Assembly: GCA_002245135.1 (NCBI GenBank) | Contig: NGBS01000600.1 | Coordinates: 1-64,000 of the forward strand | From: Proteromonas lacertae | Lineage: Eukaryota | Length of the DNA stretch: 64,000 nucleotides | Reading direction: 5' to 3' | Shown here: one piece after another, positions 1 through 64,000 of the stretch | Layout of the letters: every line of letters begins with the position of its first letter | Numbering within the stretch: the first letter of the stretch is position 1 | The notes under the pieces: generated by a model | What the model was told of the DNA's origin: nothing | The model's database searches: none | What the model saw: the letters and a program-made list of their open reading frames with translations, nothing else | Made by a program: the position numbers and the translations under genes

Positions 1-387
1 GAAAGATTTCATCAAATAGCAGCATCAACAGTTTCTGGAACTTCTAGAAGGGGAGGTAGAGGTAGAGGTGGTAGAGGAGGAAGAGGTGGTATGAACAGAC
101 CATCAAGAACAGTATCAGTAAGAGGAAGGAATCAGAATAGAGGAAGAGGTGGTAGAGGAGGACGTGGTGGTAGAGGTGGTAAGAGAGGTACAGGAGCACC
201 TAAAGCTGATAGATTAGACGCTGAATTAGATAATTATTGGTATGAAGCAGGTAAAGGCCCAGATCCAAAGCAAAAGAAATTAGATAGAGAAATGGATAGT
301 TATTGGAAGAATAAAGAAAATAAAATGGAAGAAGATAGTAATACTGCAACAACAACAACTTCAGCTGGAGCTAATTCAACTGCATAA
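1..387 (+). CDS. RGG-rich mRNA export adaptor-like protein (ALY/REF or Chtop/FoP type), 3' part
   Basis: Frame is open from base 1. RGG repeats are followed by two UAP56-binding/FoP-like motifs, DRLDAELDNYW and KKLDREMDSYW. Confidence 0.65.
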   Translation, partial: ERFHQIAASTVSGTSRRGGRGRGGRGGRGGMNRPSRTVSVRGRNQNRGRGGRGGRGGRGGKRGTGAPKADRLDAELDNYWYEAGKGPDPKQKKLDREMDSYWKNKENKMEEDSNTATTTTSAGANSTA

Positions 388-552
388 ATGGGAAATATTA
401 TTAAAGAGAGTGACATAATAATAATAATTCTTTTAAGAATATTGTTTTTCTATTACGTTTTTGAATTATTTGAATGAATTGATTAAAGAAATAAAAACAA
501 TCACATCAATTAAATACTTGAAAAAATAAATAAAAATGAAAAAATAATCTCA

Positions 553-2407
553 CTAAATCTTTATTCTCTTCTTCAAATCTTCAATTTCTTGTTTCAATTT
601 CACATTCTCTTGTTCACTCTGTTGGAACATGTTTTGCAAAGTATCAATCTCCATCTTCGCTCTTTTCAATTCTTTCACCATATCCAATTGGTCTTTTTTC
701 ATCTTTTCCTCTTTCAGATAGTTGTTCATTTGATTTACCTTCTTTCAATTGATTTTCTAAATTTCTTTTTCTTTCTTAGCAGTATCACATTCTATTCCAT
801 TTCATTCAATTTTGATTTTACTAATTTCAATTGATCTCTTGTCATTGATTCTGTCATATGCAAATTTCTCATATTTATCTTCTAAAATAGCTTTTTGTTC
901 TTTCAATTCATTTATTTCATCTTTTAACTATACATAAAATAAAATATAAAAAAAAATAAATAGTAAATATACTTGTTTCAGTGTAATATCAAATGAACTA
1001 TTTGCATTAATCGCTTCTTCTTCTAGCAGCCATTGCAGCTAACATCAATTTATCTTTTCTATTATGTTCTCCTTGAATTCTTTCATTCGTTTTCCTCACA
1101 GAATGGATAATATCTGTTAATAATCCAATTTCACTATTTAATTCTTCAATTTTCATATTCTTTTGATCTATTTCATCGCATGTCTTTTTGTATAAAGAAG
1201 ATACCAAATCAATATCCGTTACAAATCCTTTGATTTTTTCATCTAAATTATTCACATCATCAGTTATTGCCATTATTCTGTCATGGTATTCATCCATTTT
1301 TGCTGCATATTGTTTGGATATTCCATTCATTTCTGATGTTATATTTGCAAACTATAAAACAATGAAAAATAAAATTATAAAAAATATATATACTCGATGA
1401 TAATAATCATCATTTTCTGCCCTTAAATTTATATTCATTTCTCTCATTTCAACATAATCTTTCATCATCTTTTCCATCTCTCTTGTCACTATCTGTAATC
1501 TTACACTATCTCTTCCATTTCCTTCAGCTTCTCTTCCAAATTGTTCTACTAAATCTTTTAAACAGATTTTCTCATTATACACTTCTTCCATTTCTTCCAT
1601 TTTCTTTTTCATTTCATTTTTTTCTTTTGTTAATTTCTTTGACGATTTCTGCTGCTTGAATTTCTCTCAATGTAAATGTTGATTCAAATGCTAATGTTAA
1701 ATCATCTAAAAAGCTCAATATTTGAAACTAAATAAAAATAAAAAAAACTATATAAATATATATACTAATATTCTTATAGAAGGTGTTCTTATCTTTCCTA
1801 ATGTATCTGAGACTAGAACAGATCGTGTTAAATCACTATCTACACCTAATCCTCGATAATAATTTAAAATTCTATCTAAAATATGTAAACTAAATTCATT
1901 GATCATAGAATGTTCTAAATCTACTAATTGTATGATTTCCTTGGGAGTTAAAAGAGATGTATTCTTTAATGAATATTTTTGTAACTGATTCTCTAAATTC
2001 TTTCTCATTACTTCCCATTTTGATTTCTTCTGTATGTTCATTGGTATTCCATCACTTGATAGTTTCATTTCATCATTTGAAGCACTAGTATCAAATATTG
2101 TGTACTTCACATCGAAAAAATGTCTTAAATCTGATTTTTCATTATCAATAAATGCTGTTACTTCCTATTACGCTTGTATATCATAAAAATATACATCTTG
2201 AACTCCCAGACCTTCATTTTCTTTTACAATTGATTGTAAGGCTGTTGTTTCTCTTATGATTTTACATTGAGCCAATTGATTACCGATATGAAGAGATAAA
2301 TTGTGCATCCCCTCTTTCCAATTATTCACAGCTTTTCTAGCACGAAAGGAAGATGGTCTTTGGAGATGTTGTGATAATTCTTCTCCACCTTTTATGTTAC
2401 TACTCAT
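553..2407 (-). CDS. Multi-exon coiled-coil protein of unknown function
   Basis: ATG at 2407 (MSSNIKGG). Short GT-AG introns (e.g. 928-972 and ~2165-2194) join the ORF pieces. E/K-rich heptads. Apparent +1 frameshifts near 1020 and 1640. TAG at 553-555. Confidence 0.6.
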
Positions 2408-2583
2408 TTTCAAAAAAGAAACAGTTTTATTCAAAATACAATATCAAACAGATATCAAGCATATATATTAATTTCTTCAATAAATCTCTTAATAAACTGA
2501 TTTTACAACCTATATTATGTTATTTTCATATTAACAATACAAACAAAAATTGTCTTCAATATTCAATAATAATAGCGATATGC

Positions 2584-5500
2584 TTAAGCATATTCATTTT
2601 TGATTTGACATCCTTCTCCATAATAACCATCAAAACATTCACATGTTCCTGTCTTATAATCGCAAATACCTCTTCCACTACAATCTCTATATTCTGCATC
2701 TCCATTATTGGTTGATTGTTCAGGATCAACACCTGAAGGACATTCAATCAAACTGCAATCATATCCACGATGTCTTTTATCACATAAACAACCATATACT
2801 TTAGCATCAGTATTAACATTTCCATAACCATGATATTCTTTCAATTCATCATTCGATAATAATTCTTTCAATGGAACACATCTTCCATTTCCATTACAAT
2901 TATTTGGACAATCAATTCTTTGACAGGAACTACCAGTAAATCCATCATAACATTCACATTGTCCTGTTTCTCTATTGCATTGTCCTTGACTACTACATTC
3001 TTTTAGATTTGATTTTCTGGTTGTTATTAATACAACTGGATAAGTAATTGTTTCTGTTAATAATCTTTCACGAGGTTCTTTTACTTCTGGCAATACAATA
3101 GTTTCAATTGTTTTAATATAAATATATTTATCTTCATCTTTTCTTACACTTGCTACTGTTGCTATTTTATTAGTTATTGTTGCTGTTAATCCTCCATTCA
3201 CAGCTATTTCAATTATTACACCTGGAACAATCTTCATACTGAATAATTTACCTCCTTCATCATCAGATTCTTTTATTTTTAATTCCTTATTTTCTTTATA
3301 ATTCTCTAATAATGTTTTTGATTCTTTTATACTCAATGATATTTGTGGACCATTTTCAGTGACTTTACCTGAAGAACCAACATTATCATCTACAACATTA
3401 AAATACCATTCTCCATTCTCCATTTTGAAATATTTAGCTGCATCTAAATCTTCAATAGCTACTTCTTCTATACCAGCAGCATTACCTTCTGTATCTAGCT
3501 TTATTTTATTCATACAATAACATATATCACCATCTTTTACATTATTCACATCATTTTGATTGAATATAAACTTAACATCCTTATCCACTGCATGTAAATC
3601 CAATTCATATTCTGTAAGTTTATAATTATTATCATCACCTTCTGGATTATAACATAAAAACTTCATTTTAGTAATACTATGCGGTAATGCCATTGGCCAT
3701 ATTAGATTATTGAATGTAGTAGAATAATTACCCCAAATAATCACTTTCTCTTTGTTATTATTTATTTCCTTTGTTTCTACAATGGAAGTTGTATAAAGTG
3801 ATAAATCATTTCTTTTGAATATCACATTACAGGATAATATATCACCATTTGCTTTTGATACATCAAATAAATATTTCAAATACATGCTTTCATTCTTTTT
3901 ATTATAACTTGTAACATCAACCATTCCTTTACTACTTTTATTAAGATTTAAACAAGATAATAAACCTCCTTCTCTATTCAAATTCAATTCTGAAATGAAT
4001 GGAATATCACTTGGAGTATATGGATCAACTACAGGAATTTCTATATCAATTGTTATTTTCACAATTGGATTAGTAAGTTTAGCTTCTAACAGTCTTTCTT
4101 TGTTTTGTATCTCATATGATGATATATCAATTTCTGGTTTTGTTTTTACTACAATATAATTTGATTCTGTTCTTATCACTGAAACAATCTTTGTAGTTAT
4201 TTCCTTCAATTTACTTGCACCATCATATAATTCAACTTTCATCCATTTATCCTTTTCTACTGAATTTGAAACAGTTTCTCTATTCTGCTCAGGTAATGGA
4301 ACTGGGAAATATTTTGGTGATGATGGAGTTGGATTTGGTTTTCCTGATTCATCATCTCCTTTCACTTGTATTTCTTTCATTTCAGCAAATATTGATTTAC
4401 CAACAGTAAGGACTGGATTTGTTATGGTAATTTCTTCTTTGGTATTTGAATCAACTTTTGTACTTGTTGTTGTTGATAAATCAACAGTATCTTCATGTAT
4501 TTCTTTATATATTATTTCATCTTTTTCATTCTTTACAAAGAATGTTGATGCTTCAGATTTTTCAATAGATACATAAGTTCCATCAGCTTTGGCTGTAATA
4601 TGACATACATCCTTCTCTTTAATTATATCATTATTAATGAATGTAAATACCGCATGTTCTTCATTCTCAATAGACACTGTTACATCATAAGTTGCAATTT
4701 TAATCTCAACATTACTCTTCTTATCTGCTAGTGGTGTATAACATGAGATTGTAATTTTCTTATCTTTTAATCCCATTAATTCAACAGCTTTACCATAATA
4801 TTCCCATTTTATATAATATTCTGTATTTTCACCTTTTTTTACTATTGATTCAGTGAATGTAGATAAATCACTTCTTTTGGATGAAGTTTTATATGTATAA
4901 ACAGCATAATCAAAATTATTATAAAAATCTTGATTTTTTTGTTTAGTATTTCCTTCTATTTCTTCGTTGAAACTGTATTGAATAAAACTCACTTGTGGAT
5001 AAGTTGTTTTATAAGATAAAACATTTCCAGTACCAATTGTTTCTTTCTTATTATTCAATATAGCAACATTACCACCTTCAGTAGATAAATCAAGTTTTAA
5101 TAAATAATGTTTGCATATTTTTGTTTCTGGATTACAGTCTGAATTTGGTAAAACTGTATGATTCAATATAATAGCATCATCATTAATTCCATATAAACTT
5201 TGATATTCTTTTCTAAGAGGTAAAAATGGTGGATATATTGTCAAATTATATACTGATGTATTGCTTGTTGAATCAACTGTTTGAATTTGAGTAATTTCTT
5301 TATATATAACTTTTGCAGTATCTAATTTGTCTTTGTCTGGCAAACTCAATGTAATTTCCATTACATTATGTTCTTTAACAACTTTAGCTAATTCAGCATC
5401 AGCAGTTTGATTTGTCGGTTTTAATAACAAATAATGAGAATTATTATAATAATCATCAATTGTTTGATTAATTCTATTATTTGAAAAAACAACAGTATAA

Positions 5501-8500
5501 TTAGTATATATTATTGGATCATTACCTGGTAATTGGATATAATCACTTTCAATTCTATTCAAGTAAATATCTTTAACATAATATTTCTTTCGTATTGTAT
5601 CATAATAGAATGTAGAACAAATATCACATTGAGTTTTTTCTTCAACAACTGGATTTTTAGTGTCTAGTTTTATTGATTCTCCTTTACGTGTTGCTAATAA
5701 ATAACAAATATCACCCTCCTTCAATGTATCTTTATCTGTTATTTTAATAATTAAATCTTTAGCTGTTGGATTTTTATTATCAGTAAATGAAACTGTTTCA
5801 TGAGTAATTGTTGTTTCATATTCAGTCAAATGCCCATAATAATCACTTGTATTTTTATGATAACATCTTAATTTCAAATCTGCTTTATCAGATGAATAAC
5901 CCCAACCATTTGCATAAACAATTTCACTAAAACCTTTCCAAGTAAACTTTTTACCTTCAGCATCTTCTTTTGACAATGTCATATTAAAATAATCAGTCAA
6001 ATCTTTCTTAGCTGTATTATCATTTGGTCTACAATCAAAATCATATGGATATAAATCATTACAATCTTCAGAATATGCATTATCACATATTTTTTCACTA
6101 TCAAAACTCAAATATGTATAAACATTCATTTTTTCAACTGTTTTAATAATTCTACTATTTTCCACTATATGTTCATTATATCCCCAAAAAGTTGCATTTA
6201 CTTCATTTTTATTACTTACACAGTTCATAATACTTTTAATCGTTCCATCTTTTACTTCATGTTGTAATGGAATTCTGTATATTTTAATACCATTATTACT
6301 TTCTATTGGTGTTAATTTAGGAGCAGGGTATATAGTCATTTTTATTTTCAACACGTTTTCATCTTCTGCAATCTCTAACATTCTATAATTCATTTTACTA
6401 AAATTAAATTCTTTTCTTAAAGTAACATAAGTTCTACTATTCTTTTCTTTCACTTCATATATCATATGAGTATCAGAATCAGTAAAATCACCTTCTCCAT
6501 AACCCAATATTTCAATTTTTACTGATGCACTCTTTCTAATAAAATTAGAATAAACACTACTGGCACTATTGCCATCACCATCAGTACTTCTACATCCAAT
6601 TGGAATCTCTAATTCACCAGAATGACTGTTCATATCACTTTTACTTGTGTCTAGATAATGATTGATTATTAATCTACTTAATGTTGCTTCTATTGTTAAT
6701 TCATATGTTTTCTTCTTACTATCACTTGGATCTTCTTTACCATTTACTACTTCACACAACATTTTTGGGCTTTCATAAAACCATTGACTTCTATCACCTA
6801 AATAATAGAAATTTGAACATTCATCACAACCATCTTGTGATTGACACTTAGTAGAATCACATAAAGAAGGTGAAGGAGGCGTTAAAGTAATTGTGTTACC
6901 ATTGTTTTTTGCCATTAACATACATTTATCTCCATCAGCTAAATGTGTTTTATCTGTTAAAGTAAATTCAACATTTTCACCTATTTTTACTGTTACTGTT
7001 TTATCATATAGGAAATGTTCTTTATTAGTAACAGGATGATAACATTTTATACTCTTTTTACCTCCAGATAATCCAATTGCAGTTAATATCTCACCATAAT
7101 TTGTCCATTTATTAATTTCTAATTTATTGTTTATTACCAATTCTTTATAGCCAGTAAAATCTTTCTTTGTATTAGTCATTTTTTCATTATTATAATCAAA
7201 ATCTAATGGATATTTTCCATCACAATCTGAATTTACTGTTATTTTACCACTATTATCTGTTGTATATGGATCTTTGCATATATCAGTTATTTCTTTATCA
7301 TAACTCATAAAACTAATTGTATTTTTCTTATCATATCCTAAAAAGTAACTGTTTTTACCAGTTAATCCATTTGTCTCATCATTCTTTTTACTTGTAAATG
7401 GAATTACTCCATATACTACATTATCTTTTTGGAAATTATAATTATGTGGAACTTTGTATATCTTTACACCATCATCACTCTCTTTAACCACAATTAATGG
7501 AGCAGGTTTTATAATCATTCTCATTTTCAATTTCTTTTCTTCTGCTGATATTGCTAACATTCTATATTCAACGGGATTAAAGTTGAATTCTTCTCTGAAT
7601 GTTACATATTTTCTATTAGCAACAACTTCATCACCTTTTACTGACCAAATCATATGTTCAGTTTTATCAGTAAAATCTTTACTACCATAACCTAATATTT
7701 CTACTTTTATTGTACCACTCTTTCTTAATATTCCAATCATTGCATTTTCTTTTTCTGAACTGCTACTACACCCTTGAGGTATTTCTAATTCACCAGTATG
7801 ACTGTTCATATCACTTTTACTTGTGTCTAGATAATGATTGATTATTAATCTACTTAATGATGCTTCCATTGTTACTTCATATGTTTTCTTCTCACTATCA
7901 CTCGGATCTTCTTTACTATCATCTATCTCGCATATCATTGTCGGTTCCTTATAAAACCATTGACTTCGATCAGTAATGTAATAGAAATTAGCACATTCAT
8001 CACAAGCATTTTTATTTGATTTGCATGGAGAAGAATCAGTACAACCACTGGGAGGTGTTAATGTAATTGCACTTCCATCTTTCTTTAACAACATAAAACA
8101 TTTATCTCCATCAGCTAAATGAGTTTTATCTTCTCCTAAAACAAATTCTACATCAGTACCTATTGTTACTGTTACTGTTTTATCATACAAGAAATGTTCT
8201 ACATTCTTCTCAGGATGATAACATTTTATCTTTATTTCATTATAACTATCTTTATTAAATCCATTTGCTTTTACTATTTCACCAAAATTTGTCCATTTAT
8301 TAATTGTAACTGTTTCACCACTTTTGGTTACAACCATCTCTTTATAGCCAGTAAAATCAGTTGATCCACTACTATCTACTTCTAATTCACATTCGAAATC
8401 AGTTGGATATTTATCTACACAATCATTGGCATATGCATTACCACATATTTCATTATCATAACTTATATAACTGATTGTATCAGCTGCTTTATAGCCCCAA

Positions 8501-11500
8501 AATGAACCTGTCACTGTATTACTTCCACTTGTACAAGATATTTTACCACCTATAAAATTTGTTAAATCGGAATATTGTCTGTTCACTTTGTATAATTTCA
8601 TATTATTGTCACTTTCAATTGCAGTTAAAATAGGAGCTTTTATTAAGCTCATCTTCATTGTTAAGCTTTCTTCAGCTAACATTCGTAACATTCGATATTT
8701 TACTGAATCAAAAACAAATTCTTCTCTGAATGTAGCATATTTTCTTCCATTTTCTGTTTTTACTTCAAATATCATATGACTATTAGCATCATTAAAAACA
8801 TTACTCAGTCCATCTAATTTGATTTTTATTAATGCACTTTTTCTTATAAATTGAGTATATTCAGTAGATCCTGTACATCCTTGAGGAATTTCTAATTCGC
8901 CACTATGACTATTAGCACCTGTACTTGTCTTTATATAATGATTGATTATTAATCGACTTAATGAGGCATCTATTGATAATTCATAATCATTAGCTGATGT
9001 TTCTGTTGATATACATGACATTGTTGGTTCTTTATAAAACCATTGACTTCGATCAGTAATGTAATAGAAATTAGCACATTCATCACAAGCATTTTTATTT
9101 GATTTGCATGGAGAAGAATCAGTACAACCACTGGGAGGTGTTAATGTAATTGCACTTCCATCTTTCTTTAACAACATAAAACATTTATCTCCATCAGCTA
9201 AATGAGTTTTATCTTCTCCTAAAACAAATTCTACATCAGTACCTATTGTTACTGTTACTGTTTTATCATACAAGAAATGTTCTACATTCTTCTCAGGATG
9301 ATAACATTTTATCTTTATTTCATTATAACTATCTTTATTAAATCCATTTGCTTTTACTATTTCACCAAAATTTGTCCATTTATTAATTGTAACTGTTTCA
9401 CCACTTTTGGTTACAACCATCTCTTTATAGCCAGTAAAATCAGTTGATCCACTACTATCTACTTCTAATTCACATTCGAAATCAGTTGGATATTTATCTA
9501 CACAATCATTGGCATATGCATTACCACATATTTCATTATCATAACTTATATAACTGATTGTATCAGCTGCTTTATAGCCCCAAAATGAACCTGTCACTGT
9601 ATTACTTCCACTTGTACAAGATATTTTACCACCTATAAAATTTGTTAAATCGGAATATTGTCTGTTCACTTTGTATAATTTCATATTATTGTCACTTTCA
9701 ATTGCAGTTAAAATAGGAGCTTTTATTAAGCTCATCTTCATTGTTAAGCTTTCTTCAGCTAACATTCGTAACATTCGATATTTTACTGAATCAAAAACAA
9801 ATTCTTCTCTGAATGTAGCATATTTTCTTCCATTTTCTGTTTTTACTTCAAATATCATATGACTATTAGCATCATTAAAAACATTACTCAGTCCATCTAA
9901 TTTGATTTTTATTAATGCACTTTTTCTTATAAATTGAGTATATTCAGTAGATCCTGTACATCCTTGAGGAATTTCTAATTCGCCACTATGACTATTAGCA
10001 CCTGTACTTGTCTTTATATAATGATTGATTATTAATCGACTTAATGAGGCATCTATTGATAATTCATAATCATTAGCTGATGTTTCTGTTGATATACATG
10101 ACATTGTTGGTTCTTTATAAAACCATTGACTTCGATCAGTAATGTAATAGAAATTAGCACATTCATCACAAGCATTTTTATTTGATTTGCATGGAGAAGA
10201 ATCAGTACAACCACTGGGAGGTGTTAATGTAATTGCACTTCCATCTTTCTTTAACAACATAAAACATTTATCTCCATCAGCTAAATGAGTTTTATCTTCT
10301 CCTAAAACAAATTCTACATCAGTACCTATTGTTACTGTTACTGTTTTATCATACAAGAAATGTTCTACATTCTTCTCAGGATGATAACATTTTATCTTTA
10401 TTTCATTATAACTATCTTTATTAAATCCATTTGCTTTTACTATTTCACCAAAATTTGTCCATTTATTAATTGTAACTGTTTCACCACTTTTGGTTACAAC
10501 CATCTCTTTATAGCCAGTAAAATCAGTTGATCCACTACTATCTACTTCTAATTCACATTCGAAATCAGTTGGATATTTATCTACACAATCATTGGCATAT
10601 GCATTACCACATATTTCATTATCATAACTTATATAACTGATTGTATCAGCTGCTTTATAGCCCCAAAATGAACCTGTCACTGTATTACTTCCACTTGTAC
10701 AAGATATTTTACCACCTATAAAATTTGTTAAATCGGAATATTGTCTGTTCACTTTGTATAATTTCATATTATTGTCACTTTCAATTGCAGTTAAAATAGG
10801 AGCTTTTATTAAGCTCATCTTCATTGTTAAGCTTTCTTCAGCTAACATTCGTAACATTCGATATTTTACTGAATCAAAAACAAATTCTTCTCTGAATGTA
10901 GCATATTTTCTTCCATTTTCTGTTTTTACTTCAAATATCATATGACTATTAGCATCATTAAAAACATTACTCAGTCCATCTAATTTGATTTTTATTAATG
11001 CACTTTTTCTTATAAATTGAGTATATTCAGTAGATCCTGTACATCCTTGAGGAATTTCTAATTCGCCACTATGACTATTAGCACCTGTACTTGTCTTTAT
11101 ATAATGATTGATTATTAATCGACTTAATGAGGCATCTATTGATAATTCATAATCATTAGCTGATGTTTCTGTTGATATACATGACATTGTTGGTTCTTTA
11201 TAAAACCATTGACTTCGATCAGTAATGTAATAGAAATTAGCACATTCATCGCAAACATCATTTGATTTACATGGAGATGAATCAGTACAAGATCCAGAAG
11301 GAGTAGCTAATTCAATTGCACTTCCATCTTTCTTTAACAACATAAAACATTTATCTCCATCAGCTAAATGAGTTTTATCTTCTCCTAAAACAAATTCTAC
11401 ATCAGTACCTATTGTTACTGTTACTGTATAATCATATAAGAAATTTTCTACATTCTTCTCAGGATGATAACATTTTATCTTTATTTCATTATAACTATCT

Positions 11501-13201
11501 TTATTAAATCCATTTGCTTTTACTATTTCACCAAAATTTGTCCATTTATTAATTGTAACTGTTTCACCACTTTTGGTTACAACCATCTCTTTATAGCCAG
11601 TAAAATCAGTTGATCCACTACTTGCTTCTAATGTACAATCTAAATCAGTTGGGAAGAATTTACCACTGTCACAATTATTTGGATTAGTACAAATCTTACT
11701 TTCATCTTCATAACTTATATAACTGATTGTATTAGCTGAATCATATCCCCAAAATGAACCTTTTATTTCATTTGCATTACCTCCACTTCTACAAGATATT
11801 TTACCACCAATATAATTTGTTAAATCAGAATATTGTCTATTCACCTTGTATAAGTTAATATTATTACTTACAATTGCAGTTAAAGATTCTAATTCTGCTA
11901 TTTGAATAGTTACACCATCAGATGGAGCAGTTATACTTTTATCAAGCGCAAAATCAGTTCCATCAAATGATTGAACTACAAACGATTTATCTCCAATTGT
12001 AACTTGTGTTGTAATATGAATAATCTTTTTCATATTATTATAAACATTAGCAGCACCATAACATGTTGAAGGTAATGTAATTGTTTTATCAGGCTTAAAT
12101 ACAGTTGAAACTATATCTTTTCCAATGACTAGAGAATAATCTGTTGCAAATTTTACTTCACATATTTTATCTTTTAAATACCATTTATTACCATAATAAA
12201 CATAATTGCCACAATAATCACAACCAGATCCATCAGTACCTTCAGTTGGTGTAGTTGGTGTATTTGATACGATTGTAGATCCTTCCAATTTACCCATTAA
12301 ATGACAAACAGCTGCAGCAGGTAAATTTCCATCATCTTTTGGAGTTATAGTTAAATCATTTATACTACCATCTGAATTTTGAGTAGATGTAATTGTTGCT
12401 GTTGTTTGTACAATTTCGCCAGTATTACTCTCACACCAAAATGGTAAATCACCTGAAGGTAATGCAATTGATACTCCTTCTAATATTGAACCATATCCTT
12501 CCCAAGTAATTGGATCAATAGGTGTATTTGCTAATGTAATTGTTTTGAAGTTGCTAAAATCTGTTCTTTCATTGCTAGCTGTGCAAGTATATGATGTAAA
12601 ATCTGTTGTAACGCTGTTAGGATCAGTATACTCAATATAGGCAACATCTTTATATTTCATCCAAACTTTCAATTTCACAGAATTAGTAGACTCAGTACAA
12701 GTTAATTCACAACTTAAAACACCATTACCACAATCAATTTTTGAATATGAAGAACCTGATAATGTTGATAGCTTGTAAACTTCTTTACTTGTTGCACCTA
12801 CAGTAACTGTGATTTTATCAGTTGGTTCAGCCAACAGCCTGTTGTTAATTGGAACAAATGCATCTAGAAGCAGTCTACCTGGAGGATCACCACCTTCATC
12901 AGTGGACATCATCACGCTGCTTTCACCATCCGTGTAAATAAATGGATTTCCTACAGGACATAACACTAATCAAATTATAAGTAATAGTTTATGTAATAAA
13001 ATATATACATTCAGAACAGTCAGCACCTCCATATCCAAATATTTCATTTTGGCCATCTCTAATCTGTGTCACATCTTGTTGATAACATTGACACACTCCG
13101 TTTTTGCTGCAAATTCCGTGGCTGTTGCAGTTATTTGGACATATTCCAAATATCACCTGAACAAGCAGTGTAGAGACATAGAAGACTAAGAATAAAGCCA
13201 T
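2584..13201 (-). CDS. Giant secreted Sig1/mastigoneme-like tenascin-EGF protein with a large repetitive insert (~3,520 aa)
   Basis: Exon 1 (13009-13201) has a signal peptide and CPNNCNSHGIC...GADCS. A 43-nt intron (12966-13008) leads to the 3460-aa ORF, which ends in ECSSQGQCNRETGQCECY...CPNNCNGNGRC...CPSGVDP...RDCSGRGICDYKTGTCECF. Confidence 0.8.
7949..11250. repeat. Intragenic tandem repeat, ~3 essentially identical 1,083-bp (361-aa) units
   Basis: Identical antisense ORFs at 8588, 9671 and 10754 are spaced 1,083 bp apart. More diverged copies flank both sides (to ~11,880 and down to ~4,500). Confidence 0.95.
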
Positions 13202-13967
13202 AGAATAATTGAAAATTTCAAGAATTCACCAACGTATCTCAACTTATAGTCTTTATTTTAAAATATTTCAATAACTACTTTGAAAAATCACAAAATAACC
13301 ACATATATTGAGCCATGTATTTCTTTATTTTGTGTCTGAACAATAATATGGACATTTTATTATGATTTAATTAAATGACATTGTTTTATTCCTTTTGACA
13401 TTTATGCTCTAACCTATTACTAATATTGTATATAACGTTATTCTTAAGTTTAAATGCTCTAAAAAATGCTAGTTGATGAGATATTTAAGAAATGATTATA
13501 TTTTTGATATAATTTTCGCACCCTAAATTTTAAAAGTGTTTTATTGATGTGAATGATCACTTTATTGGACACTTGTATATCTAGATCAATAATTGCAGTT
13601 ATCATTTTACAATTGAGTTTTTAATTTATTTGAAACTATATGATTTATTCATTTCTCAATTGAAAACAACCTTATCATTCATCATTTTTAATATAAAATG
13701 CATAATGTATTTATTTTGAATGTTTATTGAGTTTTAAAATGCTGCAACACACACATAATGACCATCAAGTGTTTATCACTCTCAGTATACATAATTCAGA
13801 ATTGCAGTTCTTATTGGCATAGAATAATTAATGTATATAGGTGTTTTTAATCTTTTGTATCTTTTATTGAGTGATATTTTCTATATCTTGTTGAACACCT
13901 ATTATATACTAATAACACAAATATTCTATCAAAAATAATAATTTTAAGAATAAGTATTAAGCACTCT

Positions 13968-15745
13968 TTAATGAATTGGTGGAGTAGTATTACCAGCTTG
14001 ATGTTCTTCTTTAGGATTTATCTTAATCATATCATCAATTCTCAATATAGTAATAGCAGCTTCAGTAGCAAAACGAATACTCTTTACTTTAGAAATAGCT
14101 GGTTCTAAAACACCAGCTTTAAAGTTATTCACTATTTTACCTTCAATCAAATCTAATCCACAATATTTCAACTCTTCATTCTCTTTATTATTCTTACTCT
14201 GACATAAGTTGTGTTTAGCACATAATTTAGCTATTAATTCACTTGCATCTTTACCAGCATTTACTGCTAATGTCTTTGGAATTACTAATAAAGCTTCACT
14301 AAATTGTTGAATAGCCAATTGTTCTCTACTTCCAAGACTAGTTGCAAATCGATCTAAATACATAGATAAAGCAGCATCAACAGCACCACCACCCACAATC
14401 AAACTTTTACTTTCTAATACTCTTTTAATCACACATAATGAATCATGTAATGATCTTTCCATCTCGTTTAACATATATTCATTAGCACCACGTAATACAA
14501 TAGTTACTGCTTCGGTAGTCTTACATCCTTTAATGTATAAATATTCACCATCACCAACTCTTTGTTCACAGACTTCTGTAGCTGATCCTAAATTAGCAGG
14601 ATCGAATTTCTCATCACCTTCTAAGTCACTTAAAGTTGATAATATTGTTGCACCTGTAGCTTTGCTAATCATTTCCATCTTCTCTCTTGATAATCTTCGA
14701 ACAGCAATACATTTCGCTTCAACGAAGTATTTCATTGACATATCATCAATTCCTTTAGTTGTAAAAATGACATTTGTACCAGTAGATAATATCTTTTGAA
14801 TTCTTTCTTTGGTAATATCTTCTTCTCTTTCTTGAATGGCTTCTAATTGGTCTGGATTGTTTAATAATACTTCTACACCCATTTGCATTCTATGACGCTG
14901 TAAATCGAAATCTAATAAAGCGATCTTTGCATTATTTACAGCTTGTGGCATTTGCATTGAAGCTCTAGTTACATCTAAAGCAAAACCATTTACTAATTCA
15001 CTCTATAAATATTATAAACAATATAATTATACTTCGATTGCACTTTTTCCATGACATTTCAATATAAATGCATTATCAATTGGATAAACAGTTTTTCCAA
15101 AATCATCCACTCTCTTTAATTGTTTAACACAATCAACAACCATTTTACCGAAAAATTCACTTTCTGCACCAATAATCTTACTACTCATTGCTGTTTTTGC
15201 ACAACTTACTAAGACATTATCATCGATCTTTTCACTGGGGATTAATAAATTCTCTTTTATATATTTGACACATTCTTTCATTGCTAATTTATAACCACTA
15301 ATTATGCTTGTTGGATGAATCTTTTGTTTATATAACACATTGGCTCTTGCCATTAATTCAGCTGCTAATATAACAACAGAGGTAGTACCATCACCTACTT
15401 CTTTATCTTGTAAATCTGATAATTCGACTAAAACTTTAGCTGCTGGATGCTCTACGTTTAATAATTTTAATATAGTTGCTCCATCATTAGTTATTGTCAC
15501 ATCACCTATTTCATCGACCTATAGAGTTATAAACGACAATAATAACTGAGATTATACCAGCATCTTATCTAAACCTACTGGACCTAATGAACTTTTCACA
15601 ATGTTTGCAACTGCCATACATGCAGTGACTATATAAAATAAATTAGAATATTTAGTCAAAGGTATATATAATGCATAGATAATATACCATTTTGAGAACG
15701 TACATCTTCACCTTGAGTTCTTTCACCATTTAAAGTTAAAGACAT
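13968..15745 (-). CDS. CCT1: T-complex protein 1 subunit alpha (chaperonin CCT1)
   Basis: MSLTLNGERTQGEDVRSQN..AVANIVKSSLGPVGLDKML..TITNDGATIL..GDGTTSVV..KSIRFATEAAITILRIDD. Three short introns near 15003-15032, 15519-15557 and 15629-15688. Confidence 0.97.
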
Positions 15746-15835
15746 CTTCTTAGAATATAAAAAATTTAAAAATGATTTATTTTTATTTGAATGTTGCTTG
15801 ATAGGCTTGAGTCATTTTAAAAATCGCATTTACAC

Positions 15836-18800
15836 ATGTTAACTCAACTTAAAAACGCAATATTGCCAAATCAGTATGACAAGAGTAATACCTCACCTGT
15901 CAGTGTGATGAACGGACGAAATAATAAGGAAGAAGAGTTTTCAAGAAAGTTATTAACTATAAAGCAAATGAACACTGATATTAAAAAACCAGAAGTTTAT
16001 AGTACCATTTTAGAAAGTCGTTACATTACCTGTCAAGATCTTTTACTATATATTCAAGATATTCAAGTTACAAAAGATCAACTTGCTGAATTAATTAAAT
16101 TACTTCAAGAAATTGCAACTGAAATAAAATTGTCACCTCCAGATCACAATGTTATGATTGATGTAACAGGAAACATTTTGTTGTATTGCATAGCATCAGT
16201 ATTCTCCAATTACGTGAAAGTTGACAATTTAAACTCCTCCTCCTTTTTATACCCATTCATTAGAGATAATTCAACACATGAAGTCGAAAATATAACCCAA
16301 ATGATAGATAATTTTAATTTTGATATACCTCATTATAAGTCTGTAGTTAATTTCTTTTATATTTTACTACTGAAAGAGAGTAATGAAAGAGATGTGTATG
16401 AAGATTACAATTTTACAAATGAAAGATTTTCAAAAGTATATTTATTATATTTTTAATTTATTTATTATTCATTATAGTTATTATTAACCAAATCCTTCAG
16501 TTTTTTGCATTCTACACTTCAATACTGTCATTTCGATACTCAGAACTCTCAGACGTATGCAACACTGTTTATAGACGCTATGAGTTTATATTTCTACTTA
16601 ACAGACACAAATATTCCATTTTACTCACCAGATAGAGAAAATTCAGGTAATTCTGGTGAAAGTGATATATTAGAAGATGTGCTCTTATTTTTTGAAGGTA
16701 TTTTGACATTATATCCAAGCTTAAGCTTGTATTTTTGGCTTGATGAGACAAATCCACTGTCAAAGTCATTAAAAGTGTTCTTTGACTCAATAATAATGAA
16801 GAAAAATCCACCAGAAGATCTATTCTACCATTCTATTAGATTTATAAAGTGTTTAAGTAAAGAAAAACCATTTGAAATACACAATCAATTAATAAAAATA
16901 GATTCGTTTTATAATTACAATCACTTATTTGGTTATTTATACAATCTATATGATCAAGTCAAACATATCAATAATCAAAAAATAACCTCCAATAGTAATA
17001 ATAATATCATATTAAATGATATAATCATTAGTGAGATATTAGATTTAATCAGTGTATTATCAGATAATAACTTTGAAATATGTGAATATTTCTATTATAA
17101 AAATGAATATCATTTATTTGAAATATTATTGTCATACGTTTATTATGATGTTAGTCCAATTATAAAGGTATATATATATATATATTATATTATTATGTTT
17201 ATTTATATATATAGGGTAAAGCTTATCATACTCTTAGCATCCTATCAAAATTAAATCAATTCAACGTAATTATTACCGAACATATTTTAATTAATTCGTT
17301 ACTCAATACACCAACTACCAATAACAATGCATCTAATAATAATAATAATAATTACAATACTAATCTACAACAACAACAACAGAATTTATTATTTCAACAA
17401 CAACAACAACAGAAACAGCAACAAATGATGTTAATGATGATGAGACAACAACAACAACAACAACAAGATCCATCATCAGCTCAATTACAAATACAACAAT
17501 TTGACAGTGGAATAAAGTCAGAAATAGAATATGTCGAACCAAATAATAAAGAATATCCAATTACAATAGGTTTTATTGAATTGATCATTAATTTATGTAA
17601 ATACAATAGCAATAGTAAAGAAGGATTATTAAATCGAGTAGAATTTGATAATTATTTTAGTTTTATATTCAGTGATATATTCCTAAAGATTGATAAGAGA
17701 GAATTTAAGAATATCAATGAGAAATATGACTTATTGACAAAATGCTTAGAATTATTCAATATTATCATATCAAATTATGATAATTATTTAAAATATATCT
17801 CTCATAATAATAATAATAATAATAATGCTATTGATGAAAACAATAATTGCGTATTCAAACTATTAACGATAATATATCGTGGAGGAAGTTCATTCAATTA
17901 TATCAACAATTTACTCTCTAAATCACCTATTGAAATGCAACAATTACATTGTAATATCAATAATCAATGGAAGTTAGAAAATGATGGTTATAATAATGAA
18001 GAAGATATGATTATCGAATGCATTCATCTCTTCGATATTTTGATCAAAATCGAGAATCACTTCATTCAGTATATACATAAATATTATAGCTCCTATATAA
18101 TGAAACCAATATATCAAATGATCTTATTATCAAGTAGCAATATTAACTTATTAAATCATATATTACTCTCTTTTTCCTATCAATTCAGTCAGATTTATAA
18201 TCATTATTCTATTGATTTGTTGTATTATTTAATCAGTAATTGTTTATCAAGAGATATATTGAATAAAATAGTCATTAATAATATGATTGTTCCATTATTA
18301 GATTGCTACTGTAAATATTTCAATCAGTTTATGTATTTGAAGAAAGAGAATATTGAAAATATCTACAATCAAAGTGATAATTATTCTATATTGAAGAACA
18401 GTGAAGATATATTGAAAGTATTGATTACTCATTTAGAAAACAATAGAAATAGTCCATTTATATACTTATTATTCGGTATTAAAACCCATATACAATTTCA
18501 AATCACCAATCCCTTATGTTTAGTGGAAATATTAATTAATTTGATTAGTTCAAACCAAAGGCTTGAGGAATATTCAAACTTATGTGAATTGATTTGTCAT
18601 TTATTCACTATTCTTATCAGTGAATCTGAATAACAGTAGCAATAATATAGAAGAATACAATATAAATGACAATGACACTGAGATTTTATATTTATTTAGA
18701 AAAACATCAATTCTTTCAAATACATTAAAGAATGTGATAATTAATTATAATAATAATAATAATAACATTAACTTGGTAAAAAATTATAATTGTATAATCA

Positions 18801-20903
18801 GTTGGATATTGAAATCTATTGCAATTGATATTCAATTATCCAGTATTAGTAATCCTCCAATATATGATAACATATCGTCTATTTTAATGAATTTATTTGA
18901 TAATAATACAAACAGGAATCAAGCCAGTATGATCAATATTAATAGTAATAATAATAATTTGTTTTACTATTATTCAAGTAATGAGAATATGTTTTTATAT
19001 ATATTCAAAATCATTTTACAGGAAAATACATTTCCAGTAATCCCATCTTCACATCCAGTAAACGTTATTCTTCAAGATTTAGTGTCTAAAAATAATGGAA
19101 TTTTAGTGGAAGATGTATGTGAAGGAATAGAGTATCAGAAAATAGATATAAGACTACTAAATGAGATATTATATAACAATAATAATAATAATATTGACTT
19201 GTGTATTTTAGAAGAATTAAACAATTGGTGTTTGAATTGGAATAGATATAGTGAAATAGAATTCAGTAGAATTCTATTATTAGAAAGTTGGAATCAAGTC
19301 TTAGGTATTATTTTATTATGTAAAATCAATATATTCAAAATACCAGGAAGTATTTTCAAAGAAGGAAATGAAATATTTACTGTAACAAATATATTACAAT
19401 CTATTTTGCAAACTCTTTTATTAAGTTCAACTCAGAATATATCAAATGGTAGTTCTAATAATAACAATTTAGAAATAAATAATAATAATAATCATATCAA
19501 TAATAATGTCAATAATAATATATTAAATCTAAGGATAGAAATAAAGGAGAAATTAGCAGGAATGGTCATATTATTACTGTCAAAATTAAAGGAAAAAGAA
19601 ATACCCAATTCCAAGTATTTACCTTCATAAACTATTGAATCAAATATTTGAATCGATTTTAGACTGTTTATGTAAATCATTAACATGTTCAACCACTTCC
19701 TGTTATTATAGAATATTGTTATATATATCAATATTAAAGTATATACAATGGAATAATAAATGTGAATATAATGTGGAATTATTGAATAGAAAGTCTAAAG
19801 TATTAATTGATTGTTTATTAGAAGATATAATCTATTCAAATGATGAGTTCAAACCTATATGTTTGTATACACTGGAGAATATTTTACACTATGATATTAT
19901 TGGTAATTCCGTTGAGTATTTATCCAATCATATTAATTTCATCAAACTGTTGGATAAAATTCAAAATTTTGGTAATGAATGTTATGAAAATACAATTAAT
20001 GGAGAAAAACAAAGAAATATATTTGAAAGCTTGTTATTACTGTTAAACTGCATATCTGAAAATAATATAAATGGAGCAAATCTATTGGTTAATAATAATA
20101 TATTGAAATTAATTAGAAATAGTTCATTAATAAAGAATATAAATCCATATATGACATTACAAGGAAATAATAATAACAATTTCTATAGAATTATTCTCTC
20201 AATTTGTCATTTGATTAAATCCATTCTTTTTACATTAAAAGATAATGAAAATGTAAATAATGAGATATTATTATTATTTAACGAAAACTTTGCACTATTT
20301 CAAGAGTTATTGAAAGTAGAAAAAAATGAAAATTATAAATTATATTTGGAATTACAAAGTCTTATTATTGGATTATTGATATGTTTATTAGAAAGAAATG
20401 GTGAGAAATATGAAAAGAAATTAAGTCCTTATTGTAACTTATATACTCAACTGATATTGACATTATTAAGTCATTACAGCAGTAACAAATTGATATTTGA
20501 AAATGATGAAATTGACAATAATAATATCAATAATTCACAATTGAAAATATTGAAAAAGAAAATATTTACATACAGTTTGAATTATATATATTATGAAACG
20601 AAGTTAAAAGAGAATTCAGGAAGTGAAATCAACTTGTTTTCTAATTATTCTATTCTATCAACTATCTTATATAGTTGTATAATCAATTATATGAAGAGTA
20701 ATGAAAAGACAAAGTGTTATTTGAAAAGTATCATTGAAATGAGTTTATATATTTATATTAATCATATTCAGTATTGGAAAATGAATAAAATTGAAGTATT
20801 GGAGTTGAAAAGAGATATTAAGAAGTTATATGAATTGGAAGTATTAAGTAAAGAGAATGTATTGTTTGAAATATTGTTGAGAAGATTGAGTTATGAAATG
20901 TAG
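15836..20903 (+). CDS. Nucleoporin Nup205/Nup192-like large alpha-solenoid protein
   Basis: Long helical protein. GIKSEIEYVEPNNKEYPITIGFIELIINL resembles the Nup205 'E..E....EYP.T.AF..L' motif. Introns near 16436-16477 and 17168-17213. Apparent +1 frameshifts near 18630 and 19628. Confidence 0.6.
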
Positions 20904-21287
20904 TAAAGACATATGTTTTTTTTGTTTATTATTGTTATTTTTATTAGAAATTGTGTATTGTTTAGTGAATGTTTTAATAAGAATAATATAAATTTAAATA
21001 AAAATGAAAAATGAAAAATAAAAATGAAAAATGAAGAAAAATATTGTTAAAATATTTAATTCTACTTATATACAAGCATTAAACATATATTATTGTTTGA
21101 ATTAAACCATTAAACTCAACTTATAGATTGTTAAAATGATATGTCATTTTCAAGTAATAATCTCCACGCTAATTATAAACAATCTCACACTTGACATATA
21201 AGCATGAAATCAATTAATATATATAGTAAATGTTGTGTAATTATGAAAATAAAAAATTCATAAACAAGCTAAGCTTGAAAAAATTTG

Positions 21288-21353
21288 ATTGGTAAAACAA
21301 AAATAAAGATCAGTCTAAACAACCAATCACATTCGCTTAGATAAAAAACCAAT
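21288..21353. promoter_or_regulatory. CCAAT boxes upstream of histone H4
   Basis: ATTGG at 21288-21292, CCAAT at 21323-21327 and CCAAT at 21349-21353, all within 125 nt of the ATG. Confidence 0.5.
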
Positions 21354-21405
21354 AAAAACTTCATTTTCATTTTTCTTGAATATTTCATTCATTTTATTCA
21401 TATAA

Positions 21406-21723
<318 letters not shown>

Positions 21724-21747
21724 ATTGTTTATATTCAAAAAACAACT

Positions 21748-21763
21748 GGTGCTTTTTAGCACC
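21748..21763 (+). promoter_or_regulatory. Histone 3' UTR stem-loop
   Basis: GGTGCT-TTTT-AGCACC forms a 6-bp stem with a 4-nt U loop, preceded by AC-rich sequence, 24 nt after the H4 stop. Confidence 0.88.
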
Positions 21764-21797
21764 TTTAAATATTATAAAAAGAAATTTATTTAATTAT

Positions 21798-23136
21798 TTA
21801 GAAGATTAAATTGAATATTAACAACACCAAAATCAGTATTTTTGTACAGTTTATCAAGTATTCATTACTACTGTTACAAACGCCACCATTTCTACTAAAC
21901 GTTATTATATCTCCAGGTGTATCACAATGTGGACAAGTATATCCCTCAAAACATTGACAAATTCCATTCAAACATTTACCTCCTGTTTTCTCTGGATTTT
22001 TATAGTTTGGACCAAAATTTCCACAATCTTTTGATTTCTTACAACTTCCACCACCATTCATTCGAACTATACTATTGCATTTATCTCCTTGACGATCACA
22101 ATAAGGACAAGTCCAACCATCATAACATTCACATTTATTCGTTTTATTATTACATATTCCACCATCATAATAACCACATTCACCACTGTTACTACAACTA
22201 CCTCCACCTGTTGGTAATTCATCACATTTTACACCACTATAACCTTTATTACATTTACATTTCATATTTTCTCTATCACATACTCCTTCTTTACAATCTA
22301 ATTCTGCACATAAATCAATATCACATTTCTTACCTCCATATCCACTTTTACAAACACATTTACCATTTTTACATTTACCATTCTTACAACTTATTCCATT
22401 ACAACTGCAACTATCTTTACCTTCTAATAAATTCTTTTTCAATTTATCACAATAACTACAACCAAATCCACTTTGACATTGACATTCATTATTTATACAT
22501 AAACCTTAAAATATAGATTAAATTAAACTAATAATATTATATAATATAAACAAATAAATAAAAATGATATATTATTACACTCTTTATGATCTTTACAACT
22601 TCCACCACCTATCAAATAATCACCACAAGAAGCACCATATAAGATATCTTCATTCTCACCTAAACTACAATCACTACAACCCCAGTTGGAGTAACAAACA
22701 CAATGACTATTTATACATAAACCATGACCACTACAATCACTATCTTCTACACATATACCTCCACCCCAGCGAACTTTACATAAATCAACTGTTTCATTTA
22801 AACCACTTCGTAATCTATATAAATCATCATATTAAACAATTAAAAATCAAACTTTCTTATTCCACTCAATTCACCTGATACATCAGGAATTAGTTGAACA
22901 AAACAACTTCCACAACCATAACCAGAACTGCATTTACATACTGAACCTTCACATCTTCCTGTTATACTTGAAGCATCTTCACGAAGAGTAGGTAAATCAG
23001 CTGAAGGAATTCCACATTCGATATCAGAAGTACCTTCTCATGTTATTATATCAAATATACAATATTCTCCTCCTGAAATTGCACAATATGTGAAATTAAT
23101 GAAGATAAGTGATAAAACCAATGGAAGAAATGACAT
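21798..23136 (-). CDS. Secreted/surface cysteine-rich EGF-like repeat protein with C-terminal hydrophobic (GPI-like) tail
   Basis: Signal peptide MSFLPLVLSLIFINFTYCA. Repeats of GGGxC..D.DC...G.C....C.C..GWxCPxC. Three introns (including a 27-nt one that removes an in-frame TGA near 23040). Ends ILILVLLIFNLIF. Confidence 0.8.
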
Positions 23137-23265
23137 AATTAAAAAGTAAAATGAAAATCCCCAAACTGTAATCAAGCCTATTTTCTTCTTTTCTTCTTTA
23201 ATTGTGAAGCGAATCAATCATTTATTTTGATATAATTTTAAACAATAGGAATAACAATATATAAT

Positions 23266-26200
23266 TTATTTAATATTTAAGAATTCTTTTGATAATTCTT
23301 TCTTTTCTTCTTCTTTTAATCCATTCAACTAAATTTTACTAACTGAAGTAAATTCATTTAGAAATGATTTTAATTCTGATTTATCGATGTTTTCTTTCAC
23401 TGTTATTGACAATTCATTTAGACTATCAAACAATTTTTCATTTTCTTCTAATAATCTTAATTCTCTTTCATCTAATTCATTTCCTGATATATCTAAATCT
23501 AACAATGGTTCATAATCTTTTAATCTTTCTATTAACACTTTCAATCCTTTCTCACTCATTCCAATATCTATTTCAGTTATAATACAATTATATTCATAAA
23601 ATACTTGAAAGATTATTGATACTGTTTTCAGTAATCATTTCTACAAATCTATCCATAGCATTTACATATAATTTCTACTCCTTCATCACCAATTGGATTA
23701 TTGAATATTGATAGATATTTTACACTTTCTGGCAAACAATCCAGTAATTCTTTTAATCCTTTATAACTGATTCTATTATTTGGATAAATCAACACTGCTA
23801 ATAATTTACTTGTCTAATTAATCGAATATGAGAATCATTGATATTCATATCTATTTCATTAAAATTAAATAATATACTTGACAAATCATATTTATGATAA
23901 TACCTTTCTTTTAGCCTTTTAATACAATAATTTAAATAATAATCTATTTCTTCATCACTCCATGATAAACATTTCATTTTTATAAATGGATAGTTTTTGT
24001 TTTCTAATGATGTTGAACATATTGATTTTAATCCATTTATTCTGATATTATTTCCATTTAGATATATTTCATGACATCGTCCAATTGAATTTATTTTATT
24101 GGTTAATAATATTACACTTTCATCATCTATTGAGATATTACTCAAATTCATTTTATTGCCATATATTAACATTCTTAAATTGTTTAACAATAGTTTAAAT
24201 CCAGTATTACCAATTGGATTATCTATTTAATTATAATTATATAACATTATAATATATACTATGAATTAACAATTTCTCAATATTATCATTATTTTTCACA
24301 TAATTCATCAAATACTCTATTCCATCTGAATCTATATTATTGTTACTTATATCAAGTATGATTTTTTCATGAATATTCATCAAACCAGACAATATGTATT
24401 TCAGTCCAGTAGAAGATAAACCCATTTCTATTATATAATAAATAAAAATAATAATACTTGAACAATTTATTCTATTGTAACAATCTTTTAATAACCATAT
24501 ATGTGGAAATAAGATATTCATTCCTTCATCTCCTATCTCATTTCCATTTATTTGAAGTTCCTTAAGATTTGAAAATGATGATAAATTCGTTTCTATACTT
24601 TTGTATGTTAGGTTATTATCTAAACAATAAAAAATTATCAGATTATACTACTCAAATCTAATACTTCTATCTCTCTCAATTCATTTAATCTTAATGAAAT
24701 GAATAATTTGAAAATACTGTCATCAATACCTAAATTACTTAAATTTAGCACATTATCATTTTTGAAGTATTGTATTAATGTTGGAATGTCTTTGTCAATC
24801 AACATATCTTCTTTACATTTAATATCAATATGATTTTTGAAATAGAATATAGGAATAAGCTTTTAATCCTTCTGCATGAATATTATTGTTGCATGTAATA
24901 TCTAGCTTCTTAAGATTTGGATATTTATATAATTCTTCTGATAATAATATCATACATATATCATTTAAACACATTCCCCTAAGATTCAATTCATTTTCTT
25001 TGTTGATTAATAAATGTAGATGTGGAACTAATAATTTGAACCTTCTTGGACACATTCCATCTACTATATCAATATAATAATATAATATATAATACATGGA
25101 AGATTTATATGTTTTAATTTCATAAGAGGAATTGATTTTATAAATGATTCGATGAAATCAGAACTAGCACTACAACCAAATAAATACAATTCTTTTAGAT
25201 TTGATAATTCAATAAAATATGATAAGAATAATGATTGATGTTGATTTGGAATAGTCATACCTAAGTTAATATAAATGATCATAATAATACCAAATTGGAG
25301 TTTTGCTAAATTCATTAATTTCAAGATTCGGAACAAATAGTTTATTCCTTTCTCACACAAACAAACACAATTTGATTCTATGATAAATACTTCATCATTA
25401 TGTATATTACTATCGATATTAAATATCATTCTATCTAAATAACAGTCATTTTCTCCTTTACATTGGTGACGAATTTGAGATTTCAGTCTATCTTTTATTG
25501 AATCATCTTCTTTGAATACTTTCATCATCAATAATACTGCTAATATTCTCTCATTTGGTTTACTGTTGTAAGATTCTATCAAACTATCTCGAATATTTTC
25601 ATTCTTGTTATATTCCACATAATAGTCTCTCTGAATATCAAATGGAGTTATTTCTATTGAATAATCATTATTGAATATGATTTCTTTTCTCTCATCACAT
25701 CCCATTACACTATTCTTTGACGCTTGTAACATCTTATTCGCTTTCATCATTTCTTTTCTCAACTCTTTCAAACTCAATCTATCTTCACTCTTCACTTTCA
25801 ACATTCTATCTATCATTTCCTTCATATCATCATCACATTCTACATCTAAACTGTATTTACATCTCAGGATATTATTCATTGTTTTATAAATATTATTATC
25901 TTCATTAAATGGTAATTTCTTACAAATCATTTCATATAATATACATCCAATTGACCAAATCACACTTTTATCATTACATTCTAAACCATTCAACTCTTCT
26001 GGACTTTTAAAACACACATCATATATTCTCATATCATCTTCCTTTCTCAACGTATTTAAGTATAAATCACAGATCTTTGCATTGTTATTCTCTTCATATA
26101 TTATGTTACTACTCTTCAAATTGCTAATCACAATGTTATAATCACATAATACATCAAAAATATCACATATTGAACATATCACATTACTTATATCAGTATT

Positions 26201-26527
26201 TGAAATGGATTTATTGTGAATTATCTCTTCTAAATCCAATAAATAGTATTTTCTTCTTAATAACATCATATTATTACCGATTATTTCACAAGCAGATGGA
26301 TAGATGAAGGATAAACAACTATCAATCAAGAATGAGTTATTCTCTAAGAATTCTTTTATTCTAGCTTCTTTAACATTTTCTAAATTTAATATCTTAATAC
26401 TTTTTACATTATTCTGATGCTCTATTACTAAATCCACTTCTTTCTCGCCTTTTTCTACACTTTCTTTTATCTATTATGTATAAATCAATTAACATACTTC
26501 TACTGCATATGATAATAACGAATTCAT
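23266..26527 (-). CDS. Pseudokinase + RI-type leucine-rich repeat protein (possibly disrupted)
   Basis: Kinase fold with SNLKSSNI, CDL and KSPEE in place of HRDLK, DFG and APE. Followed by LRR exons (LDISNNNIDSDG, LDISGNELD). Apparent +1 shifts near 24862, 23800 and 23780, and an in-frame TAG at 23329. Confidence 0.75.
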
Positions 26528-26653
26528 AAAGTTATTGATGAAAGAATCGAAGAAATACATTTTCAAAATATTTTAGTCGTTTCAAATTTATGTAAATTAC
26601 ACACATTTTACATAAAAAGAAAAGAATAGAATAAATAGAATTTTAAATATTAT

Positions 26654-27334
26654 TTAAAAATCATCAGTTACATTATACTTCAAAGCTTCTGGTGGTTTTA
26701 GTTTTATACTGATAGGATCAATCTTACCAGAATGAATTTTAGTTGATAAAGATGTTACTTTTATACTGTAGTTTGATTCATGTTTGTTAAATCTCTTTGT
26801 TGGAGTATCAAAATTCAAACTTGGAATTGTATTTGAAGTATTTGGATTTAAGATACTTTTACTAATTCGACTATTACTTCGATTTCTTACAACAGAGGAT
26901 TGAGATTTTTCTTGAGTTGTCCAAAATGAATAATTACTAATCAATGAAGATCTACATAAATCACGAATGGATGGGAAATAATCAAATAATAAATAAAATA
27001 ATGGATGAACAACTAATCTCATATATTCTAATTGACTATGTGCAAACTATATAAAAATTATTATTATAATAATTTATTTATACTGTTTTTATATCAGATA
27101 TATCCATTAAATCACCATTCATTTCACAATTTGGAACACTATTTCTTTTCAAATCTTCTTCTGTCATTTCTGTTTCAGTTATTGAATTAAACCAAGTTTT
27201 ATAGATTGGAAATGGTTTGACTGGATTGTTGAGAATGGAGGTTTTGAATATTAATAATAATATTTCAATTTTATTCTCTTCACTGTCATACATTGGCTTT
27301 TTATTTGGGAAATAGTCACTATTAATTATAGTTT

Positions 27335-27371
<37 letters not shown>

Positions 27372-30300
27372 TTAAATTTACTAATAAAATCACTGTGATT
27401 ATGTAAACAACTTCCTAACACCAACTTATAAGTCAATTCATTAATAAATTCTTTATCTTCATCATTGAAAAATGATAAAATACTTTTACCATTGATCTCA
27501 TCATGTAAGATGGATAAATTGACTATTTCTTGATGTTCTTTATCACGATAATCCAAAAGATTATCTCGAGCATTTCTTAAAGCTCTATATAAGTATGAAG
27601 GATGAACAATATCTTTTACTAAAGCAGATAAATATAAAGCAAATCTATTTAATAATATTAAATAATTATATATATATATATATATACATTTCTTTGGGTT
27701 TATAAACACTATACAATTGAGAATTGATTAATAAACAATTGATTGTTTGAATCACATCAGCTACTCTTAAATCCATGTTAAACTGAGATGATTTTATCAA
27801 TTTATCATCCACATAATCTAAAAATGAATTGAAATAATCTAATGGAATTGCAACTAATTCTAATAAATTGTTCTTTTGTAATATACTCAAAGTAACAAAT
27901 TTTAATAATTCATTGTTACTTTCACATTTCTTCATTGTTTCTACTTTATTAACTCGGTTTAACTCAGGTAATTCATTCATAATTATTCCACTTTCTTTAT
28001 TTGCGGCTTTTGCATTATTTTCATCATTAGAGATTATATTACTAGCTGAATAAACATCAAAATCCCAGTCATTAATTTTACTGTATAAATATCGAATTTC
28101 AGTTGATGGACTATTATATCCAATTGATTGTAATAAATATAAATCATTGTTATGAATTATATTATTGAATTGAGCTATTACAGATAATGAGTAATAATTC
28201 ATTTTTGAATTTCTTTTTGCAGGATTAGATGGATTATTTGCAGCATTATTACCATTTGTTGATGTATTGGAAGTGCTTGGAGGTAAATTAGTAAAAAATA
28301 CATTTCCACATCCACCACCAGCAGCACCTACTCTAGGAGATAATGGTTTATCTTTAAATCCACGAGGACTAACAGGTACAGAACTACAACTTTGGAAATT
28401 TGATGAAATTGTTATGTCTTCGAAAAACAATGGTTTATCTTCTTCACTTAATTCATTAAAAGTGTTTATGAAATTATCATTTAAATCATTTCCATAGATG
28501 TTTATAGTATCATCAATTTCACTAATTCCACCATTTTCTTCATTATTATTATTTGGATTACTGTTATTAGTTGAAATCACGAGTTATACTGTTTGGTTGA
28601 ACTGAAGATGGATGAAAACAACAAAATAGTTTTTGATACCATTTCAAATTCGAACTACTTCTTCTTCTTCTTTTATTCATTTCTTCTATTTCTTTTTCTT
28701 GAGGTGATAATGGTTGTTTAGAAGATGGAACACAACAACAACAACAACTAACACAACAACAAGGACAACATCCACAGTAATTACAACTTGAAATATTATT
28801 ATTATCATTATTAATAAAAGATGGAGATAAAGAAATGTTGTTATTCGCAGTATTTGGTAAAGGAATAGTCGAACTAGCTTGAATCTGAGCAGTTGATGGA
28901 TTATTGGATATTGGATTAAGCGATTGATTTTGGCTTGAAGAGACTTGACTTGTGGATGTATTACTGTTTATATTGGGAGTATTACTGTTCGCATTTCCAT
29001 TAATTTCCAGTGGAATTACACCAGGATCAGAAAATCTGACAATATTAATAGCTAATATATTTCGATTACTGTTATTTACACGATTATTATTACTTCGATA
29101 GGGAACTACATTGATATTATTCATGTTGATTGTGCTGTTGGTATTATTATTATTATTATTATTAGTGGATATATTTGATGTAAAATTACAATTATTATTA
29201 TTTCCTTCAAAGAATTGTTGATTTTGTACTTTATGAAGTGGAGATTGGTTTATTGTATTACTACCAGTTGATACACAATTCTGCATTTTGGAGGGAGTTA
29301 AAGGAATTGGATTAAATGCAGTTATTATTGGAGCTGATGGTCTCTATATATTATAAATAATAAATAAATGAATAAATATACAGCCATTCGAACTGAAGCA
29401 GTTGAATGAAAACTTTTGTTTATATTTATAGCTGAAGGTCTAGCTGACATATGTTTCATTAAAGTTGATCCTAATAATTTACATCGTACTTTATTCGCGA
29501 TATTTACATCTTCACATTGTAATAAATGACGATAATAATGAATTGAATAAACAGTGCGATAATATTCATTACAAAACCCATCTAAATTTGATAATTGTTG
29601 AAAAAAATAATCAGCTACACTTTTATGAATTCTTTTTCTTTGTTCAAACAACACTCGTTGATAGATAATATCTCGAATCACAATGGCTGTGAATTTATAA
29701 CATCTTCCTTGTAATGGTTTGATATTATCACTTACATTATATGTGTGAGGACATTCCATTTCTATTTCATGAGGTATTGATGGTTCTACTAAATTGAAAT
29801 ACTGCAAAGTGTTCATATAATCCATAAAGTAATTTGCATAATTACTATCACTACTTTTCTATTAATAAAAAGATAAAAAAAAGTAAATAATATATAATAT
29901 AAAAGTAAATACTTTTGGAAATATTGTTGCAACTAATGCTAATTCAAATGTTCCACTTAAACAACCACCTGTGAAACTAACTACAGCTGCTGTTTTTAAT
30001 AATAAGAATTCCATTGGTTTTAATTTATCTAAATAAGTACTAATTCCACGAGTTATTTTATAGGGAACAACGAAATTATAAGGAACATCATGCTGGATTC
30101 TTTGATCATTGAATTTTAATACATTCTTATTACATTCTTTTACTACTTGAATCCATTTATTATTCAATAATGTACGTATAAAACGACTAACATATAATGG
30201 ATTTCCACCAGTGAATTGATTTACTAATACTTTTATACTTTCAGCAACTACTTTTACATCTAATGTCTTTTGAATTAATACATTTACATCATCACTTTTT

Positions 30301-32532
30301 AGTGGATATAATTCAATTAATTTACTGTAAGTAGATTGCAATAAATTAAAGTAATATTGAGAAACAGCTGTAAATATTGGTGTATATCGATTATTATGCA
30401 ATGGCCTACAACTAATGATAGTCAAAATTGGTTTAACTCTCAAAAATGGAGATGTTGTTATATTATATAAGATTTTCCAATCAATTTCATTCATATATTG
30501 TCCTTGGTCAATTATGATTATTAATGGTTTAGTTCGTTTATACAATATTCTATCTAATAATGAGATTTCTTTTTCATCTTTCATTATATCTTCATTTACA
30601 TCAATTGGAGTAATTGGTAAAAATAAATTATGCTTCTTTATTTCATCTTTATATTCTTTCTTTTCATCCTCATCTTCTACTAATTCTATTATTTTATGTA
30701 TTAATTGGTTATAAATATAGCATCGAGTATTCATTGAATAAGTATCACCTATTGCATCTACTAAATCATAATTATTATTTATTATAAAAGACTCTAGTTC
30801 AATACATGTTAAATCACTCTTCTCATATTTTTTATTCAAAGCATTTGCTATGGTTTGAATCATTAAAGACTTTCCTGTTCCTGTATCTCCTGTTACTATT
30901 AAAGTACAAGATTCAGGGATTGGCTCGACCAATTTATATAATTGTCTTTTTATTTCACTGATTAACATCTTCATAGGAGCTGTTAAGATTATTTTGTTAT
31001 TTTCGATTTCATTATTCAAAGTGAAACTTCTTTCTATACTTTTATCTGGATAATAGGTGTAAAATACTTCAACAGCTTCACTTTTACCTTTTAAATTGAT
31101 TGGTTCATTCGCTTTGAATTTTAATTGATAATAACTATCAGCACTATTCTTTGTTGTTTTGTCAATTAATATATTTGGACAAATACTTTTATCTCGACAT
31201 TTACATGCTAATTTTTGAGCATTTTGCATCAATCTTGCTGCTGTATTTACCACATCTCCTAACACTCCATATTCTTTACGACTACCAGCTCCTAAACATC
31301 CACAATGAGCTATACCTGTTGTAATACCAACATAAGGACGATATCCTAACGATTCTAATCGATTTACTAAGGTTAATGCTGATAAAACTGCTCTTGTTGG
31401 ATCATCTTCATGAGCTAATGGAGGTAAACCAAATACAGCTAAGAGTGTACTACCTTTATCATCCACTAGGAATTTATTTAGACTACCTTCATAGTCATAT
31501 AATGAAGCTTGAACTGCTACTAATACATCTTGAACTTGTTTTAATTGCATATCTTTAATTTCGATTAATTTACTGGCTTTTAAACCGACATTTACAAATA
31601 AAATTGTCATTGTTCGAACCTCTGCTGCCCAATAAGCAGCATCTTTCTGCATGTATGGTATAACAGCTGCTGCTACAAATTTTTGCATATCTGACAAAAT
31701 CTCTTCATGTTTTTCTCTTTTCAATGATATTAATCTAATCTGTTGAGTTGAGTTTATTATTTTTACACATCCTAATGGTAATGTCGTCCCTTTCATACAA
31801 TCACTCAAATAATGCCAAGAATCAAGAGACACAACGACATCTCCTGGACCGCCTATAATAATACACATAAATAATTAATTTATATGATATATATACACTG
31901 CTCTTCACAATCAAATGCTGCTAATAAAGCAGGACCACATAATAAATATTCTAATCTGCCTAACACACCACCAACATACAATACATACGATTTACCACAT
32001 CCTATTCCACATTTAACTCGGAAAACAACACCTTCGCCAATTTTGTAGTTATGTAACTCTTTTTGTATATCTAATGCACATTGTACAGCTCTGTGAAGAG
32101 TTGTTTTCAAATCCCATTCTTCTACTGTTTCTGAACTCCACTATTAAGAGATATATATTTGAAATATACGACTATCACAACAGCATCACCTACATATTTA
32201 AATACATCACCTCCTGACTTTGTTGTTATCCTCACCAGCGATTCCCAATAACTGTTTAAATATATACTTATATCCTCTGCCCCACGAGCTCCTCTGCTAG
32301 CTACTTTTTCACTGAGATTTGTGTAACCACTTATATCGGCTAATGATGAATAAATATTAAATCATACCAAACATAACAACAGAGTCACACTTTTTAAATG
32401 ATGGAACTTTCACTTCATCCCCTGACTTTTTCGATTTTGCAAGTTGTCTAATAACACATTCTATACAACATCAGAAAATGATGTAATAATACCAGGCACG
32501 AAATCTTCATAACGAGCTAACTTCGCTTCCAT
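26654..32532 (-). CDS. ADCY10/soluble-type adenylyl cyclase (2 cyclase domains) + STAND NTPase + Cys/Asn-rich linker + degenerate class I PDE domain
   Basis: C1 has FADISGYT and KYVGDA; C2 has KFLVDDKG and GDVVNTAARLM; Walker A is GDTGTGKS. The C-terminal part has INDWDFDV, VADVIQT, LSALVKDIVHP and NNPVKPF..W. Several ~30-nt introns and one +1 shift near 28580. Confidence 0.8.
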
Positions 32533-32889
32533 GATTCTTAATATATTTTTTTATTACTCTATTTTCAAAAAATAACAAAAAGCAACGATGAATTACTTAT
32601 AACGACTAAAAATCATTCAAATCTGTTTGAGTTTTTATAAAAGAAATAGAACATATAAAACCATCTAAAAGTAATTTCTATTGATTTTTTATGTATGTTT
32701 TTGTGTGTTTGAAAGTTTGACAAGAGATTATAAATAATCTTGTTCGTTATATGTCTGATTCTCTATAATTATCAACATTCTCAAGATATTTTTAAAATCA
32801 TGCTTATCAAATCATTCATTCTTTTTTAATTCTTCTTTTGTTTGTTACAAAAGCTTGAGAAGTGACAAACATATAGTTTTTTTTTCAAA

Positions 32890-34233
32890 ATGGATTCTAA
32901 ACGATATCTACTAGATACAGTGTCAACAAATTTAGCTAAGCTCTGTTTTTGTATGTTTATTTGAATAATATGGTTAGTGTATAAAAAAGATGTAGAAGAT
33001 ATACAGAATGTGTTTAACGCTTTTACAGAGTATAGATAATGTTACTATATTTGTTAGCGGAATAGATCAAACAATGTATAAATCTCAGTTTCTACAGTGG
33101 GTCAAAATACAGTCTCCTTTATTAATTCAAGTCCTTTCTTGTTATGGTATTTTGTATTATTTTGATACCTAATAGAATACATTATGTGGAACGATTTTTT
33201 TCAAATAATTATAATATTTTGTGCTTCTCCTTCAGAACTGATAATAAAACGTATAAAATATCATTTATATATAGACCTTATACAAAACTGTGGAAATGCT
33301 GTTGATTTACAAAGAATAAAAATGACAGATATAGAAGAGTTAGTTAAACTCACTTGTGGTAATGTTAAATTAATGGAATGTTGGAATAGTTATGCAATAG
33401 AACTTATTCCAAATGCTGCTGGATATTATACATCTGATCAAATCATCTTATTTCTCTCAAAACATAAACACTTTATACAAGACTTATATTTACTGCAACG
33501 TCATTTATGCGAAATTACTATAGGCAAAGAAAAATGGAAAGTTATAAAATTAAGAAGAATCGAGCAATTCAAACAGTGGAAAATTGAAGCAAAACATCAA
33601 AACCAACAAGAATCTGCTGTTGTTTCTAATACATCTTCTTCTACTGCTACTATATATCCTTTAGGCAAAACATCACCAAATGTTTCGCCAACTCATGCTG
33701 AAGAAGAAAATAATAATAAACAAAAAGAGAGACGTTCTTTCTTTAGTTTTTTTACTGGTTTATTTAGACGAGAAAAGAAGAAAAAAGAATTAAGTGATTA
33801 TAAGATAGAAAATGAGGAATATCAGGAAGTATTAGATTCTATCCTTCACTTTTTCTTTCTTCGTTACCATCCTATTAATACAGATGATATACCAGCAGAA
33901 GCTCCAAGGATTAAAGAATTGAAGAAAATTGGAAGTACCTATACTCTTCCTGGTGTTAGATTAGAAAGACCTTCATTAGATACAATTAATTTTAAAGATG
34001 AAGACTTCAATGTGGTTGATCCTATACCAGAAGCTGAAAGAGTTAGTTATACTGGTAGTATTAAAAGCCCTCTGAATAAGTTGAGAAGTTCTCCTCTTAG
34101 GAAAGAGATTAGAACTGTACAACCGAGAGAGATAGCTGTAAGTGGTAGATCTGAACAATTTGCTGGTTCGGCTAAATCCAAAAGAGGAACTGAAGTGAAT
34201 ATTAATGTTCCTGGTGAGGTTATAGATGCTTGA
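32890..34233 (+). CDS. Hypothetical multi-exon protein
   Basis: ATG at 32890, several short introns, then a long terminal exon in the 349-aa ORF. No recognised motif. Confidence 0.55.
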
Positions 34234-34436
34234 TAAATTGTGTATATTATTTAATAGGTATATATAAATATATATGGATAAATATTAGTATGTTAATACA
34301 TTGTTAATTTTTTTTTAATAATGCTGTTTTTGTGGTTATAGGAAGAAGAAAAAACAAAAAATAATAAGTAATGTTTGAGTGAAGGTTTGAAAAAGTAAAT
34401 TGAAAATTTCGAAAGATTTATTTATCTTTTATTCTA

Positions 34437-35451
34437 ATGAATGCAAACGAAAAAAAACTACAAGAGAAATTCAAAAGAATTTTAAGAGATCTTTTAAAAC
34501 AGGAAGGGAATAGATATTGTGCTGATTGCCTAGCAAAATGTATTTCATCATTTTTATGATTAAATTAATAGCACCGCAATGGGCATCTTCCAATTTAGGT
34601 GTATTTATTTGCATCAGATGTTCAGGATTACATCGTAAACTAGGAGTTCATATTTCTTTTGTTCGTTCTGTCAATCTGGACTCATGGACTGCTAAAGAAG
34701 TAAAAATCATGCAAAGATGGGGTAATGCTAAAGCCAATAGTTACTGGGAAAGAAAAATGCCAGAAAATTTCCCACGACCAACTGAAAACAGTACAATGGA
34801 AGAAGCAGAAGCGTTTATAAGATTAAAATATGAACAGCAACAATTCGTAGATCCATCATTTGATCCTAATCTTCAACCAATAGCAACTCCAACATTAACT
34901 CCAGTTTCAACACCTCGAGAAACAGAAGAAGAAGAAGAAAGTTATAATAATAAACATAGTAGTCACCACTCTCACAGTAATAGTAGTAGGTATCATAGCC
35001 ACAGTCATCATCATTCTCACAGTTCAAAAAAAGAAGATGGTTTAGAAGGATTCTTGAATGATGATAAAAGTAAGACGGATGGAGATGATTTGAATGATGG
35101 AATAGAGAAAGTGGTTGAAAAATTGGATGATTTTCATTTGAATAATGAAAGTATTGAATTTTTATTGTTTTATTCTATTTAGTGTTGATGAATGCAAAGC
35201 CTAAAGAAGTGATCAAACCAACGCCGGCAGTAGATCCGTTAAACGTTTATTTAGCACCACAACCTTCAAAGCAACAAGTCAAAAAAATGGAGCAAGCACA
35301 GAAGACTAATATGATGATGATGGGAATGATGGGAGGTAACAATAACGGGATGATGGGAATGGGTATGGGTATGGGTATGATGAATATGGGAAACATGTCA
35401 ATGAATATGAATAGAGGTAATAGAAACACATTTGGAGGGGGTATGATGTAA
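34437..35451 (+). CDS. ArfGAP (SMAP/AGD5-like) with Met/Gly-rich tail
   Basis: GNRYCADC..(intron)..PQWASSNLGVFICIRCSGLHRKLGVHISFVRSVNLDSW contains the CxxC-x16-CxxC-x4-R motif. Confidence 0.93.
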
Positions 35452-35622
35452 ATAAGACTATATACGAAGTAATTTTGTATATTTCATGTAATATATTAAT
35501 TGTATAGTTTTAAATAAAAAATAATAAATTATCATAACACATATTTACTTCGTTTAAATAGCAAGAATAATTAAAATGACATTACTAGTGTAAAGTAACA
35601 GTAAAACAGAGAGTAAAGTTAA

Positions 35623-38600
35623 ATGACAAATATAGGAATAGATTTAGGTTCTTATTATTATTTAGCATCTAAGCGCGAAGAGACTGGTAATGTTGAGGTT
35701 TTATCAAACAAACTAGACAAACGATTATCATTGTATAAGCTCAAAGTATAATGAATAGGACATTTTTTGCTTATTCAAAAAACAAAAAATACCATCAAGG
35801 AAAGAGTTTAGTATTATTTCCACTATATATCGCTTAGATTTCTGAAGATGTGAACAATGCTATTGTTAATGGTAAAGACTTCTTTGCAAGAAAATATAAT
35901 GATGAAGAATTTAAAATTCTACTAGAAAACTACTATCCGTACAAATTATTAAAAGATGAGGATAATCTACCTTATTTTGAAGTATTATGTATTATAATAT
36001 ACATTTATAGGTTAAGTTTAAAAATGAAAATATAAAATATACTTATAAGGATATTTACAATGCATATTTCAATGAAATTGAAGAAACAATCGCATATAAG
36101 AAATTAGAAGGTGAAAATATATCAAATCAGAAATGGATAATCAGCTATCCGCCATATTATACATCAATTCAAAGAAAAGCTTTAAAAACTTTATGTAATT
36201 TTAGACATTGTAATGATATCATAAAATGCAAAGATATCGTGAGTGAAACAGTAGCGTATGCATTATGTTATGGGTATGAAAACAATGTAAAATATGCAGA
36301 TAAATCAGAAGTACTGCTTTTAGTTGATATTGGATATTCTTGTGCAAGTGTAACATGTGTTAAATATGAGAATGTATAAATCTTATTTATATATTATTTT
36401 ATAGAATAAATGTACTATATTAGGTAATGCATATAATAGGGAAATATGCGGTAGAAATATAGACAAATTGATAGTTGATTATGTAAAAAAAGATATACAA
36501 GAAAGTGATGTATTTAAAGATAGTTATGAAACTATAAGTGTAGATAGAATATGTAATTTAAAAATCTTACAGACAATGATTTCTGTGAAAGAAGTATTGT
36601 CTATTGAAAATAGTTATAGTGTTTTTATTTACCATCTTTACAATGATAAAGACTATGAATCAACATTCAGTAGAGATGATTTTAATTCTGTTTTGAAGAA
36701 TAACAAATATGATGAAAGAATTGAATCATTATTGGATGAATGTGTGAAAAAGTGCAATATTAAAGCAAATGATATAGATGGTATTGTAATTGCAGGTGGA
36801 ACATGTAGAATTTCATTTATTCAAAATACCTTATTAAAATATATGAACAAAAAGATGGAAAAGACATGTACATTAGATAAATCAATTAATATGGAAGAGC
36901 ACATAGCATACGGTTGTAGTTATTATGGATTATTAATGAATGATATATGGAAATATGAATTAATAAATAACGATGAAGATGAGTTATTATTATCAAGTTA
37001 CAATGACATTACAAAGAAAAGAATAATAAAAATGGATAATTATTTGTCTAGATTTCTTTCTGGTTTCAGTGACACTAATATTGAAGAGAATGATAAAGAA
37101 CTAATATATGAATATTTTAAAGATGAAATTAAAATAATTGAATCAATGATTGAAAAGACTAATGATGGTTTAGACGATGAGAAAGAAATGGAAGAAGCCA
37201 ATAAGGTGAAAAATGATATGGAAAGAGATATATTTGCATTGCATCATGATTTATCTCTAATACAGAATAAGATGTTGATTGAAAATGAGAATAACTATCT
37301 ATGGAAAATAATGGAAGACTTACACAATGATAATAATATAAATTCGCTAAATTCAATAAAAGAATATGAGAATAATTTCTATCAAGAATGGGAAGAAAAG
37401 AAAAAGACGAAATTTCATTTAGCTATTCTGTTATGGTATATATATTTAGATATTTGGATATATTATATATATAGTAAACTATCAATTGTTGTGTATCCTA
37501 AACAAAAAGAAGAATATGAAAAGCAAATACTTGAATTGAATAAAGTAGATACTAAGAAGCTTCTAATGTCAAAGTGTATTACCATATGTAGTGTATATTT
37601 TATTAACATTATCTAATAAATAGAGTATAACAAATAAACAAAATGAGATTATAAATAAATTAAGAATTATAATGTATATATGTTTATCTAAAATTTATTA
37701 GTAATGATTACATTTTGGTATTAATATCATCACCTAGAAATTTTGCAGAATCAAGTAAAAAGTATATTTATAAATTAAAAGAAATGATGAAACTAATAAA
37801 TGTTGAACCATCATTAGACAATCTAAACATGTTTTACTCACAGTCTTATATAATGACACAAATGATTGAAAAATATAAAACTGCTATAATAAAATCATTG
37901 TATATTATGTTGTTTATATAAATGTAATAGAAATGAGAAATATGAAAAATGTGAATTTTTTGGAAATATTATTGTTGATTTTTCGGAAGTATTAGAGAGT
38001 ATTGAAGCGTTGAGAAATTATGTAAATGATGATAAGATTGAAAAATCTTCAGATAATTTAAAATATCTCTTTAATGAATTTATAGTATGAATAACTGTGA
38101 TAGTATCCTTAAATAGAAAGTAAACGATAGTTACCAATCAAAGAAGAATGATGTAATTTATAAGTTAGAAGAAAAAAAGTATAGTCATTATATTTCATAA
38201 ATTATAGACAATCAATTCTAAATGAAATAGCTCAAATAACTTTAGATATGCCTAAAGAGATAGAAGTGTTGAAACGTAAGGTTGAGTGTATACAAACAAA
38301 AGAAACTATTGATCTAGCAGAGTGTAAAAAGAATTACATTCAATTAAGTGGTTGTTACTCAGATACAATAGAATCAATTGATAATGAAATAATTGTATTG
38401 TTGTATGAATATAAAATAATAATAGGAGAAAAAGAAAGTACTGATTAGTGAATTAGAAAATTGCATGATAAAGGAAATAAAAGAATCTTATTTAGATGCT
38501 ATTAAAGTGATAGAAAGTAAATCCAATGTAATAGATTCATATAATAATATTAAAGTATATTATATAGTTAAACTAATAAAATTAATAGCTATTAAATGAC

Positions 38601-40411
38601 CTTGAAATTAATTATTTCGAAGAAATGACAAAAATAATGAATGATTTGATGTATAGATTATTTTATAATTTGTATATAGTAAAGAAATAAAAGACAATGT
38701 AAAAGAAATTGAAATTGTAGATAACAACATTCTGAATGAAACAAATGTAAATATTAAAGATATTAATCTCAGAATAAAAGTATGTGTATGATACTAATAA
38801 TATTATATAGCTTTTAATGGATTTAGAGAATAAATATAAACATAAATATATTGTAAAAATTGAAGAGTTAAGGAAAATTTTAAATGAAGTTGAAGAAAAT
38901 GATGAGAAAGTTATATGTATAATAAACGAATCAAACAAAACTCTTAAAGAATTGAATGAAATGAAGCTTATAGGAGTAATTGTTATATATACTGTATGGT
39001 GTAAAGATTATATTTTTTATTAGAGACTTTATGATGAGGTTGAAAGACAGAACAGAATGAATAATGAATATGTGATGAAATATATGTATATACTTTATTA
39101 TATATAATAATATTTTATAAAATAGTGAGAAATATCAAACGCTTTATGATAAAGTAAATGAGAATATAGCCTTATTTATTTCTTTTTACAGTTTCATATT
39201 GACATTTAAGGCATTTCTACAGAATAGATTTAGTATAAGAGTTAAAGCCTTTTGCAAAACAGTTGAAATTGAGTATATTAAAGTAATAGATAAAATGAAA
39301 ATAAAGATACTTGAAAAGAAGTATAAATTACTATTTGAATATTATTTAGTCCTTATTATCATGATATAATACAAGAAGAAGTAGTTGATACATTCTTTAA
39401 TCCATCTCTTTATGATCCAGAATTGCAAACTGAAAATGATGATAATCTGCCTGTAGAATGTGATGTATAATTCTAGCATTAATATAAATAATATTACCAA
39501 AACTTAATATACTTAATTTAAGTTGATTGTGGTTAGAAAAGAAAAATAATATCAAGCCTAGTGTAAAAAGCTTGATTAATCTCAATCAGTTACATTCTAA
39601 TACTCATTTTACAGGTATTATAATTGTGTTTAAAAATTATTATAAATGATATCTTTTGCATCCTGGCTGAATAGTCATTCATATGATGTATAAATGCTAG
39701 TTTTCTTATAAATTTCCATGTAATTTATTGAAATAGAATATGATATTGATTCAGTTATTGATGATTGCATTTCAGATAATGGAAATGTTTTGTTTTTCAG
39801 TTTAAGTATATACTATAAAATATATATAACATCAATAGTTGGAATGAGTGATGAAGATATGAAATATTTATGTAGTAGATTAAATACAATGACAAATGTA
39901 ACTGAGATTAACTTGACATGTATAATAATATTATAATCTTTATTTTAGTTAACTGTATAACTTCAATTGGATTGAATTATTTCTCTCGATATTTCAAGTT
40001 GTTTCCAAATTTAGAAACATTGTTAATAGGGATGAATACTATTGGTGATGGTGATTTGGATTTGTTTTCTAAAAACCTTCGTTTTATTCCTGAATTAAAG
40101 AAATTATCTTTTGCTAGTATATTTCATAATTATTATGTTAATATATAGGTTGTAGATTAGGAGATAATGCTATAAAATCGATGAGCAAGAATATCAACAA
40201 CATAAAAAAGTTTCAGGTATTGATATTGAATAGTAATGAAATAAGTGATAAAGGTGGAGAAATACTAATAGAAAATCTTCAACATTGTTGTTTATTACAA
40301 CAACTTGGTATTTCACAAAACAAATTATCAGATTATGTTGAGTTTGAAAGAAGAATGAAAGAAAATCATCCAAATAAGCAACTAGTAGTTGAAATTAAAT
40401 CTAAAAAGTGA
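35623..40411 (+). CDS. Divergent Hsp70/Hsp110-like ATPase domain + coiled coil + C-terminal RI-type LRRs
   Basis: MTNIGIDLGS, ISYPPYYTSIQRKAL, VSETVAYALCYG, LVDIGYS, ICGRNID, IAGGTCRI and EHIAYGC are Hsp70 NBD motifs. Many tiny coiled-coil exons follow, then LRRs (NTIGDGD, NEISDKGG). A single-gene model is inferred from uninterrupted exon/intron alternation. Confidence 0.65.
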
Positions 40412-40449
40412 TAATGTAATTAATACTGGAATTATTCTTTTATTATATA

Positions 40450-40745
40450 TTCATTTTAACAATAAAACTTTAATAGGAGATAATTGTTTTATTATATCAA
40501 TAGCATCACTTAATATTTCTATTTTATATTCTTTATATTCATCTTTTTTCAACATATCTTGTAATTATTATTTCTTTTCATTTGATTTTCACTTATTTTC
40601 ATACCTTTACGATGTTGTTTTATACTTCTTTTATTATTTCAAGCATTTATCTTCCTTTTTCAATTCTCACTTGCTTTTAAAGCAACTGCATCTACTTCTT
40701 CATTATTTTTCAATGTTGGATTATCAACTATCTCTTCTTTTCATT
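40450..40745 (-). pseudogene. Degraded coding-like remnant
   Basis: Purine-rich codon-like text (LQDMLKKDEYKEYKIEILSDAIDIIKQLSP) interrupted by stops upstream. Confidence 0.25.
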
Positions 40746-40865
40746 TTTAGACGAAGTTGATAATAATTAATTTTTAGATAAGACAAATAATTAATTCTAT
40801 TAGACTCAATCAATATCATATGATAAACAAATAAATCATAAATCACAATAATAATAATAATTTCT

Positions 40866-42635
40866 TTAATGTGGTGGTGGTGGTTGATATTGATATTGTG
40901 GTTGATAAGGAGTATATTGACCAGGTGGTGGTAATGACTGTTGTTGTTGTGGTTGTTGTTGATAATATTGAGTTTGTTGTTGTTGAAGTGGTGGTGGTTG
41001 TTGTGGATAACATCCTCCTGGATATTGTTGTTGCATTGGTGGAGGTTGAATAAACTGTGGCTGTTGAGGTTGAATAAATTGAGGTTGTTGTTGAATAAAT
41101 TGAGGTTGTTGAGGTTGAACAAATTGTGGTTGAACAAATTGTGGTTGTTGTGGAGGTTGTTGTTGCATTGGATTAATAAAGCTACCATAAGTATTAGGCG
41201 GTTGTAAATTAGTTGGTTGATAACCACCAGTTGGTGGTGGTTGAGAATGCATCATTGGAGCTGCAGTTGTACCACCACTTCCTCCTGTTGGAGGAGATGA
41301 TGGTGGAGGTGTATTATCAACAAATACAAATGTACCAGCTACAATCCTTACTGTTGGTAAGACTAATGGAGTATCTGCTTTAATTGGTTGTTTATCTAAT
41401 TTCAATGGTTGATCAACCACTGGCCAGGATGTCAATTGACCTTCAGCTTGTTTTCTAGATTCATTCAATAAGACTTCCAATTGAGATAAATAATTAGGGA
41501 AAGCTTTACCAATCTCTGATGAGATATCACCTTTTAACTTTTGTTTTAATTCCTATTATTAATAAATAATAATTTATAAATATATATACATAAGCAGCAT
41601 TTGAGTATTTGTATAAATAATTGAATGAAGATTCACTACTTAACAAATCAAATAATACATCATTATTATCAGCAGCAAAATTAGCAATATCACCTTCATT
41701 TGCTGGATATTTCAACTCAATATCAAATGCCATATATAAATTCGCATGTAATTCCAATGTTTGATTAACACAATCAATAAATGCACAAATATTCTTATAA
41801 TTTTGAATTTACTAAATTTTTCTTTTGAATGACATAATTCATCAATTGCAGTGATATAAAACTTGGCTGAATTTCTTCGACTATCGTCTGCATTTTTTCT
41901 TCCCATCATTTCTCCAACTAATACGAATTGAAGGCCTCTAATCAATTGTACAAACTATATAAATAAAATTCAATTAAGATTATACAGCATCTAGAAAATC
42001 ATTTCCTATATCTTCACATTTTGATATTTCTTTTTGATCAACGTAATTATTGTAGGATTTACATAATGTAATACACTCTTTTGCGATTTTGTAGTATTTT
42101 ATTTTGTCTTGTATGTCTTGTATCATATACGGTATATAGACACATTTTTCTGTTCCTTCAAGACAATAACTGCATAGGAATATAGCATAATGAACTAACA
42201 TGTTACAAATTTCAAAATTTGGATTGTAAGACTTGTTTGTTGAGGTAGTAACAGCTGATACCCACTCAAATTTAATAGCTTCCTAGTTTTATATAGTCAA
42301 TATATGATACTTTGTCTTTGATAGCAAAATTTTCATTCATTTGCTTAACTCTTGTCACATATCTTCCAATAATATCAGCAGATTTGTCGTATTCAGATGC
42401 ACCTTTCATACAACCGAACTTCTTTGTAGTTTTGTCATAAGCAAAAAGATTTAACAAAAACCTACGATCTATATCTAGCTGTTGACATGTTTTCAACCAT
42501 CCATCCAGATCCTAAAATTATAATTGCATAACAATATACAGGAAGCTTTTGTTTCTTAATTAAGGGGTAAACATTTTTTTCATAGATGTTATCCTTATTA
42601 GAACTGCTCTTACCTTGTAATAAGTGTTGATACAT
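40866..42635 (-). CDS. BRO1-domain-like protein with Pro/Gln-rich tail
   Basis: Multi-exon helical region containing NPNFEICNMLVHYA (compare the BRO1 FE...VLFN.A pattern), followed by QPQF/PPP repeats. Confidence 0.4.
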
Positions 42636-42815
42636 GTGATTTTAGAACTGCACAGACTATTAAAAAAAAAATCAAATAAAAACCTTTGGTGAGGCTTATT
42701 TTAGACTTTTAATGATTTTACAGTAGATTGAATCTACTTTATCACATAAACATAATTAATACAAATTTAAATTAATACATAAATCTTGATCATTTTATCT
42801 AAAGTATGTGTTAAT

Positions 42816-43807
42816 TTACTTCTTACTCTTTCCTTTCTTATTCTTTTTAGAGTTTTCTAGTTCCTCTTGGGCTTTCAACTCCTCTTCCTGTTTTCTAAGT
42901 AATTCTTCCTGCTGTCTCTTCTCTTCTTCTAATTTCTGTTGTTTTTCTCTCTTAAGTGCTTTTCTAAGGTCATTTAAACTAGGTAATTTCATATCATCAT
43001 GTAAACCATAATATTTCTTAATAGTTTCCTGCAAACTACTAATATCTTCAAATACTGTATTTATCATAGAAACATCTGCATTATTTCTTCCATCAATTTC
43101 ATTGGCTAATAATTGTTTGAAATCTCTATCTGATACAAATAAGTAGTGATTAATTTCATTTTCTCTTTTATTCTCTTCGTTTATTATTTTATGCATGTTA
43201 TATTCAAAATCATCCAATCTCTTGATTCTTATCATATTCTCATAATTCAAGGATTCTTCCGTGTCATTTACATGTTTTTCATATCTTTCCATCATTTTTC
43301 TTTCTCTTATTCGTAATTTGCTCTTTTCTATTTCAAATTGTTCATATTCACGTTGAATCCATCTTACGATCTCTCCAGTCATTTCTTCGATTAATTGAGG
43401 AATTTGAACTTCTAATAGATAATGCATTTCCTTATTTAATTTTTCACCACTATAATTTTATTATAAATGTTTATTATATACTGATCCGCTATTTCATCTA
43501 AATCTTTAATTGTTTTTACTTTTATTTCTTCTATTTGAGAATATACATCTTCTTTCAATTGATTTAAACCACAATGAAATGTGTTCTACAATTTATTAAT
43601 GGTGACTATGACTATACTATTAATTCGTTATTATCATCGTCTCTATCTTTTCTTTCTTGCTCTAATTTAGCATAACATCTTTGACACCTTATATGCAAAT
43701 CATTCTATAATAAAATGCAATTAAAAATAATTCTATACCATTCTTCTCACTAAATCTCGATTCCTTTCAACAGCTTGTTGATATAAATATTCTTTTGTAT
43801 CTACCAT
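42816..43807 (-). CDS. Coiled-coil protein, weakly SF-assemblin/beta-giardin-like
   Basis: ATG at 43807 and three short introns. E..ER..DD-type motifs (EQERKDRDDD, NEIDGRNNADVSMI). Confidence 0.4.
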
Positions 43808-44023
43808 TTTCTTTTCGTGTTGAATATTAGGTTCTTTTCTAGGGGATTCATATCTTTGTTGAGATTGCGCTTTCCTCTATTTGAGTATTATATTACAAAA
43901 TATACAATAGTCATTTTATTACCAGCAGGTGTAATAACATCCCAAGTTGCGTTATCAGACTGCATTTTGACTTTTAAAAATTATAACGTTTTGAGTCGAG
44001 CTTTATATTTGAAAAAATTCAAA

Positions 44024-45886
44024 ATGAAATATAAAATACTGTTTTTCTTCTTTATTCTATCATATCAAATTATTATTGATGATGATGTGACATCTAGTGA
44101 CTCATGGGTATATTTGACCAGATTCTGTTTCGAAGATGAAGGTGAAAATGTTGGAATCAAGTATATTCGGTAGATATTATAATCATGTAGTTATTATTCG
44201 ACTATTAAAACTCCTGGCAATCATGGAATACACTTGTTTAAAACAGATGTAGATCTACCTCAGTTGTTTCAGACAGCCAGTTCTTGTAGATATTTACATG
44301 ACAAGGCTGAAGTATATTAATAAAGGAATATGTTTTATGTAGTTTTACTTTAGTCTTGAAGGAAATAAAGAAGATTTCTTTGCTGTTCATCCACCTGATA
44401 AGAGTGGATGTTATTATATAACACTTTCAAACTGTGATTTTATGTATTAAATATAAAGTTTAAATTAAATAGTTGTACCAGTTCAACATGTCAATCAAAT
44501 TTTGATATTAAATTTCAATTGGAAATATTAAACGGTCCAAAAGCTAAACAAGGAAATATCTCTGCAGATGAAAGTGCTTTATTCGTAATATCAATAATAT
44601 TTGTGTATATATATATATATACATATATCTATATTTTTAGATTATTACAAACAATGTTGATTTTATTAATGTCATTAATTCAAAAAGCTTTACAATCACT
44701 CAACAAATACCATCCAACAGTGAAATTATTAAAATATTCAATATTGACATCATTCTTAACTTATCTGTTTTTTATGATTTATTATTTCATTTACAATTTC
44801 CAAGGAATACAATGGAAGATGGGTATATTCTTATGTGATGAATTAGCGACAATATCTGAAATGATGATGGTTTTATTATTGATATTTCTAGCGAAAGGAT
44901 GGACAATTTGTAGAAGAAAGATATCAAGAAAAGGAAGAGTTAAAATAACATTATATTTTAATATTTACTTTTGGGTAAGTGTTATAACAGTTTATTGTAG
45001 AAGTATATTTTAATTATATAATTTTACTTTATTTGATAGATTATAGTGGATCAATAATACCAATAAGATATCTAAAAAATGATCCATCAGTGTATGTATT
45101 AATGGGAATAAAAATATTTTGTTTATTTTGGTTTTGTTATTCCATTTATACAACTATTCACACTATCCATCGAAAGATTCATTTTTATCAGAAATTCTTC
45201 GTTTTTTCAGTAGTATGGTTATTGTTAATAATATGTATAATATATATATATATAAATTTCAATATATTTATAGTAACAACTGGTCTATCCAATACATTTA
45301 AAGAAACTAGTCGTTTCACTACTTATTATACGTTAAACTTCATATCTATTTATTTATTACAGTTGGTATTATGTGTTTTATATATACCAAATCAACAGTA
45401 TTTATATTATTATTATTATTATTATATTACAATTAGATGGAATAATTCATTCCCATTTCATATGAAAGCTTCTGATTGGACAGATAAAAAGAATATAAAT
45501 AGAAACAAATTAACTGATGTTAATGATCCAGAGCAGTTATTTGATTGGTTAGTTTATCAGTCGAATAATATGGTTCAATTGATGAATGATTTGATGGATT
45601 TATATAATACCAGTTTTAAAGAGAATTATCCAGTTATTGTTGATGATAGTATTATTATTATTTATTTTATTTTATTATTATGTTTATAGTTAATGGTATA
45701 AAAAGGAATAAAAATAATGAAATTACAGAGGAAGATGAAACTGCTAATATGTATAGAGCAAATAATAGTAATAATGATAATATTAATGAAGAAAATGATG
45801 AAATTAATTTGTCAGGAAGAAGAATAGAAGAAGAAGAAGAAGAAGAAGATAATGATTCTCCTTTTACTAATAGTGGACCAAAATAA
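44024..45886 (+). CDS. TMEM145/GPR180 (intimal thickness-related receptor) family 7-TM protein
   Basis: Signal peptide, DSWVYLTRFCF, LIFLAKGWTICRRKIS and WNNSFPFH, with multiple hydrophobic segments and many short introns. Confidence 0.8.
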
Positions 45887-45905
45887 AAATAAAGAAATAG
45901 AATAT

Positions 45906-46658
45906 TTAATTAAGTGAATATTGGTTATTATTTAATTTGTATGTGTTACAGACAACACTTCAAATGAAGAATATCTATCTCCTATAACATAAGTATATAA
46001 TGGACATATCAATTTATTCACAATTAAAACTGGCTTATAATCATCAACACCAATCCAAAACTCTCTTTTATTCATATCAATAATAACATCATATACAACA
46101 CTTCTCTTCATGTCCTAAAGTTTGGATTTTTACAAACAATTTCACCTACACCTTGTATTTGTTCAAATCCACTATGTTTTACATAATCACTTACTAAAGT
46201 ATTTTTCTGTATAGGAAGTAGTACAACTATATCTAAGAAATGTTTTTATCAATCCTATCTCTATATCACCATATCGACATCTATCTCTAATAGCATGACA
46301 TGCGATTGCAGAAGAAATATAATTATATTTAATGCGATATATTCCTTCCTCTAATTTAATATTTAAGTATAGCATATTATTATCTAAACAAGAAACAATC
46401 TTTCCATTATTAATATTAGTGAATCCTACATAATTATATCTACTTTCTATTAATTTTTTTGTCAAATCTTCTATTTGCTGATTCTGCTTGGTAATAATAA
46501 GATTTTGTTGTTTATTTTCTCTTATAACTTAATTTAGTTGTTTTTCCATATTTTCAACCTTACTGAGCAAAGTTTTGATTAATACCTAATAATATATCAT
46601 AATCATAATATCATAGATCGTTACTATCTCGGCATGCTGGTAAGATTTTCATTGTCAT
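45906..46658 (-). pseudogene. Disrupted coiled-coil + SPRY-like beta-rich protein
   Basis: Coding-like pieces (KQNQQIEDLTKKL...; VVYDVIIDMNKREFWIGVD) need several frameshifts and contain an in-frame TAA near 46530. Confidence 0.4.
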
Positions 46659-46734
46659 TTTTTTATGTAAAATTGAAGCTTGAAGCTTGTTGTTTTTACA
46701 TAAAAATAACTATAAAATAAATATATTAAATTAT

Positions 46735-47446
46735 TTAATTCTGCTTATTCTTCAAGAAATTCCATATCTCTGTAAATTTACTCACATAAATTGAATCACT
46801 AAGTGAAGATTTCATCCCATATTCTTTAGCTAATTCCTTTAAGTTGTGCTGAACTGTATGTTGAGTAATCTGGACAAGTAGGATATGCTAAATCACTGTA
46901 ATGAAAATTTGTTCTCTTTACTTTTCTTTTATCATTTGTATTGGGTTTAGCTTTTGACTTATTATCATTCTTTTTCCTTTTTGTTGGATTTGTATTAATA
47001 GGAGGTGAATTAGGAGGTAAATCTGTAGAAGTTGATTTCTGTTCTTTATTATTTCTGTTCTTTGGTTTTGACTTTATAAAGTCTGAAATATTTAACAGTT
47101 CTTCATCTTCAGAATCACTCATAGACAATAATTTCTGACTGTCTCTTTTGATATTTAGTGATATAGGTTCTTCATCTGATGAATATTCAAGTGGTGTAGT
47201 GTTTTCATTTTGTTTTTCTTTGGATTCTAAAGGACCTAAAGGAGACGGTGTTTCTTCTATATAAAATGCTTTCAATTTTTCAGTCTTTTCTGGAGTTTTT
47301 AATTTTGTATTTAATTCTTTTGATCTGTAAGGTGAAGTGAGATCAATACACACAACGGATGAATCAGTATCATTATCTAAATCAGATAATAAATCAGGAT
47401 CACTATCAAAATCTGTATCACTCAATGTTATAACTGATACATCCAT
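46735..47446 (-). CDS. Acidic/disordered protein with C-terminal SAP-like (SLX4-type) motif
   Basis: Removing one A near 46840 gives PTCPDYSTYSSAQLKELAKEYGMK...KFTEIWNFL. N-terminal SIM-like VITLSD and VCIDLT. Confidence 0.45.
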
Positions 47447-47496
47447 TAAGAAAACAGAAAAAAGAGATTTAAAAATTCAAATCCAGTTTGTGCAAA

Positions 47497-48250
47497 ATGA
47501 AATTGAAATTATATTTTTGTTTTATTTGCTCATCATGCAGTATTCTTTTTTGGCCGTTATGGTTTGAATGGTATTTAACTAACAGAGAAGGAAAGAAGCT
47601 GAAGAAAAACACGAATAATACTGGTAAGTATCCTTGGTGTAGTTGGTGTAATGGTGTTTATCGATATGATTACGATCATTCAAGACAAAGTTCATGTGTT
47701 CAATTAATAAGAATATTAAATCAACTTGATATGACATATTTTCTTGCATTTGGCACAGGAATTGGCAGTTCGTAATGGCGGAATAGTACCAGAAGATAAT
47801 GACATTGATATCGTAATCCCAATATGGCTGAATGAACATATATTTCATTGTTCAATTTACAAACCTATTAATATGAGTCATTATGGATGGGAAAGTGTAA
47901 TAATGTCACAGAATTATACACTCTGTGGTCACAAACGTCAATATTATCATCGTATATTATTAAGAAGACTTAGGTACAAATTAAATTTACCATTAATCAC
48001 CAATATGTTAGAGAGCTTTACCTCCAATATTCATTTGAATATATTTCCTGAATTATTGATTGATTTTTGGCCTTTTTTGACTAATGAATATACGTTTAGA
48101 ACTGTTGAACCTTGTTGGTGTACTTATTGTGGTGAAAAGGCGTTAAGTACTGAATCTATGCCAAGTGATTTACAGAAGTTATATGGAAATTATGATGAGC
48201 CAGCTCATGTTAAACCTGACTGGGGTAGAGAAATAGAATCACCTGATTAA
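47497..48250 (+). CDS. LicD/fukutin-family nucleotidyltransferase
   Basis: YFLAFGT-(+1 shift near 47759)-ELAVRNGGIVPEDNDIDI and LQKLYGNY; hydrophobic N-terminus. Confidence 0.8.
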
Positions 48251-48426
48251 ATGTTATATAAAAATATAAGTATTAAGAAAAAAAAGTAATTTAACATAAT
48301 TTAATAGTTTTCCTTTACTCTTTTTGATTTATTTTGACCAATTCAAACACACACACATTTATATTTATATAATAACAACAAAATATTAATAAAATGAGAA
48401 AGAGAGAGAAAAAATTAAACAAAATA

Positions 48427-49904
48427 TTACTGATTTAATGGCAATTTCACAACAAACACTCCATTCTTAACTTCTGAATTTCTAAACCATCTTCCTAAAC
48501 GATGTTCTTGCGCAATAGCACCAAATACTACTCCATTTTTAGAAATTGACAAATCATTTATAAATCCATTTTGATTAATCTTATTTACACATTCTATCTG
48601 TTTAGAGAATAAATCAATTCTCCAAAACTTAATATATCCATCCCAAGACCCTGTTACACACAAATCTGAATTAATTAAACAATCTAACGATAATATATAA
48701 TTACTACTTGATTCAGTAGCTTGTGTGGTAAGAATTGGTTTTTTCTTCATAATATTCCATAAATCAATTTCACCACTTTCTGTACCTGATACAAAATATT
48801 CATTTGTTAAATGACTGATTCTTTCCATATTAACACCTTTCTTTAAACCACGAAATATTAATTGAGATTCATCAATAATCTAATAATAATAATAAAATAA
48901 AATAAAAGAGAATATAATTATACTTTAAACATTCTATTTGTATTATCTCTCCCACATGTCAATATTCTATCACTATTAATTATATCTAAATCACATATCA
49001 TCGATTCATGTCCATATAATGTCTCAATATAACATTTATCAATTACATTCCAACTCTTTATTGTTCCATCTTCACTTCCACTATATAACGTCTTGTTATC
49101 ATCAGTAAATTTCAATGAATTAATTGCTTGATGATGACCTTGAAATGAATCTATAAACTCATTACTTCTTACATCATATAATCGAATTATTTTATCCTTA
49201 CCACCGGCTGCGATCATTCTATTATCATTGCTTACACAAATTGATAGAATTTCATCACTTATTATATTTTTAGTTAGTTTAGATTTATTATACTTATTTC
49301 TTTTCATTCCTTTTATTTTGGAGATTTTACTTCCTGTTTCTATGTCCCAATGGATTATATTACAGTCTTTTGATCCTGAATAACCATGTCTATCATCATT
49401 CTTACATAATGACACACATGTCACTGGCTTCTATACAAAATTAATAATTAATTATCAATTTATATATATATATATATATACATCATGACCTCTGTAAAAT
49501 TGTAGTGTTAAATCTAAATCTTTTAGTTTATCACCATATTTATGATTTATTTTACCTGTGCTCTATTGAATATAGAAATGATTATGAAATACTTCCATTA
49601 CACTTTCTCTTAATTTTTCATTTATTTCTTCATCTTTGTCTAAATCACTATCACTGCCACTTTCAATTTCTTGTTCTACATTTTTGAGATATTCTTTTGC
49701 TAATCTGGCTCTTTTCTCTTCTGCTGTTTCTATTTCAACTTTTTCTTCTTTTTCACTCTCATTTCCTGATTCTTCTGGTGTTGAAACAGCATCACTATCT
49801 ATTTCTGAGTCATTATCATAATTCAATTCTGTTTTCTTATTTGGATTAACTCGTGATTTCTTTTTTGGTTGTACTAAACCTCTTAATTTTCTCTTTAAAG
49901 GCAT
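48427..49904 (-). CDS. RRP9: U3 snoRNP-associated WD40 protein (U3-55K)
   Basis: ETAEEKRARLAKEYL, WD40 repeats, YIETLYGH and AQEHRLGRW; three short introns. Confidence 0.93.
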
Positions 49905-50059
49905 AAAAGAGAAAAATAATGAAATGAGGCTTGAGTATTATTTGCCAATTTTTCATTTAATTTTGAAATAACCAAAAAAAGACCAAAAATTTACAAATCT
50001 GGGCTTGACACCAACGTATCTAGATTTTTAAATTTAGTCATTAGAAACATTTATAAATC

Positions 50060-52057
50060 ATGAGTTCAGTACCCAGAGGTCCTCCACCACGAGGCCCACC
50101 ACCTAGAGCAATACCAGGTCCACTAGCCAGAGGCGCACCAATGACTCCACCAAGAGGTCCACCAGGCCCACCACCACGTGGTATGGGTCCTTCACCATCA
50201 GGTCCTCCATCAGGTCCACCAATGGGACCTCCTTCTGGTCCTCCACCTAGATCTTTACCAAATGCTGGTCCAATAACTCCCAGAGGTCCACCACCATCAA
50301 GAGGTCCTCCAGGTCCACCTCCTCCATCAATTACACCAAGAGGACCACCTGGACCACCTCCACAAATGTCACCTAGAAGTCTACCAGGTCCTCCACCACG
50401 AATGCCTCCAGACATGAATAATCCTTCAGGTTCTCCTCCATCCAGTTCAATGGGAAATCCTCCAATTAGTAATTTAAATAATCCACCACCACCCAGAGCT
50501 GGTCCTCCACCCCGAATCGCTCCACCTCCTCCTCGTGCAGCACCACCACCATCTATCACACCAGGTGGTCCTCCAATGTCAATGAATCCACCTCCTCCTC
50601 GAATGAGTGTAACTCCACCACCGCCAAGAGCTGGTCCACCTCCACCACAACCATCTCCCTCTAATAATAGTAGTTTACCACCTGCTAGAGGTCCACCACC
50701 TTCTCGAGGTCCTCCACCATCTCGTGGACCACCTCCAATATCTGGTCCTCCTCCTTCAAGAGGACCACCACCTCCAATGTCATCATCAGCAGGTGGACCA
50801 CCACCATCTAGAGGTCCACCACCCATATCAGGACCACCACCATCTCGTGGACCACCACCAGGATTGAAAGGACCACCTATTGCTTCACCACCACCACCAA
50901 GAGGTCCAAGTTTAGTTGGTTTACAAGTAACACCTGATGGTAGAACAAATACTTCGTTAAGAGGAGGTGGTGGTGGAGTATTACCTCCACGTGGTTTACC
51001 TCCACGAGGTCCTCCACCTGGTGCTCCAACTCCATCAGTTAATATTCCTCCAAATGCTACGAATGGAATGCCTAGAGGTCCATTACCTTTACCTCGTGGA
51101 TTACCTCCTCGTGGTCCAATGAGTACAGGTCCAAATGGTTTAGGTGAACCATCTAAACCAGCTCCACCATTACCATTTGGTAGTAATAATAATGGAATGA
51201 TCGAAGGTGAAAGAGATCCAAATGGTAAATTCACAGTTCGAGAAATTCAAGAAGCTTTCCAAGCCTTTGATTTAGATAATAATAACTATATAGGAAATGC
51301 TGAAATTCGTCATGTATTAATCAATATAGGTGAACAAGCAAGTGATGATGAAATAGATGAAATGATTCGAATGGTAGATAAAGATGGTGATAACTTAGTG
51401 AGTTTTGAAGAATTCTATGCGATGGTAACAGGTGGTCAAAGTCCTCCGGCTGGTATAATGGGTGGTGCAACAGTTGGTATAAGTAATAAGACAGTAGGAG
51501 GCCAAGATGACAGTAGTAAGATGATAGAAATGAGACAAAATCGTCGATTGGCTTTACAAGAATTTAATGATGATAATAAATTCAAACCTGAATCAATCAA
51601 GAAGATTTATAAACGATATCAATCATTTGATAAGAATCCAAATGGTTTAGTGAATTACAATGAATTCTGTGATATATTCCAAGTAGAAGCAAGTCCAATA
51701 ATTGAGAAATTGTTTGGAATGTTTGATAAAGAAAAGAGTGGAGAGATTGATTTGAAAGAATTCTTAATCAGTTTGAATAACTTTAGTGGAGCAAGTAAAG
51801 ATGAAAGACTTCGTTTTGCTTTCTTAGTATTTGATGAAGAAGGTAATGGAGTAATAAGTAAAGTAGAATTAATGCGAATATTGAAAGCTAATCACATGGC
51901 AACTTCTGATGCTGAAGTGAAACGAAAAGCTGAAACAATAATGAGTCAAGCTGATAAAGATGGAGATGGTGTAATAACATTTGATGAATTTGTAGTAGTG
52001 AGTAAGAAATATCCAAATATTCTATTTCCAACCTATGCTTCAATCGAAAAGAGTTGA
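50060..52057 (+). CDS. Proline-rich (PPRGPPP) N-terminus fused to calmodulin-like and calcineurin-B-like EF-hands
   Basis: About 370 aa of Pro/Gly/Arg repeats. EF-hands DLDNNNYIGNAE, DKDGDNLVSFEE, DKEKSGEIDLKE, DEEGNGVISKVE and DKDGDGVITFDE. Intronless. Confidence 0.88.
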   Translation: MSSVPRGPPPRGPPPRAIPGPLARGAPMTPPRGPPGPPPRGMGPSPSGPPSGPPMGPPSGPPPRSLPNAGPITPRGPPPSRGPPGPPPPSITPRGPPGPPPQMSPRSLPGPPPRMPPDMNNPSGSPPSSSMGNPPISNLNNPPPPRAGPPPRIAPPPPRAAPPPSITPGGPPMSMNPPPPRMSVTPPPPRAGPPPPQPSPSNNSSLPPARGPPPSRGPPPSRGPPPISGPPPSRGPPPPMSSSAGGPPPSRGPPPISGPPPSRGPPPGLKGPPIASPPPPRGPSLVGLQVTPDGRTNTSLRGGGGGVLPPRGLPPRGPPPGAPTPSVNIPPNATNGMPRGPLPLPRGLPPRGPMSTGPNGLGEPSKPAPPLPFGSNNNGMIEGERDPNGKFTVREIQEAFQAFDLDNNNYIGNAEIRHVLINIGEQASDDEIDEMIRMVDKDGDNLVSFEEFYAMVTGGQSPPAGIMGGATVGISNKTVGGQDDSSKMIEMRQNRRLALQEFNDDNKFKPESIKKIYKRYQSFDKNPNGLVNYNEFCDIFQVEASPIIEKLFGMFDKEKSGEIDLKEFLISLNNFSGASKDERLRFAFLVFDEEGNGVISKVELMRILKANHMATSDAEVKRKAETIMSQADKDGDGVITFDEFVVVSKKYPNILFPTYASIEKS

Positions 52058-52494
52058 AACTGAAAATTTGTTTTATTTTTGATGTTTTTCACTATTTTAG
52101 AGAATATATATTTTTATTTATTTTATTAAAATTGAATATGTTATTTTTAATGAATTGTTTTGTTTTAGAACTGTATATTTTTAAATAATCGTTATAAATA
52201 TGAATGTTATTTCACATAACTAAGAAATTACTTTAATCACAATTAGTTTATATTTAACATAATTTTGTGATAGAAACGTGAATTAAAGGAGAAATATTGA
52301 AAGTTTTATTATATACATGTATTACTCAATTAATTGGGTAAAATATACAAAAACTGTAAATTTTATACCCATCGAATGGTTAATAAATGAGATTTTTGAT
52401 AAAATGAATTTTGAAACGCAAACATATGTCAAGCCTAATTGAGATTTAAATTCATTTTTAACTCATAGAAATAACAATTCGATTTAAGAGCGTA

Positions 52495-55400
52495 ATGAAA
52501 ATAAATGATGAAAAATATGAAACTATTGGAAAAGGTGGTTTTAGCAAAGTGTGCTTAGTAAGACATAATGGTTTAAAGCTAGCTAGAAAAGAAATTAAAA
52601 TAAAAGAAGGATATTTAGAGACAATAAAAAGGGAAATAAAGATTTTAGAAGAGTTGAGAGATCGAAATATCTTGATACTAAAAGATAGTGTAATAATTGA
52701 AGAAGAAAATATATGTTATATATACACAGAGTATTTAAAAAATGGTGATTTATGGAGAATAATATATGAAAAGAAAGTGAAAAAAGAAGATTTCTCAATT
52801 TATGTATATATTATTACAAATATGTTATATATAGGAGATATACAGTTACATGAGTGATTTAATAAATGGTTTAAAGTATATTCATAACAAAGGGATAATT
52901 CATCGAGATTTAAAACCCGGAAATATCTTAGTAGGAGATCATAATGAATTAATAATCAGTGATTTTGGTTTAGCAACTGAAAATGAAAATAGTGATGATG
53001 TATTGAAAGGAACTTATAATTATATGGCTCCTGAATTATATCAAACCAGCCCTCCTCCATATTCAACAGCAAGTGATATATTTTCATTGGGTTGTGTATT
53101 ATATGAATTATACACCTTAAGAATGGCTTTTGAAGGAAAGAACAAAAGAGAGATTATAAATAATATATTTTTAAAAGAAGAATTAGTTTTTACGAGAGTT
53201 AGTGGAGTTGAAATTCCTCAAATAGAAACATTAATAAAGCGTATGTTAGAGAAAGATGTAAATAAAAGAATAAAACTTGATGAAATAGAAGAAGAAATAA
53301 ACAAAATATCAAACACTCCTCCTGTTCCTTCTGTAAGTGATTTATCATTTTCTTCACCATTAATATCTGAAGCTTCAACCGAATTAGCTAGTTTTTCATC
53401 ATATTATTCATTAATTTTATCGTTTTATTTAGAAGGTGGTTATGTAGAAGGTAAAACATTGAATGAAATCATTAAAATGAGCAATAAAGAATTCTTATCC
53501 TATTGGAAAATTGAATTAACAATTGTATAGTAATATATTTATTTATTTAAATCATAGGTGTTATTTCCTTCAATAAATCAAGAAAATCCTCCATATAGTG
53601 AAGAACATGCCAAAGAATTAATTAAGAACAAAGAAATATATCTAAAAGAATTACATATACTGATTGATTTAATTGATCATAACAACCTGGATACAATCAA
53701 CTCAATAATCAAGTTCTTATACTCAATAGAAGATGAAGAATATATTGAAAAACTTACAAAAATAAAAAAATACATTGAAAATTATACAAAAGGATGTGAA
53801 AGTTATAATTCAGTAAATATATTATCTATTATTTCTTTATAGAAGAATTATATAAGATCAATAGAATATCTTGTAACTGCTTTAAATGATTCATCTACAT
53901 ATAATGAAAAATTTAAATGCAAATTCAAAATTGGTGAAAGTTATCGAAATCTAGTATAAATTTTGTGTATAAATGAATGTATAGAATCAATTTAAAGAAT
54001 CTAAAGAGCGTTTTGAATCAGCATTAGTTTTTGCATTTACAAATAGAGAAAAATGTGATTGTTATTTAAATATTGGTTTGTGCAGTGCAAATGTTGAAGA
54101 ATATGAACAAGCTATAAAATATTTTAAAACTGCATTTGAGAATCTCTATGAATTAGAACATCTTAACCCTTTAGATGAAGAATCTTTGCAGTATATTAAC
54201 AGAATGAAATATTTATGTAACAACAATATAGCAATGTGTTATGGCAATCTAGTATAACCATAAAAATATTCATATTATAGGGTGATTTAAATAATTCACT
54301 AGAACATTTTAAGTCTGCATTCCAATTTACTTCTAAAAATGAAGAAAAATACGAATGTTGTTTCACTATCAGTAATTTTTATGAACTAACAGTATTATAC
54401 TTGATATAAATGATAATATAGAGAGAAATTAAAAAAGCAATTGAATATTTAGAATCTGCTTTAGACTTTGCTTCCACAAATGAAAAGATTTACTTATGCA
54501 ACTTTAGAATAGGTGTTTGTGATTTGAAGATTGTATGATTATAAACAATTAATATTATTATAGAGGGAATATGAAAAAGCAAAAGATTATTTTGAATCTG
54601 CATTAAATCTTGCATTAACAGATGAAGAGAATTATAGTTGCAGTTTAAATATTGGTTTATGCTATTTTAATATTGTATAGTAGTATCTAATTTACTTTTA
54701 TTATAGAAAGAGTATGAAAAATCATTAGATCATTATAAATCTGCATTAGGATTTGCAACTATAAAGAAACAAAAATATATGTGTTTTATGAATTTAGGTG
54801 ATTGTTATTTGGGTTTTGTATATATTTCAATTGTTTTATAATAGAATGATAATGAAAACTCATTTAATTGTATTACTTCGGCAATTGACTTTGCTGAATC
54901 AGATGAAGATAGATGCTTATATTATATATATATGTGTAAATATTTATTTAAACTAGGTAATATTGAAGAAGCTATAGATCAATACAATAATGCATTAGAA
55001 TTAGCTAAAAGTGATTATGAGAGATTTAGATGTAATAATGAAATGGGTAAATGCTATTTTGATATTGTATATATATGAATGTGATTATAATGAAAATAGA
55101 AAGATTATGAAGAATCAAAGAAATATTTGAATGAAGCAAGTAAATACATATCCAGTGTTGAAGATGAATTTCAAAGGATAGAATTTGAAGAAATGTTGAA
55201 AAAAGTGAATAATGGAACAAGTGGAGATACTTCTTCTTGTGATTCTAAAATTCTAAATTCTTATTTACGAGGTGGTTTTATAGAAGGTAAAACATTAAAA
55301 GAAAAAGGAGAAGGAGGTTTTAGCAAAGTGTGTTTAGTTGAACATAATGGTTTAAAGCTACATAGAAAAGAAATTAAAATAAAAGAAGGATATTTAGAGA

Positions 55401-58400
55401 CAATAAAAAGGGAAATAAAGATTTTAGAAGAGTTGAGAGATCGAAATATCTTGATACTAAAAGATAGTGTAATAATTGAAGAAGAAAATATATGTTATAT
55501 ATACACAGAGTATTTAAAAAATGGTGATTTATGGAAGCTGATAGATAAAAAGAAGAAAAGTAAAGAAGATTTCTCAGTAAATGTATATGTGATGATATAT
55601 TAATGATATTTAGGAAATGATGATGTATATGAAAGATTTAATAAATGGTTTAAAGTATATTCATAACAAAGGGATAATTCATCGAGATTTAAAACCCGGA
55701 AATATCTTAGTAGGAGATCATAATGAATTAATAATCAGTGATTTTGGTTTAGCAACTGAAAATGAAAATAGTGATGATGTATTGAAAGGAACTTATAATT
55801 ATATGGCTCCTGAATTATATCAAACCAGCCCTCCTCCATATTCAACAGCAAGTGATATATTTTCATTGGGTTGTGTATTATATGAATTATACACCTTAAG
55901 AATGGCTTTTGAAGGAAAGAACAAAAGAGAGATTATAAATAATATATTTTCAAGAGCAGAATTAGATTTTTCGAAAATAAGAGGTGAAAGAATACCTGAA
56001 ATAGAAACATTAATAATGCGAATGTTAGAGAAAGATGTAAATAAAAGAATAAAACTTGATGAAATTGAAGAAAAAATCAGATTATTGTCTTTTACAAATG
56101 GTGAAAATCAATTAAATGAAAATGAAACATTATCTCTTTCTTCATCATATTCATCTCATTTTTCCTTTTATGAATATTTTTCTATTATTATTATTTTCTA
56201 TTTAGAAGGTGGTTGTATAGCAGGTGAAACATTAAAAGAAATAAGTGAAATGAGTGAAGAAGAATTCAATTCATTTTGGAGAGATAAATATTCATCTGTA
56301 TATTTATTTCTCTATTATTACAATAGATATTTTTTCCATCAATCAATCAAGAAAATCCTCCATATACTAAAGAAGATGCAGTTGAATTAAAAAATAATAA
56401 AGATAAATTTCTAAATGAATTACATAAAGTAATTGATTTAATTGAAAATAACAACGAACATCTAATCAACTCAATAATGAATTTCTTAGACTCAATAGAA
56501 GATAGAGAATATATGGAGAAACTTTGTTATAATCATCAATCCCTTACTTTAGTTTTCTATTTAGAAAATGGTTGTATAGCAGGTAAATCATTAAAAGAAA
56601 TAAGTGAAATGAGTGAAGAAGAATTCAATTTATTTTGGAAAGATGAATATTCATCTGTATATTTATTTCTCTATTATTATAATAGTTGTTATTTCCTTCA
56701 ATAAATCAAGATGGTCGACTATTTTCATTAAAAGATTCAAAAGTATTAAAAATTAATAAACATTTATATTTGGATGATTTAATGAGAGTTATTAATTTAC
56801 TCATCAACAGAAATATGAATTATAATAAATTAGTCATATTAGAGTTTTACAAAATAATTAATGAGATTATAGATGATGATAAAACAATTGAAAATTATGT
56901 AGATGGTATTTTATTCTCATATATACCATCTGATTCTATAGTATTTATGTTAATTATTATATTTTTAACAGGTAAAAGAAAGAGTAAAAATGAGTAGAAA
57001 TGAGATAGATTTAGTTGTACAACATAAAAATGACATAAAGAAAGTTAAAGTGATAAATATTGAAGGAATAAAAGAAGATAATATAATCAATATTTGTGAG
57101 GATTACTCTTTATTGGTAGAATATTCTTCATCATTCATATATCCTTCAAGAATATTTCAGTTTAGAGGTGTGGGTGAGTATATGATAATATATAGAGAAT
57201 ATTATTACACTGATTTAGAGGAGGTAATACATAATAAATCATTATCAAGAAGTGATATATTTAGTGTATTATGTTCAGTATGTGATATATTAATAGTATT
57301 AAATGAATATGTTTTAGAAGTTGGTAATTTAAAGAGTAGTAACATACTATATGATAATTATGGTGAAATAAAACTATGTGACTTATGTATGAATTTAATA
57401 AGAAAAATAGAAGATATGAGAATATATGATATCTGCTTCAAAACCCCAGAAGAGTTAAATGGTTTAGAATGTAATGATAAAAGTGTGATTTGGTCAATTG
57501 GCTGTATATTATATGAGATGATAAACAAGAAATTACCATTTAATGAAGATGATAATATGAATAAAACAAAAGAGAATATTATGAGATGTAAATACAGTTT
57601 AGATGTAGAATGTGATGAGATGATGAAACAAATAATAGAAAGAATGTTAAAAGTGAAGAGTGAGGATAGATTGAGTTTAAAAGAGTTGAGAAAAGAAATG
57701 AAAAAAATGAATGAGATATTAAGAGATGAAGATAGTAATTTGATGATATTAAGTGATAAAAAACAGGTTCTATTCAATAATGATAAAAATATTGTTACAA
57801 TGCCAATAATATATCCACCAGAGTATTATATAGAATGTGATAAATATGACAGTATATATAATATATTATTAAATATAATAATAATCTTCCAATAGATATT
57901 AGAGATCATTTTATAGAATTATATAATAATAAACCAAATGAAAGAGTATTATCTATTTTATTAGTGATGAAGTTATACAAATGGGATTATTCAATCCAAG
58001 ATAAAGTGAAATTTCAAATTCATCACCTATGTAAAGAAAGAGGTAGAAATTGTTATTTAGATAGAATTATATTTGATATTTATACTTACGATAATGATAA
58101 GGACATAATCGAAATTGATTCTGAATGTATTTGTTTATGTGAAAAAGGCATGAATTATTTCTTCAGAATATTGAAACTTATTAATCCAATAAAACTCAAT
58201 TTTGGTATAAATTTGATTAATTATATTGATTTAGGTGTTAATCTTCCAGTGAATAATCAACTATTATTTGGGTCATATTTTTCTTTACTACCAAATATAC
58301 GAGAGTTGAATTTTCATAATTGTCATATTAATACAAAGTTTATAGAATCTTTTGTAAAATCCTTACAGTTTATGAAATTAAAACATGTAGATTTTCGATG

Positions 58401-58445
58401 TATTTATTTTTCTTTTTCTTTTTCTTTTTCTTTTTCTTTTTCTTT

Positions 58446-58477
<32 letters not shown>

Positions 58478-61400
58478 TTTCTTTTTCTTTTTCTTTTTCT
58501 ATATTGTTATGAAATAGTCAATCCAATTGGTCCAATTGGTTTTAGATTATTACTTCCCTATTTACATTTATTAATAAACAAGAATAATAAATTAAATCTT
58601 GAAAGAATGAGTTTAAATGATGAATCAATGATGTTACTATCAGAAGAATTATATAAATATCCATACATTGAAAAGATCAATATAGAGAATAATAAGAACA
58701 TTCATATAGAAGGATTAAAACAACTATTTTCAGTATTTTCCTATTCAAAAATAGAATATGATACAAATGGAATTAATTTGAAAGATGTTATAGGAGATGA
58801 TAATCATCAAGAAGATTTGGATGAAGTGAATATAGATAGAGTAAAAGATAATAGGAATATAAAGATGCAAAAAGATATAATTGAAAATGTAGTTTTTAAT
58901 TCTCCTTTATCACCTTCTTCTCATATTAATAATCCTCCTCACAGTCATTCATCATCGCCAATAGATAATTCATCCTATCCAGCATATGATCGTACAATAA
59001 TTTTGTCATTCTATTTAAATTGTGGATTAATAAATAAAAGATCTTTGAAAGAAATAGCTGAAATGAACAGTAAAGAATTGTCATACTTTTGGAATGACGA
59101 TTTAATACCTGTATATTCTGTATTTGTAATGCATAATAGATGTTCTTTCCTTCAATCAATCAAAAAGAACCTCCATATACTCAAGAAGACGCAACAGTCT
59201 TAAAGAATAAAAAAGATAAATTTCTAAATGAATTACATAAAGTAATTGATTTAATTGAAAATAACAACAAAGATCTAGTTAATTCAATAATCAAGTTCTT
59301 ATACTCAATAGAAGATGAAGAATATATCGAAAAACTTACAAAAATAAAAAAATACATTGAAAATTATACAAAAGGATGTGAAAGTTATAATTCAGTAAAT
59401 ATATTATCTATTATTTCTTTATAGAAGAATTATATAAGATCAATAGAATATCTTGTAACTGCTTTAAATGATTCATCTACATATAATGAAAAATTTAAAT
59501 GCAAATTCAAAATTGGTGAAAGTTATCGAAATCTAGTATAAATTTTGTGTATAAATGAATGTATAGAATCAATTTAAAGAATCTAAAGAGCGTTTTGAAT
59601 CAGCATTAGTTTTTGCATTTACAAATAGAGAAAAATGTGATTGTTATTTAAATATTGGTTTGTGCAGTGCAAATGTTGAAGAATATGAACAAGCTATAAA
59701 ATATTTTAAAACTGCATTTGAGAATCTCCTATGAATTAGAACATCTTAACCCTTTAGATGAAGAATCTTTGCAGTATATTAACAGAATGAAATATTTATG
59801 TAACAACAATATAGCAATGTGTTATGGCAATCTAGTATAACCATAAAAATATTCATATTATAGGGTGATTTTAATGATTCACTTAGAACATTTTAAGTCT
59901 GCATTACAATTCACTTCTAAAAATGAAGAAAAATACGAATGTTGTTTTCACTATCAGTAATTTTTATGAACTAACAGTATTATACTTGATATAAATGATA
60001 ATATAGAGAGAAATTAAAAAAGCAATTGAATATTTAGAATCTGCTTTAGACTTTGCTTCCACAAATGAAAAGATTTACTTTATGCAACTTTAGAATAGGT
60101 GTTTGTGATTTGAAGATTGTATGATTATAAACAATTAATATTATTATAGAGGGAATATGAAAAAGCAAAAGATTATTTTGAATCTGCATTAAATCTTGCA
60201 TTAACAGATGAAGAGAATTATAGTTGCAGTTTAAATATTGGTTTATGCTATTTTAATATTGTATAGTAGTATCTAATTTACTTTTATTATAGAAAGAGTA
60301 TGAAAAATCATTAGATCATTATAAATCTGCATTAGGATTTGCAACTATAAAGAAACAAAAATATATGTGTTTTATGAATTTAGGTGATTGTTATTTGGGT
60401 TTTGTATATATTTCAATTGTTTTATAATAGAATGATAATGAAAACTCATTTAATTGTATTACTTCGGCAATTGACTTTGCTGAATCAGATGAAGATAGAT
60501 GCTTATATTATATATATATGTGTAAATATTTATTTAAACTAGGTAATATTGAAGAAGCTATAGATCAATACAATAATGCATTAGAATTAGCTAAAAGTGA
60601 TTATGAGAGATTTAGATGTAATAATGAAATGGGTAAATGCTATTTTGATATTGTATATATATGAATGTGATTATAATGAAAATAGAAAGATTATGAAGAA
60701 TCAAAGAAATATTTGAATGAAGCAAGTAAATACATATCCAGTGTTGAAGATGAATTTCAAAGGATAGAATTTGAAGAAATGTTGAAAAAAGTGAATAATG
60801 GAACAAGTGGAGATACTTCTTTTTGTAATTTTCAAATTGTCAATTTCTATTTGCATAATGGATGTATAGGAAATAAAACATTAAAAGAAGTAAGTGAAAT
60901 GGATGAAGAACAATTCAGTTGGTTTTGGGATGATGATTATTTATCTGTATATTATATTATTATATATTTATCTACTTCATTATAGATATTATTCCCTTCA
61001 ATTAATCAAGAATATCCTGCATTTTCATTAGAGGATTCTAAAGTTTTAAAATCAAATAAAGACAAGTTTTTACCATATTTAATGAAAATAGTCAGTTTAC
61101 TGATAAAAAGAAATGATGATGTGAAAGAAAAGAAATCGTTAATTGCTGAAAGAATGAATGGTGAATCAATAATAAACATTAAAGAATTATTAGTAGATAT
61201 AGAAATTCCAGAATTAATAAAGTATATAAAAAGTAAATATGGCGAAGTGAATCTGAGTAATATTGGATTAGATGATGTGTTATTTAAATCATTCATTTCG
61301 TTGAGATCAAATGAATTGAAAGAAATAGAAGTTTTTGATATAAGCAGTATAAATTAATTATTTTAATATTACATAGATAATAATCTAACATATAAAAGTA

Positions 61401-63957
61401 TTCAAACACTTATAAATAGTTTATCATTTTTCACCAATGTTAAAGAAGTTCAATTATTTGGTAATAGAATAGGAGATTTAGGGATGCTTGTATTATCTCC
61501 ACATTTGAATTTACTAAAAGTGTTATTATGATAAAATAAACTGCAGTAGTATAATTGATATGATTTTAATATGAAATAGAAATGGGATTATCATCGATTG
61601 GATTAAGATATTTAGTGGATGGATTGAAGAATAGTCATGAAAAGATAATACTTGATATAAGTGAAAATAATATTGATTCAGATGGAATAGAATACTTGAT
61701 GAATAATATGAAAGAAAATGACAATATTGAAAAGTTATTAATTCATGGTATATTTTTATATTTATATTATAATAAACAATAGATAATCCAATTAAAGATA
61801 TTGGATTTGATTTATTGTTAGAGAAGTTGAATATGTTAGTTTATTGTCATGAAATGGATTTGAGTAATATAATAATAAATGATGAAAGTGTGTTATTATT
61901 AACAAACCAAATATATTCAATAAAAAGATGTTATACAATAAATATGAATGGAAATGGTGTAAGTATGAATAGATTAAAATCAATATGTTCAAAATCATTA
62001 GAAAGTGAAGAATATCCATTTATTGAGATGAAATGTAAAGACTGGAGAAATGAAGAATTAGAATCTTATTTGAATTATTGTATAAAGAAGAAGAGAAGAG
62101 ATAATAGAAGATATGATTTTTCAAATTTAACACTCAATGATTCACATATGTCCTTAATAAAGCAGATGAAATATTCCGAGATTGATTTATCAAATAATGA
62201 TATTAGTAGTAAAGGATTAAGAGAATTAACAAATTCTTTTACAAGACAATCAATATTTGTTTCAATCCATAACAATGAAATTGGAGATGAAGGAGTAGAA
62301 ATAATATGCAAATATATTGACAAATTTGTAGAAAGAGATGAAAAAGAAAATCCCAAATCATTAAATCTATGTAGTATATATTTAATCATGAAATATAATC
62401 ATATATATTTGAATAGAAATAGGAATGAGTGAGAAAGGATTAAGAATGTTAATAGAAAGATTAAGAGACTATTATCCATTGAAAGAAATAAATCTAGAAA
62501 GTAATAAATTTAGTGATAAAAAATCAGAGTTTGAAAGAATAAAAAGTGATAGAAAATTAAATACAGAATATAATAAAGAAAGAATGAATATACTATTATC
62601 TAATTATAGCGGAGGGGGAAATAATGGTGGAAGAAGATTAGGTGGTGGTGGAAAAATGGGAAATGGAAATGGAAATGGAGGTGATGGAAATAGAACAGCT
62701 TTATTTTATACTAATTATTCACCAGCTCTTCCTTCAAGTAAATCTTTTTATTTATACAATGCTCCTCTTCAGTATAAAACATTAACAGAAATAAGTGATA
62801 TGGATTTTGAAGAATTTAATATGTATTGGAGAGATAAATTTTTATATGTATTTAGATAATATGTTTAAGTTAATATAATAGGTATTATTTCCAACAATTG
62901 ATCAAGATGATCCAAAATTTCCAATAGAAGATTCAATTGAATTAATAAACCAGAAAGATAAATTCATTGGATGTATAAGAAAGATATTTAATTTATTGAA
63001 GAAAGAAAATGAAGGCAGAAAAGAAAACCATTTATTTATAATCGAATTATACAAATTTATTTCAAAGAATATTAACAGTAAAGAAAAAACAAAGAACTTC
63101 TTAATTGATGATATTATATTTACATATCTAATATGTCCAACTCTAGTATTTTTATTGTTTTAATAGTATAGATAAAATCAGGATTAAACAAAAATAGTAA
63201 TGAAACAGATTTACAACTCCAATTTGAAAGAAAAAATAAAATAATGAAAATAATAAATGTTGAAAAAATAAAAAAAAATAGGAGAAATGATTTTACAATA
63301 AAAAACAGTCTGTTGTGTAAGTATTGTAATACTAATACCTGCCAATTTAGTGTTTTTGAATTGAGTGTTAAAGGTGGATATATGTTAGTGTGGAGAGATT
63401 TTTATAATAGAGATTTAAAGAGAATGAATAAATTAAATCTGGATATTTCATTTATTGTTTTAGAATCAGTAAAATTATGCAAAATTTTAATATCTTTACA
63501 AAGTAAAAGAATGATAATATACAATTTAAAAACATCTAATATAATAATTGATAATGATGGTAAACTAAAACTATGTGATTTGTTTCTTAATAATTTACGA
63601 TATTCAGATGATTTAACAATCGAAGATATCTGTTATAAAAGCCCTGAAGAATTATGCGGATATGAGTGTAATGATAAAAGCATAATTTGGATTTTAGGTT
63701 GTATATTATATGAAATATTAACCTATAAATTACCATTTAATAAAGAAGATAATATCGAAAAAACAAAAGATAATATAAGGAGATGTAGATATGAAGAAGA
63801 TTTATTAAATAATAATTTGATGAAAGAAGTAATAAGTGAAATTTTTGTTATTAAGTATGTAAATAGAATAAGTTTAGAAGATTTGAAAAATAAAATGGAG
63901 AGTATATTTGATTCTACATTAAAAATAGTTGATAATTACAATGTAGTTAATATTTGA
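52495..63957 (+). CDS. Modular mega-gene: kinase-X-TPR-X'-kinase-X-X-pseudokinase-LRR-X-TPR-X-LRR-X-pseudokinase
   Basis: ORF pieces join through ~30-nt GT-AG introns. Two intact NEK-like kinases (GxGGFS, HRDLKPGN, DFG, APE), two pseudokinases (GNLKSSN and YNLKTSN, CDL), TPR-like and RI-LRR exons. +1 shifts at 59728, 59883, 59947, 60080 and ~61520. Confidence 0.7.
52525..55950. repeat. Near-identical kinase duplication (~52525-53170 and ~55315-55950)
   Basis: Long exact nucleotide matches across both kinase exons; the intron and flanks differ. Confidence 0.9.
53700..60820. repeat. ~1.5-kb TPR block duplication (~53700-55235 and ~59282-60820), introns included
   Basis: Identical antisense ORFs at 55026 and 60612 (offset 5,586). 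Introns are identical between the copies. Confidence 0.93.
58406..58500. repeat. (TCTTTT)n microsatellite inside an intron
   Basis: Visible hexamer run in the intron beginning near 58400. Confidence 0.9.
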
Positions 63958-64000
63958 ATAAGATATTGTTTATTATTGTATTTTTTCTTAAGAAATTTTA

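What the first reader, a model, noticed from the sequence alone, without database searches (positions are those of the whole stretch)
26654..32532. Adenylyl cyclase-STAND NTPase fused to a catalytically dead phosphodiesterase
Seen: an ADCY10-like cyclase with intact catalytic motifs and a Walker A leads, through a low-complexity linker, into a class I PDE-like fold. Its metal ligands are replaced: YHNxxHAADV becomes FNMDLRVADV, HDxDH becomes KDIVH, ENHH becomes EIVN, LATD becomes LGSC and ADISN becomes SILNN. The nucleotide-recognising Gln may be retained (SQLEY). The join needs one +1 correction near 28580, but there is no intergenic gap or nearby ATG for a separate gene. Known: plant CAPE is an AC-PDE fusion with the opposite domain order. 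Inference: the pseudo-PDE could be a cAMP-sensing feedback or dimerisation module that replaces the usual STAND sensor repeats.
Basis: partly seen in the sequence, partly recalled or inferred. Interest (0 to 1): 0.75.

Follow-up and report, generated by a model that had tools for sequence, protein, structure and literature searches.

The report
Adenylyl cyclase carrying a disarmed phosphodiesterase
This protist gene likely encodes one protein with a cAMP-making enzyme and a cAMP-destroying domain that has lost its metal site but kept its nucleotide pocket, whereas its closest relative keeps both working parts, so the dead domain probably now serves as a regulator rather than an eraser of the signal.

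Summary
The minus-strand gene (32532-26654, nine canonical short introns) encodes an sAC-like cyclase with D47, D99, K334, N412 and R416 equivalents present, a STAND NTPase, a low-complexity linker and a class I PDE domain. The PDE has lost the catalytic His and three of four zinc ligands but keeps most purine-pocket residues.

The fusion is inherited: 28 relatives carry cyclase/STAND plus an intact-looking PDE. The closest relative (P0154) runs STAND-linker-PDE in one ORF with all ligands intact. Three other relatives have a degenerate PDE; these losses are not one clade, and all four put Arg or Lys at the first zinc-ligand His.

The window's PDE evolves about twice as fast as its orthologue but has no stop codon, so it looks retained rather than decaying. 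The frame break at 28586-28569 fits no normal intron; 3-4 similar breaks in other genes point to assembly indels. No reads were available to settle this.

cAMP binding and feedback are inferred only. I found no paper on this family or on dead class I PDEs. Verdict: new variant of a known kind.

The parts
26654..32532 (-). Whole gene; about 1,840 codons if the single frame break is an assembly indel
   Evidence: exon model; collinear match to P0154
31897..32532 (-). Exons 1-4: cyclase C1 half with D47, K95 and D99 equivalents; R176 position is Phe
31080..31852 (-). Cyclase C2 half: K334, N412, R416 equivalents kept; T405 position is Gly
29523..30980 (-). STAND NTPase with Walker A GDTGTGKS (30890), Walker B IIIIDQ (30521), GGNP (30209) and helical/winged-helix tail; spans intron 29912-29859
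28140..29500 (-). Asn/Ser-rich linker; spans intron 29381-29344 and the frame break
   Evidence: (no Pfam family)
28730..28790 (-). Cys-rich tract (CNYCGCCPCCCVSCCCCCVP), candidate lipidation site; not noticed in the relatives inspected
   Evidence: sequence; function inferred
28595..28645 (-). Conserved linker motif WYQKLFCCF (Mucochytrium LLRKLFCCF, P0154 FSRLFSCF, P0002 LARIFCC); candidate palmitoylated membrane anchor
   Evidence: function inferred
28567..28586 (-). Frame break: one base too many relative to a continuous frame; no intron of this genome's type bridges it
26906..28139 (-). Class I PDE-like domain over four exons: H160>N, H164>R, H200>K, D318>I, H233 lost, E339>T; D201, H204, L319, N321, P322, Y329, W332, I336, Q369 kept; Y159>F, F372>Y (PDE4D numbering recalled)
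26654..26905 (-). Ser-rich C-terminal tail to the stop codon
32461..32492 (-). Intron, 32 nt
32340..32367 (-). Intron, 28 nt
32141..32169 (-). Intron, 29 nt
31853..31896 (-). Intron, 44 nt
29859..29912 (-). Intron, 54 nt
29344..29381 (-). Intron, 38 nt
27645..27687 (-). Intron in PDE domain, 43 nt, (TA)n-rich
27319..27371 (-). Intron in PDE domain, 53 nt, (TA)n-rich
27047..27083 (-). Intron in PDE domain, 37 nt

Best explanation
The locus likely encodes one ~1,840-residue protein in which a predicted active sAC-type adenylyl cyclase and a STAND switch are joined to an inherited phosphodiesterase domain that has lost its metal site, kept its purine pocket, and probably acts as a non-catalytic regulator that would bind cAMP instead of destroying it. 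Shown: domain order, cyclase catalytic residues, loss of PDE ligands, orthology to an intact-PDE protein, an open frame through the whole PDE. Inferred: that the break at 28586-28569 is a residual assembly indel (about 75-80%); that the linker Cys motif tethers the protein to a membrane; that the ancestral protein makes and clears a local cAMP pool; and that this lineage's version makes cAMP without clearing it, while the dead domain holds product (Arg/Lys where the zinc sat could contact the phosphate) and feeds back on, buffers or scaffolds the cyclase (cAMP binding itself about 35%).
For: Fusion: P0154, the top hit of 1.84 billion representatives, is a single 1,210-aa ORF with STAND, the Cys linker motif and a PDE with all ligands; it matches the window at 37% over STAND and 31% (gaps included) over the PDE, and is sister to the window in the PDE tree with catalytic columns removed (99 SH-aLRT). 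Of 291 stored proteins, 33 hit a PDE profile: 28 intact at the five core positions, 3 degenerate, 2 fragments. Break as artefact: none of 7 candidate introns fits 36 reference introns (acceptor score below all 36; GC 0.23-0.31 against 0.125+-0.05); both flanks have in-frame codon bias (0.46, 0.45); the 364 nt after the stop are stop-free, reached by 2 of 20,000 shuffles; 3 clear and 1 ambiguous intron-less frame switches occur in other genes of the window. Retention: no stop in 590 codons after the break; about 14 expected in the PDE if its excess divergence were neutral. Pocket asymmetry: L319, N321, P322, Y329, W332, I336, Q369 kept, Y159 and F372 conservatively changed, while H160, H164, H200, D318, E339 are lost. 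Recurrence: the four dead PDEs are not one clade (p-AU 0.0034 for window+P0001; 6e-68 for all four) and each has Arg or Lys at H164.
Against: No reads or transcript were available, so the join is not shown. The PDE branch is about 1.9 times longer than its orthologue's while the STAND branches are equal (1.18 vs 0.62; 0.69 vs 0.65), and the excess is significant for only 3 of 9 outgroups: constraint is relaxed, which also fits a vestige. Only 13 of 29 near-invariant PDE columns are kept; F340 and M337 of the pocket are also changed. No close relative with the same dead PDE was found. The cyclase has Gly at the adenine-selecting T405 position, so ATP specificity is not certain. P0160 and P0214 are unnamed predicted ORFs whose motifs were partly read by eye.
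Confidence: 0.55

Rival explanations
1. One protein, but the dead PDE is a vestige: it stays folded and in frame only because truncation or misfolding would harm the cyclase, and it binds nothing.
For: PDE rate about doubled relative to the orthologue while STAND is not; 16 of 29 near-invariant columns changed; a ~35-residue insertion and a 4-residue deletion in the domain.
Against: Losses cluster on metal and catalytic residues while the purine pocket is largely kept; four separate lineages converge on Arg/Lys at the same His; a C-terminal vestige could be shed by one nonsense change, yet none is fixed in 590 codons.
Confidence: 0.2
2. The frameshift is a real, recent mutation: this strain makes cyclase-STAND-linker (1,246 aa) ending at 28567 and the PDE half has just been cut off.
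For: The stop is in the sequence and no normal intron removes it; relatives lacking any PDE exist (P0003, P0005); a dead domain is the part most easily lost.
Against: The 3' part shows no further lesion and keeps three canonical introns; similar single-base breaks sit in unrelated genes of the window. It would not change the conclusion that the PDE was dead while still fused.
Confidence: 0.13
3. Two genes: a cyclase-STAND gene and a stand-alone pseudo-PDE starting at ATG 28202.
For: An in-frame ATG lies just before the PDE domain.
Against: The 364 nt in between are stop-free in the PDE frame, 30% GC against 19-24% in flanking intergenic DNA, with coding codon bias; the orthologue is a single ORF.
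Confidence: 0.07
4. An unusual intron bridges the break (52 nt GTATAA..AAG, or 79 nt GTATCA..CAG), possibly as alternative splicing that yields forms with and without the dead PDE.
For: In-frame GT-AG pairs exist; GTATAA at 28589 is a common donor in this window (6 of 36).
Against: All candidates score below every reference acceptor and are too GC-rich; the 79-nt intron would delete the conserved KLFCCF motif; donor-like hexamers are common in exons (19 in 5,442 nt). The fused product would be the same as in the best explanation.
Confidence: 0.05

Closest known systems
Mammalian full-length soluble adenylyl cyclase (ADCY10, sACfl)
   Same: Tandem C1-C2 cyclase with D47, K95, D99, K334, N412, R416 equivalents (PDB 4CLF alignments) followed by a STAND/P-loop domain (PMC12802110, passages).
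   Different: C-terminus is a linker plus PDE-like domain; T405 position is Gly; R176 position is Phe, so bicarbonate activation (role of R176 recalled) is not expected.
Unstudied protist cyclase-STAND-(PH)-PDE family (Plasmodiophora brassicae CEO99499.1, Mucochytrium quahogii EP00516_P000336, unnamed P0154, P0002, P0007)
   Same: Same domain order; the window belongs to the PH-less subclade with the Cys linker motif and retained Gln.
   Different: 28 of 31 full PDE domains keep the catalytic His and zinc ligands; the window has lost them.
CAPE of streptophytes, and CAPE-like AC+PDE proteins of Saprolegniales
   Same: Class III cyclase and class I PDE in one chain (PMC8115329, passages).
   Different: CAPE is PDE-transmembrane-AC, and MpCAPE-PDE has shown activity; the window has AC first, a STAND domain, no membrane helices reported by Pfam, and a dead PDE.
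Class I PDE catalytic domain (human PDE4D; Toxoplasma PDE8/9)
   Same: Fold and purine pocket: Gln, aromatic clamp residue, Asn, Trp.
   Different: Only 2 of the 6 catalytic-centre residues listed for TgPDE8 (His, His, His, Asp, His, Asp; PMC7720076, passages) are kept.
Degenerate bacterial EAL / HD-GYP domains used as c-di-GMP receptors
   Different: Different messenger, different family, bacteria; binding has not been shown for the window's domain.

Membership tests
sAC-like class III adenylyl cyclase (ADCY10 type) | Tandem C1-C2 domains, no membrane anchor helices before them | tested here: met
   best PDB hits are ADCY10 for C1 and C2 exons
sAC-like class III adenylyl cyclase (ADCY10 type) | Metal Asp pair (D47, D99) and transition-state Asn/Arg (N412, R416) | tested here: met
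sAC-like class III adenylyl cyclase (ADCY10 type) | Adenine-selecting Lys and Thr/Asp (K334, T405) | tested here: inconclusive
   Lys kept, Thr replaced by Gly, as in P0003/P0005/P0156
sAC-like class III adenylyl cyclase (ADCY10 type) | Bicarbonate site K95 + R176 (role recalled) | tested here: not met
   K95 kept, R176 position is Phe
STAND NTPase, AC clade | Walker A, Walker B, GxP motif and helical/winged-helix tail after the cyclase | tested here: met
   GDTGTGKS, IIIIDQ, GGNP aligned across relatives; AAA_16 just below its cut-off
STAND NTPase, AC clade | C-terminal TPR/superstructure sensor repeats | tested here: not met
   no Pfam family on the downstream ORFs except PDEase_I and one chance hit
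Class I cyclic-nucleotide PDE (PDEase_I) | Sequence/fold homology | tested here: met
   partial model's top Foldseek hits are PDE4 (TM 0.51, rmsd 2.9, E 1.2, weak and alignment-guided)
Class I cyclic-nucleotide PDE (PDEase_I) | Catalytic His and zinc ligands His, His, Asp, Asp | tested here: not met
   N, R, K, D, I
Class I cyclic-nucleotide PDE (PDEase_I) | Invariant Gln and aromatic clamp | tested here: met
   Q and Y at Q369/F372, I at I336
Class I cyclic-nucleotide PDE (PDEase_I) | Hydrolysis of cAMP/cGMP | not testable with these tools
   needs assay; predicted absent
CAPE | N-terminal PDE, central transmembrane helices, C-terminal AC | tested here: not met
   opposite order with STAND in between (PMC8115329 passages)
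Protist cyclase-STAND-PDE fusion family | All three domains in one reading frame | tested here: inconclusive
   one frame break in the window; continuous in orthologue P0154 from STAND to PDE

The most novel reading that the evidence does not exclude
Class I cAMP phosphodiesterase domains have been converted repeatedly, within one protist cyclase family, into metal-free cAMP receptors in which Arg/Lys replaces the zinc, giving a cyclase its own product sensor: a eukaryotic cAMP-binding module distinct from CNB and GAF domains.
Probability: 0.3. Interest if true: 0.82.

Novelty: new variant of a known kind. Interest (0 to 1): 0.57.

Why it matters
Cyclase-PDE fusions are rare and the sAC-STAND-PDE type was not found in my paper searches. 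This family offers a natural series with both halves intact, PDE dead (four cases) or cyclase apparently dead (two cases), which makes it directly testable what a PDE domain does for a cyclase beyond hydrolysis. It also bears on the unknown role of the STAND part of soluble adenylyl cyclase (no full-length-specific regulator was found for the mammalian enzyme, PMC12802110 passages). If the dead domain binds cAMP it would be a new kind of eukaryotic cAMP receptor.

Tried and rejected
Sequencing runs: none was listed, so no reads were laid. No whole genome is held. The metagenome contig scan found 116 pattern matches and none was a relative. A homologue search with the first PDE exon scored none of 29 candidates. 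Predicted STAND-PDE complex of orthologue P0154: no verdict. Polyadenylation-made stop codon of the Blastocystis type: no TGTTTGTT on the minus strand near the break and a DNA stop is present; rejected. Programmed frameshift at stops: the codons before the five stops differ (AAC, GAA, TCA, TAT, AGT); rejected. A paralogue could not resolve a neighbouring frame break. The bacterial promoter scan is uninformative for a eukaryote. The idea that LGSC/LASC marks a shared dead-PDE clade with P0001 was rejected. The window's lineage was not determined.
Full report
Gene structure. The window is an AT-rich eukaryotic sequence (GC mostly 20-32% per kb) with short introns: 36 reference introns are 26-54 nt, median 33, all starting GTAT, 35 ending TAG. 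On the minus strand an ATG at 32532, nine such introns and a stop ending at 26654 give one reading frame except at a single point. The upstream frame stops at 28569-28567 and the downstream frame opens after 28586-28584, so one base too many lies in about 18 nt.

Cyclase and STAND. C1 and C2 exons match human ADCY10 best in the PDB. D47, K95, D99, K334, N412 and R416 equivalents are present; T405 is Gly and R176 is Phe. The roles of these residues are recalled from sAC structural work; the numbering was checked on the PDB alignments. Catalysis is therefore predicted, adenine selectivity is less certain and bicarbonate activation is not expected. Walker A, Walker B, GGNP and the helical tail align with relatives. 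No TPR family was found downstream.

PDE-like domain. Pfam PDEase_I hits two consecutive exons weakly but collinearly. In scripts, the spliced region scores 72.8 bits on a profile of 14 intact relatives versus at most 2.8 for shuffles. A model of the first PDE exon (pLDDT 76) has PDE4 domains as top Foldseek hits, though at E about 1 and guided by PDE homologues. In PDE4D numbering (numbers and pocket assignments recalled; PDE4D sequence seen) the window has H160N, H164R, H200K, D318I, E339T and no H233, but keeps D201 and H204. That is 2 of the 6 catalytic-centre residues listed for Toxoplasma PDE8 (PMC7720076, passages). The purine side is largely intact: L319, N321, P322, Y329, W332, I336, Q369, with Y159F and F372Y; M337 and F340 are changed. 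The Asp of LATD is S, N or A in intact-looking members of the same subclade, so its loss is a family trait.

The fusion is inherited. A search with the cyclase-STAND ORF among longer proteins returned 196 hits, 120 listed, of which 15 carry PDEase_I, including ranks 1, 2, 7 and 8; the PDE is C-terminal in all 15. The search of 1.84 billion representatives added more. Named members are Plasmodiophora brassicae CEO99499.1 (with PH domain) and Mucochytrium quahogii (without). The top hit P0154 is an unnamed 1,210-aa single ORF that starts at the end of C2 and continues through STAND, linker and a PDE with every ligand present. It matches the window at 37% over 596 columns of STAND and 31% over 418 columns of PDE, with 55% in the last PDE exon, and is the window's sister in a PDE tree without catalytic columns. 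A Cys motif in the linker (window WYQKLFCCF, just before the break) has counterparts in 10 of 12 PH-less relatives by a loose pattern, and by eye in P0001; the other subclade mostly has PH domains there. Both would serve membrane targeting (inference).

The break. Six in-frame GT-AG pairs exist, but all seven candidates scored have acceptors below all 36 reference introns and GC of 0.23-0.31 against 0.125; the 79-nt one would also delete the conserved Cys motif. Both flanks are coding-like in frame, and the 364 nt up to the next in-frame ATG are stop-free (2 of 20,000 shuffles). Of 42 ORF junctions surveyed, three others (18593-18633, 24827-24862, 41714-41808) and possibly a fourth (19590-19630) also switch frame without a normal intron. 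A residual assembly indel is the simplest reading; a real recent mutation cannot be excluded because no reads were available.

Retained or decaying. STAND branches of window and P0154 are equal (0.69, 0.65); the PDE branch is longer in the window (1.18, 0.62), significantly so against 3 of 9 outgroups. Only 13 of 29 near-invariant columns are kept. Constraint is relaxed. Yet there is no stop in 590 codons after the break, where about 14 would be expected in the PDE alone if the excess change were neutral (rough estimate), and three introns remain canonical. The domain was translated while it lost its active site.

Recurrence. Among 291 stored proteins, 33 hit the PDE profile: 28 intact at the five core positions (two are near-duplicates), 2 fragments, and 3 degenerate (P0001, P0160, P0214). 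The window, P0160 and P0214 each have an intact-PDE nearest neighbour, and trees reject a common origin (quick trees, long branches). All four have Arg or Lys at the first zinc-ligand His (P0160 read by eye), and two also at the second. Two other members (P0179, P0210) show the mirror case, lacking cyclase catalytic residues with the PDE intact. His-to-Arg is a one-step change, so convergence alone does not prove function.

Mechanism. The ancestral protein would make cAMP and clear it locally, tethered by PH or Cys motif, with the STAND domain as a switch (inference). In this lineage clearing is lost. The kept purine pocket and basic residues in the empty metal site suggest the domain can still seat cAMP or AMP and so damp, buffer or scaffold the cyclase. 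I put this regulatory reading at 0.55, with ligand binding itself near 0.35; vestige 0.2; real truncation 0.13; two genes 0.07; odd intron 0.05.

What is known. CAPE is PDE-membrane-AC, and CAPE-like AC+PDE proteins occur in Saprolegniales (PMC8115329, passages; PMC5159850 and PMC11032487 seen as search listings only). Mammalian sACfl has a predicted STAND domain with no known specific regulator (PMC12802110, passages). Searches that found no description of a sAC-STAND-PDE fusion or a dead class I PDE: 59 papers, 20 listed, none evidently on it; 0; 9 papers, on bacterial cyclic dinucleotides or PDE6; 0. The library lacks most subscription papers and I read no supplements, so absence from print is not established. 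PMC5447177 and PMC6660944 (passages) added nothing. Blastocystis is reported to lack nucleotide cyclases (PMC12129017, PMC13466520, passages); the window's lineage is not established, so this is only a reason to place it.

Verdict. A real and well-supported pseudo-phosphodiesterase variant of an unstudied protist cyclase-STAND-PDE family; fusion likely but not shown at one base; function of the dead domain inferred. New variant of a known kind; interest 0.57.

Noticed in passing
window 18593-18633 (+), 19590-19630 (+), 24827-24862 (-), 41714-41808 (-): Coding frames switch without a normal intron in three other genes; probably residual single-base assembly errors.
   Followed up: partly
proteins P0179 and P0210: Family members that lack the cyclase metal Asp pair and the Asn/Arg pair but keep an intact-looking PDE: the mirror image of the window's gene.
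   Followed up: partly
proteins P0008, P0011-P0014, P0016, P0020, P0022-P0025, P0034, P0176, P0178, P0206: The PH-type subclade keeps all PDE metal ligands but has Ser, Thr or Ala at the 'invariant' Gln.
   Followed up: no
proteins P0223, P0277-P0279: Unnamed 129-136 aa fragments about 60-64% identical to the window's STAND region: closer relatives whose PDE state is unknown.
   Followed up: partly
window 2584-12969 (-): A 3,461-codon ORF with internal ~1.1 kb DNA repeats (85-96% identical) and EGF-like domains; probably a large surface protein.
   Followed up: no
window 52500-64000 (+) and 23300-26470 (-): Cluster of duplicated protein-kinase genes (53459-55303 vs 59045-60889 at 95%), and an inverted paralogue pair of a kinase gene with LRR-like repeats (23503-24745 vs 61250-62481 at 74%) directly downstream of the cyclase gene.
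   Followed up: no
window 50057-52057 (+): Intron-less gene with a ~390-residue Pro/Gly/Arg-rich N-terminus (local GC 52%) followed by many EF-hands.
   Followed up: no
window 13968-15518, 34526-35451, 36011-37616, 44438-45013, 48427-49430: Ordinary neighbours: TCP-1 chaperonin, ArfGAP, Hsp70-like, GPR180/TMEM145-like and WD40 genes.
   Followed up: no
window 33166-34233 (+) and 15821-20903 (+): Two genes with no Pfam family; the first is divergent from the cyclase gene across about 650 nt.
   Followed up: no
window 22505-22578 (-): A 74-nt, 92% AT intron candidate with an AAG acceptor in an EGF-repeat gene, the only such acceptor seen.
   Followed up: no

Follow-up and report, generated by a model that had tools for sequence, protein, structure and literature searches.

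Protist families in which kinases are fused to repeats are known, and none built on a repeated OGFr-like domain is described in the literature that we searched, which covered few subscription journals. The Nek-ankyrin kinases of Giardia (PMC3218828) resemble the locus analyzed here in forming a protist kinase family rich in pseudokinases, with repeat arrays that are mobile and genes that turn over. Plant tandem kinases and kinase-fusion receptors (RPG1, WTK1-3; PMC8761531) are likewise cytosolic and combine active with dead kinase domains without an NTPase; the two or more kinase-fold domains by which plant tandem kinase proteins are recognized are present in our gene model. In the NB-ARC-TPR and LRR-ROCO genes of Ectocarpus (PMC3341825), TPR units lie on exons of fixed length, 42 aa there and 37 aa here, and the kinetoplastid kinatases, protist proteins too, contain LRRs besides two pseudokinases and were proposed as signalling scaffolds (PMC2175518). 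A further point of reference is OGFr_N (PF04664; OGFR/OGFRL1, with bacterial and viral homologues), whose predicted fold and profile are common with those of a spacer domain, S, that recurs along the gene. The molecular function of OGFr_N is poorly understood, humans included (PMC11062026).

Gene model and module order

The window, a 64,000-nucleotide stretch of Proteromonas lacertae DNA, contains a region of ~11.5 kb that runs from a start ATG at 52495 to a terminal TGA ending at 63957. Judging from the modelled exons, we predict that this locus is one intron-rich gene encoding a single chain, with modules in the order kinase-S-TPR-(s)-kinase-S-S-pseudokinase-LRR-S-TPR-S-LRR-S-pseudokinase, where (s) is a truncated S. 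Its features, and those of a related gene in the same window, are as follows.

52495..63957, + strand: complete gene model of 3442 aa on 34 exons separated by 33 introns; each of five +1 sites is written X
52495..53305, + strand: K1, Ser/Thr-type kinase with the full catalytic motif set
53420..53758, + strand: S1, predicted OGFr_N-like; phase-0 intron at 53525-53557
53843..55210, + strand: TPR array 1; ~ten 37-aa units on five 111-nt exons, one 222-nt exon and one 267-nt exon; introns all phase 0
55253..55300, + strand: truncated S, N-terminal 16 aa, joined in frame to the first K2 strand
55289..56084, + strand: K2, kinase; 88% amino acid identity to K1
56193..56521, + strand: S2, predicted OGFr_N-like
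56552..56925, + strand: S3 with a C-terminal extension, the end of which aligns with the short first exon of the paralog
56972..57715, + strand: PK1, pseudokinase; Gly-loop and HRD Asp missing, CDL instead of DFG
57716..58200, + strand: linker that the paralog conserves; relatives P0001 and P0002 also have its start
58201..58747, + strand: LRR part a, the first part of a split RI-like LRR; contains the 118-nt microsatellite intron 58400-58517
59003..59340, + strand: S4; identity jump near 59288
59425..60796, + strand: TPR array 2, nearly the same in sequence as array 1; contains four +1 insertions in homopolymers, and four substitutions within a 41-bp tract
60839..61123, + strand: S5; near-identity to the TPR1 region stops just before it (about 60822)
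61181..62538, + strand: LRR part b; contains the fifth +1 site, near 61516-61519
62743..63007, + strand: S6, predicted OGFr_N-like; preceded by a Gly/Asn-rich linker
63172..63957, + strand: PK2, pseudokinase, and stop codon; 43% identity to PK1
23270..26560, - strand: separate pseudokinase-LRR paralog with an unsplit LRR; identity about 55%; at least two frameshifts needed

All 33 introns are GT..AG, with a median of 31 nt; 32 of them span 26-44 nt, resembling the ~30-nt introns of Blastocystis (PMC5608401), and the remaining one is the 118-nt microsatellite intron. GC content is 15% in introns and 24% in exons. Introns that a DP model had placed at 58354, 59835-59886, 59977-60049, 61490 and 63902 were discarded because they dodge frameshifts or lack paralog support. 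The initial annotation had described one continuous exon chain; a single 34-exon chain can be modelled, but five +1 insertions interrupt its frame as assembled. Since the stop codon lies 43 nt short of the window end, an additional exon may follow beyond it.

Some protists create stops by polyadenylation, which yields chimeric gene models (PMC5608401), and genomic stops are retained in some Blastocystis (PMC12129017). The former, together with the identity of about 99% between the TPR copies, raises the alternative that the mega-gene is a modelling artefact, either because at least two neighbouring genes were joined or because the assembly is wrong at the 1.5-kb TPR repeat. We judge this improbable. 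An in-frame stop occurs in none of the seven inter-module linkers (at 0.081 stops per codon, the non-coding rate in the window, stop-free stretches this long have P = 0.002-0.28 each), TGTTTGTT, the poly(A)-stop motif taken from PMC5608401, is absent from the + strand within the gene, and K2 starts within the truncated S, leaving a gene boundary no space. The S copies, moreover, diverge by 35-45%, beyond what an assembler can create, and one ancestral gene underlies both flanks of the insert described below. For the single gene that we prefer, a search of the protein for strongly hydrophobic 19-mers found none (the maximum, 1.9, lies within pseudokinase helices), and the product is likely to be one large cytoplasmic signalling protein.

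The two intact kinases and two pseudokinases of the initial annotation are borne out: K1 and K2 keep the Gly-loop, Lys, HRD, DFG and APE, and PK1 and PK2 lack the Gly-loop and HRD Asp and carry CDL at the DFG position; Pfam Pkinase backs these kinase-fold assignments. The best PDB matches of the kinase-fold domains are GRK2/BRAF, MARK2/DDR2/NEK1 and NEK2, with plant receptor-like kinases not among the best. Against solved structures the pseudokinase profile places NEK2 first (E 2e-16) by a small margin over SNRK (3e-15), and NEK is not top-ranked for the active kinases K1 and K2. At the DNA level, blocks that are 100% identical between K1 and K2 are interspersed with blocks of 70-80% identity, and the two kinases may have been homogenized by patchy gene conversion. 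Across all eight domain pairs dN/dS is 0.36-0.92, never above 1, which shows weak constraint.

The repeated spacer and its relatives

The seven spacer copies reported initially resolve into six full copies and one 16-aa stub, and a phase-0 intron occupies one common site in all six full copies. S is uninterrupted in 4/13 matches plus family member P0026, with P0008, P0009, P0018 and P0026 contiguous across the predicted splice junction, and the relatives' uninterrupted S agrees with the modelled exon joins. A structure prediction for S, from an alignment led by a relative's copy, is helical, with a pLDDT of 92.5 and a pTM of 0.85; the fold predicted for P0026 from its single sequence is of low confidence (pLDDT 33). 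In a viral Foldseek library S matches an OGFr protein best, with prob 0.97 and TMq 0.64, at a non-significant E of 0.26. HHalign of S with an OGFr set gives 93.8% and E 1.8e-7 over about 63 columns, and the N-half of S built from the window only, which lacks the motif used for collecting that set, gives 90% and E 1.7e-6. The set comprises 147 proteins collected via a polar motif, so that motif invariance within it holds by construction; Pfam OGFr_N was found in 8/8 members checked, seven over the cut-off. A score of 5 bits or more with the spacer HMM is reached by 62/147 of these OGFr-like proteins, versus 3/1470 shuffled and 2/147 reversed sequences, and in the reverse direction the OGFr HMM matches the spacers weakly (best, 7.4 bits).

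Direct searches returned less. Pfam OGFr_N matched none of 23 S family members even at E 10 and none of 12 S half-domains, and of the family's polar motif ahead of LFP, the His and the Gln-Trp are kept in 0/10 complete S copies. In the PDB, Foldseek found no match to S at E <= 0.001, and a sequence-profile search reached no E below 0.028. A GxxxxGKT motif was considered as a Walker A and rejected, its only two matches being in S1 and the S stub of a domain that folds helical. We predict that S is more than a linker, folding into a degenerate domain akin to OGFr_N.

Relatives of the gene show the architectures kinase-S, S-TPR (P0012) and kinase-S-other-repeat, and since S is joined in them to a kinase, a TPR or another repeat, the family is modular. 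In their kinases, DFG or HRD residues are missing in 4/4 that cover that segment. Further homologue searches found no candidates with a single spacer among proteins of 194-2000 aa (0/465) or with alignment A7 among proteins of 455-2000 aa (0/7992, a weak null, as one long row raised the length window). No relative was detected when metagenome loci were scanned with P0026 or with the pseudokinase alignment, P0009 had no match in phages, and a permuted spacer exon had no usable match in the ESM Atlas.

The duplicated cassette, the split LRR and the reading frame

Two TPR arrays, related by a recent near-identical duplication, had been claimed and are recovered: Pfam TPR matches occur in exon pieces, but under the curated cut-offs, and the arrays are ~99% identical, introns included. 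They are colinear, with 95-100% identity per 60-nt window and the same repeat order, and are separated by 1 synonymous and 3 non-synonymous changes; repeats inside one array are saturated (8-49% amino acid identity, pN about pS). Five of the ~ten units have a 111-nt exon of their own and two exons carry two units each, and the array introns, at 27-33 nt, have no capacity for spare exons. Repeat shuffling as in Ectocarpus is not supported, given the unchanged repeat order in the two arrays available, the intron sizes and the LRRs, in which exon and repeat are not one-to-one. Shuffling acts on whole modules, not on single repeats. The lineage-specific, rapidly shuffled receptor family of the initial annotation is upheld as to a lineage-restricted, modular family of variable order, seen in the unsplit paralog and the relatives, but not as to repeat shuffling of the Ectocarpus type.

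Within the S4 tail, near 59288, identity to the S1-TPR1 region rises from 66-76% to 98-100%, and identity to the TPR1 region drops just ahead of S5, at about 60822. Because the duplicated cassette ends in or beside S copies, S is likely to be a recombination hinge. The S-TPR-S cassette interrupts an LRR that is continuous in the paralog: paralog aa 5-527 align with mega-gene aa 1330-1870 and paralog aa 543-923 with mega-gene aa 2585-2985. Such colinearity on either side of a ~715-aa insert is not expected from a chimeric assembly join. What had been taken for two RI-type LRR blocks is indeed RI-like, but is a single domain split by the cassette. Support for the LRR is modest, with LRR_6 or LRR_1 (Pfam), all below cut-off, in four of six LRR exon pieces and 9 repeats in a pattern scan.

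As assembled, the chain meets its first stop at residue 2177, and its second half contains five single-base (+1) insertions, all of which must be skipped for it to stay open. Four are homopolymer insertions in TPR copy 2 (59728, 59883, 59945 and 60079); the fifth, near 61516-61519 in LRR part b, was placed by eye from the paralog frame. All five lengthen a run by one base, with no deletions and no nonsense substitutions, and such uniform run extension is the bias expected of sequencing error. The TPR copies differ by four indels and five substitutions within 1.5 kb, a ratio judged unnatural for real divergence. The five insertions are somewhat more likely to be consensus errors than decay. Programmed +1 frameshifting is found in Euplotes in an AAA-stop context; it was ruled out here, the context not being common to the sites.

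The paralog is also frameshifted, at two or more sites, and frameshifts are absent from two control genes, one RRP9-like and the other a 3461-aa ORF whose repeats are 93% identical, a pattern that fits birth-and-death decay of the family as well as error. The gene might then be a decaying by-product of birth-and-death kinase expansion, fused by recombination and carrying real frameshifts, with at most a truncated protein of ~2180 aa. We regard this as unlikely though far from negligible: the uniform direction of the five events, the indel/substitution ratio and splice sites whole at 33/33 introns tell against it, and the distribution of frameshifts among gene, paralog and controls, the relaxed dN/dS, the frequent loss of catalytic residues from the relatives' kinases and the comparable turnover of the Giardia Nek expansion (PMC3218828) tell for it.

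Proposed assembly, possible sensing and comparison with known systems

We lean towards a gene assembled from protist kinase and pseudokinase modules, likely via recombination among OGFr_N-like repeats, whose product would likely be a cytosolic ligand-gated kinase scaffold. A kinase-S unit would have fused with a pseudokinase-LRR gene, and S copies would have recombined ectopically, by crossover or conversion, so that whole cassettes were copied with the frame kept. In the protein, the TPR and RI-type LRR solenoids would bind protein partners, the pseudokinases would act as allosteric brakes or scaffolds, K1 and K2 would supply the phosphorylation output, and S may be a non-catalytic docking or sensing module next to each unit.

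By analogy, a receptor or immune role is possible. As had been stated, NACHT and NB-ARC are absent: no such Pfam match was found on the exon pieces scanned. The product could be a receptor of innate immunity that lacks an NTPase, comparable to plant kinase-fusion proteins: its TPR, LRR, pseudokinase and OGFr-like domains would sense viral or bacterial proteins or serve as decoys for them, and the active kinases would be freed on binding. Plant tandem kinases pair kinase with pseudokinase in a decoy model (PMC8761531), the repeat exons are phase 0 as in Ectocarpus (PMC3341825), the relatives' architectures are varied, and viral fusions of OGFr_N, found among 13 long ORFs with NADAR (2), ubiquitin hydrolase (3) and viral methyltransferase (1), point to conflict biology. 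On the other side, TPR order is the same in both arrays, the introns are too small for spare exons, dN/dS never exceeds 1, and no conserved class of neighbour emerges around 26 bacterial OGFr loci (51 flanking genes). We consider such a receptor rather doubtful, and similarly doubt that the sensed ligand is foreign. It is more speculative still that a dead OGFr-fold domain would have two jobs in an NTPase-free innate receptor family, acting in the protein as a sensor of an ADP-ribose-type mark or a decoy of viral or bacterial enzymes, and in the DNA as a crossover hinge at which cassettes (TPR, LRR, kinase, pseudokinase) are exchanged in frame, giving new architectures; a published link between OGFr and ADP-ribose was not found in the literature searched, PMC9503650 included.

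A degenerate S reused seven times beside kinases offers a tractable handle on OGFr_N, as intact and degenerate ligand binding can be compared. The locus also captures module shuffling under way, with a cassette that lies within an LRR and ends at the spacer, and such shuffling is a path to receptor-like diversity where 30-nt introns preclude classical exon shuffling. Should the immune reading prove true, the gene would define a new class of sensors without an NTPase, in a microbial eukaryote.

Set against OGFr_N, S matches the N-terminal part only, below Pfam detection, with the motif lost and a seven-fold repetition between modules. In contrast to the Ectocarpus genes, the present one has no NB-ARC or ROC-COR and no spare intronic exons, its array order is identical and its shuffling involves whole modules. 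It differs from plant tandem kinases in its large TPR/LRR arrays and in best PDB matches without a plant receptor-like kinase. The kinatases carry a dual-specificity phosphatase, for which we found no match on the exon pieces scanned and no suitable unassigned stretch in the module map, whereas active kinases, TPR and S are present here. Unlike the Giardia Nek-ankyrin proteins, our gene combines TPR with RI-like LRR, without ankyrin, and has four kinase folds per chain, a repeated OGFr-like domain and a marginal NEK assignment; as a non-immune analogue, these kinases and pseudokinases nonetheless fit the locus as closely as immune receptors do.

Organisation and coding continuity of the locus

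The locus holds up as real, and it is unusual: a fusion put together recently within a modular protist kinase family and organised around a spacer domain, S, that is a previously unrecognised, degenerate OGFr-like domain. The window is eukaryotic, with a GC content mostly of 22-30%, ordinary genes such as CCT-alpha, and tiny GT..AG introns whose size resembles that in Blastocystis, where the mode is 30 nt (PMC5608401). Dynamic programming, followed by curation against internal duplicates and the paralog, gave a model of 34 exons and 33 GT..AG introns, from ATG at 52495 to TGA at 63957. The features of the window are as follows.

52495..63957 (+): mega-gene, with module order K1-S1-TPR1-s-K2-S2-S3-PK1-linker-LRRa-S4-TPR2-S5-LRRb-S6-PK2 (K, kinase; PK, pseudokinase; s, truncated S)
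26560-23270 (-): paralog, a stand-alone pseudokinase-LRR gene
57852-57895 (+): 44-nt intron, missing in the paralog; the relatives P0001 and P0002 end close by, as if at this intron
52410 (+) and 26586 (-): TTTGAAAC, 85 nt upstream of the mega-gene start codon and 26 nt upstream of the paralog's; 5 copies in the window, 0 within the mega-gene; a possible promoter element
50057-52057 (+): upstream neighbour of the mega-gene, a frame of 666 aa that has a long region rich in Pro, Gly and Arg, and repeats labelled by eye as EF-hand-like
35623-40411 (+): the window's second LRR fusion, in which a long middle region connects a divergent Hsp70-like N-terminus (Pfam E 4e-16) with RI-like LRRs; the model needs three frameshifts or alternative introns near 39550-39740
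29862-31874 (-): ORF that we take, by eye, to carry a nucleotide cyclase domain and after it a P-loop ATPase, an arrangement as in soluble adenylyl cyclase
2584-12969 (-): stop-free 3461-aa ORF that contains tandem repeats of ~360 aa (93% identity over 3.3 kb) and has C-terminal teneurin-type EGF domains; its sequence looks like that of a surface or secreted protein

The continuous exon chain of the initial annotation does not survive in the sequence as assembled, in which five single-base insertions interrupt the frame and the first stop falls at aa 2177; with X at the five sites the frame is 3442 aa. Four insertions lie in TPR2 relative to TPR1, and a fifth is required in LRRb when the frame is read against the paralog. 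Each adds a single base to an existing run, and apart from its insertions TPR2 carries only five substitutions. Consensus error fits such a pattern of +1 base-run extensions with few substitutions, and is somewhat more likely than real decay as the source of the five. What speaks for decay is that the paralog is likewise frameshifted while the RRP9-like gene and the long repetitive ORF of the window are not.

The mega-gene is, judged from its sequence, quite likely to be one transcript. Stop codons occur in none of the seven inter-module linkers (P 0.002-0.28 each if non-coding), K2 starts inside the truncated S, and the plus strand of the mega-gene lacks the Blastocystis poly(A)-stop motif. 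Relatives with an uninterrupted S have its halves joined at the predicted intron position, and in one of them, P0012, S continues into TPR.

Identity of the spacer domain

A likeness of S to OGFr_N had been noted ahead of any test. Pfam did not confirm OGFr_N in S. The AlphaFold model of S, from an alignment led by a relative's copy, is confident (pLDDT 92.5), and its best match in a viral library is to an OGFr protein (TMq 0.64, E 0.26), with prob 0.97 against 0.10 for the next row. For comparison, 147 OGFr-like stretches out of 156 loci were collected by motif; all eight that were checked match PF04664. At >=5 bits, the spacer HMM detected 62/147 of these stretches versus 3/1470 shuffles and 2/147 reversals. 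HHalign gave 93.8% for the spacer against 40 of the 147, some of them chosen for high scores, and 90% for its N-half alone, a region outside the selecting motif. S covers only the N-terminal part of OGFr_N, and since the family-motif His and Gln-Trp are retained in none of ten complete copies, S is likely non-catalytic.

OGFr_N function is described as poorly understood (PMC11062026). Among 13 long viral ORFs, OGFr_N is fused to NADAR in two (one with FYVE), ubiquitin hydrolase in three, UBA in one and a viral methyltransferase polyprotein in one (fusion loci L193, L204, L189, L205, L206, L202 and L217); amphibian retroviruses have also captured OGFr in pol (bioRxiv 10.1101/2021.11.23.469661). 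Of 26 bacterial loci, three (L171, L174, L175), whose genomes are possibly related, have a HAD-family phosphatase next to OGFr_N; no other neighbour recurs among the 26, and neighbours are uninformative. Our literature search, including searches on OGFr function, found no description of this kinase-repeat-spacer architecture, and a term search of PMC9503650 turned up no link between OGFr and ADP-ribose.

Duplication and probable exchange of modules

The paralog aligns to mega aa 1330-1870 and then to 2585-2985, on either side of a ~715-aa insert carrying S4-TPR2-S5. What had been read as two LRR blocks is therefore a single, divided domain, and this colinearity argues against a chimeric assembly. 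The proposed recent internal duplication is borne out: identity between S1-TPR1 and S4-TPR2 is 66-76% across most of S, rises to 98-100% in the S tail and drops just before the next S, and K1 and K2 share 100% blocks interleaved with 70-80% blocks, a pattern that would fit gene conversion. All six full S copies have a phase-0 intron at one common site. Crossover or conversion between S copies probably moves whole cassettes in frame, a mechanism suggested by one well-resolved cassette and the fusion of the S stub to K2.

Used as a profile, the window spacers matched 13 proteins among 1.84 billion; the ten looked up are all Logan proteins. These relatives are either other species' proteins or diverged paralogs. 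Because kinase-S occurs in P0008, P0013, P0015 and P0018, S-TPR in P0012, and S together with a different repeat in P0008, P0009, P0018 and P0026, domain order varies in the family, as first proposed. In the last four, a ~75-aa repeat domain with a Trp-Trp end is located after S. This domain, which had no convincing Pfam match in three relatives scanned, is a further swappable module of the family.

The call of two intact kinases and two pseudokinases stands on both counts. By motif table, K1 and K2 are complete for the Gly-loop, Lys, HRD, DFG and APE motifs. In PK1 and PK2, CDL stands in place of DFG, and neither the Gly-loop nor the catalytic Asp is present. The paralog and two relatives (43-48% identity) have the same losses, which marks the pseudokinase as a conserved family and not a recent decay product. 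NEK2 is the best solved match of its profile, by a small margin; searches with the active kinases K1 and K2 did not place NEK first.

Comparison with known receptor and kinase systems

No NTPase was found among the exon pieces of the mega-gene that were scanned, in keeping with the initial annotation, which saw no NACHT/NB-ARC domain, and NLR identity was rejected on that ground; nor was a clear transmembrane segment found. We lean slightly towards a cytosolic ligand-gated kinase scaffold as its product, and consider an immune role unlikely. dN/dS is 0.36-0.92 in all eight domain pairs of the mega-gene, and the repeat-to-repeat comparisons are saturated. Architecture alone cannot decide between the available analogies, which are with Ectocarpus, plant tandem kinases, Giardia Neks and kinatases.

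In Ectocarpus, TPR exons of 42 aa undergo shuffling, and introns harbour spare exons (PMC3341825). The mega-gene is similar in having 37-aa TPR units with phase-0 introns. However, its two TPR arrays have the same order, its introns leave no space for spare exons and its LRRs are not exon-sized, so that a shuffled receptor of the Ectocarpus type, suggested earlier, is not supported. Plant tandem kinases combine kinase and pseudokinase under a decoy model (PMC8761531). Of the 198 Neks in Giardia, 71% are likely inactive and 67% carry ankyrin arrays; the passages of PMC3218828 consulted give no immune role for them. In the kinetoplastid kinatases, pseudokinases are joined to LRRs (PMC2175518).

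Follow-up and report, generated by a model that had tools for sequence, protein, structure and literature searches.

A lineage-restricted domain repeated among the kinase, TPR and LRR modules of a predicted gene in Proteromonas lacertae

Modules of the predicted gene

The window, which is the whole 64,000-nucleotide stretch analysed (positions 1 to 64,000 of contig NGBS01000600.1 of Proteromonas lacertae), is predicted from its sequence to hold a single spliced gene at positions 52495-63957 of the + strand. The gene model, whose introns are computational, yields ~3,450 aa from an 11.5-kb frame. Its modules are arranged in the order K1-X1-TPR1-X2'/K2-X3-X4-PK1-LRR1-X5-TPR2-X6-LRR2-Gly-rich-X7-PK2, all on the + strand. 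The frame is free of stops over 2,184 codons (52495 to 59727) and again over 1,163 codons that start at 60080 and reach the stop codon at 63957; the gap between the two runs is ~97 codons. The copies of the repeated domain, termed X, are found within one predicted long reading frame rather than between separate genes. A ciliate-type genetic code was considered and rejected, as the standard code leaves long frames open. The GC content is ~25%, and introns are 25-45 nt in length; both features resemble those of AT-rich stramenopiles of the Blastocystis type, for which 30-bp introns in human subtypes and 21-23% GC in tortoise isolates are described (PMC12129017).

Kinase K1 (52495-53290) matches Pfam Pkinase on both of its exons (E 9e-37 and 1.5e-11), and its catalytic motifs, i.e. 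the Gly loop, AxK, HRDLKPGN, DFG and APE, are intact. Kinase K2 (55304-56075) also has intact motifs; the Gly loop, AxK lysine, HRD, DFG and APE of active Ser/Thr kinases are all present in both, and the two share exact tracts of 173, 316 and 44 nt. Pseudokinase PK1 (56972-57733; Pkinase E 2e-20) has no Gly loop and no HRD, and its DFG has become DLC. Pseudokinase PK2, with the stop codon, is at 63172-63957 (Pkinase E 1.5e-12). A paralog on the - strand (23300-26560) has a pseudokinase and then an unbroken LRR region; no X copy is present in it, and its frame is interrupted at least once, near 24830. PK1, PK2 and the paralog pseudokinase all lack the Gly loop, HRD and DFG.

The first TPR block (53843-55235) has six exons of 111 nt and two longer ones (222 and 267 nt), each with phase-0 introns on both sides; the single exon of this block that was scanned matches TPR_1 at E 1.4e-4, which is below the curated cut-off. 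The second block (59425-60821) is near-identical to the first, introns included, and its frame is broken by four extra single bases at ~59728, 59883, 59945 and 60079. These are likely assembly errors, since each extra base duplicates the adjacent base inside a near-identical duplicate. An added base that repeats its neighbour is the pattern of unpolished long-read errors. The first part of the LRR-type region (57896-58720) shows 70-74% DNA identity to the LRR portion of the paralog at 24861-26496, and its own LRR match is weak (E 0.85). A TTTTTC repeat lies inside its 118-nt intron (58400-58517). The second part (61201-62510) matches LRR_6 at E 0.02 and is 72% identical at the DNA level to the paralog at 23474-24791. 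No match to NB-ARC or ROC-COR was found by Pfam in the scanned exons.

The near-identity of the TPR blocks, the computational nature of the intron calls and the five module junctions that hold an intron raise the question of whether the array results from faulty assembly, or is a set of separate genes misjoined by intron calls. This is highly improbable. Eight module junctions lie within open exons, the X copies beside both TPR blocks have diverged, and the blocks themselves differ by a cluster of frame-keeping substitutions. Moreover, the intron that precedes the pseudokinase recurs in the paralog, and P0016, a protein from another assembly, has the order kinase-X-Y-X without interruption.

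Copies, relatives and recombination of domain X

A preliminary description had proposed a spacer domain repeated seven times, and seven copies are found, six of them full and one truncated. Copy 1 is at 53408-53776 (intron 53525-53557). Copy 2, at 55243-55303, is the truncated one; at ~55303 it runs in frame into the Gly loop of K2. Copy 3 (56181-56539; intron 56298-56326) is a hybrid, and it is followed by copy 4 (56540-56904; intron 56657-56685). Copies 5 (58994-59358; intron 59111-59139) and 6 (60830-61204; intron 60947-60985) stand on either side of the second TPR block, and copy 7 (62731-63100; intron 62848-62881) follows the glycine-rich linker. The six introns were located exactly in the earlier description; all are in phase 0, fall in a single alignment column, begin with GTA, end with TAG and are 29-39 nt in length. 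The FYL/SYL motifs start at 53423, 55259 (truncated copy), 56196, 56555, 59009, 60845 and 62746, within ~15 nt of the positions first given. When spliced and aligned as had been suggested, the six full copies show identities of 28-58% across 115-120 columns. The original size of ~90 aa needs amendment, as the shared core is ~80 aa and copies 1, 3 and 5 and several relatives have ~105-110 aa.

Profiles of the two halves of X, compared with all six frames of the window, recover exactly these 6+1 places. The full copies have E values of 1e-21 to 1e-33, values obtained with a profile built from them; the truncated copy, which was outside profile building, is found at E 7e-6, and the next-best match in the window is at E 0.11. 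Three proteins from other assemblies (P0003, P0004 and P0016) cross the splice junction unbroken and in the same register, which provides independent support for the splicing.

X is a lineage-restricted helical domain without a name. Its family is small: a search of 1.84 billion representative proteins gives 13 clusters at E<=0.001, and names are absent from all ten of these clusters that were looked up. A kinase is N-terminal to X in six of the 13, and kinase-X is the commonest context. Eleven of the 13 matches span only one half of the domain (eight end at profile position 36-42 and three begin at 40-45), as is expected if the same intron is present there. P0007, P0010 and P0015 have decayed kinase motifs and retain their half of X. 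Conservation across the family is high at Y7 and L8 (17/17), M24 and W33 (16/17), P43 (11/11), and Q47, D56 and K64 (11/12).

Other searches did not extend the family. With the word-index search against longer proteins, exon 56327-56656 gave none of 465 candidates, the X alignment none of 7,991, and the P0003 region only its self-match among 48. DNA scans gave none of 45 stretches and no pattern match in viral contigs, and none of 289 in metagenomes; two other DNA loci (2/592) were dropped as the kinase part alone matched, with no X (best E 0.67). There was no match in the phage genomes searched and no usable match in the Atlas. Comparison with PHROGs gave rows at E>=0.04 only, and the PDB searched by sequence gave bZIP helices at E>=0.17; by fold, no PDB entry was at E<=0.001, the best among the matches listed being Z 5.8 over 58 residues. 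The literature searched on protist genomes, shuffling and OGFr, which includes few subscription papers, gives no account of X or of an OGFr-kinase repeat gene. A P-loop NTPase reading was rejected: Walker A GxxxxGK[ST] is present in 3 of 20 aligned sequences, and the region is helical with a short hairpin in the model. RhoGAP, with weak rows at E 0.01-0.03, was also rejected, these rows being taken as generic helices.

The proposal that X may supply homology for shuffling is supported at three places. First, the first exon and intron of copy 3 resemble copy 4 and its second exon resembles copy 5, with the switch at the intron. A mosaic test with 81 informative sites gives a maximum chi-square of 49.2, reached in 0 of 20,000 permutations, and places the break between spliced nucleotides 115 and 118. 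Second, kinase K2 is joined in frame inside truncated copy 2. Third, the LRR region, which is uninterrupted in the paralog, is here split by an X-TPR-X block. Copies 5 and 3 have an exact tract of 57 nt in common, and from 59284 copy 5 equals copy 1 save for one base; a single-break test on copy 5 is not significant (p 0.09). Mapping of breakpoints, also suggested at the outset, places 7 of 13 tract edges in X. The enrichment (p 0.007 relative to 20% of the gene, 0.035 relative to duplicated sequence) is not relied on: four edges come from tracts that are inside X by definition, edges are paired, and the bounds of copies 2 and 6 were widened by 13-14 nt, which places one edge within X. The other six edges are inside the kinase, and thus conversion is not specific to X. 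Since phase-0 introns at the same site bound each stretch between successive X introns, the frame would be kept and X would be whole after a crossover between any two copies.

Perhaps X is only a passenger, a folded spacer copied along with neighbouring modules as these undergo duplication through unequal crossing over, and the 3' half of the gene may be decaying. Rough dN/dS estimates among the copies are 0.39-1.02, which indicates weak constraint and suits this explanation, as do the truncated copy, the four frame breaks in TPR2 with at least one more in the paralog, and the paralog pseudokinase and LRR that lack X. It is nonetheless unlikely. All six full copies are open despite identities of 28-58%, residues such as Y7 and L8 are conserved throughout the family, X is retained beside decayed kinases, and the extra TPR2 bases fit the error pattern of unpolished long reads.

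Probable relation to the OGFr_N domain

Resemblance to the opioid growth factor receptor domain OGFr_N (PF04664) was noted at the outset. The profiles, the order of helices and a fold search favour common ancestry, whereas membership finds no support in Pfam. Descent of X from the OGFr fold is probable. By its sequence X is not a member of OGFr_N and is likely non-catalytic, as other residues take the place of the polar ones conserved in OGFr.

Comparison of X with PF04664-type profiles by hhalign gives scores of 30.6-32.9, probabilities of 63-72% and pairwise E values of 3e-5 to 7e-5 over ~61 columns, which represent the first ~61 residues; the probability falls to 41% when the intron insert stays in X. 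Column shuffles reach maxima of 16.8 (of 100) and 20.0 (of 60), and the maximum among 46 decoy families is 17.6, the X-OGFr score being ~8 SD above these families. Scaled to the ~25,000 families of a database the size of Pfam, the pairwise E becomes ~1, the OGFr family having been picked beforehand by eye. The 14 outside X sequences alone give a probability of 63% and a 102-column alignment. When 135 OGFr and 1,212 decoy ORFs are ranked with the X profile, OGFr accounts for 48 of the top 50 scores, and the best OGFr protein has 17.3 bits. In the C-terminal half of X the comparison is not significant, with 24, 8 and 6 of 100 shuffles equalling the real score. Pfam OGFr_N, whose gathering score of 22 bits is passed by 15 of 15 reference OGFr proteins, gives no match at E<=1 or E<=10 to the exons, to read-through copies 1 and 6, or to P0003, P0004 and P0016. 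No OGFr proteins are among the 13 library matches of the X family.

In a blind Foldseek search of viral structures, Marseillevirus OGFr ranks 4 of 23 and has the top TM-score, 0.47, among weak matches (E 3.8, probability 0.16, rmsd 7.0); the X model used has a pLDDT of 60 and includes the intron insert, and sequence also counts in a Foldseek comparison. The regions of 8oik_A and 9hlz_b that the X model matches are also matched by the OGFr model. Seven helices in the X model appear to correspond to OGFr helices in the same order and with the same spacing, and the OGFr helix 137-145, which carries the C-terminal Trp, has no counterpart in X. Searches by sequence and by Foldseek gave no solved OGFr_N structure.

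At the residue level, X keeps F7 (15/17), F42 (10/11), P43 (11/11), P55 (11/12) and N99 (7/11) of OGFr. Polar and aromatic residues are replaced: E32 is present in 1/17, H35 in 0/17, Q39 in 0/9 and W40 in 0/11. Loss of the HxYIQW core, described earlier, is confirmed, and a second conserved motif is lost as well. Only L (7/11), F (10/11) and P (11/11) remain of E-x2-H-[DN]-[YF]-I-Q-W-L-F-P. H-N-x2-R-x2-R is reduced to N in 7/11, with H98 and R102 in 0/11 and R105 in 2/11, the alignment being uncertain in this C-terminal half. The OGFr set was gathered by the motif HxxIQWLFP, and so its conservation at positions 35-43 is built in.

In common with OGFr_N of human OGFR/OGFRL1, bacteria and giant viruses, X displays an N-terminal FY-G-(G)K/R-T-L-x-E-I, an (L)FP motif with the next Pro, seven modelled helices of like order and spacing, and fusion to other signalling domains. 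It differs in that HxYIQW and HNxxRxxR are replaced, the last helix is lacking, ~80-110 aa stand against 145-180 aa, scores are below every Pfam threshold, and up to seven copies are present per chain. The function of OGFRL1 is described as largely unknown (PMC11062026), and thus ancestry offers no ready mechanism.

Alternatively, X may be a lineage-specific helical domain with no relation to OGFr, and the 61-residue likeness may have arisen by chance or convergence; shuffling and docking would still be possible. This is rather unlikely. There is no assignment in Pfam, PHROG, PDB or Atlas, E is ~1 after scaling, the second half of X is not significant, and all polar residues that define OGFr are gone. 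However, the score is ~8 SD over the 46 decoy families, the signal recurs with the 14 outside sequences, OGFr has the top TM-score in the blind fold search, and the residues retained are the structural ones.

A different possibility is that a remodelled OGFr pocket in X senses a small ligand or modification, e.g. an ADP-ribose derivative, and switches the attached kinase. Among 15 OGFr proteins scanned there are fusions to NADAR, PP2C, ubiquitin hydrolase and UBA, kinase-X is the commonest context, and X has conserved polar residues of its own. This sensing role is quite doubtful nonetheless, as the His, Gln, Trp and Arg of the would-be pocket are replaced, X lacks an equivalent of the final OGFr helix and of the invariant Trp it carries, and no established OGFr_N ligand is on record in the literature searched.

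A proposed docking model and comparison with known systems

The reading preferred here, tentatively, is that X, likely a non-catalytic offshoot of the OGFr_N fold, is predicted to dock repeat sensors to kinases, while crossovers between its DNA copies swap the modules in frame. Within the single giant gene predicted here, X recurs between kinase, TPR, pseudokinase and LRR modules. Its seven copies, common phase-0 intron and small outside family with kinase-X foremost are observed directly, as are the hybrid joined at the intron, the kinase fused inside a copy and the X-TPR-X block within the LRR region. Given the probable OGFr ancestry, the retention of structural residues and the replacement of polar ones suggest that the chemistry was lost in X. 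In the next step, proposed from the architecture and about as likely as not, X would bind X or the adjoining kinase, and target binding by TPR or LRR would cluster active kinases with pseudokinases. Death-fold adaptors act in this manner in innate immune signalling, e.g. the CARD of RIPK2, the death domains of IRAK and the CARD/PYD of NLRs. The setting is likely defence or non-self recognition. A bolder proposal, and an unlikely one, is that a protist lineage recast the OGFr fold as a homotypic adaptor without catalytic activity, analogous to the death domain but of independent origin, and that its gene copies, each with a phase-0 intron at the one site, double as recombination hinges. These hinges would yield new in-frame strings of kinase/TPR/LRR receptor modules and thereby diversify unicellular immunity.

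By keeping the scaffold and dropping polar residues, X separates structural from likely functional positions of OGFr, and the replaced residues stand out as positions of interest in OGFr. In addition, the locus illustrates at single-base level how in-frame swaps of whole signalling modules can arise where a globular domain is repeated and carries a symmetric intron. If X self-associates, it would represent a new adaptor class in defence signalling of single-celled eukaryotes.

The docking model draws on the presence of one small domain in kinases, pseudokinases and repeat sensors, as in the death-fold adaptors and DIX. DIX domains of SAR protists (PMC12077222) are a comparator for X, which shows no significant match in sequence or structure to DIX or death folds. 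Death-fold rows (DD, CARD, DED, PYD) are limited to 2mn4 and 8ym5 (E 7.5-8, TM 0.23-0.24), and none is among the top 50 of a second X fold search, the confidence of the model being low in both.

In Ectocarpus, the candidate immune receptors NB-ARC-TPR and ROCO-LRR have TPRs mostly one per exon, signs of recombination, and sensor repeats combined with signalling domains in a protist-grade eukaryote, as at the present locus (PMC3341825). There, single repeat exons are shuffled within a domain and introns are long (PMC3341825), whereas here whole modules bounded by copies of X move, and introns are of 30 nt. The LRR genes of Tetrahymena, with 90-bp exons, are similar in that uniform intron phase permits in-frame unequal crossing over; there a single LRR forms the unit, its introns are in phase 2 and a retrotransposon is linked to it (PMC6564038). 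At the present locus no transposon gene was seen in the scanned ORFs, and recombination involves a globular domain that a phase-0 intron interrupts. Swapping of whole modules thus differs from the single-repeat exon shuffling of brown algae and ciliates.

The predicted giant gene and its copies of domain X

Splicing of the predicted giant gene (52495..63957, forward strand) leaves 2,184 codons open between 52495 and 59727, and a further 1,163 between 60080 and the stop codon at 63957. Between the two open stretches, the repeat block TPR2 is broken by four extra single bases, each duplicating its neighbour; the tract around each one otherwise hardly differs from TPR1. Extra bases of this pattern are typical of unpolished long-read errors, and those in TPR2 look like such errors, real frameshifts being the alternative. 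The module order is kinase K1, X1, TPR1, a truncated X2 fused to kinase K2, X3, X4, pseudokinase PK1, LRR1, X5, TPR2, X6, LRR2, a glycine-rich linker, X7 and pseudokinase PK2. Catalytic motifs are intact in K1 and K2 and not intact in PK1 and PK2. TPR blocks consist mostly of 111-nt exons with phase-0 introns on both sides; eight module junctions lie within open exons and five carry an intron.

Half-domain profiles recover the six full copies and one truncated copy of X proposed in the preliminary description, the truncated one at E 7e-6 though left out of profile building. The next-best score in the window has E 0.11, and a deeper X profile run on the window yields nothing beyond the known copies. 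All six introns (53525-53557, 56298-56326, 56657-56685, 59111-59139, 60947-60985 and 62848-62881) are present as described, with GTA...TAG ends, in phase 0 and at one common alignment column; the spliced copies align with 28-58% identity. X is a real, unnamed domain family. That the array is an artefact is very improbable.

The window is AT-rich and eukaryotic, with 22-30% GC except in one proline-rich gene, the standard genetic code and short GT-AG introns; all gene models are computational predictions. On the reverse strand, an intronless 3,461-codon frame (2587-12969) has nearly identical 1,083-nt tandem repeats, encodes EGF-like domains at its C-terminus and is likely a surface protein gene. 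At 27329-31874 (reverse) there are a nucleotide cyclase and an AAA-type ATPase (E 5e-6, 4.5e-7), presumably resembling a STAND-type cyclase, with a weak phosphodiesterase match downstream. On the forward strand, the region 37566-40408 has a coiled-coil-like gene and, after it, LRR exons (39079-40408), with no X (best E 0.34), and an intronless gene (50057-52054; 43% GC vs 25% for the window) has a proline-rich N-terminus and several EF hands.

Recombination of modules at X

X is demonstrably a site of module recombination, and the earlier proposal that it may provide homology for shuffling is supported by three structures. Copy 3 is a hybrid: its exon 1 and intron resemble those of copy 4 (28 of 29 intron bases are the same) and its exon 2 that of copy 5, with the switch at the intron, spliced nt 115-118 (0 of 20,000 permutations). 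Copy 2 stops after GKTLKE, and the reading frame carries on unbroken with the K2 Gly loop. Finally, the LRR region is split at 58720-61201 by ∼2.4 kb containing X5-TPR2-X6. A paralog (26560-23300, reverse strand), whose frame is broken at least once near 24830, has pseudokinase and LRR in a single run; where the giant gene has the 2.4-kb block, the paralog holds 70 nt and no X. As to direction, insertion of the X5-TPR2-X6 block appears the simpler reading, because deletion between two X copies would leave one X. The two TPR blocks share a nearly identical tract, which begins within copies 1 and 5 and ends at the beginning of copies 2 and 6. Against specificity for X, K1 and K2 share exact tracts too, all six edges of which fall outside X; a test for enrichment of breakpoints in X is weak.

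X copies supply homology at the DNA level, and a crossover between them would carry along whatever sequence they enclose. Since a phase-0 intron interrupts every X at a single position, crossovers would restore a complete, in-frame X. An unusually long intron (58400-58517, 118 nt), with a TTTTTC repeat throughout, is missing in the paralog.

The X family and its likely role

A profile of the window copies matches 13 clusters among 1.84 billion representatives at E<=0.001; the ten looked up are all from Logan assemblies and without protein names. Two of the 13 (P0003 and P0004), and the cluster mate P0016, cross the intron site without interruption and in register with the spliced copies. The remaining 11 span one half of X each, as expected if the relatives have the same intron. 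A kinase lies N-terminal of X in six of the 13. The order is kinase-X-Y-X in P0016 and kinase-X-Y-Y in P0003. Y, a second unnamed domain, is Trp-rich and ∼85 aa long, occurs twice in P0003 (about 265-440) and once between the X copies of P0016 (about 280-360), and has no Pfam match in either. Relatives P0007, P0010 and P0015 have degenerate kinase motifs, yet the portion of X that each holds is preserved. Searches of longer proteins, viral contigs, metagenomes and phage genomes gave no additional members.

X would have begun as the C-terminal partner of the kinase and would now connect kinases, both active and dead, with TPR and LRR sensors. Architecture and family-specific conserved residues make docking without catalysis the most likely function of X. 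That X is a passenger spacer is unlikely, and that it is a ligand sensor somewhat less likely still. The rival explanations partly overlap.

Relation to OGFr and comparison with known systems

The likeness to the opioid growth factor receptor domain (OGFr_N, PF04664), proposed from motifs, holds in part: a profile match and helix order favour it, and tests of membership in PF04664 were negative. The reference set comprises 137 loci gathered by motif, PF04664 being confirmed in 15 of 15 tested. Profile-profile comparison scores 30.6-32.9 over 61-62 columns (probability 63-72%), with a pairwise E of 3e-5 to 7e-5 that becomes ∼1 once scaled to Pfam size; shuffled columns score 10-11 +/- 2-2.5 and the best of 46 decoy families 17.6. 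Fourteen outside sequences alone reproduce the match, then over 102 columns. Conversely, with the X profile on 135 OGFr and 1,212 decoy ORFs, 48 of the 50 top scores are OGFr, these ORFs being one family with scores <=11.7 bits (17.3 for one viral OGFr). The C-terminal half of X alone shows no significant match to OGFr, 6-24 of 100 shuffles equalling the real score. Retained OGFr positions are structural (F7, F42, P43, P55, N99); polar positions E32, H35, Q39, W40, H98, R102 and R105 are lost.

The X model (copy 1, intron read through; modest pLDDT of 60) has seven helices, in the order and spacing of the nine-helix OGFr model (pLDDT 97) and without its last helix. A blind search of viral structures with the X model gave no significant match, Marseillevirus OGFr ranking fourth of 23 (top TM-score 0.47, E 3.8). 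PDB fold searches gave a clear relative for neither model; both match the same parts of 8oik_A and 9hlz_b, with middling Z scores (4.7 and 5.6 for X, 6.7 and 6.4 for OGFr). Shared ancestry of X and OGFr is fairly likely, and X is probably a degenerate OGFr derivative. That X is an unrelated domain, which would accord with the negative membership tests and less well with the decoy controls, is doubtful.

The OGFr model of locus L020 aligns with Rv1873 (2jek_A; Z 7.8, rmsd 3.7; 122 of 140 residues aligned), level with RopB (Z 8.1). This alignment makes a distant link to the Rv1873 family (DUF1810) possible; sequence search gives it no support. Viral and bacterial loci (L125, L121, L043, L124, L129) also carry OGFr_N in fusions, with NADAR, ubiquitin hydrolase, PP2C and UBA domains.

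A literature search on OGFr, protist genomes and shuffling found no description of X. OGFr is absent from the main text of a survey of viral NAD+/ADP-ribose systems (PMC9503650), and kinases, LRRs and opioid are unmentioned in that of PMC12129017; the function of OGFRL1 is termed largely unknown in PMC11062026. Shuffling of single repeat exons is described for NB-ARC-TPR and ROCO genes of Ectocarpus (PMC3341825) and for LRR genes of Tetrahymena, with phase-2 introns (PMC6564038).

Follow-up and report, generated by a model that had tools for sequence, protein, structure and literature searches.

The closest described counterparts of the array reported here are the one-repeat-per-exon genes of brown algae. 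In the NB-ARC-TPR genes of Ectocarpus, each TPR is carried by one of a series of equal-length exons of 42 aa (126 nt), a multiple of three; the paralogues are clustered and have an attached signalling domain, inactivated TPR exons lie within introns, and exon order is little conserved even between recent duplicates (Zambounis et al., 2012; PMC3341825). The brown algal LRR-ROCO genes also have one repeat per symmetric exon and a variable predicted binding face, along with features of their own, namely phase-2 exons of 72 nt, inverted intronic exons, splice variants in the annotation and a hot spot of recombination (PMC3341825; PMC11378527). The LRR-kinases of Ectocarpus combine a kinase with a one-repeat-per-exon domain, made in this case of 72-nt LRR exons; the genes are rarely tandem duplicated, the paralogy of their exons is traceable, and neither reshuffled nor inactivated exons were found in them (PMC3341825).

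The TPR array analyzed here belongs to Proteromonas lacertae and lies in a window of 64,000 nt, the stretch of contig NGBS01000600.1 to which all coordinates refer. A preliminary description of this DNA had likened the array to those of brown algae and, as far as layout is concerned, the likeness is real. One TPR per exon, exons of equal length divisible by three, clustered paralogues, an attached signalling domain and a host that, by its CCT-alpha, is likely to be of stramenopile type are shared with the NB-ARC-TPR genes, and the symmetric exons and variable predicted binding face with the LRR-ROCO genes. However, the exons have 37 aa (111 nt) here, no inactivated exons were found on either strand of the 64 kb, the introns of 27-33 nt being too short for one, and exon order is kept in the one pair of copies available. 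An NB-ARC domain N-terminal to the array was not found when 17 stretches were scanned with Pfam, the upstream exons giving Pkinase and a domain, designated X, that is described below. With neither NB-ARC, orphan exons nor changes of order, the array thus works more like the non-shuffling LRR-kinases of Ectocarpus, its closest functional match, although its exons are TPR units of 111 nt and its locus is a tandem mosaic of different domains. What is new in it are the register, the intron size and the partner domains. The literature covered on TPR exon structure, on Blastocystis and Proteromonas and on kinase-TPR families, which leaves out most subscription journals, contained no paper on this family. 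A study of the splicing of NB-ARC-TPR genes was reportedly done by Teng et al. in 2023.

Exon-intron layout and register of the TPR array

The array proper is made up of seven exons on the forward strand: U1 (53843..53953), U2+U3 (53985..54251), U4 (54281..54391), U5 (54422..54532), U6 (54564..54674), U7 (54707..54817) and U8+U9 (54845..55066). Their coordinates and their lengths of 111, 267, 111, 111, 111, 111 and 222 nt, given in the preliminary description, are exact to the base, and unit alignment bears out its reading of the second exon as two units plus 15 aa (a 37-aa unit and a 52-aa unit with the 15-aa insert) and of the last one as two units, with no intron between units in either. 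Each of the seven has TAG before it and GTA after it, and is free of stops in no frame but frame 0. The six predicted introns between them (31, 29, 30, 31, 32 and 27 nt) are GT-AG and phase 0, and they occupy the same repeat position, as had been claimed; two further predicted phase-0 introns at that position, absent from the earlier list, flank the set. The first of these (53813..53842, 30 nt, TPR position 14|15) separates U1 from helix A of TPR 1 (53771..53812), which would form the end of an X exon, its register being placed with the Pfam TPR positions downstream and with relatives. After the second (55067..55099, 33 nt) come helix B of TPR 10, a capping helix, a linker and, at the end of this stretch (55100..55306), the first part of an X domain, which is joined within the exon to the Gly-loop of kinase 2. 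Counting the helices in both flanking exons, there are ten TPR-type repeats of 37 residues with ten helix A-B turns, and a predicted intron is present in eight of these turns.

Both strands were searched for stop-free AG|exon|GTA cassettes flanked by intron-like sequence. Eight were obtained at 111 nt, all of them in this array and in the second one described below, versus 0-2 per length at 12 further lengths between 93 and 129 nt, so the layout of the array is not a product of chance. An intron caller based on codon usage recovered all eight TPR introns, every one in phase 0, in a test that was not fully blind, given that its donor and length preferences had been chosen after these introns were seen. 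Any of the eight, if retained, puts an in-frame stop inside the intron itself; this stop is the second codon in four of them (those starting at 53954, 54252, 54533 and 54675), and retention would truncate the protein exactly at a repeat turn.

Pfam TPR families matched four of the seven array exons with E values of 5.7e-6 to 0.02, U2+U3 among them (TPR_1, E value 1.4e-4), in all cases under the curated cut-offs. The array resembles canonical TPR solenoids (Pfam TPR_1/TPR_2) in its consensus positions, with the TPR consensus present at positions 8, 20, 24 and 27, in its predicted helix-turn-helix and in its variable concave face, and differs from them in that its single exons score under those cut-offs, its period is 37 instead of 34, and its unit is not helix A plus helix B. 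Residues 2-16 of U6 align to TPR_1 positions 16-30, so this exon begins at TPR position 15. One exon unit corresponds to helix B, helix A of the next repeat and, between them, a linker that exceeds the usual one by three residues, U1 comprising helix B of TPR 1 and helix A of TPR 2. A structure model of U8+U9 (pLDDT 82) has four helices, at residues 2-15, 20-36, 40-53 and 57-72, and the site equivalent to an intron (37|38) falls in a loop. Searches against PDB structures gave many TPR proteins among the matches listed, none of them reaching E 0.001. Positions 2, 5, 6, 9, 12 and 13, which contact the ligand in TPR co-crystals (PMC1261162), are the most variable of the array (2.36 versus 1.63 bits, P 0.001), as a measure of column variability and not a test of selection. 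Per-site variability, which the preliminary description had proposed to map on a TPR model, does therefore peak at the ligand-facing columns, but it does so in TPRs generally (PMC1261162).

A second copy of the array in a putative mosaic host gene

With 18 predicted introns taken out, an uninterrupted frame of 2,186 codons starts at the ATG at 52495 and encodes, in this order, kinase 1, X, the TPR array, kinase 2, two further X domains, a pseudokinase, an LRR-like stretch, X and the start of a second TPR array. Past five frame breaks it goes on with X, an LRR-like stretch, X, a second pseudokinase and a stop at 63957. The region 52495-63957 (+) may be a single mosaic gene of ~3,450 codons whose second half is interrupted, in this assembly, by five frame shifts. 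Such a gene would hold two kinases, two pseudokinases, six copies of X, and two each of the TPR and LRR-like blocks.

Kinase domain 1 (52495..53287) has one predicted phase-0 intron (52804-52834) and matches Pfam Pkinase with E values of 1.8e-11 and 9.4e-37 on its two exons. Like kinase domain 2 (55298..56066), whose catalytic motifs are intact, it keeps the Gly-rich loop, the beta-3 lysine, HRD..K..N, DFG and APE, and by these motifs both are predicted to fit active Ser/Thr protein kinases. In 56972..58740, the first pseudokinase, which has neither HRD nor DFG and matches Pkinase with an E value of 2.3e-20, is followed by the LRR-like stretch. The LRR-like label was assigned by eye and by likeness to a paralogue on the minus strand; in the distal part of the gene (60839..63957, comprising X copy 5, the LRR-like region, X copy 6, the second pseudokinase and the stop, with a frame break near 61525) the LRR-like region matched LRR_6 with an E value of 0.021, under the cut-off, and the second pseudokinase, the last domain before the stop, does not have the catalytic motifs. 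The minus-strand paralogue (23474-26496) is an inverted version of the pseudokinase and LRR-like parts with 70-72% DNA identity, without X or TPR and without the intron seen at 57852-57895. The 118-nt intron at 58400-58517 (+) is enlarged by a TTTCTT microsatellite, its minus-strand counterpart (25064-25095) having 32 nt. The protein probably acts in cytoplasmic signalling, its TPR groove binding a peptide partner and coupling it to the neighbouring, predictedly active kinase; a role in defence is conceivable only by analogy.

A second copy of the whole TPR block, not noticed in the preliminary description, is located at 59284..60821 (+), with the array proper at 59425-60652, 5.6 kb downstream of the first. 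Over the shared block (53702-55235, 1,534 nt) exon order is the same and all eight introns are identical, and the copies are separated by five substitutions and four one-base insertions. The block ends ~110 nt before the first TPR intron and 135 nt after the last, inside exons on both sides. Upstream, the flank of copy 2 differs (35 substitutions in 144 nt); this divergence and the five substitutions led us not to favour copy 2 being a pure assembly duplicate. All four array-internal substitutions lie in exon U4, in a span of 40 nt (P 0.0003), and three of them change the residue. Such a cluster may represent an exon-sized exchange or conversion tract derived from an unseen third copy, which counts against block-wise copying. 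However, the 350-nt stretch that includes these substitutions also holds all four insertions, each repeating the neighbouring base, and poor consensus quality is thus an alternative to conversion.

Orphan or inverted TPR units were not found outside the two arrays with protein and DNA profiles on both strands of the 64 kb. Amid diverged stretches, two tracts, of 173 and 316 nt and with exonic ends, are identical between kinases 1 and 2, and 55243-55312 matches X at 56180-56249, with the X start joined to kinase 2 inside an exon. Judging from its sequence, the locus is recently rearranged at the scale of domains.

Origin of the symmetric exons

In the preliminary description it was pointed out that any exon of the array could be removed or doubled without loss of frame. 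This is arithmetically true, all exons being multiples of three and phase 0-0. The proposal built on it, that the array is a substrate for combinatorial variation, is not supported within the window, where copy 2 has the same order, the units are diverged and there are no orphans. We consider it probable that the layout goes back to an old tandem duplication of one exon with one ~30-nt intron, and that the array is now copied as a whole block and spliced in a fixed manner. A phase-0 intron would have interrupted the helix A-B turn of the ancestral repeat, and tandem duplication of this intron-bearing repeat would have made every new exon symmetric and 111 nt long; two of the ten turns would later have lost the intron, or never had one, and the units would then have diverged. 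Since tandem duplication of a one-intron repeat gives symmetric exons automatically, the eight phase-0 introns can be taken as one ancestral event, and since any such duplication yields equal phases at both ends, the symmetry needs no selection for shuffling. We also rejected the uniform phase 0 as an independent sign of such selection, because the introns represent one homologous position and about half of the introns called elsewhere are phase 0 as well (21 of the 44 predicted outside the locus, where this is the commonest class). The kinase and X-domain introns of the same gene are also phase 0.

The nine units share 8-49% identity in protein (mean 28%) and 47-69% in DNA over 36 pairs, with the U3 insert excluded, U5 and U6 being the closest pair (69% in DNA), and the longest exact repeat within the array is 15 nt. 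The introns of the array, too, are no more similar to one another than introns from outside it (P 0.67). Synonymous sites are close to saturation, in line with an old duplication: where residues are identical, 193 of 288 codon pairs are identical, versus 169 expected at saturation (eight units). The moderate excess is a counter-point to such an age. Five relatives retrieved with the X profile, from other 50%-identity clusters, run into the TPR region and end in Val at position 15. In four of the five the Val belongs to the first repeat and a short tail follows it, while relative P0128 lacks the first intron, so that one 37-aa unit is read before the Val end at the next turn; this unit is no closer to U1 (11/37 identical) than to U5 (12/37), and unit order may thus differ among distant members of the family, a counter-point to block-wise inheritance. 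A terminal Val is what is expected from an unspliced GTA donor, and the relatives therefore point to the same intron position. On the evidence of their protein ends, not of their DNA, the TPR intron position is likely to be old and family-wide, and introns at single TPR turns can apparently be absent in the family. Word-based searches among longer proteins gave no full-length spliced relatives of the array, which is weak evidence. A metagenome scan with exon U2+U3 left one locus out of 102 candidate stretches, an unrelated intron-free ORF of 1,134 aa that was dropped.

If the repeats had instead been duplicated free of introns and these had been inserted later, independently, at a favoured site, it would be understandable that the array introns show no special likeness, as mentioned, and that two turns here and one in P0128 have none. 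Against this, eight introns fall at one of 111 positions per repeat and none elsewhere in the array, the exon ends share no conserved motif, and short, A+T-rich introns presumably lose similarity fast, all of which makes independent gain very improbable. Low, although somewhat higher, is the probability that we give to combinatorial alternative splicing, by which a fixed gene would produce isoforms with different sets of TPR exons through in-frame skipping. Every exon would allow it, being 3n and phase 0-0, and splice variants of Ectocarpus ROCO genes are reported to differ in repeat content (PMC11378527). Yet skipping a single TPR exon would need an intron of 170-327 nt, and the 32 introns modelled for the locus have 26-44 nt with a single exception. 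This exception, of 118 nt, indicates that longer introns are apparently spliceable, and the intron caller, with its upper limit of 60 nt, cannot show that long introns are rare. Among 65 eukaryotes skipped exons are mostly flanked by long introns, and the exceptions in which skipping occurs with short introns (Ectocarpus, Klebsormidium and Bigelowiella) are a counter-point to the view that exons are not skipped here (PMC6142364). The eight introns have GTA donors and TAG acceptors throughout, as other introns do, and units so diverged may not pack beside new neighbours. In a short-intron ciliate, regulation most often concerns intron retention and alternative 3' sites (PMC12862383). With the duplicated, fixed array that we propose, introns of ~30 nt would likely be recognised across the intron, which would favour retention, each case giving a stop, over skipping. 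Such introns, together with the low G+C content of the window (~22-30% outside one proline-rich gene), are reminiscent of Blastocystis (PMC12129017).

A more substantial alternative, although still an unlikely one, is an ongoing exchange at the DNA level, in which paralogues at other sites of the genome would swap, gain or lose 141-nt exon-plus-intron units, or convert exon-sized patches, and so build a varied receptor repertoire like that of brown algae. Symmetric exons permit this, and one exon holds all the ligand-facing positions of one helix A, which are the most variable columns; ligand-face variability is, however, general for TPRs, as mentioned above. The confinement of the four substitutions to U4 would fit a converted patch, the family is diverse (18 family matches) and the locus plainly recombining. 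On the other hand, order and number of units are alike in both copies, orphan and inverted units are absent in the 64 kb, and near-identical units are lacking, since even U5 and U6, whose closeness could be ascribed to exchange, stay at the 69% nucleotide identity that is the maximum between different units. The 30-nt introns are also small targets without shared homology, and the block ends seen are exonic; intronic recombination is favoured where introns are roomy (PMC8001218). Invariance of exon order across paralogues, which had been put forward as an argument against shuffling, holds for the one pair available, and this pair is very recent; a single comparison, too recent for much shuffling, is equally a counter-point to the block-wise reading. 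According to the old-duplication reading that we favour, present variation would arise as paralogous domains recombine and convert one another, over kilobases as well as over less than an exon. It is doubtful, but conceivable, that an expanding, hitherto undescribed family of kinase-X-TPR/LRR proteins forms a two-level receptor repertoire, with domains recombined at X and single 111-nt exons, each with one complete ligand-facing helix, converted between paralogues, in which case shuffling of the brown algal style would have evolved independently in a genome with introns of just 30 nt.

The same layout with ~30-nt introns, in a recent duplicate moved as one block, offers a contrast to the interpretation of such arrays as shuffling devices, and speaks for symmetric exons being, in themselves, a by-product of repeat duplication. 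The host gene seems more promising: its kinases and pseudokinases, with the TPR and LRR-like blocks, form a mosaic that recombines and is set on an unnamed domain. If the family does exchange single exons, receptor diversification would become directly testable in a unicellular stramenopile.

Domain X and other features of the window

Domain X is an unnamed helical domain of ~100 aa, present in six copies on the forward strand and with one conserved phase-0 intron. Copy 1 (53417..53755) is split by a predicted phase-0 intron at 53525-53557; copies 2 and 3 are in tandem (56190-56524 and 56549-56880), copy 4 is at 59003..59337, and copies 5 and 6 are at 60839-61177 and 62740-63076. Of 19 matches obtained in a search with an X profile, 18 belong to the family, and the other, P0125, was discarded as a bacterial repeat protein without relation to it. 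Four relatives read straight through the X intron position, which supports the predicted intron. The relatives join X to kinases, to TPRs and to another unnamed repeated domain (P0122, P0135 and P0140), and in the structure model of P0123 the X block has a pLDDT of 77-96.

Comparison of X with Pfam gave no family even at E 10, and comparison with PHROGs gave kinase matches only. Against solved structures the best Z was 5.2, with unrelated helical proteins, which is no sign of a new fold, and an X exon used as the query of an atlas search retrieved nothing usable. A candidate relative of X is OGFr_N (PF04664). Among the 50 viral matches listed by Foldseek, an OGFr-named protein had the highest probability (0.57) and the lowest rmsd (3.6), with an E value of 1.1. 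Alignment of X with ten Pfam-confirmed OGFr_N proteins using hhalign gave probabilities of 0.7-4.7%, with a score equalled by one of 60 shuffles, which is not significant; the profile alignment has a sensible register, but the core motif of the family is not kept in X. A relationship between X and OGFr_N is thus a weak lead.

On the minus strand, a single stop-free frame of 3,461 aa (2584-12969) contains tandem units of 1,083 nt, with identities of up to 99%, and ends in EGF-like repeats at the C-terminal side; it may resemble stramenopile mastigoneme proteins. An intron-free frame of 666 aa (50060-52057, +) has ~370 residues of Pro/Gly/Arg-rich repeats followed by motifs that, by eye, are EF-hand-like. 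Frames at 29325-31874 (-) resemble, also by eye, an adenylate/guanylate cyclase domain and then a P-loop ATPase, an architecture presumably like that of signalling switches. The best named matches of the CCT-alpha encoded in the window are from oomycetes, with 67%.
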